Shown: positions 1 through 64,000, counted from the stretch's first letter. The stretch is 64,000 nucleotides of DNA from Macrostomum lignano (GCA_002269645.1 NIVC01001405.1:62001-126000), one strand, 5' to 3'. Translations and numbers: made by a program. The notes: a model not told the origin generated them from the sequence alone.

Positions 1-697
1 GTGTCGGCTCAATCAAATGATGCCCTCCCCCAGCAGAGTCATATTCAAGTGGCCCAGACAGGGTCGGATCGGCCATTTCTCTGATTACAAAATGAAACAG
101 AGTGGATTTTTCGTTGGAAAAAAGGCAGAAAACAGGCATCAGGGAATACAGTCTGGTGGGTAAGCTGTCACAGGGGGCTGGCCCAGTAAGTGCATTCGGC
201 CTTCTGATTGGGCTCAGCCAGCCATGGAAATTGGCTGCCAGTGGCGCATAGAAGTTCTTTCTATTGCTCAGTGCACTTTAAAGTAGAGATTGGTCGGCAA
301 ATGTTATTATACCGAGGCTTGCGTCTAGCCGTGCTCATGCGGTAGAGGCACTGGACCTTCTTCGCCATCGAGAGGCAACCCGCATTTGCTTGCGCTTCTG
401 ACCTTCTTTGCTAACTTTCTAACTGACTGTTTTAACTCAACTCTCAACTTTCAAGGAGTCGCAACAATTTCAGCTACTTTTAGTTTTTTGTGAATGCTTG
501 AAAGCAAAAAATAGAAGCAATAATCATTGACGTCAAAGCTTCTCGTCTAGTGTTCTTGTTCAAGTTTGTTTCAACAAAACGTTTGTTTCAAGAATCGTTT
601 GTTCTGCGAGCGGATATGTTAAACACATCGATTTAGAATCAGGGAAACAACTTGCGCCACGCTGCACAGACATAGGCAGGGTGAGGAATGGAGAAGG

Positions 698-1101
<404 letters not shown>

Positions 1102-3600
1102 CTTTTGGACTGGGCAGCATACGCTAAGCACGAGCTGCCAAAAAAAGAACATAATATATAATAAAGTAATGGTAATTTATTGCTTCCACTCGTGGCTGAT
1201 AGTTGGGACTGCAATTCATGTCCCCAGCAGCTATAATGGCAGTTACTATAAGTCCCTTACCGGAACCTCTGTGGCAAACTTGAGTTCCAATGCCAGGCAG
1301 AATGAGAAAGCTGCTATTGTGTTGAAAAGTATTAAATTGGAGTTTAAATATTGACAGGAAGAGGTGGCATTATTAGCATCGGAAATTTACCGCTAATGCT
1401 TGAGAAGCAGCTACCTTTTTGGCACTGAAGAGGGTACACTCAGCAACCAAGATCCCCGCTGCGAAACGGAGCCTCATTAAGTGAAACTGCCACCCCTCCG
1501 AGACGTGGACTTTTTTCCTCAGTAAACTCTCTCAGGTGAATTATTTTGTACATTTAAATTCTGTGAAAGCGGCTGCATAAGAGAGATGAGAAAGGGCAAA
1601 AGAGGCCAGGAGGGCTGCAACTGCGTCTCAAGTAGGTCTTATACCGCTTCTTAACTTTTTTGGGGGAATCCACTCACTTTTGCGCGTCACTGCCTGAGAC
1701 TTCTGACGGAACCCCGTCTATTACCGGCCGGTTCTCTAAAGAGTTGTTCGGCCGCTGCGGGTTGGCGGAAGGCAGCCCCGTGCAAGCACGAGCGTGTATA
1801 CAGTTTCCCTTCACTTCTTTCTCGCAGCCAGTCACTTCAGTTGCAGCTGACGATCAGGCCAGCAAGGGGTGGAGATGAAAGGCAGTACAGGTCTTGAGGC
1901 GGAGAAGAGTGCGCTTGAGAAGGATGAGGAGTCAGTGAGGTGAAGCGAGTAGGATGAGGAGTGAGGTAGGGCGGAACTTTTGTAAGCTGGGAGTGCCACG
2001 GAAGCAGACAATGGCGGAGTCGACGTACTCGCGAATAAAACGGCCTTAGCTTTTTGTGACTACCGGCTACACAGGTGCAAGCCAAGCAAATTAGAAATCA
2101 ATAACAGAACCGATTAGTTTGACAGACCTGATCAAAACTGAATGGAAAGAAGGCACTGGAACTCGCATGCTACAGACTGGCGTGATAGAGTCGCCTGGAT
2201 TGCCTCAGGTTTACTGAATCCAAGAGTTAGTTGGAAGGGCCGAGCACTGGGTTCCTCACATATCCGTATGTTGCACTTTCCTCCACCCATGATTCGAACA
2301 AACAGGAAACAAGATTCTCAATCGGGATCTCAAATTAAAGTTTCCGATACCCCGAAGCCTGGCGAGAGGAAGAGAAATCTGCCGATCGATTTGGCTGCGA
2401 CTTGCTCAGGCGTGGCAAAAATGTCTGGATGAACAAAGGCAACAGCAATATGACAGAGCTGTTATCGATCCCTGTATGCATACAAAATTTGACGATTAGT
2501 CAATATCTTGATTTACTTTCGTTTCGGCGCAAGTGTCTCAATGTCTAACCTGTTTTAATGAAAACAGGTGCTGTTGCACTTTAGTGATGCACGAGTGGCG
2601 CTCGAATTACAGGTTCTGTGCCGCAAATGTGAGCATTTCTGTCCGGTTTGGAGCGGTCCAGGGGCTTTTAAATGATGAAGTGGAAATGATGGGCGGGGAA
2701 AGAAAAATTAATCTCGTATTCGCCACGTTGTCACCTGTGATGAAGAGAGGGAGCGAATGGGAACAGTCGATGGCTTGCGACAGAGGCAGGAGAAACTGAA
2801 GCAGATATGGAAGTTCTCAGGTGAGGCAAAAATGGATACAAAGGATCAATTATCTCGTATGATAGGGTGCCTGGAACAGCTCAGGACTTCAACCCAAGAA
2901 GATGCACTATTATCCTCATGAAAGCGAATTTTGATTCTGACTGAGCTTGTAAAACAGGTGCGAATCGGCATCATGAGAACTGTTTGAGAAACCAATTTTA
3001 GCTATCGTAACTCTCGAATGTGTGACAATAAGCCAAGGGTTTATGCACAGTAGAATGTACATGCAAACACTCAATGTGCCTTAGCGTTGGCCTGTCATTG
3101 AGAACCCGGAGACTTGAGAAACGCGAGAGTCGGGGTGTTAAGAGTCTAATCGTGGTATACTTGACGTAAAAATCACGGGAAAAGTCCAAGTACTATCCAA
3201 AAGCAATTATCCGGAAGCTGATTTCAAGGACTGCTGCTTTCCTGACCCCTGAAGAGACTGGGCCCTCAGTCTTGCGATCCCAGCTTTGGCACCATTCGAG
3301 AGCTCTCCGGTGAGCCGGCGGAAGGATGTCGAGCCCAACGCCTACTCACTGCCCGTGAGAAGTCGAGAGCGAAGCCAGAAAGAGGAAAAACAAAATAGGA
3401 GAGAGAATTGGAGAAGCAGAGATAAGCGAAGGCCTTAGGCCCGTATGTTTGTGGATGCATCAGCTGAAATTTAATACCAGAGCGGAAAGTACAGGCTTAC
3501 AGACCTACGGAGCGGTATTTTAGATATTATTTTACTTGGGAAGAATCTGAAAGTGCAGGCACGCTTACCCTTATTTGATTGGATTTTTTGCCAGTATTTG

Positions 3601-3843
3601 CTGTCACAACATTGCACGCTCGGAGTGGATGTTTGAATATGTTGTCACAACTTTGCACGCTCGGAGTGGATGTTTGAATATGCTGTCACAACATTGCACG
3701 CTCGGAGTGGATGTTTGAATATGCTGTCACAACATTGCACGCTCGGAGTGGATGTTTGAATATGCTGTCACAACATTGAACGCTCGGAGTGGATGTTTGA
3801 ATATGCTGTCACAACATTGCACGCTCGGAGTGGATGTTTGAAT
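3601..3843. repeat. 41-bp minisatellite, about 6 copies
   Basis: Unit CTGTCACAACATTGCACGCTCGGAGTGGATGTTTGAATATG repeated in tandem. Confidence 0.97.
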
Positions 3844-5156
3844 AGTTAAACAAAATTCATGTGCTTTTTTGAGTTTACTGAAATTAGAAGTTTTCCTTAG
3901 AAATGACAAACTTTCAGCCAGTTTTAAAATAGGAAAATCAGGACTAAAAAAGCAGCCAGACACGGCGATATCCAGTCTTTATGTCCGTGAAGTACGAAGG
4001 GGGAGCATAGTAGATGGTTGTGTGAACAAAAAACACCACAAAGTAGGGAGAGGCGTGGGGAAACTCCCTAGAAAGAAAGTTCTCCATCACGCATCTACGA
4101 TTTCATTCCCAGGTAGAGAAGGCGGGCAAGGCTGCGAGAACTGCTACCCTTCATGCTGCTTTCTGTCACAGCATGCAGATGCGTTGCGTCTTATGAATTG
4201 TGTCTCAGTATGCATCGATCCCTCTTCACTTGCCCGCGTGAGGTTTTGTTATCGCGCAGTCTTGAATCCTTAGCCTTCCAGAGGCCTGTACTGGGCCAGC
4301 CGCCCAGGTGAAAGACAATGGAAGCTTCCCTGCTGACAGGTGTAGCGCCAGACCGTCACCCTAATGCGTGGGGGGTGGGGTTGAAATTCTATCCAGTCCA
4401 CTTTTTCCTGCAAAGGCTTGCGAATCCCAACAACTGATCCACACGGGTACAGAAGAACTTTTAATGTGCTTCTCAGTAAAACATGTCTGGAGCTACCGTC
4501 GGAAGTAACACTTCGAAAGGGCTAGAAATTCGGCGTGTTAAGACGCAAATCCAAAAGCCAGACCGATAAATTTCATTTGTTCCTCGTAGAATGCAAACCG
4601 ATCAGGAAAATTAACGAGCACCGCTATTAAAAAATCCCGGAAACAGGCCGCTTAAGAGGCGATGGCGATTATGGGAACACGATTTCAAGTGCTAAAGGAT
4701 TAATAATACAGTTGGCAGTAGGTAATGCGTCACACAATAAAACATTGCTTAATGCGAGCTAGCATACAAAGTGACCATGTGAAATCTCTTACTGATTAGC
4801 CTCGGCTTAAAATTTAATTATCATGGTCACTCAAGCAAAAAATTTAAGTATAGGGTGTGGCACGAAAAATAAGATCACAGTGAGTTCTATTACTTTTAAG
4901 GATATATTTCCAAAACCCATTAGAGCAGACTTAATAGGAGAGTAGGGGGAGGCTGCAGCAAGCACCAAGGAGGCGTAAGCAACAACGATTAAAAGGACTA
5001 TGAAAGATACTATATTATTGAAAAAAATTCCATTATGATAAAATGAACAAACAAATACCTTGACAACTCATTAAACTTATCACTATATTGATTTGCATCC
5101 AATCAGAAATCTTCAGAGCCGAAAGCAATCAACAAAAGTATCAAGTTGTTCGCAGC

Positions 5157-6801
5157 TCATCCAGAAGCGGTCTGCTGGATCCAGCTGGTGTACATCTGCA
5201 CTCGAGTGTACACTCCCGGTCGCTGGGGCTTGGCGCAGCCCTCGCCCCAGCTCGTGATGCCCTGCAGGTACCAGACTCCGCCGGACTTGCACACGAGCGG
5301 CCCGCCGGAGTCGCCCTGGCACGCGTCCTTGCCGCCCTGCTCGTAGCCGGCGCACACCATGTAGCTGGTGATGGCGCCTCCGTAATGCGACGCGTCGCCG
5401 CAGATCGAGTTGGGTACGATCGGCACCATCACCTGCAGCAGCCTGGTGTTGTCCCCAGTGCCCTGCGTGCTGCCCCAGCCTGTGGCGAAACAGCTGGCCA
5501 TGTTCGACACCGGCGAGCTCGGCAGGCACACCGGAGACACCTGCGAGTTGAACTGGAACGGCCGGTCCACCCGCATCATGGCCAGGTCCTGGTTAGTCCG
5601 GCTCGAGTCGTAGTTCGGATATCGAACTACCTGCGTCACCTTGCGTCTCTGCAGCGTCGCCTCAGTGCAGTCCCGGCAGTGTCGTCCCGCGTCAACGCCC
5701 CACATCGACGGCGACATGTAGTTCTCGACGCAGTGCGCGGCCGTGATGATCCAGTTAGCGTTGTAGATGCTGCCGCCGCAGAAGTGGCCGCCGAAGAGAC
5801 GCAGCGACACCATCCAGGGCCAGCTGTTCTTGACAGCCTCCTTGCCGCCCACGATGCGAGTTTCGTCTGGCGGGATGGCTGGCGTGCCACAGCCCGAAGG
5901 TGCTGCAAGAGCAAAGTAAATTGCATTGAGTTACTGGTCTGGCGTAATTCAAGTGCAAGAAAGCTGCTATTCGAGTACCGGAAAATCTGTGAGTTGAAAA
6001 GACCTTAAAAGACGTTAACTTACGTGTCCCGCCTCCTGTGCTTCCCCCCGTACTTCCACCGGTGCTGCCTCCAGTGCCTCCACCAGTATTGCCACCGGTA
6101 TTGCCACCGCCGCTGCAGCTTGTCTCATCGCTGCCATCACCACAGTCGCGAAAGCCATCGCACCACCAGCCAGAAAAAATGCATTTGGAGTTATCCTTGC
6201 AGGCAACCTGGCCACTTGGACAGGTAAGCGTGCTCGTGCAGAATTGTTCGTCCGATCCGTCCTTGCAGTCTTTGATTCCGTCGCACTTCCACTTGGATGG
6301 GTAGCAGCCGTTGCCACTGTTGCAGGCCAAGTAGCCATTGGGACAAGCGATTCGCTTCTGGTACTCGTCTTTGGAAACGAACCGGTACCGCAGCTGGAAG
6401 CCGCCTTTCTCCAGGTAAGCATCGCTAGAGAACACAAGAGCCACAAACGAGCTCTGCGTGAGCACCGACCAGTCTAGGGATCCGCAGAATCGGCCCAGCA
6501 CAGGACTCGAATCGTTTCCGCCCGAATAGACAGTCAGGGAATCGCCCGTACACTCGGAAGTGTACTCGAGGTCAAAACTCACCGATGTGATCTCGATGCG
6601 GTAGTCGGGGCTCCAGGCGCGGATGATGTACCGGCAGACAGAATTCGGCTGGTAGGACTTCCGGCCGTAGAGCCGGTGCGACGCTATCACGGTCTGGTCG
6701 GTCTCGTACAGCAGGTTGACGCCGCAGTTAAGTTCGTCGGCAATTGCGAAATTCAATGTCGCCAGTCCTAGAAGCAATGGCAGCAGTTTAGGCAGCCGCA
6801 T
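5157..6801 (-). CDS. Secreted modular trypsin-like serine protease, copy A (signal peptide-CUB-LDLa-LDLa-Gly-rich linker-S1A protease), about 507 aa
   Basis: Exons 6801-6024 and 5902-5157, phase-1 intron gtaagt...ttgcag. Activation site R|IVGG. Triad motifs TAAHC, DLAMM and GDSGGP. Asp189 (KDACQG) indicates trypsin specificity. LDLa motifs CDGIKDCxDGSDE and CDGFRDCxDGSDE. Confidence 0.95.
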
Positions 6802-8280
6802 GGCTACTTTGATAGTACCTATTAGTACCTATAGCAAGGTAAGAAGGCTTGACAACTTGAAATTGTAGCCTTATCTTGAGCTGAGGCTCTGCAAGCAGCC
6901 GATTGTCGCATACTTATACTGCAGTTTAATTGATGTACAATTAGTAAATTGCTCACAAGTGTACAAGCTGCCTGCAATTAAATTTATTTAACGTGCCTAT
7001 CCAGTCACCGACTGAAACTGAGCGGTGACTCAACCAACATTATAATTACTGTATTGACCGTCAATTCAAGACCATTTTTATTACACGCCTTGCAAATTCT
7101 GTCAACAAGTATTTGCACGTCTCAAGCTATGGTTATGAGGGTAAACCCTCTCTGAACCTTGGTTCAGAAAATTGGAAAACTATGCTTTGGAAAACTATGG
7201 AAAACTTTTACAATACGCTCATTTTGAAAAAAAAACTGTTTTAAAATTACGGGCTAATATGGAAAGGAAACTTATAAAAGATCTTCCTCAGGCCAGGCTT
7301 GGTGTCCTGAGTAACAATATCCTGATTAACAATCGTACCTACCTACCTCAGAGCTGTCTTATACTGCGCCCGGCTGCTAATTTATGCGCAATCTTTGCAT
7401 CAGAAAATTTTTTAATTCAGGGCTAGAAAGATTCTCGGACAGAGGTTTGGCGTGACATTGAGCTGAATAGCTAATCCCCAACTCCCTGAGAACTCTCATT
7501 TGCATGGGTAAGCAGGTTTTGAAATACATGTAATTCTGCCGCTATTCTAAATTCCAAAGGGGTCACTTCAAGAAAAACAAAACGGATAAATGAATAGGAA
7601 TGATACTATCTTGGGGAAAATCTGTGAAAAAGATTAACGTTATTGTAAAGGAGTTCTATAGTTCTATGGTTATAAAGCCGCAGATCACCATTTTGAGTAA
7701 GCAAAAATCACATGGCATGGATATGCAAGTGTCATATGAGAACTCTATTGCAGATGGTAGCCCTGCTGGCGTGACCCTTTGACCCGAGGTAGACAGTAAC
7801 CATTTTTAGAAACATCTGTTTAGGATTGATTTTAATTTTCCATTATTAATAGCACGCAGCAACTGCACAGTTTAAACAAGAAATACACCGAAACCTTTGT
7901 ATATGATCCGAGGAAACAGATGGCAGGGCCATAAACACTCCAAAAGGATTCCAGCTATCAAGACAAATAGTTCAGACTCAGTGAGTTCTGCAAAGCATTC
8001 TTTTTGCAGAATTTCCATCACTGATAACCGATTGCTCTGCACGAGTGACGGATAATGAAGCTGAGCTCGTACCTTGATTTTCTGCATCGCTTGCTTCTCA
8101 TCCGGATTATTGCAGCCTCAGCAAAATCTCCCGGCACTGCAGTGAGGCCGTTTTCTGTGTTTCTGCTGTTGAAAGCAATCCAGGTCGATTCAGGACAGAG
8201 TCTCTGAGTTGTTCTAAGAATTCAATCTACGCGACATCATTGTATTTCTCTTTCCATTCTGTCTTAGTGTCTGCCTGCCT

Positions 8281-8510
<230 letters not shown>

Positions 8511-8514
8511 GTTA

Positions 8515-11500
8515 CTGTCTGTGTGTTTACTTGGACCTTTCGTCGGTTCAGTTGCCGCATTAGCTGGACCTTTCGGTTTAGGTGGACAGCGTAGGTGGAC
8601 CACCGAATATTTTTGCTCCAGACAACGTTGAGTGGTTTATAAGGACCACAAAACAGAGCAATGGATGTCAGGAATGAGTGCCGCAAAGCGCAACATTCAT
8701 CGGCATTCATGCTCAGAAAAAAATGCATTTCAGTTTACATGGACTTTTTGCGATGTCCACCTAAACCGGGTCTGAAAGGTCCAGCTAAACAAAAATTGTC
8801 AATGAAAATTTCTGAATTTGTCTGTTGCAGTCTGTTTCAGTCTGTTTCAGTCTGTTTCAGTCTGTTGGCAATTTACCTTTTTACAACATCTTTTACGCCA
8901 AAAAAGTAATCTATTTAATTTCCGTGATCTTAAATTAGGCACACACGGCTTTGTTGAGCTTTCTTCAAAGCCTTCCCACGGTTTTGTGCCCGAAAAATAT
9001 TCGAATGACGGTTCCTTTATCACGTTAGCTGCTGATAGTAGTTTAAATGGATATTGTATCCTATAGGCCTATCGACTTTCCTTCTTTTAGATTCCTTTTG
9101 ATATTTGATATTTATAAAAGTGTCGAACCACAATAAGAAATAAGCCTGGTGGAGAGTTTCGGCTTTGAGGAGAAGGTTCTGCTCTCAGATCCCTGTTTAG
9201 GGGTGGGGAAGCACCAAACCAAGCTCAAAGCGAAGGTCTGATATTTTTTATTTTAGTTTAGCCTGGGTCCCACTAAACACAGTTGCACGCACATCAAATC
9301 GTCTGTTGAGGTCCATGTAAACGAAACTCAAAGCGCACAGCACATTCACACAGACTAGTGCTGCATTGGTTAAGGACTGATTTCGGAGAGGTTGGTAAAA
9401 ATCGGACCACCCCTACTGGGAATGCCAGCCAATAGGAGCAGTCCAAGGACAGACAGTCCGTCGACTAAACGAGTCAGAGAGGGGCAGAGCTATAAAAGTG
9501 AAAACCTTTGGTCTAGCTAAAACAGGCTTACATGGACCACCTAATTTCTCGGATAGACTGAAACATTCAACTGAACTGTCAATAGTCAATACACGAGAAG
9601 ACACGAATGTCTCGCAGGAGATATCCCAATAACACACAGAGTCCCGGAGAGGTGCAACAGTAACAGATGTTACATCAAGTGGACTGGATACCTAAGGTAA
9701 GCATAAAATGAAAAGATTCAATTTAAAAGATTGACTTCCTCGCGTTCTAATTCTCTAGTAAAACCAAGCCTTTGGATTACTACGTAGCTAATAAAAACAA
9801 CACACGACTTTTAGATCTAACAATACTTGGGAGCCAGTAAAAAATGTTTTCGACGACGTTTTTGAAAAATTGCATTGAAATTGCAGTAAGTACCAAAACG
9901 AAGTGTTATTTAGGATGAAAAAATAATAAACTTTTGTAAAGAGCCTCAATAAGAACCTACTCAATCGAAATTTCAGAAATATGTTTTCCTGCCAGACCAA
10001 AAAGCAAAATCTACCAGGTAAGCAAATCGGTGCACATACAACTTAAGCTGGTCCAGCTAACCTACAGAATGCACTGACGCAACTGAGCCAGTCTGTTGAA
10101 GAGCCTCACAGATAGGAGGTGGAATTCAAGTTTAGGTGGTCCAGCTAACCTACAGACTGTACTGACGCAACTGAGCCAGTCTGTTGAAGAGCCTCACAGA
10201 TAGGAGGTGGAATTCAAGTTTAGGTGGTCCAGCTAACCTACAGAATGTACTGACGCAACTGAGCCAGTCTGTTGAAGAGCCTCACAGATAGGAGGTGAAA
10301 TTCAAGTTTAGGTGGTCCAGCTAACCTACAGACTGTACTGACGCAACTGAGCCAGTCTGTTGAAGAGCCTCACAGATAGGAGGTGGAATTCAAGTTTAGG
10401 TGGTCCAGCTAACCTACAGACTGTACTGACGGAACTGATCCCGTCTGTTTTAGAGCCTCACAGGTGGGAGGTGGAATTCAAGTTTAGGAGGTCCAGCTAA
10501 CCTACAGACTGTACTGACACCAATATGCCAGTCTGTTTCAAAGTCTCAGTAGAATATCAGTTGTAAACTGTCAATCCTTAATTCTCGTATAAATGCCAAA
10601 TTTGACAGGCCCAGTCTGGAGACGGCAAGTCAGCTTTGATGCAGACGAGTGACGCAAGCTACTCCGGCAAAATGAAGACGATTTTTTTGTGCTCAACCGC
10701 AAAAGTTTGTTTATGATGATATTGACTGCGACAGCTTGTGGCTTTCTGTGAGATGATTCCGCTATCCGTCGTAACATGTCTTGTCCGTCCGTTAAAACTT
10801 TTTTCATTTTTCAAAAATTGAGTGGAAAGTTGTTCTATTGCAATACGTGAAATTTATTAGGCAAATGTATTTAATGTATTATTAATTACATTATTACATT
10901 ATTACATTATTAATATAATTAATGTATTAATTATATCGTCGTCAATCTACTTGCCTTTTGGCACATATTTGGGACGTTAAGTGTGTTTCTTTAGGTTTAT
11001 CATTATTCTAGTGAAAAACAAATATGACTTTTTGCTATTTAAACTTTTGCTTGGCCGTTAATTTGCACTTGTAACTATTTTTCTCGGCCTAAAAATTAGT
11101 TGCATTTGATTCATTAGTTTTTAATGGGGATGATGGTTCTTGAGTCCGGAGCAAACTAGAACTGAATGCATTATTTGCACTTAATTACATATTTTGTATT
11201 TGGGACTTCTGTCACGTGACTTTTAGTGTTGTTTCTCGTGCTTTAACAGTACTGGGTCGATAATAATCGCAGTACTCTGCTAAATAAATGATGGTCCACC
11301 TAAACGGTGTCTTTTTGAAGGTCCACCTAAAACAGGTCCGGGCTGGTCCAGCTATCCCAGTTGAAAGTGACATGCAGTTTCCACGAGATGGCTAATCTGC
11401 AGGCTAAACTGAAAGACAACCCACGCTAACTTTTCCTGTAGAGACAGAAGACACCGGTTTTATAAGGAAACTAGGTGGTCCACCTAATGCATTAACAAAA

Positions 11501-11527
11501 CTCTGGTCCCGCTAAACACACAGACAG
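8515..11527. mobile_element. Putative non-autonomous DNA transposon (~3 kb) with terminal inverted repeats, inserted in (CTGT)n
   Basis: Perfect 15-bp TIR CTGTCTGTGTGTTTA (8515) / TAAACACACAGACAG (ends 11527), extending imperfectly to about 60 bp (..GGACC..GCATTAG(C/G)TGGACC). Subterminal GGTCCA(C/G)CTA motifs are clustered at both ends in inverted orientation. No transposase ORF and no clear TSD. Confidence 0.65.
10050..10540. repeat. 88-bp tandem repeat, about 5.5 copies, inside the TIR element
   Basis: GGTCCAGCTAACC starts at 10050, 10138, 10226, 10314, 10402 and 10490; units are nearly identical throughout. Confidence 0.97.
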
Positions 11528-11532
11528 CGGTA

Positions 11533-11533
11533 T

Positions 11534-11605
<72 letters not shown>

Positions 11606-11608
11606 TAG

Positions 11609-11660
<52 letters not shown>

Positions 11661-11681
11661 CGTCCCTCCGTCCGCCCACCC

Positions 11682-11711
<30 letters not shown>
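11533..11711. repeat. (CTGT)n/(CCGT)n microsatellite, right flank of the TIR element
   Basis: Tetranucleotide run in the same orientation as 8281-8510. Confidence 0.98.
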
Positions 11712-11712
<1 letters not shown>

Positions 11713-12071
11713 AAATCCTTGCCTGCAGCAATCATTCCGGCATTGACTTTGGAAGTCGAAGCCGGAAGACGTAAATTTCGGAATCGCATTGATCTCGACA
11801 ATGGAGTGGAGCTGTGTGTTTCGGCCGGGAACATTTGGAGGTTAAGGAAATGCTCACGTAAGGAAAACCTTCTCACCATGATTGCATCACTGCGAAAAAA
11901 TAGCACCTGCAATTTTTAATTGTGAGAGAAATAATTAAAATCCAGAAAATTCTACCTGACCTGCAAGTAATTAGCTGATAATTACCCAAGCCGCTAAGAA
12001 TATTTAAATGCGGTTCTGAACGGGTGAATTCTTAATAAGTCTTTTGAATTTCCAAACACAAGTTAAGCACA

Positions 12072-13681
12072 ATGAGTTTAGTTTTTGTGCTGGCACTGTG
12101 TCCAGCCCTGCTGTCTGCAGCCGCTGCCCAAGAAGTGGCGGCTACTGCCAGCGAAAAGAACTGTGGCGTCGATATTCTGTACCAGACGAACCAAGGAGTC
12201 ATCGCCTCCCACCGCCTGTTCGGCCGCACTCCATACGACGCGGACTCGACTTGCCGCTACTTCATCCGCGCCGACGGCCCGAGCTACCACATCGAGGTGA
12301 TTTCAGTCTCATTCGACCTCGAGTACACATCGGAGTGTTCGAGCGACTCTCTGATTGTGTACGACGGCTGGAATGACTCCAGCTCCGTCCTTGACCGCTT
12401 CTGCGGCGGCGGCTCCTGGTCGGTTTTGTCGCAGTCCTCGTCGATACTGCTGGTATTCAAAAGTGATTCCTACCTGCAGAAGTCCGGCTTCCAGCTGCGC
12501 TACCGATTCGTGTCAAACGACGAGTACCGCACCAGAGTGCCCTGCCCAAGTGGCTATATTTCCTGCCGATTTGGAGGATTTTGCTACCCTTCAAAGTGGA
12601 AGTGCGACGGCATCAAAGACTGTCCAGACGGCTCCGATGAGAAGTATTGCTCGATTACGCTGAACTGCCCGATAAACCAGCGACCCTGCAAGGACAACTC
12701 CAAATGCATCTTCAACCAGTGGTGGTGCGATGGCTTCAGAGACTGCTCAGATGGCAGTGATGAGGTTTGTGGAGGCCAGACGACAACAACTGCCAGGCCA
12801 CCGGTGACTACAACCACAGTGTCGCCCATCACCACAACGAAGCCGCCATGTAAGAATAAAACACATCAAAAAGTTTTTTTAGAGCTTCTATTCTTTAATT
12901 ATTAGATTAAAATTTTGTTTAAAATTTCTTTCCAGCACCGTCAGGCTGTGGCAGGCCCGCCATCCCGCCAGACGAAACTCGCATCGTGGGCGGCAAGGAG
13001 GCTGTCAAGAACAGCTGGCCCTGGATGGTGTCGCTGCGTCTCTTCGGCGGCCACTTCTGCGGCGGCAGCATCTACAACGCTAACTGGATCATCACGGCCG
13101 CGCACTGCGTCGAGAACTACATGTCGCCGTCGATGTGGGGCGTTGACGCGGGACGACACTGCCGGGACTGCACTGAGGCGACGCTGCAGAGACGCAAGGT
13201 GACGCAGGTAGTTCGATATCCGAACTACGACTCGAGCCGGACTAACCAGGACCTGGCCATGATGCGGGTGGACCGACCGTTCCAGTTCAACTCGCAGGTG
13301 TCTCCGGTGTGCCTGCCGAGCTCGCCGGTGTCGAACATGGCCAGCTGTTTCGCCACAGGCTGGGGCAGCACGCAGGGCACTGGGGACAACACCAGGCTGC
13401 TGCAGGTGATGGTGCCGATCGTACCCAACTCGATCTGCGGCGACGCGTCGCATTACGGAGGCGCCATCACCAGCTACATGGTGTGCGCCGGCTACGAGCA
13501 GGGCGGCAAGGACGCGTGCCAGGGCGACTCCGGCGGGCCGCTCGTGTGCAAGTCCGGCAGAGTCTGGTACCTGCAGGGCATCACGAGCTGGGGCGAGGGC
13601 TGCGCCAAGCCCCAGCGACCGGGAGTGTACACTCGAGTGCAGATGTACACCAGCTGGATCCAGCAGACCGCTTCTGGATGA
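12072..13681 (+). CDS. Secreted modular trypsin-like serine protease, copy B (signal peptide-CUB-LDLa-LDLa-Thr/Pro linker-S1A protease), about 507 aa
   Basis: Exons 12072-12849 and 12936-13681, phase-1 intron gtaaga...ttccag. Same domains and catalytic motifs as copy A. Confidence 0.95.
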
Positions 13682-13846
13682 CTACATGCCTATGTCTAAT
13701 ACATGACAGAATTCTGCAGTTGCGATTAAGTTTTACATTTTTAGGTTATGGATTTATTCAGTAAACCCTACAATTGTTTTAATAGAAAATTACAGCTTAT
13801 TCCGCTGTGACGGCTATCGCACTACTTTCTAAAAAGTTTATATAAT

Positions 13847-15008
13847 TGATGTAACCGCCCTTGTCGCCGCCCGATGATGCTGGGCGGTATCAGACCGCTG
13901 GCCGATAGGCGAGCTCGCTTGGGGAGCTGAAGATAACTTGGCGGTAACAGACCGCGGACCGGCAGGGGTTCGCCTTGTAGACGAATAGGTCAGATCAAGG
14001 TCTGACAGCAAGTCCACAATAGGACGCTTGAGAAGACGACGCCCAAGACGGGAAACGTGAACCGGCTGAGCATTCTCATGCCGAAAACCGCTTCCTTATA
14101 TAGCCTTCCCAGCCGCCGCTCCAAGGTCGTTTCCATGACTCCCTCTCTCTGATTGGCTGCCAGCAGAATGACGTCAGAATGAGTCATGATGAGAAGCATG
14201 AGACCGGCATAGCAACATGAGAAATGGGAGAATTGCGCAATCCGGAGAGGTGGGTGGGGGATAATTGGCGCAGCGGGACGTCGCAAAAGTGTTGCGCAAG
14301 CAAACATTGAGAACAATAGGGCTGGGGTCGAGAACAAAGGAATTGGAAATCGGGGATAACTGGGGAGAATCGAGAACAATAGAAAAGCAAACATTGGAGA
14401 AAAGGTGATAATTAGGTGCGAAAACGAGAACAATAGAAAGAGAAAATGTGATAATTGGTGGGGGTCGAGAGAACAAAAGAATCAAAAACGAGAACAATAG
14501 AAGCGGAGGTGGGGTGGGTGTCGCATGAGAAATTTGTGGAGGAGAACAATAGCGTGAGAAAAGGTTGCGCAAGAGGAGGATGAGTCATCGATGAGTCATC
14601 GAGGGGAAGAAGGGGTCACACGACTTGCGTCATCGTTTGGGAGTTTGAGAAGGGATGGGGTGACGGTGAGCGCACAAAATACTGTAAGTAGACGCAGAGA
14701 AAGGGGGGACAGCGCAGAAAGAGACAAAAAGAGGGGACAGGAAAAGTACATAAAGAATAGGGAGGCGCGCAGGGGAGATAAGGTAGAGGGGGAGGTACAA
14801 AGAGGGAGGGGGAGCTCCGGAAAGGCAAGTGTGGCGGCAGGGGAGACGGAGCCAAGGCAGCAGGGGGTGCAGCAGAGCGGGAGTCTCCAGGCCTGGTCGA
14901 ACACCTGGCCGAGTCTCAACAGCTCTGTGCAGGGGGTGCACGGCGATAAGGAGGCACTTTCGAAAAAGTTCCCCTGCCCTATCCCGCGACCAGAGCGTTG
15001 TTACATCA
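13847..15008. mobile_element. Solo LTR, 1162 bp, probably Gypsy-type
   Basis: TG...CA termini with a 9-bp inverted repeat TGATGTAAC/GTTACATCA. 4-bp TSD TAAT at 13843-13846 and 15009-15012. Internal GAGAACAATAG repeats, TGAGTCA motifs, and a minus-strand TATATAA near 14100. Confidence 0.8.
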
Positions 15009-16806
15009 TAATTTAGATTTTCAAACTAAAAATAAAGTCAGATAACCGCAGTCTGAGCGAAGCAGATTGATAAAATTTCTACTAGTTCGGGTGAAGCGTT
15101 CTAAACTAGGCTGAAATTATCCATTTCCGTTTTAAATGACATCATTTCTCTTTATGAGACTAATTAAAAAATGAGTCTCATATTAAAATTCATCAGGCTT
15201 TTGGCTTTACTCAATACGAATACACAGTCCTTTCTGCTGTCCCACAATGGCAACCAAAGAGTACAGAGTTAATATGGCGAGCCAATATCGCCAGTAAGAG
15301 GAAGCTAAAAGTGCAAATCACTGACTGTGTCCGGACTGAGATCACCAGTTTTATTGTAATGATCGGGATTTGAAACTGTAATCAACTGAGTTTTTGCATC
15401 AATCAGAGTGACAGATCAAGAATTCCAATGTTTTTAGTGACAGAGGTGGAACACTCTAAGCACTATGTTTTATTGATAAACTGTGTGTACGTACTACTTA
15501 TGAGTATTAAGGATTTCAACTGCTTTCTCGCAATCGCTATTTTGCATATTGATATAACAACGGCTCAAGTTATCCACAGTCTGGAAAGTCAAAAAAGCAG
15601 ACTAAAGCAGACTCTCAGCCACTTCTCCCTATGTCAGGTCTCTGAGTCTGAAGCTCAGCGGGAGTAGGTGAATAATAATTCAGTCACTTCAGGAAAAGAC
15701 GATTTGACAGAATTTTGTATGTATACTGCAACAACAACTACTACTAATTGCAGGATCGAGGGCTGTAAGCACCCTGGAAGCGCAACGCTTTCGCGACATA
15801 GTCCGGCAACCAGCGCTGATGCAACTCTGTAGTGAGTTGCAAGTGTACTTGTATGCGCTAGTCGCTAGAGCGGGGTTGGGGGTTGCTATTGTACAGCATG
15901 TAGGTGCTTTCCACTCACCCTATCGTATTTAACCTGCGTATCGATCTAGTAAACGCCAAGAGGCTTCGTCAACTCTCAGTCGTATCTCTCTGCATTAGTC
16001 TACAACTTAGTGACATTAGTGACAACCTCCCGGCCAGTTTTCTTGCACAAGCCCCAAGTTACTGTGTTTACTGCTGAACTGCTCTGCCGCTAAACTTACT
16101 TCTAGATGTAGTCGAGAACCCATATACTCTCGTAGGAAAACCATTCCGCTTGAAAAATGAAATACGAACTCGTGAACTCGAATTAAAACAAAAATTTAGA
16201 TTTCTGCCCTGTCCGAACATCTTTCTTAGGATATTTAATCTAGTCTAATTTATCGAGCTGCTGCAATGTAACAGTAACTGGTTTAAACTGTTTAGACTGC
16301 GCGTGCGAATCAGCGCGCTTGTGGTGCCTGCTCAGGGGAGTCGGCGGAATGGCAGTAATGCCTCTCGCCGGTTGTGTGACAATGTCGCTTAAAGTGCTCC
16401 CTTCTGCGTCTATAAAAAACGATGGAAATTATTAATCCGCTATAATTCACTTGTCATTCGGTATCAGCCGTTGTCACAAGTTGGGAGACCCATCCTCTCT
16501 AATTGCATAAACCGTCATTCTTCTGAACTGAAAATGGACTGAAAATCCACTTCAGCTTCAGCGACACCAATTGGTTGATGGATTGGATGGCTAAAAGTTC
16601 CTAATTGCGAGTATATTGATTGACTGGATCGTCTGTCAAATAATTTTGACAGAGCACTGCATCAATTTAATCATTAACCCGATTGACAGATGGGTCGCAT
16701 TGGATCTGTCAAAAGGTATAAAGCTTTACATTTCGAAGCTGTAAGAAGCATTTTTGACAGAGGCAAAAGAAAGATGCTCAACTATTCTGTGTTTGCTAGC
16801 GAGCTA

Positions 16807-17520
16807 ATGACAATTCTGCACCGAATGATGATGCTGATGCTGCTGCTCCTGCTGCCAGGCCTCGGACTCTCGGCATGTCCCCCGCCTTTCTTCCCAGCGC
16901 ACGGAACCTGCTTGTTCAATGAGTCGCGGACCAGGTTTACTTGGTGCGCTGCCAATCAACAGTGCCAACTCATCGGAGGCGAGCTGCTGTGGTCCTATGA
17001 CGTCATCAGGTTGAGCTCATTCGGCATCAAAGCGTGGATTGGAGCGGCTGACCTTGCCGACGAATGCGGATTGAGCAGATCCGGATGGCAGCTCGTGAAC
17101 GGCAGGGGCGTTCTGCCCACCGATCACTCGTTGTGGGTGAGCTCAGAGCCAGACGGAGGAGACCAGGACTGCCTGCTGCTTTTAGCCAGCAATCAACTGG
17201 CGAATGCAATGTGCTCACAAAAATTCGGATGCGTATGTGAGCAGCAAGTCGGACCAGTCCAGCCAGCCGGAGTTGCCTCCTGGCGAAGAGTTCAGTTCAA
17301 GCGGGTCGACTTCAACTCGAACTCAAACTGCTGCTTCAATGACGTTGCCGCTTCAAGCGCCATCCAGTGCGTGGCGGCCGCACTGAGGGCCGGCCGCAGC
17401 TGCAGACACGCGCTGTACAATGGGAAGCTGAAACTGTGCCGACTGCTGCTGTTCACCGACTCGCAGGTGGAGATGCATATAGAGACTGGCGAGGACTGGA
17501 AAAAGTTCAGTCTGCATTGA
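16807..17520 (+). CDS. Secreted C-type lectin domain protein with a C-terminal PAN/apple-like module, intronless
   Basis: Hydrophobic signal (MMMLMLLLLLPGLGLSA). CTLD motifs CPPPF, TWCAANQQC, WIG, W..SEPDGGDQDC and C....GCVCE. C-terminal C..SAIQCVAAA..C....Y....CRL pattern. The Met at 16807 or the MMM run is more likely than the ORF start at 16690. Confidence 0.8.
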   Translation: MTILHRMMMLMLLLLLPGLGLSACPPPFFPAHGTCLFNESRTRFTWCAANQQCQLIGGELLWSYDVIRLSSFGIKAWIGAADLADECGLSRSGWQLVNGRGVLPTDHSLWVSSEPDGGDQDCLLLLASNQLANAMCSQKFGCVCEQQVGPVQPAGVASWRRVQFKRVDFNSNSNCCFNDVAASSAIQCVAAALRAGRSCRHALYNGKLKLCRLLLFTDSQVEMHIETGEDWKKFSLH

Positions 17521-18042
17521 TTAGCTTTGATTCACCTGTTCAATTCTTCGCCAGCGATTGCTACTTTCAATTTTCGACCGATTTAGTAATCAAGCGTATC
17601 GTAAATAAAAATGTGGAAATTAATTTTCCTTTTGCTTTGCGAAAAAAATATTTACTGACTTGATCTACGGTAGAACACGAAGGTATTCAAGGCCTTCGAT
17701 AAAACGTCTTTTTGCTAAATTTGTTTCAAAACACTTGCATACCATACATCCTAATGCGTTTTAATGGTTTTCCAGAAAAGCTAATAGCTACTTCTGTTAA
17801 AAGGTTTTCGACGTGTTGTGGTGTTGCATCGCCCACTCTTGCAGTGCAAGTGCACCCCGTCCTCAAATGAGTCACCACCATGCGTTTCGTCTCCCCCCTT
17901 GTTTTGTTGTTTTCTTGAATCACCTTGAATCATCTTGTATGTTTCAGCCAGGTGGCTTATATATGCCTTGTTTTCTTTTTAGTGTTGTTTAAAGTTTTAC
18001 TTCCAGCCCGGTAATTGTGTGCGATGCCCAGTGTCTCTCACC

Positions 18043-18045
<3 letters not shown>

Positions 18046-18087
<42 letters not shown>
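18046..18087. repeat. (CT)n microsatellite
   Basis: Dinucleotide run. Confidence 0.95.
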
Positions 18088-18089
<2 letters not shown>

Positions 18090-18727
18090 AATATTTCCAA
18101 ATATAGTGATGAAAACGCCCGGCTGGGTTTGGAGATAAGCGCCAATACATCCGCTCAGTAAATTCAATAAAGTTCTCCGATCTGGTTCATGAGCTGAATA
18201 TACAGAAGACCGGGTGTCACATTATCAATCACAAGGGACTTCGAGAACTTTTGACATTGACTGGCGTATGTGCGACCCTGATCTTGAAGAAGTCTGCCTG
18301 TTGATTCACAAAAATGCAGTCGGGCATTCGGCTTTGTCTGCAAGTTCTCAAAAACAAATGATGACTCAACTCAGCGCAATCGACAAGCTCAATAAAGGTG
18401 AAAGAAACTCATCAAGCAGCAATAAGAGGCCGCAATACCTACACAGGGAGTTTTGGGCTTCAAGTGCAGTGCAGCACCTGAGGGCACTCGCTGTACAACT
18501 CCAAGCTGGGGCTTTCCCGATGCTCAGGTGACTGACTCGATCAGAGGTGTGATTTTTTCTTGATTATTAAAGACTCAGATAGTTGATTAAGTACAGTCTG
18601 AAGATTTGGTTCTTAAATAGATGACAAATCTGTCAAATGACTAAATTTTAAAAAGCCTGCAAAGTCTTGAAATGTTATAAGCGTATAAAACATAGAACTT
18701 AGTTATTGTGTATTCAATTGCGTGGAC

Positions 18728-18851
18728 ACAACAACAAAACCAGCAACAACAACAAAATACACCTCTCGTCGGCCACAAGTGGCCACAGAGGGTTGGAGGC
18801 GGCAGAATACACGCCTTTACGTCGCACTTCTAAAAAAGTCAACTCCTTCAG
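18728..18851 (-). mobile_element. Short interspersed repeat fragment with a (TTG)n-like tail; probable SINE/LINE 3' end
   Basis: TGGCCACAGAGGG-TGGA..CAGAA-ACACGC..GCACTTCT..AGTCAACT-CTTC recurs, diverged, at about 41760-41830. Adjacent (CAA)n run. Confidence 0.45.
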
Positions 18852-19614
18852 TCAAATTCAGAATAGGGGCTCTCGCATCCCTCGGAAGCAGCTCGGGTTA
18901 GGACTCGTTTGCCCATGACCTCGTCTCCACAAACCCTGCGCGTCTACAACAGAAGGTCGTGTAACGGCTCGAGGCGGCGACTGTCCGACCGTATGACGTT
19001 GCCAGCCAGCCTGAGTCGCCAGACACATGGACACATTTTGCTATACAGTTGTAAAGTCTGAAGGCCGCGTGCTAAGCTGAGCGAGAAAATCAAACACGGG
19101 GCCCTAACTGGCCAGGTTAGCGATATATATATTTGAGGTTTTACGCGTACGGCGTACATGACTCATGCGACACAAGATGTACATTTATAATATAACTCAC
19201 TCGCCTATTTAGAACAAATTGATAATAATATTGCGAGGCAATTACAACAGTGAGATAGTTTGCAAGCAAATCGAAACAAGCAAAACTCAGTCTTAACATC
19301 CCCAAGAATCGGTGTAGTACAACTTCAGTTATGCGCCGTGGTCGTTCCCACCAAAACACAATAGAAATCTAACGACTGAGAGCCGTTTATTATCTTTAAT
19401 TTTTTCGAACTTTTAATTAGACCCATAGACTTACGAACAGCAGAAAAAACTAGAAGTTACAAGCAACTTTACTGGTATTATTGGCCCGCCGTTGCGAGCC
19501 AAAGTGAATGTCGTAATCGTCTATGGTGATATTGAAATTCAGCTCGCCCGATAGTCGCTTAGCGATGGCACAATAGAGTTCTACCGACTGCTATAAACTT
19601 TTCTACTTTGAATC

Positions 19615-22600
19615 ATGGCGGCTATGCAGCATTTGAAATCGTCGGCCCGAAAGATTACTTTTTCGATCCGGATAAAGCAAGCCGTGTTTCTCCTGTTCTT
19701 GCTGCTCAAGTTCAAGATTCTCCGTGTTCCGCTCTTTCATTGCTGCTATCGTGCTGCTACCTTCGAACTTCTGGCTACTCGAGGTTCAGTCACTGGCCGG
19801 CAGCTCCGATGGCCAAGTCAGTGCGCAGAAGATAGTTTGATTCAGAGCGATTTACCTGGAACATCTCGGTCAGTCACGAAGGGAACATTTTAAACAAAAT
19901 GGACAGGCTGGAAAAGCTTGCAACAGTGAATGGATGGAAACCAGATTGGATGAAAGAATGCCGCAGCAGGAAATCTTGCAGCTTAGATTTTTACAAAAAA
20001 GCGCTCGACGAAGTCAAAGTTAGCAAAGCTGCTCACGTCAGCTACAGCTCCAAAGTCGGACACTTCGTTGAGTGCTTCCACATGCCAGAGGCCGACCTGG
20101 CCTGCCCGTTCCTCCACCAGCTGATGTTGCGCTCCCTGAGCAAGGACGGCCGCCTCTTCCGTGACGTCCAGTTCGTGAGCTACACCGACACCTTGGATCG
20201 AGAGCTCCCTAAAAACCAGGGTGTCGGCGTGCTGCCAAGCAAGAAAAGGGCCAATACAATATGCGAACGAGTTGAGTCCACTGGACAAATGTTCTATACA
20301 TTCACTGTCACTTTGCTCTACCACTTACTCATCGCCACAGCCGGCTGCATGGTGTATTTCACTGCCTCCACCATCGCATTCATCTCTGGTCTGAAAGAGT
20401 GCGGCTTCCTGCAGCTCATGTTCAGCAATGGACTGTCGGTGGGAGCCTACTGGACTGTTATCATCACTTCAGTAGTGGTGGAGTGCGCAGTGTTTTCCGC
20501 AGTCATCGGGCCCTGCTACACGCTGCAGTGCTCAGACTATTTTCCTGCAAAGCGTGCGCTACAGTTCGGACTCGTCTTCTTCGCCTACATCTACTCGATG
20601 GCGTCGCTGAGCCTCCTGCTGACTGTGCTTCTGCGCACCTTCTACCTCATTGTGGTGGCTACGGTGGCCATCATCATGGCGATGGTTTCAATCACTGTGT
20701 TGGGCGTGATTAATCTGACAAAAATGGAGGAGATGGACTACATTCTTAACACTCTGTTGATATTCCCACCTGGTCACGTGGTTCAATATTCGCTGTACAC
20801 ATTATACACTTTTCGATCTAATGAGTACATGAAATGGAATAATTTTCAGAAGGACTATCTGAAGACAGCGCTAACAGGAATGATGGCATTTCCTCTCGTC
20901 ATGACAGTGCTGGCGATATATTTAGACTTCATGATAAGCAGCGGCAACGGCTTTCGGCTACCTTTTACTTATATATTTAGTCCAAGTTTCTGGATGCCTA
21001 AGGAAGACGCACCCAAGACTGACCTACCCATGGAATTTAAAGAGCCGGAGGACCCCGAGACGATAGAACCAGTGCCCGGTGGGTCGCCGGCAGTTTGCGT
21101 GAATGATTTAAGCGTTAGCTACGAACGAGGCTGCACTCCGTTCAGAAACCGGGAAAATTTTGTTCAAGCCTTGGATTCATTTACCTGTAAGTGAAAACCT
21201 GATAGAGTTATTTTCTTTCTACGTAATTTCTTTTGTTTTTGTTTGAACCGTAAAATAGTTTACTTGCAAACTAAGCTTTAAAAAGTGAATACAAATGTGC
21301 CGCTAAAAAATTGGACAGCTTCGCATCATAAAAAATGTGCACTGGTTTCTCCAAACTGCCAAATATTGCAGGCACAATCTACCGCGACCAGATTACCGCC
21401 CTGATCGGGCACAACGGTGCTGGAAAGACCACTCTGATCCGGGCTCTCACTGGCGACCTGACTCCGTCAAGCGGCGCTGCTTACATCGGCAATCGGATGG
21501 TCCGCGACCCCTACCAATGCATGACACTGCGCCGAATCGTGAGCGTCTGCAGCCAGACAAACATGCTGAGCCAGCAGCTCACTGTGATGGAGAGCCTCAA
21601 GCTGGCAGCATTGAGCAAAGGCTTTACATTGGAGAGCCAGCTTGAAAATGTCAATAAAATGCTTGAGCGACTGCTGCTAAGTGGCAAGGAAAATGTTCGA
21701 GCAGTGGACCTGAGCGGTGGACAGTTGCGAAAGCTGTGCTGCATCATATCTCTGCTGGGTGACCCGGAAATAATTTTGCTGGACGATCCCACTAGGGGTC
21801 TCGACCCCGTGTCTAGAAGGCATCTCTGGCAGATTATGGAAGAGCGCAAGCAAGGTCGCTGTCTCATAATGTGCACTCAGTTCATGGACGAGGCGGATAT
21901 GCTAGCAGATAGAAAAGTGGTGATTTCTGGAGGCCGGCTTATCTGCGCGGGATCGTCGCTGTTCCTAAAGAATCGATTTGGCTGTTGCCCAACTATCAAC
22001 GTATCGCTGAGACCTGAACGGAAGGCTCAAGCGTTCGTCCACACATTGCCACGCGGGGTTACTCTGATCAACCAATCAGGCACGGAGCTGCAGTTAAACG
22101 TCTCATTTGCACAGTCAAAAGCAGCCTCTGAGTTGCACCTGCTAGCTGCCGTTGTGAAGAAGCTCGAGTGGCATAGAAGACGAAAAGGATCCCCAGTTGC
22201 CGCATTCGGTGTGTCGCAAGCCAACTTGGACGATATTTTTATGCGCATCAAGGATCTGGACACTGGGTTTATTGTATCGGGCATTCGGTCCCGAAACCTA
22301 GCCAGTATGATAAGTATATCCACAAAGGAAGAGCCGCCAAAAAGGCGCATGGGAGATTTGGCACTACTACGGCAGAACGATCTTGAAGTTAGTCAGCTGC
22401 GGCGTTCAGTTTGCAGGACATTTGCATCGCTGATGGCGACGAATCTGCGCCGTCAGGTAAGATCGTCGGTGCAAGTCATTTGCCGCTTTGTGATGCCTCT
22501 TGTGCTCATTGCAGTTGTTGGCATTTTGGCTTACATGGAAAAAAACAACTACAAGGTAAACTATCCCATGGCAAAGTATCTTATCTGGGATGTCTCCTAC

Positions 22601-25148
22601 AACAGGTCCTTTAAAGAGCTGATTTATACCTCTACAGTGCAGCAAATTATGGCAGAAGCTGTCAGAAAGCCAGTAGTATCACTGTATTCAACTGACAATG
22701 TTGTTTGCGTGTACGACAAAACAGGAGAAGAAAAAGTCGCTCGGATTGCCTGCAAATATCTGGCCAACTACCACTTCGATGTGGTGCGGAAGGGCAAGGA
22801 GTCAATCGGAGATTTCATTCTTCCTGGTCAGCAGTTAAGACCGGAGCTAGAGAATCTCTGCAAAGAGCATTGTTACATCATTTATGCCAGTTCATGGAGC
22901 GGGACACAATCAAATGGAGACAGATCATTTTCTATTGGACACTTTTGGCGCAAGCCCCGGCATGAAGTGTCGGAAAAGCCGCTGGCTTCCTACTTTGTAA
23001 AACTTTGGAAAATGTTTGCCCCCGATGACATCTCTCCGGAATCGGTTCACATGATAAGCGTCATACCGTTTCTGCAATACTACAGCATTCAAAACGAGCT
23101 TATTGTTCTAGTTTTGCTATTCTCGATCATCCCAGTCACCTTCATGTCCGACCCTGTTGAAGATAGATCCACTGGCGTCAGGCAACAGATGCAAATCATG
23201 GGACTGAGCAGCTTTGCTTACTGGGTCAACACGTTCGTCATCCACTGGATTCAGTACCTGACATTCGCTGTGCTATCAATTCTCGTGTGCATGATATGGG
23301 ATCGGTATATCAGCGCATTTCTGTTCTGCTATGTTTGGCTTCCACTTCTGCTGCTGGGCACCGTGAGCAACCTTCTGTGTATCTACTGCATTGGTGCGAT
23401 GCAGCGCATTCCAAGCAACAGTGTCTTAGCGATATACCTGTTCTTCATCCTCTTCGTCTTGTCCGTGGTCACGTTTTTAATGAAAAGCCGCATCGCCAGC
23501 GCAATTGCGATGTGGCTCGTTCCACCGCTCGCTCCCATGATGCTGACCTTCACGGCACTGAAAATTGTTGTTTATGGCTTACTTTACCATAACGAGGAGT
23601 TGACGAAAGAAATTCCCGAACTGCGAGAGACTTTTTTAAATTTATCTGCCACCGTACATGCACTCAGTGCAATGGGAGCTCATATTTTATTGCTAATCAT
23701 ATTGTTAATCATTACCGAAAACTGGTCCGCTATTAAATATTTTGCAAACGCGCGATGTGCATCTCGAAATGTCGCTAAGCGCAGACAGAAAAGAAAATTA
23801 AATGAACAAGATGAAAAAGGCGTTCTGATGGAAACAGAGCGGCTATTAAAGAATCCGAGGAGCAACCAAAACTTGCTGGAAGTCCGCAATGTGGAGAAAG
23901 TCTACCCCAACGGCGTCTATGCAGTGCGCGGCGTCACCTTTGGCGCCATGACCGGTGAAATTTTCGGCCTGCTCGGCCAGAACGGAGCCGGAAAGACTAC
24001 TCTGATGTCGGCCATCGTCGGACAGCTGACCGCATCGAGTGGCGAAGTCGAGGTCCGCCATTTGGGCGGCGCCTGGCTGGAAAGTCACCTGGGAACTCAG
24101 CGCGGCGTCGTTGGCTTCTGCCCGCAGCACGATCCGCTGTTCCGACAAGTCACAGTTGAGGAGCACATTATCTTCTACGCGCGTATCCGAGGCGTTCCAG
24201 AGAACACTGTCATGAAGCAGACAGACAGGCTCATTCAAGGACTCGGACTTGTCGATGATAGGTTCAAGCCAGCTAAACAACTTTCATGTGGTAATAAACG
24301 CAGCCTGTGCCTCGCCATTGCGCTTCTTGGATGTCCATCTGTTGTCGTCATTGATGAGGCCTCCTCAGGAGTAGATCCGGAGAATAAACGCGGCATCTGG
24401 CGGGCGATCCGCGGTATAGCACTGGGCGGTCATCGGACAGTGGTGGTGACCACGCACAGCATGGAGGAGGTGGAGGCGCTCTGCAGCAGACTGTGCGTCA
24501 TGGACAAAGGCAGCATGATCGGATTCGGCACTGTCCAGCAGCTGCGAAGTCAGTAAGTATTTTTTTGTTTAGTGCAGTGGGTCAGAGGAGCAGCAAGGAA
24601 GCGAAAGTATAGGCTTTAGCTGCATTTTCTCGCGACTGACAGGTACTTGGACAATAGTACCGTATTAGTGAGTACCTCTGTGCGAAAATTATCTGCTGAG
24701 TTTTTTACTTTTTGCTCGTCATTATACCAAGCATAGAAAACTTTTCACCAGTTCATCCCAGTCTACTCTGATCTCTGGGCTTCAGCAGGCTCTATCTGTC
24801 AAATTTTCATGAATCTCTTACAGGTACGGCAAAGACTACACCTTGGATGCTCTGCTGTCGGCTACGTCGAGCCAAGATAAACTGTCGAAACGCAAGGCTG
24901 AATTGAAGTCGGCCATTAAGAAAAAGTTTCCTCATGCCATCCTCATTGATGATGTTGGGGCGTCAGTCCAGTTCCGGATACCGACTCCGACCACGGCTAG
25001 ACTGTCAGCAAGGATCCAGTGGTTGGCCAACATGAGAGCTAAGCTGAATGTGCAGTTCTTCAGTCTCTACCAGATGTCTCTCGACCAGATATTCGTCAAA
25101 ATGATGCGCAAGCACACAGTTGCAAACTATGCAGATGTAGAAGTCTGA
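19615..25148 (+). CDS. Full-size ABCA-subfamily transporter, tandem copy 1 (about 1690 aa), with two apparent +1 frameshifts near the N-terminus
   Basis: Exons about 19615-21186, 21372-24552 and 24824-25148. TMD-NBD-TMD-NBD layout. Walker A GHNGAGKTT and GQNGAGKTT, LSGGQ, LDP, TTHSMEEVEALC. Removing one T at 19735-37 and one at 19836-38 restores colinearity with copy 2. Confidence 0.9.
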
Positions 25149-26103
25149 GTTCTAACATTATCTTACCACTGCTTGCAGCATAATACATGGCTGTTATTTT
25201 TTTATTCTATCAACTGTGTTTCGCTGTCCGATCTCACTGTTTTCCGCCGTCATTTTTGGAAAAACAGCCTTAAAATTCAGTTTAAAAACTAAAAGAACAT
25301 TGAGGTTTACTACATGTGCGACAAGCGAACGCGACTTTTAACTAAAGTCGCAAGCAAAAGAATATACTTTTGATCCAAAAGCTACCACGTACTTGAAGTA
25401 CCTGAACGCAGCTATTTTATTTAAAACTAAATCAAGTCTTGGAGTTTTGAATTGTTTGAATTATTTGAGTTTAGAGTACAGATGACCACCATCAACTATC
25501 GAGCAGCTGACTCGTGTACGCTTACGGTTTAGTGAGACATCCGGAATGGTTATTATGAATTTCTCGTAACTCATTTCCCTCCTCTTTGATTAAGTATCCT
25601 GTTGCAGCTAGCTCAGGTAGCCGCAACAGGATAGGTGGTTGTTCTAAGGACATGCAAGGAATACAAGCATATATGTACATGTAGGCTGTTTTTTACACGT
25701 GCCTGAGGCTAATTATGCTCTGAGGACTTCCATTTATTTGAATAGTCTTTCAGTAGTGTACGTGAAGTTGTTGCATGCACATAGCAAAGGGATAGGGGGA
25801 TGGTTCTCAACATATTAAATGAACGGGCTATTTGAGCAGTAACTGCACGCAAATGATCGATTGCTTAGACGAAACTCTGGTCTCTGGCGATATCAAAGAT
25901 TGCTCGGAAGTAAGAATGTATTTATAGCTTGCAAATTCGCCAAATTCGAAGTACGTAGATTTCAGCTGTAATGACGGCAGTCTCTAAATTGTCTATGATA
26001 ATAGTATTCAGATGAATTATTTGTTGCATTGAAAAAAATTGAACCCGAAAAGATTTAAATCACACCTCGCCCATCTTGGTAGCGCACTCTCGTAATTATC
26101 ACG

Positions 26104-29100
26104 ATGTTTTCCGTTAGCTACTCGATACGGGTGAGACAGGCCCTGTATTTGCTGCTCCTTCTGCTGAAGTTCAAGGCCCAGCGCCTACCAGTGTTTGTTG
26201 TGGCTATATTGCTTCTGCCGTCGAATTTCTGGCTGTTCGAAGTCCTGTCTGGCGTGATGAGCTCAAATGAGGAAACTGTCGCTCGAAAGTTGATGAACGC
26301 CGGGACTTTTCCCTGGAAGGCGCTGGTTGGGAGCAGTGGGAATTTTTCACGGCCAATCAGCAATCTGCAGGCGTTGGTTGCGGCCGGCAAACCGAGGAAC
26401 AATTGGCTTATCCAGTGCGGGTCACCGCAGAGCTGCAGCCTTCAGTTCTATAAGCAGCTGCGTCCCGCAACCACCGGGGAAATGTTCGCTCGAATCAGTT
26501 TCGAGTCGAAGAGTACAGCGCTGGTTGAGTGCACCGTACTGCAGGAAGAAGAGCTGGCCTGTCCGTTCCTTCACCATCTCGCGCTTCAGTCCCTAAGTCC
26601 CAGCGGCCGAGTCTTCAGGGACGTACAGTTCATAAGCCTAACTGATACTGTCGATCATTCCAAGACGGAGACGCACAGAGCGAGTCGGCGCTCGATTTGC
26701 AGCCGCGTCGAATCCACTGGAAACGTGTTTGTGGCGCTGATGCACACTGTGCTGTACCACATCCTCATCGCTACTGCCGGCTGCATGGTTCACTTCACCG
26801 CCACCACTATCGCCTTCATCGCTGGTCTCAAAGAGAGCGGCTACCTGCAGCTCATGATCAGCAACGGGCTGTCAGTGGGAGCGTATTGGACTGTCATCAT
26901 CGTTTCCATAGCTATAGAATGCGCAGTCTTCTCGGCCATTATTGGGCCCTGCTACGCGCTTCAGTGCCCCAATTTCTACCCGAAAGGATCAGCCATCAAA
27001 CTGTCAATGATGTTCTATGCCTACTGCTTCTCCTTAGTGTCTCTGAGTCTTCTAGCCACTGTGCTGTTGCGCTCCTTCTTCCTCATTGTAGTTGCCACCG
27101 TGGCCATCATCATTTCGGTGGTCACAGTCACAGTCCTGGGAGTGATCCGCATCATGGCAATGAAATCAGATGACTACCTATTGAATGTGCTGCTGGTGTT
27201 CCCACCTGGCCACATGACGCAGTACGCTCTTTATACTCTGCTACCAAAAACCTCACGCGACTGGCACGAAGCGCAAATCAGCTACTTGCAAAAAATTCCG
27301 AATGGAATGCTGATTTTCCCTATCGTTGTCACGCTGCTCACGATATACGCGGATTTCGTGCTCAGCAGCGGAAACGGAATGGGTCTGCCGCTGACCTTTC
27401 CATTCAGCAGAAGCTTCTGGCTGCCCGATGAGGCCAAGATGGTCAGCTCGATTCCCGTCAGCTGCGCCGACTCGGATTGCAGCAAGTCCTACATCGAGCC
27501 GCTGCACTCCGGCCTGCCAGCCATTTACATCAACGACATCAGCGTGTGCTACGACCGCGGCTGCTGCGCGCTGGAAAATCAGGAAACCGTGGTGCAGGCG
27601 CTCGACTCAATTTCATGTGAGTCGAAAGTTGAAAAGTAGAAAAAATCCAGAATCTCTCCTTGTTGGACTGAGTTTGTCAATGTTCAAATGCTTCACTACA
27701 TCAAGCAAAAGGCTACGGGTATATTTCGCTACGCTTGTTAGAATAAGTATATATTTGTACGAAAACTTATGGCTGTTAAAAATTAGGGAAATGAAGAGTT
27801 GGAATTCAAAACTTGAGCTTTCGTATATTCGTTTATTTCTTTTATTTCATTTGAACTTCATTTTGCTGAAACCATCGAATGACTGAAATTTCTCCCCAAC
27901 TGTTTAAGACCGTTCTATGACGATGCTTCCTATAATCAAGTTAGCACTAATCCGCAGGTACCATCTATCAAGACCAGATCACGGCTTTGATCGGGCACAA
28001 TGGCGCTGGGAAAACAACCCTGATTCGAACGCTGACGGGCGAGCAGACGCCGACAAGCGGCGTGGCTGTAATCGGCGATCGCCTCGTCACGGACCCGTAC
28101 CAACGCATGGCACTGCGGCGCGTAGTTAGCACCTGCGGTCAGACAAACGTGCTCTGTCAGCAGCTCACCGTGATGGAGAGCATTACTTTAGCAACCCTGA
28201 GCAAAGGTTTCATGCTGGAGAGTCAAATTGACAACATTAAAACTATGATGGAGCAGCTCGGATTAGCGGACAAGGCCGATGTTCAAGCCTTCGACCTGAG
28301 CGGCGGCCAGCTCCGGAAGCTGTGCTGCATCATTGCGCTTATTGGTGACCCGAAAATCGTGATGCTGGACGAGCCCACCAGCGGTCTGGACCCCGTGTCG
28401 CGGCGCTGCCTGTGGCGAATCATGCAGGAGCGCAGGCAAGGCCGCTGCATTATGCTGTGCACGCAGTTCATGGACGAGGCGGACGTGCTGGCGGACAGAA
28501 AGCTGTTCCTCTCTGGAGGCCGACTGGTCTGCGCTGGATCGTCGCTGTTTCTCAAGCATTTGTTCGGCTGCTGTCCCACAATCGGCATATCGTTGAGGTC
28601 GAGCCAGGACGCAGCGAAACTATTGGAATCGATACCGCCGGGTGTTCACCTTCTCAATCGGTCCGGAACGGAGCTTCAGCTGAGTGTGTCGTCTTCGGGG
28701 TCGATAGTCTCTTCAGAGCTGCATTTGTTGGCTGAGACTGTGAAGATTCTTGAGGAGCTGCAGAGGCAGAACGGGTCCCCTGTAGAAGCGTTCGGTGTGT
28801 CTCAGGCTAACCTCGACGAGATTTTTATGCGTCTGGAAAATTTCAACACAATGGATGTGGTTTCGGCGATCAAAAATCGGAGACTGGCCAGCATTGTGAG
28901 CCTCAAAAGTCCAGACGATGAACTAAAACTAGTGACTTCTAGAGTAGACCATTCTCTACTTGAACTACGACTGGATTACTACAAGGCTAATAAACTGCAG
29001 CGCTCATTTTCCAAGACTTTCGGCTCGCTTTTAGTCATGAACCTTCGCCGGCAGGTTCGCTCGCCCGTGCAAGCGCTTTGCCGTCTAGTCATGCCTTTGG

Positions 29101-31737
29101 TGCTGCTGGCTATCGTATTCTCCGTTGCTTTCGTGGAAAAGAAACGGTATGAGCTGAGCCAGTCGATAGCAAAGCATCTTACCAGAGAGGGTCACAAAAT
29201 GTCTCCGGTTGATCTGTTGGAAAACACAATGAAGCAGTCGCAGTCCGAGCTGATCAGAGTTCCAGTTTTGCCGACAGCTCTTTCAGAAAACCTTGTTTGC
29301 CTCTTTGATTCCAGCGATGAAGAGGAGATGGCAACGAACGCCTGTTTGACTGCTTTTCCTAGGGCTTTTAAAACCAAATTAATGCTGAAGCCCAAGTCTG
29401 TCAGCGTTGATAAGTTTGTCCTGCCTACAGACAGTCTATTGAACCCGGAGCTACGGCAGAATTGCGAGAACGTCTGCTTCATTCTGTACGCTAGCTCTTG
29501 GAACACCAGTCACCCAAATGCCAATCGATCATTAGTTATCGGACAGTTTTGGCACAAATCTCGATCGGAAATAATCTTCAAGCCCATGGCCGACTATTTC
29601 TCAATGATGTGGCGATATTTTGTTTCAACAGACGACGATAGCGATCCTTGGAAAACTGTTCGCCTGACCGCAGTAGTACCGTTTTCGCAATACTACACAA
29701 TTCAAATGGAAATTTTTGTCCTTGTCCTGCTGTTCTCAGTTGTCCCCGTCACCTACATGTCTGACCCGGTTGAGGACCGGTCCAGCGGGGTCAGGCAGCA
29801 GATGAGGGTCATGGGATTAGACAGCAAAATCTATTGGCTCAATACGTTCGCTATTCACTGGATCCAGTATGCTGTGTTTATCGTTCTATCGGCTGCAATG
29901 TGCCTAGTTTGGAATCGGTACCAGAGTCTGTTTCTGCTGTACAATGTGTGGATTCCCATGCTACTGCTGGGATCGGTGAGCAACTTGCTTAGCGTCTACT
30001 GCATAGGAGCTCTGCAGCGCACTCCGAGCTACAGCGTGCTGGCCATCTACCTGTTCTTCATCCTTTTCATCTTGGCCGTCCTGACTTTCGTAATGACGAA
30101 CCGCATCGCTGGTGCCGTGTGCGTGTGGCTCGTACCTCCACTGGCTCCCATGATGCTGCCATTCACGGCCATGAAAATGGCTGGCTATGGCCTGCTGTTC
30201 TTTGAACTAAGCCATCTGGGCGACATACCGGAGCTGCAGAAGGTTTTTCTGAACTATCCAGACACAATTCACTCGCTTGTTGCCATGGCTTTCCATATAG
30301 TACTGCTGTTCGGGCTGCTGATACTACTGGACAACTGGCCTACAGTTTATTCCCTGGGGCAGCAGTGCTGCAACAAGGACAAGGCCGCTGACTCTCACCA
30401 ACTCAAACAGAGTCAAAAAGATGACGACGAGCTCGGCGTTCAAACTGAGGCTCAGCGTGTGTTGAAAAATCCTCGGAGCGATCAAAATCTACTCGAGGTT
30501 CGCGACGTGGAGAAAGTCTACCCGAACGGCGTGCGAGCAGTTCGGGGCGTCACCTTCGGGGCGATGACTGGCGAGGTCTTCGGCCTTCTGGGCCAGAACG
30601 GAGCCGGAAAGACCACCCTGATGTCAGCCATTGTCGGGCAGCTAGCGGCGACACGAGGTAAAGTCGAGGTGCGCCAATTTGACGGCGACTGGATGGTCAG
30701 CCAGCTGGGCACTCAGCTGGGTATCATCGGCTTCTGTCCGCAGCACGACCCGATCTTCCGGCGCATCACCGTCGAGGAGCATCTGACTTTTTACTCGAGA
30801 GTTCGCGGAATTCCCGAGCTTCTGGTGCCAGAGCAGACGGACAGGCTGATTCGCGGCCTGGGCCTTGCCGAGCACAGATTCAAGGCGGCCAAGGAGCTGT
30901 CAGGTGGCAACAAGCGCCGCCTCTGCCTCGCCATTGCGTTACTTGGCTGCCCTTCCATTGTTGTCATCGATGAGGCCTCCACCGGAGTGGATCCGGAGAA
31001 CAAGCGCGCCATCTGGAAGGCAATCCGCAGCCTGGCAGAGGGCGGTAAACGAACCGTCGTGGTAACTACTCACAGCATGGAGGAGGTGGAGGCGCTCTGC
31101 GGTAGGGTGGGCATCATGGACAGGGGTGGCATGATCGGGTTCGGCACTGTCCAGCAGCTGCGCAGTCGGTAAGTGAATCGCGTTTGATAGTTCCGCACCA
31201 GGGACAGAAACAGTGACAAGGATAGGGAAAGTAGGAGGAACAGTTGCAGATGCTGGGACTGGCAACATGGACAACGACAAGTCAGGAGTAAGCATTTTAA
31301 GAGTAAAGACGGTTCTGACACCAATCTACAAGAATGAGCCACGGACGTCTCCCAGCCCTCCCCCCCTTTACGTCCATCCCAGCTACGGCAAGGCCTACAC
31401 CCTGGAGGCTCTCCTGCCTTTTTCGGCGGATCTCCACGAAACCTCGTCGCGCAAATCGGTGCTGAAAGCGGCCATTCAGCAGCAGTTCCCCCAGGCTGCT
31501 GTTCTGGACGACGTCGGCGCATCAGTACAGTTCCAGATCCCGACGGAGTCGGTGGCCAGCCTCTCCGATAGCATTCGATGGCTGGCGGACAACAAAACGG
31601 AGCTGAACGTGCAGTACTTCAGTCTGCACCAGATGTCATTGGACCAGATTTTCGTCAACATGATTCGACAGCACGCTGAGGCAGTCCTCTCCGAGAAGGA
31701 TTCGGCAACGGGAAAGTCCGATCAGGGAGGCTGCTGA
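26104..31737 (+). CDS. Full-size ABCA-subfamily transporter, tandem copy 2 (about 1692 aa)
   Basis: Exons 26104-27616, 27958-31168 and 31383-31737, with intron positions identical to copy 1. Motifs GHNGAGKTT, LSGGQ, DEPTSGLDP, GQNGAGKTT, LSGGNKRRL, DEASTGVDP and THSMEEVEALC. Confidence 0.95.
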
Positions 31738-33103
31738 CTTTTATTTTTACTGTTTTTACAAAGAACCAATTTTTTATAATAGAATACGGGAAAATTGAAG
31801 TGCAGTAAATTTATTTGTTCGAATAGCTTAAGTCGATTTTTTTTTCGAAGACGTGAAAGCTAAACCGAGAAGTCTCTGATGAGTGCGCGCGAAAACCCGG
31901 CATCCTTTTCAGATGAAACCCTTACTTTATGGCCCAAAGTAGTGACACGAGGTTTTTGCCGCCATTTTTAGAACACATAGGGAAGTTTGTTTCCAAAGCA
32001 TCTGAGGCATGGAGAATGGCGATAGGGGGCCGGGGCGGCGGTGAGGTGAAGAGTTTAGGTGAGCAAGGGCCACATTTGCTACTGTATGAGCGATAAGTTT
32101 GGGCGCTGTGTCTACTTTCGATGACACGAACTGCTGTGGATTCGAGCGAGTTTGCTTTTCCACAATTCTTCCTTGGCCTCGCATTCTCGGGTGTTGCTAA
32201 GCAACGGGGGGTAGCGCTGGGAACGCCCGCTACAGTTACCGGCTGTCGCGAGCTCGCATTAAGAAACTCGCGCTGCTCCTCTGTGGGAAACAGCTGGCAG
32301 CAGTTCAGCTGGGCAGCGAGAAGCGCTGGGTTGCTGAGCCGTGCATCAAGGAACTCATCTGGGGCTGCCTCTGTTGCCTCCCCCCCCCCAATAGAATGCA
32401 TATCTATGAGTATACAATATCAAAACCAGGGGGCAGGCTCACGCTGGATGAGCTGGGATGCAGTGAGCAGTGTCGGGTTAGCACAGCTAGGCAGGAGTTT
32501 TGAGAGAGGTATTTTTTTATCTTTTTTGCCTTGCAGAAAATTGTCAGCTTGTATGACGTGAACTCTGTCCAAAAAAAATAACTGACACGATAAACCTTGC
32601 TGCTGTTTGCAACAATTTCAATGGCCACTCGATAATTTTTTACCGAAAATTTTCAACGGAAAACCCTTCATTCTTGTAAAAAAGCCAATATGAAACTCAT
32701 ATCTACTAAAAGTACACGGTGACGATCTGAAAAACTCTGACACTTCCGCAGAGTCTTATTTACAAGTAACAAGTATACAGTTATTGACTGTATGTTAAGG
32801 CCTCTTTTCAAGTTTTCTACGGCAATTCAAACTTTGTTAAAATATTATATTGACGTTTTTCCTTCTTATTGACTTCTAAAGCAAAACTAGACTTTACATG
32901 TAAACGTCTTGTAATCAACCGTCTTAAAAGCACTATCGACGCGAGAAGTGAGCCAATTTTTTGAAATTTGTCTTGCTTCCTTGGGAGGGAGGGAGAGGGC
33001 ATTGAGTGCACAGAAATTTCCGATGAGTCCTCCACACCAGCAATAACTGCTGTAAATTAATCTGTTAATCATGCAAGCAACAGAGGAGGTCAACGCCGGC
33101 CAG

Positions 33104-33589
33104 TCACTTCTCCGTCAGGTTCTTCCGCCTCACGGCTATCTGCTGCTCCTGCTGCAGCCTGCCGGGGTTCAGGATGATCTCGTGCAGCTCGCCCACCAGC
33201 TTCAGCATGCCGGCATTCTCCGACTCCACCTTGGCCAGGCGGCCTACCAGGTCGGCAGTGAGCGCCTCCTGTTGCGCCAGGTGCTGCTGCAGCTCGGCCA
33301 GCTGCTTCTCCATCTTGCCAACCCGGCCAGTTTTGCTCTGCACCGCGGCCAGCTGGTCGCGGACTTCGCTGAGGTCACCAAGCGAGTCGAGCCGGCGACA
33401 GACCGCGTCGATGCGGCGATGCAGCGCTGGGCCGTTGATGCCCTGCTCGGCCTGGGCCGCCGTCGCCTTCTGGACGGCGCGGACGAAAGTCAGGCGGGTC
33501 TTCTCCCGGCGCATCGCCAGCGGCGGCGGCGGCTGCGGCTGCTGCAACGGCGACTGCTGGAGGCCGGGCGGCTTGCCGTGATGGTCCAT
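33104..33589 (-). CDS. Uncharacterised coiled-coil protein, 161 aa, paralog of 40413-41267
   Basis: GC-rich coding-like ORF with a heptad-rich region. Shares GINxPxLHRR(I/L)DA and L..PG.L..EQ..V.R with the 284-aa ORF. Upstream splice acceptor at about 33663. Confidence 0.7.
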   Translation of the reverse strand: MDHHGKPPGLQQSPLQQPQPPPPLAMRREKTRLTFVRAVQKATAAQAEQGINGPALHRRIDAVCRRLDSLGDLSEVRDQLAAVQSKTGRVGKMEKQLAELQQHLAQQEALTADLVGRLAKVESENAGMLKLVGELHEIILNPGRLQQEQQIAVRRKNLTEK

Positions 33590-34398
33590 GCGAATGCTGG
33601 GCAGACGCTATAGATCGGGCTCAGGGATTCTGGAGTTGTTGTTGGAGTTGGAGTTGCTGATCCTGCAGCAGAGTAAATTATATTCTCAGTTTTATTATAC
33701 GGGACTGAACTGAGCTGCTCCCGATGGTAGCGCGGCCATAGCAACCGTGGAGGCAAAGGGAAGCCAGGGCGTTCAAGACAAAGCGTCTGGAGACGATCGA
33801 GGTCTTCTGTGCGCTGTATCGGCGGCACAGTTCTGAAGAAAATTGGCATTTTAGAAGCACTGCAGAATTTTCTGTCCGCCTTCCTAGAAGAAAAGTTCAT
33901 CGGCTTTAAGCTGTCGCAAAGAAACGGCCCAGTGAGAGCTTCGTTAATTTCCAGTCCAGATTTCTAGCTTGAGGCGTCCCCGGCAAAGCCTCTGCCTCCC
34001 CTGTCTCTCCCTGTCCCCCATCCCAGCTCAAACGACCACCCCAGTTTAATTTTTTGCCCACAGTCAAAGCAGTCCCCGGCCAATGCTCCCAGCAAAATTT
34101 AGACTTACTGACTAGCAATCAGCGGCCCCCGCTGGAGAGGCAACGAAGAAAGTAATACATTTTTTTAATAAAATGCATGTGAGTTTTGACCTTGTACAGT
34201 CGCTATTTTTAGTATCCTACTAAGGAAAATGATGTTTAAAGTAAAAAAGCACTAGCCCTGATGGGTCAGCTATCTAGCTAGTCTAAGATATCAGCATCCT
34301 CTGTGAGCTTTGTCACCAAAGCCTCCATTTGAGACATGGCTTAACCCAAACTCTACCTTTTGATCCACCTTTGGCTTGGCCTACCAACACTTTCAATT

Positions 34399-34733
34399 GA
34401 CCCTGGGCATCTCAGCAATTCCCGTAAGCTTTGACATCTCAGCAATCCCCCATAAGCCATGACATCTCAGCAATCCCCCATAAGCCATGACATCTCAGCA
34501 ATCCCCCATAAGCCATGACATCTCAGCAATCCCCCATAAGCCATGACATCTCAGCAATCCCCAATAAACCATGACATCTCAGCAATCCCCCATAAGCCAT
34601 GACATCTCAGCAATCCCCCATAAGCCATGACAGCTCAGCAATCCCCCATAAGCCATGACATCTCAGCAATCCCCCATAAGCCATGACATCTCAGCAATCC
34701 CCCATAAGCCATGACATCTCAGCAATCCCCCAT
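34399..34733. repeat. 28-bp minisatellite (about 11 units) plus unique leader; left copy of the direct repeat flanking the LINE
   Basis: Unit GACATCTCAGCAATCCCCCATAAGCCAT, preceded by GACCCTGGGCATCTCAGCAATTCCCGTAAGCTTT. Confidence 0.97.
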
Positions 34734-34828
34734 GACTTACTTGACTTAGCTGCAGGGGGCTCCGTGCGTCCGGAAACAGCGAGGAGGCGTTGCCGCCCAT
34801 TTCGCTAACCCCTGGCGACCACGGGCAG

Positions 34829-38735
<3,907 letters not shown>

Positions 38736-39207
38736 TGGGCTGGGGGTGGCTGCGGTTGGGGGCCTTGGCGGTGTCCAGCAGCTGTTTCGCCCGCTGAGTC
38801 AGACCAGAGCGGATAGTGTTCCGGGCGGGTTTCCGGCCCTTCCCACGTCCGCCTGTTGCTGCAGCTTTCGCGGCTTTCCCTCTGACAGGGTCCACGTCCT
38901 CGGAGGGGTCGTGACGGCCGGGAGCTTCTTTTCCTGGGCGTTTCCGCCCGGCAGAGCCCCCGACTGCCCGCTTACGCTTCTCCGGGGGCGGTGGGCGGGT
39001 GGCGTCAGACTCAAAGCTAAAGAGCTGAATCTGCAACAGCCCGACAGAGATGATGGACATGTCCGGGTAGCGGAGCATCCAGCTATCCGACAGTCCAAGA
39101 ATAGCCGTGAAACCGTCTCCGCCTGGCTTGGAGATGGTCTCGTGAACTACGACACCGTTGGCCGGTAGCTCCGGGTTGGAAGCCACTAGCAGGTGACGCA
39201 GCTCATC

Positions 39208-39542
39208 GACCCTGGGCATCTCAGCAATTCCCGTAAGCTTTGACATCTCAGCAATTCCCTCATAAGCCATGACATCTCAGCAATCCCCCATAAGCCATGA
39301 CATCTCAGCAATCCCCCATAAGCCATGACATCTCAGCAATCCCCCATAAGCCATGACATCTCAGCAATCCCCAATAAACCATGACATCTCAGCAATCCCC
39401 CATAAGCCATGACATCTCAGCAATCCCCCATAAGCCATGACATCTCAGCAATCCCCCATAAGCCATGACATCTCAGCAATCCCCCATAAGCCATGACATC
39501 TCAGCAATCCCCCATAAGCCATGACATCTCAGCAATTCCCCG
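39208..39542. repeat. 28-bp minisatellite plus leader; right copy of the direct repeat flanking the LINE
   Basis: Same leader, about 11 units, and the same CCCCAATAAACC variant in unit 5 as the left copy. Confidence 0.97.
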
Positions 39543-39647
39543 CGAGCCTTGACAATTGATATTTACCGTCACAGGAAAAATTTCTGATCAAACGGTGTAT
39601 AAGTTTCATGAAAATCAGTTGAGCCGTTTTTAGAATAAATCAAATAG

Positions 39648-39720
39648 CTACCTACCTACCTACCTACCTACCTACCTACCTACCTACCTACCTACCTACC
39701 TACCTACCTACCTACCTACC
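39648..39720. repeat. (CTAC)n microsatellite, preceded by AAGTTTCATGAAAATCAGTTGAGCCGTTTT; possibly part of a Helitron/Helentron-derived DINE-like element
   Basis: The tetranucleotide run is seen directly. The resemblance of its context to DINE/Lep1-like elements is from recall only. Confidence 0.9.
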
Positions 39721-40183
39721 GATAAACCATTTTAGTATAGTGGTGGATGAAATACAAGAACGTTTTTTCAGTGTCCAAGTGATGCAGAGAGGAATTTAAC
39801 TGGGAAAGTCGGAAACTGATTTTTGAGCTTACGACTTCAGTTAGTCAACAGAAAGCAACTTAAACATAAAAATTTTTATATTTATACTTAAATATATAGC
39901 AATTCGAAATTTTCTCACTTTAGTAAGACAGTATAGTAATAATATATAGAAGTTAAGCATATGTGAATTAAAAATATTGAAATATTAATTACTTTGACGC
40001 AGACAAACGGACAGCACTTTCAGAACGAAGGTCAGTAAAGAAAATATCCAATTATCCAGCAGCATATTTCTTTCTCATATGACAATTAGCAAACTGTCTT
40101 AATGTGCATTACATGGCAACTGATACCTAACTTTGGTAGCCAAATCGGCTAGCGTCTGTGAGCAGTTGAATCTCAGCTGCTAG

Positions 40184-40401
40184 CTATGAGCACTCGATAG
40201 TGAAGTCTGAACTATGAGCACTCGATAGTGAAGTATGAACTATGAGCACTCGATAGTGAAGTATGAACTATGAGCACTCGATAGTGAAGTCTGAACTATG
40301 AGCACTCGATAGTGAGGTCTGGACTATGAGCACTCGATAGTGAAGTCTCAACTATAAGCACTCTATAGTTAGCTCTGGACTATGAGCACTCGATAGTGAA
40401 C
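40184..40401. repeat. 28-bp minisatellite, about 8 copies
   Basis: Unit CTATGAGCACTCGATAGTGAAGT(C/A)TGAA. Confidence 0.96.
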
Positions 40402-40412
40402 CCTAAACAAGC

Positions 40413-41024
40413 CTAAACCCTAACCCCAAAACCTGCTTTAGACATAAACATAAATAAAAATTCAGTCTCAGTCTTTATTCGCCTTCGAGCGCCCGGCCGA
40501 TTGCTTCCCGTGGTGCTCTGCTGCCGCTTCTTGCTAATCTTCTCCCTCGTGACCCTGATTTGCTCCTCCTCCAGCGCGCCAGGCGTCTTGAGCAGGTGGG
40601 TGAGTTCCTCAGCTTCAGCCCCGATGCGCTTCATCTCGGCCTCCAGCTTGGACAGCCTGGCGTTGACAGAGGCCACCACGCCCTGCTGGTAGGTGAGGCT
40701 GTCTCGCATCTCCTGGTAGTCCTGGATCCGCGCCTCCAGCGAGGCGAACTGTTGCCGCAGCTCGCGCATCTCCTTCTTGAGCTTCTTTGGACTGCCGATT
40801 CTGTCGATGCGCTGCAGGGCGGCGTCCAGACGGCGGTGCAGCAGCGGCGCGTTGATGCCGTCCTGCTGGTCGCGCCGCCTCGGCCCATTGGGATCCGAGT
40901 AGTCCATCTCGTTGGGGTTTCGCCAGTCGCTGCCGATCGTCGTGGCCTGGCGGTGATGATTCGGTGGCGGCGGCTTCGGCTGCTGCTGCGACTTCGACCC
41001 GCGACTTTCCGTGTCAGAGAAAGA

Positions 41025-41064
<40 letters not shown>

Positions 41065-41267
41065 TGTTGTTTCGGCTTCTTTTTTGTCTTTGCCGTCTGT
41101 TTCTCCTGTTGCTGCTGCTGCTGCTGCTGTTGCGGCTTCTTGGAAATTCTTGGCAGCTCCTTGGCTTCTGGGGAGAGCGAGGCCGACGACCGGCTGTTGT
41201 TGCTGCGGCTGTCAGTGGCGGGCTGGTATGACAGCACCTGCACTATCTGGGGAGGGCCCGAGGCCAT
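40413..41267 (-). CDS. Uncharacterised protein, 284 aa: polyQ/Lys-rich disordered N-terminus plus coiled-coil C-terminus
   Basis: Long GC-rich ORF with a good Kozak context (GCCATGG), CAG-encoded polyQ tracts, an upstream acceptor at about 41308, and homology to 33104-33589. Confidence 0.8.
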
Positions 41268-42229
41268 GGCTGGCGAGGACTCAGAGCGGTGGACACGAGT
41301 CTGGGGCCTGCGGGCGAGTTGGCAGAAGTAGGCAGAGGGAAGGCAGGCGCTTTGTCTTAAAGCGTCTCCCCATAGCTACCAGAATTCCCTCAGGCCTGGC
41401 AACCTATCGGGCGTCGATGCTTTTCTTGCTTTCCACCGTCCCGTCCCCGCCGCCTCCCGCACTGTCTCTTCTTCTCCTGGAGAGGCCCATTCTTCTCCCA
41501 GTTTCAGAGCAAGAGAGGGTGCATGACTGACAGAAGGACTTCTGCACTGTTAGCCGTTCAAAGTCGGTATAATTGAGGCCTTTTAGCTCGTACTGTGAAT
41601 CAGTTTGCTGGTGCAGCCTTGCATTATGGCGGGGGCAATAAAAATGAACCATTTGAGTGAAGGTGAGTGAAAGTATCGCGCAGTTCTAGAGCTGGGATGT
41701 AGGCAAGGTTTATTTTCGGATAGCCTTGAGAGGCCTTTTTAGAATACTTGGCCATAATTGGCCACAGAGGGCTGGATGTGTCAGAACACACGCGCCTTTG
41801 GGCCGCACTTCTCTAAGAGTCAACTGCTTCGAGGCTGGCTACTTTCTTTAGAAGATTAAAAAGACAAAGCCGACAAGAAGCATTTTCTTTTTCGAGTATT
41901 TGTGGATACCGATGGCGAATAAAACAAAAACTTTATTTAGTTGGTAGGAGAGACTCATAATATAAATTATAAATTAGAGCATAGTGTACCAAAAAAGCTA
42001 GAATTGCACAGTCTTAATGTAAAAAGTCGACAGAGCAAGAAAATTCTGAGATGCACACTGCTGCATCTCCCTGCTAATTGAACGTGAAGAGAGGGTTTGC
42101 AGTCTTTGATGTACAAAGCTTGCAATATAGATAGTTTACTATGGTGCTCAGTGCGATCGATAATTTTAAAATTGTGAGCGGGTTCACGTTAATACACTGG
42201 TTGCACTGGATTCAAAATGCTTGCGACAA

Positions 42230-42990
42230 ATATCAGTTAATTTCTTCTGAAATTTAATGCAGGCAGCACCAAAGTATGGAATTTCGATGACTGGATTAGA
42301 ATTCTCTTATTTTCCCTTTGCGTACTTTGTTCTTTCTTATCGACTTTCTTGAGCAGGAACCTGGAAATCTCATAATGAGTAAAACTTGACGGATATCCAC
42401 TTTTGGTCAGCATTTTCTTTATGTTGTTCAGTTCATTGATTCTTGTGAGTATGATTGAGCATGTCAAAAAACTCACCATGAGTTTGAGAATCGAAAATGG
42501 CGAACGTGTCATCGACATATCGATAGTTACATCCGTGGTGCCGATTTACTCTTTAACCACTCAGACTCCCAGTGCGTCAGGCATAAGTTAGCCAGCGTTG
42601 GAGCCAGCGGGCTGCCCATTGCACATCCATCAGTTTGACGATATAAATTGTTTTGAAACATTAAGATACCGTTGGTACTCAATTCGGGTAGTTTTTTTTA
42701 CTTTCGAGCATCGAACGGCGGTTTATTGGTATTGTTGTCGCTAAACACCTACTAGCACGGCAAGATCGATGGCGAGCTTCAACGGGACATTTGTGAACAA
42801 GGATTCAACATCGAAGCTAACCAACGTTTGGTCATCTGTGATGGTAACATCCGGTCATATATATGTCGCTGGGATGAGCGGCTTAATAAATTTATCAAGA
42901 TATTTGACCGGAATTTTAATAAGACTGAGATCTGAGTCTAAAGAACGACCCTGCCCACAGAGCTACACGATCAGCAGATCCCTAGTGTAG
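42230..42990 (-). mobile_element. Degenerate Penelope-like retroelement reverse transcriptase fragment
   Basis: Minus-strand peptides LVSFDVESLFTNVP (about 42785-42825), YRQTDGCAMGSPLAPTLAN (about 42590-42645), YRYVDDTFAIF (about 42495-42527), SGYP and IPYFG, broken by stops and frameshifts. Confidence 0.85.
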
Positions 42991-44169
42991 GTACTCAGAA
43001 CAGAACTCAAATCAGCTGGGCATCTCAAAGCCCCGCACCCGCTTGCTTGACAAAAAGCAAAGAGTGCCACTCACTGAACCGGCAGGCCAGCGCGCAAGCA
43101 AATGGTTGCAGGCAGAGAACAATGGCAGGCAAGGGTTTCCTTTTGCTCCGGAATTCAAACTGGATTGGCCTCGCTGGAAGGTTAAAAAAGTGAGCAGACT
43201 CGCCCGATTGACGAGTTCCCTACTTCTTTTCAGATTCCCTCGAAGCCCTGCGGAGCCATGAAACAAATGAAAGCCGCACTGGCAACCGAAAAGCAGGAAA
43301 ATTCAGAAAAACAAATTTGCATTATTTAAATTTTCCCCTAATGATGACACTGGATTTCTGTATGGTGAGCTTTAATAAATCAATTTTCAAAATTGGGCTC
43401 ACCTGTATGTTTGAGCAGGGCGAAAACAGCCGAGATGGTGGAGTGAAAAGTACACGTGAGAAAGGCTGAGAGCGAAGGCCAGAAGGAAGGAGTGAAGAAA
43501 GCCAATTAATTGGACGAATCAAACGGTGAGACAGACAAAAAAGGAAAATAAGTGGGGAGAAAGAATGTCGATGTCAACAACAAGCCAAATGCTGTGCAGA
43601 ATTTGCATTAATCTTCTTGCAACGTGACAATATAATGTTTTTGCTCCAGAGCTGCATCAGATTGCTTGTAAAGCGCATTCAAGAAAGCTTGTTCTGGATC
43701 GCAACCGTTGACTGCTCCTTGAACTCGTCAAAATGCAGCTGGGACAAACGCCGTCTTCTTCATTGGGATGTCAGTTCAATGCACAGGTTGTCAAGAGCGA
43801 TTGAAGCCGTCTTTTTGAATCCAACAGTTCTGAAATACTACAGCAGTCTGATTCCCTTGGCTTAAGTTCCATTGCATTCTTACAAAATTCTCCAATGCGC
43901 CATTCAGAGAATAGCACGCTTCAAAGCACTTTAAAGTGATTTATAGGGCCGCAGAAGCTTACCCAAATTAGAATTGTTGTCCATAGTAGCCCATTGTTAG
44001 AATATTGTCTGCCTGCCCCTTAGTAGCAGGTTTGCACTGCGTCAGACTTAGCGGCGAGAGCTCTGCGAAAATCTTTATGCAGTTCTGTAGTACACACAAC
44101 AGCTCAGCCATTCGCTTCCACACAGTGAGGCCCAGCTCAGGGCAGCGAGTGGGCTGAGCTCGCCGCTAA

Positions 44170-44379
<210 letters not shown>

Positions 44380-44382
44380 TAG

Positions 44383-44570
<188 letters not shown>

Positions 44571-45713
44571 TAAGTGTTCAGCAAATCATGCTGGCGACTG
44601 ACCAACAGGATGATCAGATTGAGATCAGCGCTCTGAATCAGTGAGTTCGGCTGCTGTGCCAGTCCACCTGTGATTGTGTAGTCCCAGTAGCTGCACATGT
44701 AATATGACATTCAGCCTCTGCATCCGGGTTCTCAGTAACTGTAATTCAAGCCAAGGCCAAGAGGTTTCCCAGAGCCACTTGCGTTGCCCCAGAGCCGTTT
44801 CAGAGTCGTTGCAGATAGCGCAGGTCGCGGTCGCGGTACAACTCGCCAAAAAGTCGTCAAACAATCGCCTTAAAGTCACTTTGACAACTCTCTCGCGACT
44901 CTGTTACGGTTCTAAAACTCACGTGACGCGCCTGTGACGTAACAGTCGCCTCTCCGTCGCATCAGACGCGTTTGAGTCGCTAAAAAGTCACCAGAGTCCC
45001 TAGCGAGTTGTTTGCAACGACTTTTCAGCGATTCTTGTCCGAATCTTGCAAACTGGAGCCAGCGCGCACTAAGTTGGTCTGCTCAGCCCCGTCTCTGGAG
45101 TCGCATTCTAGCATCCGCTCCCTCTACTGTCCTCTAAACTGCTCAAGCATGACTCACTCAGTTGGGAAAGCGCGGGCTGAACAATGCACTACTGGCCCAG
45201 CTATTTTAAGGCTGAGTAGAGAGTTGGAGCATTGAGCAGACAGGCGAATTCCGTGCCCACGCAAGGCTCAGCATGCAGGATTCTTGGGGATTTTTAGCAA
45301 CTTTTCTTCGACAATGCTCCCCAGAGGAAGCGCTACAGGTGGCTGTGAAGTGGGCTGTACTCGCAAGCAGCACGGGACTATGGGGATCCTTGGCGGCCTG
45401 TAGCCGGGCTGAGGGAGATTAGAGGAGAGGAGAGGTGAGCAGTGCGGATCCCAACAGCTCATCTTGAGTAGCTCAGCTGAGCACATGGTTCTGCAGTGTT
45501 GATCGCGGAGCGGACTAGATATTTTTGGCTTGAGAAAAGCTTAAAATAAAATTAGATCAGATATAGGCAAGCTAGAATGAGGTTCTCAACACGCATCATC
45601 AATTCACAATTGATCACAAATCCCAATCTTATCCAAAAGCTCCAATCTCATTTCTGTACTGTAGGTTTAAAGTACACCCCAAGATCCCTAGTTCGCAAAG
45701 CAATCCTTTCTGA

Positions 45714-46673
<960 letters not shown>

Positions 46674-46810
46674 TCAGAAAGAGATGATCAAGCCAAAGAC
46701 TTGCCGCTCCGTTGCTTATCGTTTCTGTTTGTAGCAGTCAAGTGGCAGTTTTGGTTAACAGGACAACAGTTGCTACAATGATTGCTTCCGAGCTGAAAGC
46801 TGGTTCTGAT

Positions 46811-47150
46811 GACAATGCTTGCTATGGAAATTGTTGCTATGACAATGCTTGCTATGGAAATTGTTGCTATGACAATGCTTGCTATGGAAATTGTTGCTAT
46901 GACAATGCTTGCTATGGAAATTGTTGCTATGACAATGCTTGCTATGGAAATTGTTGCTATGACAATGCTTGCTATGGAAATTGTTGCTATGACAATGCTT
47001 GCTATGGAAATTGTTGCTATGACAATGCTTGCTATGGAAATTGTTGCTATGACAATGCTTGCTATGGAAATTGTTGCTATGACAATGCTTGCTATGGAAA
47101 TTGTTGCTATGACAATGCTTGCTATGGAAATTTTTGCTATATCAATGGTT
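46811..47150. repeat. 30-bp minisatellite (two related 15-mers), about 11 copies
   Basis: Unit GACAATGCTTGCTAT-GGAAATTGTTGCTAT. Confidence 0.98.
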
Positions 47151-48256
47151 GCTATGATAGTTTTTGCCTTATAGTGTAAATACTAAAACTGGTGCGATGT
47201 TTGTGTGTATGTATTTATTATAAAAATGCTGTGTATTTTTAGTTTACGGTGTATTACGCAGATTATTTTAATCTCCAGTTTACAGAGCTGCAAAATCTCT
47301 TACGCAGCGCCGATGCCGCCCTGAATGACTACTGAAGTCTTCTATCTTTCCCGCTCTTGTCGATGTAAATAAAGTCTTTCAATTTGATTGAAATAGAAAA
47401 AAAACTAAACAAATGAACGCAGATACTACTTAAAATAGATTTTTAATGAGTAGTAGCGAATAAAGTTCTGAGAAACGATATTTATTAGACAATAATATAT
47501 ATAGCATGGTCGTTTTCACTAAAAAATAGCTGCTTTCAGAGGCCAGCCACTGAAACTTCATGCTAGCAAAGATGTCAACACCAAAGAATAATATCCAACA
47601 AGAGTAAAAATTTAAATGAGAAGTAGATAGAAATTTAGGAATAATTTTCGTAATACTTTTTTCCAAGAAAAAAGTGGAATTTCTACGAATCCCCGTAAAA
47701 CAGCTGGGCGCTCTCGAGCAGGCTGTTTGTTCAACCAACCAAAAGTTTTGTTGCAGGCTTTCATCACACAAGCTAAAAGCTAAAAGCGGTAAAAATGTGT
47801 AAATCATCAGCTGCGTGAGAAACAATAATATCAATACGCTCTGATTTGATTCAGCAAATGTGGCGAATAAAACTCTATAAATATTACTAGGAATGCGCAG
47901 CAGCACAGTAGTATCACAAGAGCACGGCAGCCAGATGGTTAAAAAATTCAATAAATAATAATTAGCTAAGCCTAGAGAAGGAACTAAGCGAGAGATTAAA
48001 ATGGATTAGGATTCAAAATGAATAAAATTGGCGGTCATAAAACAGATAGGATGACGGGCAATAGGAGGCAGCAGGCATATCTAGAATATTAGTGAACAAA
48101 ATGGCAGTTTGATTTCAGCAGCAGGCAGTAGAAGACAATATTCGATACTCTGACAAACTCGATCTCAGCCCTCTGAGCAGCTGCCGCTCTCCCGCTTAGC
48201 CCGGAGATGCGCCCGGTTTTGCAGCTGGAATCGGTCGAGCGTTGCTTGCATTCGCG

Positions 48257-51200
48257 TCACACCTGGCAGAGGTAAAACTAATAAATCTGTGTAATTAGCA
48301 CACTCACCTTCAGTGCGGCTCGCTTCTTATGCTCAGTAATGGCGATTTCCTCCTCAATCCAATGGGGCACGTCCGGTATGGCCTTGGCTATGATGTACTT
48401 TAGAACTAGTACGATGTGCTGCGGTGGGAAATGCGAGCGATTGGTTGAGTGGGGTGACGGGTGCTCTGGCTGGAGTGTGTACATTGGGTGGAGTAGGGTG
48501 GCGGGTGCTCTGGCTGGAGTGTGTACATTGGGCGGAGTAGGGTGGCGGGTGCTCTGGCTGGAGTGTGTACATTGGGTGGAGTGAGGTGGCGGTTGCTCTG
48601 GCTGGAGTGTGTACATTGGGTGGTGGAGTGGGGTGGCGGGTGCGCTGGCTGGTGTGTACATTGGGTGGAGTGGGGTGGCGGGTGCTCTGGCTCGAGTGTG
48701 TACATTGGGTGGAGTGGGGTGGCGGGTGCTCTGGCTGGAGTGTGTACATTGGGTGGAGTGGGGAGGCAGGTGCTCTGGCTGGCGTGTGCATTTGAATATA
48801 ATGGGGTGGCAAGTGTCAATTTGATCAAATCACATTTGATTTGGTGCTGTTGGCCAGAAAAGTACTCCATGATGGCTTGCACCAATAAATACAAAACCTG
48901 AAACCCCAAGCGGCTCACCTCAAACAGGACCAGCAGCAGGACTACCTGAGCCGGGCTGAGGCTGGGGAACCATCGGCTGACTGCGCCGCTGACGCCGAGC
49001 AGGGCAACATTCACGGTGACGGCTACGCAGCTGATGCCCTCCAGAGCCATCTGCCAGACGCCAATGTCTGACACCTTGGTGCCGAAGGGACGCCTGAAGC
49101 CGGTGCACAGTTTGAAGGCGTCGGACCGGATCTCCATGACATTGTTGATGAGGCAGAAGACGCCAGCGAGGGGCAGGGCGCAGGAGAACATGCACATGTA
49201 GCCGTACTGGATGAACATCTCCAGGTAGTCTTCGTAGGGGTCATCGTACTGGACAATGGGATTGGCAAACAGAAGGGAAAAATAGGAAATCGAGGTTCAA
49301 GTAGTGTCTCTAAGCTACGCAGACACCACAGACACTGGGCCAGCACCCTCAGCTCTAAGCTACGCACACACCCCAGACAGTGCTCCAACTCCCCTCTAAG
49401 CTACGCACACACCCCAGACACTGCTCCAACACCCCTCTAAGCTACGCACACACCCCAGACAGTGCTCCAACACCCCTCTAAGCTACGCACACACCCCAGA
49501 CAGTGCTCCAACACCCCTCTAAGCTACGCACACACCCCAGACACTGCTCCAACACCCCTCTAAGCTACGCACACACCCCAGACAGTACTCTAACACCCTC
49601 AGCTCCAAGCTACGCACACACCCCAGACACTGCACCAACACCCTCAGCTCTAAGCTACGCACACACCCCAGACACTGCACCAACACCCTCAGCTCCAAGC
49701 TACGCACACACCCCAGACACTGCGCCAACACCCTCAGCTCTAAGCTACGCACACACCCCAGACACTGCTCCAACACCCCTCTAAGCTACGGACACACCTC
49801 AGACACTGCACCAACACCCTCAGCTCTAAGCTACGCACACACCCCAGACACTGCTCCAACACCCTCAGCTCTAAGCTACGCACACACCCCAGACACTGCA
49901 TCAACACCCTCAGCTCTAAGCTACGCACACACCTCAGACACTGCGCCAACACCCTCAGCTCTAAGCTACACACACACCCCAGACACTGCTCCAACACCCT
50001 CAGCTCTAAGCTACGCACACACCTCAGACACTGCTCCAACACCCTCAGCTCTAAGCTACGCACACACCCCAGACACTGCGCCAACACCCTCAGCTCTAAG
50101 CTACGCACACACCTCAGACACTGCGCCAACACCCTCAGCTCTAAGCTACGCACACACTCCAGACACTGCGCCAACACCCTCAGCTCTAAGCTACGCACAC
50201 ACCTCAGACACTGCGCCAACACCCTCAGCTCTAAGCTACGCACACACCCCAGACACTGCGCCAACACCCTCAGCTCTAAGCTACGCACACACCCCAGACA
50301 CTGCGCCAACACCCTCAGCTCTAAGCTACACACACACCCCAGACACTGCTCCAACACCCTCAGCTCTAAGCTACGCACACACCCCAGACACTGCTCCAAC
50401 ACCCTCAGCTCTAAGCTACGCACACACCCCAGACACTGCGCCAACACCCTCAGCTCTAAGCTACGCACACACCCCAGACACTGCTCCAACACCCTCATCT
50501 CTAAGCTACGCACACACCCCAGACACTGCGCCAACACCCTCAGCTCTAAGCTACGCACACACTCCAGACAGTGCTCCAACACCCAATAGTAAGTCAAACC
50601 AGACACTCACGGCTTCCAGACTGGCTTCAACTTCGGTCTGTGTGATTCCCGGACTGCCCTCGGTGTCCGGGGCAGTGTCCGGTTCGGCCGAGTCGCGCTT
50701 CTTCTGCCTTTCGTAGTCGAGGCTCATCTTGTAGTTACGAATTCGGGACATCACAAACGGGATGCCGACCTCCTTGATGTTGTCGATGATTTGGCGGGTG
50801 AGCAGGAGAGCTGCGAGTTGCTGCAAGATTCAGCGGATGGTGCCATTAGGCACAGGTCTTAGGCGAGTGTTTGGGGTGACACAGAATGACATAGATAATA
50901 CCCGCTGCAAGATTCATCCAATTTCTAAGCCATCAACAAGTAATTTAGTAAGTACTTCGAACTAACTAAACGAAACAAACCACAAAGATTCGACATCCGG
51001 TGTCAGTACGAACCTGCTTGAGCATGCTCATGTCCTGGCGGTAGAATGCCACGTAGAATAGCGACAGGAACGAGTTCACCGATTGAAACTGGAGTTTTTA
51101 GGAGTCTGTTTTTTAATTTTTAATTGATAAATGTGACATGAGCTAAATAATAATTTTGTAAACAGATGGACTTACCAAAACCAGCTTGATGATCAGGTGA

Positions 51201-54200
51201 CTTCTGTAAGACTCTTCCACGCGAATGTTCTCTGATTTTTGAATAAAGGATATTTGCTGAATTAAAACCCATTAGAATCCAGTTACCCATTAGAATCCAG
51301 TTACCCATTGGAATCCAGTTACCCATTAGAATCCAGTTACCCATTGGAATCCAGTTACCCATTAGAATCCAGTTACCCATTGGAATCCAGTTACCCATTA
51401 GAACCCAGTTACCCATTAGAACCCAGTTACCCATTAGAATTCAGTTACACATTAGAATTCAGTTAACCATTGGAATTTAGTGACCCAAATGAATGCAGTG
51501 ACGTATTAAGAGTCCCATGACGCATGGGATTTCGCAGATTTCAGTGATCCATGAGATTTCGCAGAGTTCAGTGACCCATGGGATTTCGCAGAGTTTAGTG
51601 ACCCATGGGATTTCGCAGAGTTCAGTGACCCATGGGATTTCGCAGAGTTCAGTGACCCATGGGATTTCGCCGAGTTCAGTGACCCATGGGATTTCGCAGA
51701 GTTCAGTGACCCATGGGATTTCGCAGAGTTCAGTGACCATGGGATTTCGCAGAGTTCAGTGACCCATGGGTATTTCCAGAATCCAGTGTCGGTGACATTC
51801 AATCGCATTCGCACCCAGCACGCATCCACTGTCGCCCTCACCCAAATCGTTCAGCCACTTGGCGATGCCCTTGTAAAAATAGTCGCACATGGAGATGACA
51901 AGGGCGTTGGTGACTTTCGGTGCAAAATCCACCACGGACGGCAGCGCCTTCTCCGTCACCATCTCGGTGATCCAGTCCTGGAAGGCGAACTGCAGCAGCA
52001 TCAGGCAGACCACCGCGGCCAGGCAGGCAGCGATGACCGGCAGGCTGATCAGGTAGCGGATGGCCAGCCGCTTCCATGCCGGATACGCCAGGGTCACGCG
52101 GCCCGTGATGCGGCTGATGCTGGGCTGGCCCTGCGGCGTGGTACGGAGCTCGCTTTGCGCTTTGTACTTAACTGACCCGCAAAATACACTTAACCCATGC
52201 AATACACCTTGACCCATGCAATACACCTTGACCCATGCAATACACCTTGACCCATGCAATACACCTTGACCCATGCAATACACCTTGACCCATGCAATAC
52301 ACCTTGACCCATGCAATACACCTTGACCCATGCAATACACCTTGACCCATGCAATACACCTTGACCCATGCAATACACCTTGACCCATGCAATACACCTT
52401 GACCCATGCAATACACCTTGACCCATGCAATACACCTTGACCCATGCAATACACCTTGACCCATGCAATACACCTTGACCCATGCAATACACCTTGACCC
52501 ATGCAATACACCTTGACCATGCAATACACCTTGACCCATGCAATACACCTTGACCCATGCAATACACCTTGACCCATGCAATACACTTGACCCACATCAG
52601 CAACCATGAACCACATCAGCCACTATGACCAACATCAGCCACCATGACCCAGATCAGCCAACCATGACCCACATCAGCCACCATGACCAACAACAACCAC
52701 CAGGACCTACATCAGCCACCATGACCCACATCAGCCACCATGACCCACATCAGCCACCATGACCCACATCAGCCACCATGACCCACATCAGCCACCATGA
52801 CCCACATCAGCCACCATGACCCACATCAGCCACCATGACCCACATCAGCCACCATGACCCACATCAGCCACCATGACCCACATCAGCCACCATGACCCAC
52901 ATCAGCCACCATGACCCAGATCAGCCAACCATGACCCACATCAGCCACCATGACCCACATCAGCCACCATGACCCACATCAGTCACCATGACCCACATCA
53001 GCCACCATGACCCACATCAGCCACACCATGACCCACATCAGCCACCATGACCCACATCAGCCACCATGACCCACATCAGCCACCATGACCCACATCAGCC
53101 AACCATGACCCACATCAGCCACCATGACCCACATCAGCCACCATGACCCACATCAGCCACCATGACCCACAACGGCCACAAAAAGCTTATAAGAAAATGC
53201 CCTACCTTAAACAGCGGCCGGCACTCGTCCAGCAGGTCGGTGTTGCCGCTGTCCAAGGTGCCCCAGTCGTAGGTGAGCACAGAGCTGTGCCGCTTCCACA
53301 TCTCCAGGTAGACGGTGGCCCAGAGGATGTTGAAGCAGACCAGCAGCCCGCAGGCGGCGTCGCTTGAGCTCAGAAAGTGCGCCACGGCGCCGACCAGGGC
53401 TGGAGCCAGCAAGGCCATGGTGTAGAAGCCCAGCCAGGCAAAGTACAGAGCGACCTTTACTCCGAAATATTCCTGCACTGCGTTAAGCGGCTGCGGCCGG
53501 AACAGCCGGCCAACCCAGCTGGCCTGAAGGCGGCTCAGATCGCGCTGGCAGTGCAGCGGGAAAACCGCCTGGACCAGGCCGCGCACCTGCGGGCAACATG
53601 AGCACAGTCATAGCTCATACTGTACATGAGCACAGTCATAGCTCATACTGTACATGAGCACAGTCATAGCTCATACGGTACATGAGCACAGTCATAGCTC
53701 ATACTGTACATGAGCACAGTCATAGCTCATACTGTACATGATCACAGTCATAGCTCATACTGTACATGAGCACAGTCATAGCTCATACGGTACATGAGCA
53801 CAGTCATAGCTCATACTGTACATGATCACAGTCATAGCTCATACTGTACATGAGCACAGTCATAGCTCATACTGTACATGAGCACAGTCATAGCTCATAC
53901 TGTACATGATCACAGTCATAGCTCATACTGTACATGAGCACAGTCATAGCTCATACTGTGCATGAGCACAGCTCATACCTGCAGTTGCGGCAGCGCTGGC
54001 TGCTGCTCAGTCAGCGAGAGTCCCGGCCAGCAATTGGCTGCCTCGAGCCGCCAGCTCAGCAGAAGATGCCGCACGAGTCCCTGGCGCTCCTGGCTACTGA
54101 AAAAGTCGCTGGCAGACTGGCCATTAGCGAACAGGTCGAGCTCCTCCAGGGTGAACTCCTGGTAGCCGCCGCCGTAGCTGCTGCGGAGGCGCTTGCGAAG

Positions 54201-54718
54201 ACCCACCGTGTCCGCGGCCTTTAATAGGCTGGCCATGGGCGAGCCAAGTGGTTGGAGGTGAGCGAGCGCCACTACCCTTCCTGATCTAACTGGTGCCGCA
54301 TCACACCTTCACACCTAAATCCTCTAGAACCCCAGAAATATTACAAAATAATTTTTTTTCGGAGTCAAGCCAAACCTTCTAAAAGACGCGGTAACATAGA
54401 GAGCAACGCATCTGGAGTACTGCAGTTCCACTTGACGCAGAGTGAGATCAGGCACATGATTCAGCAGCGAGTGCCGGCACCAAGCAACGAATTCCTTGTC
54501 AGCATCGCGTGGAAACATGACGACGATATCGCAGTCAGGCACGGGCTCAGTGGAAACGGTCAGCCAGCGCTTGGCGGAGATCATCAGCTGGCCAGTGTCA
54601 GCGAAGTCTTTTGGAAATGACCGGATGCGGTCTGCGAGTCAGAATCAGAAGATGTAGCTTTACAAAAAATGTCACTACCATGCAGACAGAAATAAGATTA
54701 AAATTAATCCCTACCCAT
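48257..54718 (-). CDS. ANO8: Anoctamin/TMEM16 family protein, ANO8-like, about 655 aa, 11 coding exons
   Basis: Exons 54718-54715, 54631-54376, 54228-53979, 53586-53206, 52130-51842, 51231-51176, 51088-51014, 50820-50611, 49248-48919, 48418-48308 and 48262-48257 (last exon uncertain), all GT-AG and in frame. Motifs CDIVVMFP, FSSQERQ, QPLNAVQEYFGVKVALYFAWLGFYT, YPAWKR, HLIIKL, EDYLEMFIQYGY, NNVMEIRSDAFKLC, RRPF and IPDVP. The N-terminus matches my recollection of ANO8 rather than ANO10. Confidence 0.9.
48445..48790. repeat. 44-bp G-rich intronic minisatellite
   Basis: Unit TGGGTGGAGTGGGGTGGCGGGTGCTCTGGCTGGAGTGTGTACAT. Confidence 0.95.
49308..50585. repeat. 45-bp (and 41-bp variant) intronic minisatellite, about 29 copies
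   Basis: Unit CTCTAAGCTACGCACACACCCCAGACACTGCGCCAACACCCTCAG. Confidence 0.98.
51268..51480. repeat. 18-bp intronic minisatellite
   Basis: Unit CCCATT(A/G)GAATCCAGTTA. Confidence 0.95.
51520..51780. repeat. 27-bp intronic minisatellite
   Basis: Unit GTGACCCATGGGATTTCGCAGAGTTCA. Confidence 0.96.
52185..52592. repeat. 19-bp intronic minisatellite A, about 21 copies
   Basis: Unit GACCCATGCAATACACCTT. Confidence 0.98.
52593..53170. repeat. 19-bp intronic minisatellite B, about 30 copies, abutting array A
   Basis: Unit ATGACCCACATCAGCCACC. Confidence 0.97.
53597..53978. repeat. 28-bp intronic minisatellite, about 13.5 copies, filling almost the whole intron
   Basis: Unit CATGAGCACAGTCATAGCTCATACTGTA. 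Confidence 0.98.
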
Positions 54719-57318
54719 GAGTTTTGGCTGCTGCTGTGGGGCACACTGAGTAGCCTGAGGCTGCAGTAACTCCTTTTCTTCCATTGCAGTTATCTGATAT
54801 TAAATATTAAGCTAAAAAGTGGAAAGGTATCATATAAAATTCAGTCTGGCATACAAAAGTTACCAAAAAGTAAAATTCTTTATGTTTTCCATGGGTCTAA
54901 TCAGATAAGCTTTTGCTTGAATTCAAAGAAAAAGATGAAAACATATTATTTAGCCAAGCAAATTGAAAACTTAAATTAGCACAGGAAACAAACACAATAA
55001 AACAATCATATACTGTAAGCTTCAATAATCAAAGGTTTAACAATACTTTTTTATTCATAATTTTGTCCTATTTTATATTAAAGATAATACATTCAGTCAT
55101 TCATAATCATAAGACATAGTCAGATTAAACAGCAAACTATTTTGTGATATCTTATTACCTAATTCCCTATTTCAATTTAATACTGAAAATTGACTTTTTG
55201 GGACTACTGTAATTCGAAAATCATTTAACAGTCAAGAGTCATATGCACACTTCGCAATCGCAAAAATATTTTGACTTTTTAAATTCCTGATGTCAAGACA
55301 GTTAGCCTGTCCTGTCTTCTAACAAAAAGTGAATCAAGTTTGACATAAAGTAGTGTGTTGTCAATCGCAAACCTACTTGTTAAAAAGTATTGCAAAAATT
55401 AAAGGAATGAACATTGTAAATAATTATCCATTAAATAATACCATAAAACAACAAATAATGTAAGCAAGTAAAAACTTTTTGGGCGCTTGGTTGGTTTCTA
55501 AGAAAGTTCTGAATTTATAATTTATAATTTGTGTTACTGCTCCGAAATAATTCCGGCGGCTCTATGTGGAATCGTGATCAATTTCTGAGACGTTTAAATC
55601 TTATACTACTGAGCAATCACAATTTATAACTTAAATAACCAACTAGACAATTTGATCTTTAAAAGTTGTAATTTTCTGACTCAACTTGTTGGCTCCTAAA
55701 TAATTACTCTACGTTTGACTAGTTTTAACAATATACATCGTAATGCTTATAGGCATTACTTAATAAACTGAACAAAAGCTTCTTAGCGCCAGAAGTCCTG
55801 TATTTTAATCAAAATTAAATTTTTATTTTTACTGTTTAGTTTGTTTCCTAAGCGCAAGATTTGTCGTTTGCGTTCTTTTGAAGTCTCATTCAACACCCGA
55901 GAGACCTCTACAACTATAGAAAGTCCGCCCGCGCGGAGCAGTGGCAGCAGTGTAGCATGTCACTCGTAATTTTATTTTTTTTTAAATGCACAGTCCCACT
56001 GAAAATGGGCTTTGTGATTTTTACAATTGAATCCCTTTTGGGTCCTAATATTTTTGCTTACTTTAGTTTTGTGATTTAAAAAATTGATTTAAATTGACAA
56101 AAAAGTGGTTTAAAAATTGGCTTGGCTACACATAATTTGTAGCATATACATTTGCATGGGATTTGCGTGTACATTTGTGATGTGTTTAATGTTGAATTAC
56201 AATTGTTTTATATTATATATTATTTAATTTAATGTACATTATTGTACGTGGTATATTAGTATATATATAGGCTATGGCCTGGGCTATGGCATTAGATTGC
56301 TTCAAGGACCTTGTTGCACTTTGCATTTAAGAGTTTATTCCAAAAATAGTGTATATTTGAGAAGAATAGGCCTATAGATAGATTACAGCAAGTTAAAAAA
56401 TGTATTGTCTATAAAACTATAAAAGTACATAAAGCTCTTATGATATGTATTTACTGTAGGCCTTATGTTATATTCTATTAGGGTCTATATTATATTTTTA
56501 CCATATAAAATATATAGTAGAACTAAAACATTGCCATATAGTAAGACCTAAATATTGAAAAGGTTATAGCCATTTAAAGAAAACCCCTTTTTCACCTTTT
56601 TAATTTTTGCATATACTAGGCTATAAATATGATCATTGGATGCCCTACCATATTTGCATTTAAAGAGATGCATGACCTTTTTTACATTGTGACTATAAAT
56701 TACCTTTTTAAATTGCATAAATAGAACCCTAATAACAGAATTTGGTTGATTTTTATGCTTTTTTGGCAATACTATTTACAACATAAAATAGATACATGCA
56801 AAGATTTGTTTAAATACTTTTTTACATGCTTGAAACACCAGAAAGCTTGAAATTTATGCTTAAAAGTTATGTTTTTTTTTTCAAATTTAAGGCTAAAAGC
56901 ATTGCCATTTAATTAGTACTATTATTTCTATATTTTTGGATACGAATTTTTGCAGCTTACCTTGGCTAGGTGACTTGCAAGCCAGATTGGCTGGCTTGGC
57001 CAGGTGTTGTGCATATATGATATATATCTAACATGTATCTGGCATTTTGTAGATGAAACATTCTAATAAATATGTAATACTTCTTATCTATTTAATTTTT
57101 TAAATAAAGTTTGGTGCTAAAAATTTAATCAATTCAAAAATTGTACTGCAATTTGATGTAACAATGTTTGTGAATTCGCAAGTTTTGCTATTTTGAAAGG
57201 TGCATTAGCAATACTAGTAGTTAAAAAATGTCCGATGAAACCCTGAATATTCAGGTCAAATGCATTTGATTTTGAATCACAACAGACTCAAATTGCAACT
57301 AAGTCTGCAGCCCTCGAG

Positions 57319-60300
57319 ATGTCAGTAAAGCACGAAGAGCAATTTGAACCCACACCCTATGTTGTGGCCATCATCACCTACATTGGCTACGTCATGTTGG
57401 CCGTGTTTGGCCACATGCGCGATTTTCTAAGAAACCACGGCTTCGAGAAGAACCTGATTGCCACTGAGCCGGCCAGGACTAAGGTGTGCGCAGTAGATTT
57501 TGTTTGATAAGCTGCTATCTCTGACATTGTAGTGCGTCGTTTATCTTGCTCCAAATTACTCATAGTTTCAACCCTATGTAGCTCTAGTAAACAGCAAATT
57601 GATGTTTGACACAAATGAACTTTTTTGTGTCAATAAGAATTTGAGTAAAATTCGATGGATCTAAACCGTCTGAGAGTCTTTGCCTGAGACCGAGTATTTG
57701 GATCTCAGACACTGGGAGTGGGGATCTCAGACTCTGAGAGGGGAGATCTCAGACACTGGGAGAGGATATCTCAGAAACTGGGAGAGGGGATCTCAAAAAC
57801 TGGGAGAGGGGATCTTAGACACTGAGAGAGGAGATCTCAGAAACTGGGAGGGGGGATATTCACACTGGGAGACGAGATCTCAGAAACTGGGAGGGAGTCT
57901 AAGACACTAGGAGAGGGGATCTCAGACACTGGGAGAGGGGATCTCAGACACTGGGAGAGGGGATCTCAGACACTGGGAGGGGGGATATTCACACTGGGAG
58001 ACGAGATCTCAGAAACTGGGAGGGAGTCTAAGACACTAGGAGAGGGGATCTCAGACACTGGGAGAGGGGATCTCAGACACTGGGAGAGGGGATCTCAGAC
58101 ACTGGGAGAGGAGATCTCAGAAACTGGGAGGGGGGATATTCACACTGGGAGACGAGATCTCAGAAACTGGGAGGGAGTCTAAGACACTAGGAGAGGGGAT
58201 CTCAAACACTGGGAGAGGGGATCTCAGATACTGGGAGAGGGGATCTCAGACACTGGGAGAGGGGATCTCAGACACTGGGAGAGCGGATCTCAGTCACTGG
58301 GGCCTTATGAAGTTTTAAGCTTGTAAAAGCGAACGATCAGAAGACCCCAGAAAAGAAATTCAAATCGCAGCCTTCACTCCCGATCCCTCAGGACTTCGTG
58401 CCGCTCTACCAAAACTTCGAGTCCTTCTACACCCGCAATTTGTACCGGCGAATCCGGGACTGCTGGAACCGGCCGATCCGCACCTGCCCGGGCGCCGAGT
58501 TTGAGCTGATCGACCGGAAAAGCCCCGACCACGGCTGGAGCTTCGAGTACCCGGGCACGCACACGCGGGCCATCAACTTCGGCAGCTATAATTATCTGGG
58601 CTTCGCCGAGACCGACGGCCCCTGCGCCGACGCCGCGGCCGCTGCCACCGAGACGTTCGGCTGCGGAGTCGGCAGCCCGCGCGCAGAGGCCGGCAACCTG
58701 GACCTGCACACCCGGCTCGAAGCCACTGTGGCCGAGTTTGTCGGCGCCGAGGACGCCATCATCTTCCCGATGGGATTCGCCACTAACGCCTTGAACATGC
58801 CAGCCCTCATTGGCAAAGGCTGCTGCGTGCTCTCCGACGAGCTCAACCATAGCTCTCTGGTGCTGGGTGCCCGCCTCACTGGCGCTAAGATCAAAGTGTT
58901 CAGGCATAACGACATAGCCGATGTGGAGGCCAAGCTGAGGGACGCCATTGTCTATGGCCAGGATAGGACTAGGCGACCGTTTAAAAAGATTCTTATTGTG
59001 GTGAGCTTTTGGGTAGTCTTCGTCTCACCCAGCTCAATTCCTGTTGTCTATGGTTCTGGATGACCTACGAGCCCAATTTCGGTTCCACAGAATATTCTGT
59101 GTTCGGTTCCCAGACGTCCAGTGTGGATTACCCATGAGCCCACTTCCGGTTCCCAGATGTCCAGTGTGGATGACCCATGAGCCCAATTCCGGTTCCCGGA
59201 TGTCCAGTGTGGATGACCCATGAGGCCACTTCCGGTTCCCAGATGTCCAGTGTGGATGACCCATGAGCCCACTTCCGGTTCCCAGATGTCCAGTGTGGAT
59301 GACCCATGAGCCCACTTCCGGTTCCCAGATGTCCAGTCTAGATGACCTATGAGCCTACTTCCGGTTTCCATGTGTCCATTGGGGATGACCCATGAGTCCA
59401 CTTCTGGTTCCTAGATGTCCAGTGTGGATGACCCATGAGCCCACTTCCGGTTTCCAGATGTCCAGTCTGGATGATCCATAAGCCCACTTTCGGTTTCCAG
59501 ATGTCCAGTCTAGATGACCCATGAGCCCACTTCCGGTTCCTGGATGTCTAGTCTAGATACCCATGAGCCCACTTCCGGTTCCCAGATGTCCAGTCTAGAT
59601 GACCCATGGGCCCACTTCCGGTTTCCAGATGTCCAGTCCGGATGACCCATGGGCCCACTTCCGGTTTCCAGATGTGAGATGTCCAGTCTGAATGACCCAT
59701 GAGCCCACTTCCGGTTCCCAGATGTCCAGTCTAGATAACCCATGAGCCCACTTCGGTGCAGAGTAAGGGTATACCGGTACAGTTGAACTTAAAAGCCAGT
59801 CGCTCCCGTTCCTCCCAACCCAGGTGGAGGGCGTCTACAGCATGGAGGGCAGTGTCACCCGCCTGCCGGAACTAATCGCCTTGAAGAAGAAGTACAAAGC
59901 GTACTTGTACCTGGACGAGGCGCACTCCATCGGGGCCATGGGGCCTCACGGCCGAGGCGTAGTGGACTATTTCGGCTGCGATCCCAGAGACGTCGACGTC
60001 CTGATGGGCACCTTCACGAAGAGCTTCGGCGGAGCTGGCGGTTACATCGCCGGAAGCCAGCACCTCGTTGCGCTGCTGCGCCAGCGCAGTCACAGCGGCC
60101 TCTACGGAGCCTCCCTGCCAGCCCCTGTGGCCGCCCAGGTGGTCACCGCCTTCCAGATGTTGATGGGCCGGGCCGGCCCACCCGGAGAGGGCGCCAGGCG
60201 GCTCAAGCAGCTGGAGGTCAATACGCAGTACTTCCGGGCCTCTCTGCACCGGCTTGGCGTTATTGTCTATGGCCACAGGTGGGTAGGCGGTCGCGAGTTC

Positions 60301-61194
60301 GAGCTCTCTTATAAATTTGCTTAATAATTTCAAAATTTCTAGTCAGGTACAGTATTATTAGTCAGGTATTGGACAGGTACAGTATTATTAGTCAGGTATT
60401 GGAAAGGAACAGTATTATTAGTCAGGTATTAGTCAGGTACAGTATTATTAGTCAGGTATTGGACAGGCACAGTATTATTAGTCAGGTATTGGACAGGTAC
60501 AGTATTATTAGTCAGGTATTGGACAGGTACAGTACATTAGACAGGCACAGTATTATTAGTCAGGTATTGGACAGGTACAGTACATTAGACAGGCACAGTA
60601 TTATTAGTCAGGTATTGGACAGGTACAGTACATTAGACAGGCACAGTATTTGCCTACTCATGGGAAGCACGGGCAATTCAGCAATCCATATGCTAAAAAT
60701 ACTATTCTATGCAGTATATAAAGCTGCTGACTCCCGCCCGCCCCAGAACCAGCCCGGTGGTGCCCGTGATGATCTTCATGCCCGGCAAGATCGCCGCCTT
60801 CGGCCGGGAGACGCTGAAGCGCGGCCTCGGCACGGTGGTTGTCGGCTACCCGGCCACGCCTATCATCGAGTCCCGGGCTCGATTCTGCCTGTCCGCCGCG
60901 CACAGCCTCGACATCATCGATCGCAGCGTGCAGATTATCGATGAGGTCACCAGCCTGCTGTTGATGAAGTACAGCAGGCGGCCGCCTCCAGCTTGGACTG
61001 CCGGCATCACCAGGGAGTGGGCGGAGGCCCAGCTGAAGCTTGTTGACCAGCAGCGGCGGCCGCATGGGGCCGCCAACGGTGGCCCCGTCCCCCGTCGTCC
61101 CGTCGAATGCCGTGGCGACCCGCCAGATAAGGTCGCCGACGAAAACGATGCCGCAGTGAAGGACAACCTGGCCGCCGTGGCTGCCGCTTCCTGA
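57319..61194 (+). CDS. SPTLC2: Serine palmitoyltransferase long-chain base subunit 2 (LCB2), about 558 aa, 4 coding exons
   Basis: Exons 57319-57483, 58392-59000, 59824-60278 and 60747-61194, in frame. Motifs [59 protein letters not shown], the PLP lysine GTFTKSFG, and VGYPATP..ESRARFC. SPTLC2 and SPTLC3 are not distinguishable in invertebrates. Confidence 0.95.
57700..58300. repeat. About 22-bp intronic minisatellite with higher-order structure
   Basis: Monomer GGGAGAGGGGATCTCAGACACT. A four-monomer variant block recurs at about 57846, 57975 and 58126. Confidence 0.95.
59058..59755. repeat. 43-bp intronic minisatellite, about 16 copies
   Basis: Unit GATGACCCATGAGCCCACTTCCGGTTCCCAGATGTCCAGTGTG. 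Confidence 0.96.
60340..60650. repeat. 30-bp intronic minisatellite with 18-bp inserts
   Basis: Unit AGTCAGGTATTGGACAGGTACAGTATTATT. Confidence 0.95.
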
Positions 61195-61427
61195 CGGGCC
61201 CGACTGGGTGGAGATTTTCTCTCTGTTCACAAACAGACGCTTATGTATAGACATGACTTTTACAGCCTGCTTTTGGACCTTTAGTACTTATCGTGCTTGC
61301 TTTTTACAATTAGGTTCACCGCAAATTTATTATTCGTACGTACTACGCTCGTAGTTTAAAACTCGTAATTTAACTGCATAGGAAGCAGTTAGAGTCCATG
61401 GCGTACTTAATAGTCTGGCACACTCTG

Positions 61428-61985
61428 GCCTACCAATGTAAACTCGCTCCCCCCCCCCGGCTCCTGCCCTCTCCGCTCCAACCACCCCAATGTACACTCC
61501 CCCAGCTCCTGCCCTTCTGCCAACCACCCCAATGTACACTCCCCCAGCTCCTGCCCTTCTGCCAATCACCCCAATGTACACTCCCCCCAGCTCCTGCCCT
61601 TCTGCCAACCACCCCAATGTACACTCCCCCAGCTCCTGCCCTTCTGCCAATCACCCCAATGTACACTCGCTCCCAGCCCAGCTCCTGCCCTTCTGCCAAT
61701 CACCCCAATGTACACTCGCTCCCAGCCCAGCTCCTGCCCTCTCCGCTCCAACCACCCCAATGTACACTCGCTCCCCGCCCAGCTCCTGCCCTCTTTGCTC
61801 CAACCACCCCAATGTACACTCGCTCCCCGCCGAGCTCCTGCTCTCTCCGCTCAAACCACCCCAATGTACACTCGCTCCCTGTCCACCTCAAGCCCTCTCC
61901 GCTCCAACCACCCCAATGTACACTCGCTCCCTGTCCACCTCAAGCCCTCTCCGCTCCAACCACCCCAATGTACACTCGCTCCCCG
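61428..61985. repeat. C-rich minisatellite with 36-52 bp variable units, downstream of SPTLC2
   Basis: Recurring ACCACCCCAATGTACACT(CGCT)CCC...GCTCCTGCCCT. Confidence 0.93.
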
Positions 61986-62762
61986 ACAAACTCTAAACTT
62001 CTCTATTCTATAACGGTGCTTAAGCTGTCGGTTTGTCCATACTCGGCACTGTTTATTGTATAACCAGCTTAGTAATGCACTGCTGGCGCTTCGGTTCCGA
62101 TAGTAAGTGTTATTAGTCTGCGAACGGGATTCCCGATCTTTGCCGAAGCGTTTACAGTTGAACTCATTTTTTGCACGCAGCACTCAGCTGTCCTGTCGGC
62201 GAGCATTTTGGCTCCGGTTTATTTCTATCAATTTGACTTTTTGTCATAACAGACAAACTGTGACACACTGGATGGACAAAACTTGCTGTGATTGACTTTT
62301 CTTTGCTAAGGCAAATCCACCCTTTCTGCAGCTTCTGTGTACCTGTTTAAAAGCAAGCTTACTTTTCTCGCCTTGGACTTATTAACCGCTTAATGACTTT
62401 GCTTTTGCACTGTGTTTACTTGCTTTTCTCTGAGTTCGAGTTTGTTTTGCACTGTTTGTGGCTATGTGGAACCCTGGCGCACTTTAAGCGACATTGTCAC
62501 ACAACCGGCGAGAGGCATTACTGCCCCCCCCCCCTGAGCAGGCACACAAGCGCGCGGATACGTACGCAGTCACACGCACAGGCACAGACCCACACAAGAG
62601 TGCACAGCGGCCCTGAATGTATTTATGGTTAGGCCTTGGGCGTTAGTTGCACGAGCAGAGCCAAGCTGAGATTCCAATTTAGCCTCAAATAAATGCGACT
62701 GCACTTGGAATCGAGCTTGGGACGCTGACCACAGGGCTCCGGCCCCCTCTTGTACACTGTTC

Positions 62763-63012
62763 CGCCTGTGTTCAGAGTGTCGCACTCACGACTGAAAGGT
62801 CGAGGGTTCGATTCTCGGCTCCACTCGGAACAATTTGTGTCCTTGAGCAAGACACTTAACTCTGCATTGCTTCAGCTCACCCAGCTGTAAAATGGGTGCC
62901 AGCATTAGCTGGGGTAATTGAGGGTGAGTGTGGCGACCCCCCCGTCCTTGGATAAGCTGTCGGTTGCCTCTGGCCATTAGCACAGGTGTAATTAATTGCT
63001 ATTATTATTATG
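62763..63012 (+). mobile_element. tRNA-derived SINE with a CORE-like central domain
   Basis: B box GGTTCGATTC at about 62805. Then TGTGTCCTTGAGCAAGACACTTAACTC...CTCACCCAGCTGTAAAATGGG, which resembles the MIR/CORE consensus. (ATT)n tail at about 63000. Confidence 0.8.
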
Positions 63013-63875
63013 GCCCCTACAAGCCTGCAGCTCAGGACAATGCTGGATATTCCTACTGTACCTACTGTTAGTAAAGTCTGGTGAATTTTTCCTTTAGCTC
63101 GCAGCTCGCACACGCCAGATGAAATGGCCACAGCTCGTACTGTAAGTAGTTGCGAAGCAAATTTTGCTTGCACTATTGATTTTTATTTATTAATGCGTCA
63201 CAAAACACGCAGCGCCTGCCAGCTGCTAGGATGAATTGAAAATCAAATAATTCCATAGTTTTACTTAATTACCTGTGCTAAATAAGACAATTTTCTGATT
63301 TACTGAGCCCAGCCGCCTTACTCAATTTCTATTTCATTGCACAGCTCTTAAAAGTACATCCGGACTCCCCGTGTTCCTAATTAACTGTCAAATTAGTTTT
63401 CCTAATTGCTTTTTGCTAACAGTTTATCACACACTGCAAACTCCTGTTTTTACCTTATCGCCTCTCCTTTGAATTTCTTACAGAATACTTTTTGTGTCTT
63501 TTCCCCACTTTTACTGATTAATAATATTATATTAAAGCTAGAATTTATTGCCTATCGTCGGCCGGTCGCTCAAGCAATAGAAATAGCTAGTTTAATCAAA
63601 ATGTAATACTTATTTGTGCTTTCCTAATAAATTTGAGCTAAATAAAATAGACGCGTTATGATAATATCTCTGATTTTTATATTTCGGCTTGAAAAGGATA
63701 CTCTTCGTTAGCTAAAACAGTTTCAGTGAGCAGAATTTTGTTTTTAATATCCGTTTTCTTGAGCAAACTACAGAGGATATTACATAAGGAAATCGTTCAA
63801 GCAGTTGGATTAGGGTTTTGGATAAGCAGGGTTTAGAAACGGGGTTCTTTTACATGCATCTTCGACTGCACCTCT

Positions 63876-63994
63876 TTCATATCCCCGACACTTCATATCC
63901 CGACACTTCATATCCCCGACACTTCATATCCCCGACACTTCATATCCCCGACACTTCATATCCCCGACACTTCATATCCCCGACACTTCATATC
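63876..63994. repeat. 16-bp minisatellite, about 7.5 copies
   Basis: Unit TTCATATCCCCGACAC. Confidence 0.97.
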
Positions 63995-64000
63995 CTAGAC

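Follow-up and report, generated by a model that had tools for sequence, protein, structure and literature searches.

A tandem pair of ABCA full transporters in Macrostomum lignano with a non-consensus first ATP site

We analyzed a window of 64,000 nucleotides from the Macrostomum lignano contig NIVC01001405.1 (GCA_002269645.1, contig positions 62001-126000). Positions are counted from its first letter, and all features described here lie on the plus strand. The window contains two tandem paralogues, 57% identical to each other, which encode ABCA full transporters. Copy 1 (BOX15_Mlig027343g1, PAA68296.1; 19615..25148), as read from its ORFs and GT-AG splice sites, has exons at 19615-21186, 21372-24552 and 24824-25148, and splicing them gives a 1597-aa model identical to the annotated protein. 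Its annotated CDS begins only at ATG 19899 because two frameshifts lie upstream. Copy 2 (BOX15_Mlig033575g1, PAA68297.1, 1692 aa; 26104..31737) has exons at 26104-27616, 27958-31168 and 31383-31737, and its model is 100% identical to P0121 over the full length. Intron positions and phases are equal in the two genes.

Copy 1 encodes a single polypeptide in the order TMD1-NBD1-TMD2-NBD2, the arrangement of an ABCA full transporter. Pfam searches identified two ABC_tran domains (E 4.8e-50) and one ABC2_membrane_3 domain (residues 999-1209, 39.0 bits against a cutoff of 31.6), and the Walker A motifs are located at residues 442 and 1298 of the 1597-aa model. The best phmmer matches of copy 1 in the PDB were ABCA3, ABCA4, ABCA1 and ABCA7 (E 5e-81 to 3e-76; about 1e-80 for NBD1, with both NBDs aligned), and the best matches after this set had E values of at least 1e-31. 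These four proteins share with the M. lignano pair the domain order, the GHNGAGKTT motif and an xSGGN signature in NBD2, but each of their H-loops has His, each of their Walker B motifs has Glu, and their extracellular domains are much larger. The hallmarks GHNGAGKTT and xSGGN were scored as present in the pair, whose NBDs are nearest to the solved ABCA structures.

In the following, site 1 denotes NBD1 Walker A, Walker B and H-loop together with the NBD2 signature, and site 2 denotes NBD2 Walker A, Walker B and H-loop together with the NBD1 LSGGQ. Site 1 of copy 1 retains its ATP-binding residues, since NBD1 Walker A (GHNGAGKTT, 21407..21433) is intact. Its other elements are altered. The catalytic Glu of NBD1 Walker B (ILLDDPT, 21773..21793) is replaced by Asp (GAT 21785-87), and the switch His of the NBD1 H-loop (CTQFMDEAD, 21872..21898) by Gln (CAG 21878-80). 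The NBD2 signature (LSCGNKRS, 24281..24304) has two substitutions that face site 1: Cys (TGT 24287-89) for Gly and Ser (AGC 24302-04) for the conserved Arg/Lys. In phmmer alignments against the PDB, the Asp is aligned with the Walker B Glu and the Gln with the H-loop His of ABCA3 and ABCA4. Site 2 of copy 1 has an intact NBD1 signature (LSGGQ, 21710..21724) and NBD2 Walker A (GQNGAGKTT, 23975..24001), and retains the catalytic Glu of NBD2 Walker B (VVVIDE, 24341..24358) and the His of the NBD2 H-loop (TTHSMEEV, 24449..24472). Copy 2 has the consensus Glu in NBD1 Walker B (MLDEPT, 28362..28379; GAG 28371-73), Gln in the NBD1 H-loop (CTQFMDEAD, 28458..28484; CAG 28464-66) and an ABCA-typical NBD2 signature (LSGGNKRR, 30897..30920; GGT 30903-05). 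Intact in both copies are NBD1 Walker A GHNGAGKTT, the Q-loop Gln, the NBD1 LSGGQ, NBD2 Walker A, Walker B VIDEAS and the H-loop TTHSMEE. Thus, copy 1 shows all three marks of a degenerate site 1 (Walker B, H-loop and NBD2 signature) and copy 2 shows only the H-loop Gln.

An earlier note, made from the sequence alone, had named the GAT, CAG and TGT codons of copy 1 and the CAG of copy 2, and every one of them was found in frame at the position it gave. It was also right that NBD2 Walker A and B, the NBD2 H-loop and the NBD1 LSGGQ are intact in both copies, and that all three changes of copy 1 map to composite site 1. Its further claim that the other site is spared stands only in part. The catalytic motifs of site 2 are intact. 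However, Ser is replaced by Arg in the NBD1 D-loop of copy 1 (RGLD, 21794..21805), a change private to copy 1 and Mlig009431 (all sister paralogues have SGLD or NGVD). The NBD1 D-loop is oriented toward site 2 in ABCA4 structures, and the claim is not strictly true for copy 1 because this Arg lies on that side. Among NBD columns with at least 90% conservation across 131 other ABCA proteins, copy 1 has only three private non-conservative changes (E to D, G to C, R/K to S), and each of them lies in a site-1 element; the chance of such clustering is roughly estimated at ~0.03. Asp at the NBD1 Walker B Glu position was observed in just 2 of ~260 surveyed ABCA proteins.

Two further contigs of the genome (L002 and L003), about 99.2% identical and independently assembled, carry the same GAT, CAG and TGT codons in copy 1, which are therefore not read errors; proteins predicted from the earlier ML2 assembly show them as well. 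The assembly is PacBio-based and redundant, and private 1-nt coding indels are frequent in all three contigs (16 in L003, 2 in L002 and 3 in the window in the three-contig alignment). The window's copy 1 has two private +1 frameshifts at 19735 and 19836, each due to an extra T (TTT here, TT in both sister contigs), and the one at 19836 yields the stops TAG 19833-35 and TGA 19838-40 in the respective frames. In this contig, the first 94 codons (19615-19898, TM1 included) need both +1 frameshifts to be read. Copy 2 and the L002 version of copy 1 have a TM1 at the N-terminus and an extracellular domain between it and TM2. In the window's copy 1, the two frameshifts interrupt this region; if these are real, the locus in the window is without TM1. 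Copy 1 of L002 is intact (1691 aa, P0134), and the majority consensus of the three contigs is open for 1691 codons, which argues against a pseudogene whose frame is broken in all genomic copies. The earlier note had overlooked these N-terminal frameshifts, as well as the D-loop Arg and the Ser at the end of the NBD2 signature helix.

Comparison of copy 1 with copy 2 gave dN 0.34, dS about 1.9 and omega about 0.18, where dS is saturated and the recent past is poorly covered; omega for NBD1 was about 0.13. In the relative-rate test, copy 1 had 127 and copy 2 had 101 unique changes (p = 0.10), and p ranged from 0.10 to 0.54 across four outgroups. No domain showed an excess of copy 1 change that was consistent across outgroups in this test. 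The contigs differ in copy 1 by 5 non-synonymous and 4 synonymous changes, numbers too small to demonstrate constraint. GenBank gene models of this assembly were derived from RNA-seq transcript assembly (PMC5730564), and so was the model of copy 1, with reads not assignable among the three 99% identical loci; a search for an expression table found none. Copy 1 is under purifying selection and does not look like a pseudogene: its model derives from RNA-seq, and relaxed selection or acceleration finds no support in omega or in the relative-rate test.

Both copies belong to an M. lignano-specific expansion of short ABCA full transporters (TMD1-NBD1-TMD2-NBD2), throughout which site 1 is non-consensus. 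Every member readable there has [CS]TQ[FA]M/INEA in the NBD1 H-loop, apart from P0149 with its Glu (CTESMHEA). All members but P0149 and Mlig009431 (P0172/P0425) have a canonical Walker A, Walker B and H-loop in NBD2; in the latter both ATP sites are lost. Five other paralogues have the NBD2 signature Gly replaced (LSEGA, LSFGS, LSVGI, LSIGE and ATKGV), and copy 2 and five other paralogues retain the Walker B Glu and the ABCA-typical LSGGN. The paralogues thus form a graded series (Gln only; Gln with an altered signature; Gln, altered signature and Asp), which bears out the "stepwise" degeneration proposed previously. In addition, the conserved His of the LTVxEHL motif is gone in this clade, in NBD1 only. 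A non-His NBD1 H-loop is associated with a non-Gly NBD2 signature (7/18 vs 4/126, Fisher p = 4e-5, phylogeny ignored).

The closest parallel is found in vertebrate ABCA8, ABCA9 and ABCA10 (ABCA6-like, ABCA5-related cluster), which, like the M. lignano pair, are short-ECD ABCA full transporters with canonical NBD1 Walker A and LSGGQ and NBD2 Walker B and H-loop. Their pattern is an NBD1 H-loop Gln combined with an NBD2 signature without the central Gly; copy 1 has both features and copy 2 has the Gln only. STQFMDEA was present in 115 of 115 retrieved vertebrate ABCA8/9/10-like proteins, and their NBD2 signatures are almost always altered (LSAGV/LSAGI/LSEGV-type, LPAGI). They differ from copy 1 in retaining the Walker B Glu where it has Asp, and from the M. 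lignano clade in NBD2 Walker B ("LDEPS" versus "VIDEAS"). According to a 2020 review, some members of the ABCA subfamily have a degenerate NBS1 that deviates in the H-loop (PMC7756269). The earlier note took two consensus sites to be the norm in ABCA proteins; this premise, and with it the novelty of the pair, is not supported. Moreover, TQF is common in NBD1s of active ABCA proteins, a finding it had named as speaking against its own proposal, since ABCA8 is a working transporter (PMC7373792). In a neighbor-joining tree (a crude method, based on a fast alignment), the M. lignano clade came out monophyletic in 200/200 bootstraps, and in none of them (0/200) did it fall within the vertebrate ABCA5/8 clade or beside it as its sister group. 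Membership of the M. lignano genes in the vertebrate ABCA5/6/8/9/10 group was rejected on this basis, and their Gln probably arose independently of that in ABCA8/9/10, because the clades never group in this tree.

The non-consensus ATP site I of TAP1/TAP2 (ABCB2/ABCB3) has the triad E to D, H to Q and LSGGQ to LAAGQ, as had been claimed, and the His-to-Gln change is among those at a site with strongly diminished ATPase (PMC5277011). Copy 1 resembles it in the Walker B Glu-to-Asp change, the switch His-to-Gln change and the altered partner signature, all at one composite site, with the other site consensus. However, TAP is a heterodimer of half-transporters with a type I exporter fold, whereas the M. 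lignano genes encode single-chain ABCA proteins (type II/V fold), and ABCA-type NBDs move about a different axis than TAP-type NBDs (PMC7756269). The likeness is a residue-level analogy only. ABCC proteins such as MRP1 and CFTR have an altered NBD2 signature and a degenerate NBS1, whose most frequent change is Walker B Glu to Asp (PMC7756269). Like copy 1, they are full-length transporters with a degenerate NBS1; unlike it, they belong to another subfamily and fold, and most retain the NBD1 H-loop His.

On the sequence evidence, we consider it reasonably probable that both copies function as transporters powered by site 2, and that their site 1 binds ATP but hydrolyses it poorly. Sequencing or assembly errors at the three unusual codons are hardly worth considering: single-base indel errors are many in this assembly, but GAT, CAG and TGT are substitutions, and their recurrence in three contigs and in the ML2 proteins refutes this explanation as far as assemblies can show. 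A decaying duplicate, that is, a young pseudogene or functionless paralogue in which Asp, Cys, Ser, Arg and the frameshifts mark the onset of random decay, is unlikely for copy 1. Its two +1 frameshifts within the first 75 codons would fit such decay, as would its slightly larger number of unique substitutions, the 5:4 ratio of recent contig differences, and the fact that the NBD1 E-to-D change is a loss-of-function disease variant in ABCA4. However, both sister contigs lack the frameshifts, and private indels of this kind are frequent in all three. About 1,690 codons have stayed open, with conserved GT-AG introns, at a divergence from copy 2 given as 57% (the same figure as the identity above). 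The low omega, the non-significant rate difference, the restriction of non-conservative changes at conserved NBD columns to site 1 and the RNA-seq-derived gene model also argue for a functional asymmetric protein rather than random decay, as the earlier note had proposed.

It is somewhat less improbable, though still doubtful, that the NBD1 H-loop Gln is harmless to site 1, so that copy 2, the Gln-only paralogues and ABCA8-type proteins hydrolyse at both sites and copy 1 alone is asymmetric. Copy 2 and five other paralogues, with their Walker B Glu and LSGGN, would fit this, as would ABCA4, where both glutamates and both sites are needed for substrate-stimulated ATPase (PMC11405800). We found no ATPase dissection of any Gln-bearing ABCA protein in the literature. 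Against it stand the TAP His-to-Gln change at a site of diminished activity, the loss of the LTVxEHL His in NBD1 only, and the strong association across ABCA proteins of Gln with loss of the facing signature Gly, both fixed in ABCA8/9/10; this association is expected if Gln already relaxes the constraint on site 1. For copy 1 itself, normal hydrolysis at site 1 is very unlikely, since the same E-to-D change in a canonical ABCA, the disease variant E1087D of ABCA4, abolishes substrate-stimulated ATPase (PMC11405800). That copy 1 has given up primary transport for a new job, binding ATP as a regulator, sensor or partner protein in the manner of SUR and CFTR within ABCC, appears very unlikely. 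Its site 1 is the most degenerate among clade members that retain site 2, its D-loop Arg is unusual, and Mlig009431 illustrates that non-catalytic ABCA proteins do arise in this expansion. However, site 2 and both TMDs of copy 1 evolve at the rate of copy 2, and its sequence has no sign of a new domain or partner.

Under the preferred reading of site-2-driven transport, site 1 would still bind ATP, because the Walker A Lys, Walker B Asp, Q-loop Gln and A-loop Tyr are retained. It would hydrolyse ATP slowly or not at all and hold the NBD dimer together, and hydrolysis at site 2 would power the transport cycle, as proposed for TAP1/TAP2 and ABCC proteins. Once its contribution to hydrolysis had ended, the catalytic residues of site 1 would be free to vary. 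Copy 1 may have gone furthest along this path while keeping site 2, with Asp for Glu in Walker B and, in the NBD2 signature opposite, Cys for Gly and Ser for Arg. We infer such a loss of site-1 hydrolysis and a division of labour between the sites, and the H-loop Gln may silence site 1 in the ABCA fold generally, ABCA8 included. The pair is an ordinary new example and not a new principle, the same design being fixed in vertebrate ABCA8/9/10; only the Walker B Glu-to-Asp change is rare.

The two neighbouring ABCA genes lie head to tail on the + strand at window positions 19615-25148 (copy 1) and 26104-31737 (copy 2). Each has three exons (19615/19899-21186, 21372-24552 and 24824-25148 in copy 1; 26104-27616, 27958-31168 and 31383-31737 in copy 2), and the GT-AG introns occupy identical positions and phases. 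Once spliced, copy 2 encodes a 1692-aa protein that matches GenBank PAA68297.1 (BOX15_Mlig033575g1) from Macrostomum lignano at 100% identity, and window position 16104 corresponds to position 78104 of record NIVC01001405.1 (assembly GCA_002269645.1). Copy 1 is annotated as PAA68296.1 (BOX15_Mlig027343g1, 1597 aa), starting at ATG 19899. Pfam detected two ABC_tran domains and one ABC2_membrane_3 domain, and the best solved relatives of NBD1 in PDB were ABCA3, ABCA4, ABCA1 and ABCA7 (E about 1e-80). Both copies are full transporters of the ABCA type whose extracellular domains are short, and they share 57% identity. A literature search on the gene identifiers returned no match.

Several other features were found in the window. 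A non-LTR retrotransposon with long open frames lies at 34829-38735 (-), comprising AP-endonuclease and reverse transcriptase (36126-38735, -) and RNase H (34829-36142, -). An ORF with CUB and LDL-receptor-class-A domains is located at 5755-6801 (-), a second one, followed by a trypsin-type serine protease domain, at 12072-13681 (+), and a C-type lectin ORF at 16690-17520. Exons of an anoctamin (calcium-activated chloride channel; 48406-52616, -) overlap a stretch of strong negative GC skew at 50-54 kb. In addition, two 221-aa ORFs on the + strand (58398-59063 and 61398-62063) may be tandem duplicates; the first, which is the one scanned, matches class I/II aminotransferases.

In ABC proteins, NBD1 Walker A, Walker B and H-loop together with the NBD2 signature form one composite ATP site (site 1), and the NBD2 counterparts together with the NBD1 LSGGQ form the other (site 2). 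Assignment of motifs to sites here rests on the solved structures of ABCA4, in which Walker A and Walker B of NBD1 and the D-loop of NBD2 belong to site 1 (PMC11405800). All codons named in the earlier note were present and in frame, on the + strand. In copy 1, the NBD1 Walker B reads ILLDDPT (GAT 21785-87), the NBD1 H-loop CTQFMDEAD (CAG 21878-80) and the NBD2 signature LSCGNKRS (TGT 24287-89). Copy 2 has MLDEPT (GAG 28371-73), the same CTQFMDEAD (CAG 28464-66) and LSGGNKRR (GGT 30903-05). The Walker A, Q-loop and LSGGQ of NBD1 and the Walker A, Walker B (VIDEAS) and H-loop (TTHSMEE) of NBD2 are intact in both. In PDB alignments with ABCA3 and ABCA4, the copy 1 Asp falls on their Walker B Glu and the NBD1 H-loop Gln on their H-loop His. 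Moreover, the NBD1 D-loop of copy 1 begins with Arg, not Ser (RGLD, 21794-21805). Apart from these motifs, the M. lignano clade as a whole has S, C or T in place of the conserved His in the LTVxEHL motif that follows the NBD1 Q-loop (LTVMESL in copy 1, window about 21575-21590; the copy 2 counterpart is also altered). NBD2 retains EEHL, and this is a further NBD1-specific deviation.

The tandem pair is also present on two sister contigs, L002 (NIVC01002573.1) and L003 (NIVC01003288.1), which are about 99.1-99.2% identical to the window across 13 kb. The GAT, CAG and TGT codons are the same in all three contigs, and the residues they encode also occur in predicted proteins of the older ML2 assembly, so the three codons are real. 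The N-terminus of copy 1, homologous to residues 1-95 of copy 2 and including the first transmembrane helix, can be read in the window (19615-19898) solely via two +1 frameshifts, each an extra T (TTT vs TT) at 19735 and 19836 (+) that is private to this contig. L002 carries an intact copy 1 of 1691 aa (PAA56790.1, protein P0134), and a majority consensus built from all three contigs gives an uninterrupted frame of 1691 codons. Private single-base coding indels are frequent in every contig (16 in L003, 2 in L002 and 3 in the window), and the assembly is PacBio/Canu-based and short-read polished, its high redundancy being due to extra chromosomes in the sequenced line (PMC5730564). The two frameshifts therefore probably arose in assembly; at most, a single one of several near-identical copies would carry the lesion. 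For annotators, the practical consequence is that the deposited PAA68296.1 is N-terminally truncated by two probable assembly indels, PAA56790.1 being the full-length form of copy 1. With regard to copy 2, the window keeps the reading frame at 29137, L002 and L003 both lack one A of an AAAA run there, and each has further private 1-nt coding indels, so that truncated models of 638 and 619 aa result for copy 2 there. The deletion common to L002 and L003 may be either a systematic homopolymer error or a real allele.

A full-length word-indexed search recovered few relatives; the paralogue family emerged only when 1.84 billion representative proteins were searched exhaustively with phmmer. Among the 144 of the closest 150 relatives that have two alignable NBDs, 126 carry His in the NBD1 H-loop, 17 carry Gln and 1 carries Glu; in the NBD1 Walker B, 142 have DE and 2 have DD. 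M. lignano supplies all of the dozen closest representatives, whose clade is monophyletic, with copy 1 and copy 2 as sisters within it (both in 200 of 200 NJ bootstraps). All clade members with a readable NBD1 H-loop have [CS]TQ, except protein P0149, which has Glu (CTESMHEA). The facing NBD2 signature is LSGGN in copy 2, Mlig015942 and three others, LSEGA, LSFGS, LSVGI or LSIGE in four other members, and LSCGN in copy 1. The stepwise degeneration proposed in the earlier note thus holds as a series across paralogues that differ in this signature. A search with NBD1 alone (241 aa) mostly returned short fragments and bacterial DrrA-like ATPases, and the nearest non-flatworm NBD1s carry TTHFMDEAD.

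The premise of the earlier note that ABCA proteins normally have two consensus sites, which would make this design unusual, fails. A search seeded with a frog ABCA8-like match yielded 115 named ABCA8/9/10-like proteins with two alignable NBDs from amphibians, reptiles, birds and mammals, and every one of them has the NBD1 H-loop Gln, nearly always as STQFMDEA. The central Gly of their NBD2 signature is absent in almost all (LSAGV, LSAGI, LSLGV and LPAGI; LSEGV or LSEGI in mammals). These proteins keep DE in the NBD1 Walker B, where copy 1 has DD, and canonical motifs in NBD2. ABCA8 is a functional transporter whose non-standard LSGGQ was noted in 2002 (PMC7373792), a structural study remarked that signature and H-loop set the A6-like group apart from ABCA1/3/4 (PMC8508924), and a 2020 review described a degenerate NBS1 in a subset of the ABCA subfamily, in which Walker B changes often accompany H-loop deviations (PMC7756269). 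ABCA8/9/10 thus already have this design in fixed form, and reviews mention it, which leaves the claim of an unusual ABCA design unsupported. Common ancestry of the flatworm and vertebrate Gln was considered and rejected: the vertebrate ABCA8 group joined the His-bearing ABCA5 in 200 of 200 NJ bootstraps and the M. lignano clade in 0 of 200, and the Gln therefore arose independently. Further independent cases of an NBD1 H-loop Gln were found in a locust, a tardigrade, a pseudoscorpion and a protist. What is new here is the independently evolved flatworm case and the rare E to D change in one paralogue; the principle itself is known.

Random decay of copy 1 would be an alternative to functional asymmetry. 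Comparison of the two copies gave dN 0.34, dS about 1.9 and omega about 0.18 (about 0.13 for NBD1 and 0.15 for NBD2), values of limited use because dS is saturated. In relative-rate tests with four other paralogues as outgroups, copy 1 was slightly and non-significantly faster (127 vs 101 unique changes, p = 0.10), and domain-by-domain tests showed no consistent excess in copy 1 across the four. Differences between contigs (4 synonymous and 5 non-synonymous in copy 1; about 17 and about 21 in copy 2) are too sparse to test recent constraint. The GenBank gene models of this assembly derive from RNA-seq-guided transcript assembly with an expression filter (PMC5730564), so that at least one of the three loci probably yields copy 1 transcripts. 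Of the NBD columns with 90% or higher conservation among 131 other ABCA proteins, exactly three carry a private non-conservative change in copy 1: E to D in Walker B, G to C in the signature and, four residues further on, R/K to S. All three are in site-1 elements and none is in the catalytic motifs of site 2, a distribution with a chance probability of about 0.03 by rough estimate. These results do not have the pattern expected of general decay, and functional asymmetry is a reasonable reading with modest support.

The further claim that the other site is spared stood only in part. Although the catalytic motifs of site 2 are unchanged, the NBD1 D-loop faces site 2 in ABCA4 structures, and so the D-loop Arg of copy 1 is a change that does not spare it. 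NBD1 Glu to Asp is rare: of about 260 proteins, 2 have it, and M. lignano is the source of both. The sole other Asp-bearing protein found, Mlig009431 (P0425/PAA53586.1; P0172), has the same Asp/Arg pair (LLDDPSRG, P0425 residues about 655-665) and the NBD1 H-loop STQFINEA, and belongs to the other sub-clade. Gene conversion between it and copy 1 as the source of the common LLDDPxRG was rejected, as the two NBD1s are only 37% identical. The Walker B Asp and the first-position Ser-to-Arg change in the D-loop may thus be coupled, two independent co-occurrences (n = 2) being suggestive. Such a pairing may point to compensatory coupling, none of which has been described for TAP or ABCC proteins. 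NBD2 of Mlig009431 has lost the Walker A Lys (GPCGSGTN), the Q-loop Gln (FCPASN) and the Walker B Asp-Glu (IENPS); this protein is probably non-catalytic, with both ATP sites apparently dead.

TAP site I, which carries the same three kinds of change as site 1 of copy 1, has strongly diminished ATPase activity and is thought to be regulatory, transport being driven by the consensus site (PMC5277011). E1087D in ABCA4, the substitution that copy 1 also shows, abolishes substrate-stimulated ATPase activity and causes disease (PMC11405800). We infer that throughout the flatworm clade site 1 would bind ATP and contribute little hydrolysis, and site 2 would power the transport cycle; the extra changes of copy 1 would have built up once catalytic constraint on site 1 had been lifted. 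A serious rival is that in the ABCA fold Gln is not enough by itself to silence site 1, in which case copy 1, with its Asp and altered signature, would be the sole truly asymmetric member. In the literature searched, no biochemical dissection of any protein of this clade or of any Gln-bearing ABCA was found. Read as a graded loss of site 1, the M. lignano expansion would run from Gln only (copy 2, Mlig015942 and others), through Gln with loss of the signature Gly (Mlig009542 and Mlig032278) and Gln with Cys, Walker B Asp and D-loop Arg (copy 1), to both sites dead (Mlig009431).

Degenerate ATP sites have long been debated in ABC transporters and have mostly been studied in the type I exporter fold (TAP, ABCC and TM287/288). 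At the present locus such a site has evolved independently in the ABCA fold; copy 1 shows the complete TAP-like triad and its tandem neighbour a milder state, and the pair could therefore serve as a matched biochemical comparison. It is a tentative and rather doubtful proposal that, across the M. lignano expansion, site 1 of the ABCA fold has degenerated independently in a series contained in a single genome, and that the Asp and the D-loop Arg are coupled by compensation. If true, such a series would offer a natural experiment showing by what steps, and in which order, an ABC transporter gives up an ATP site.
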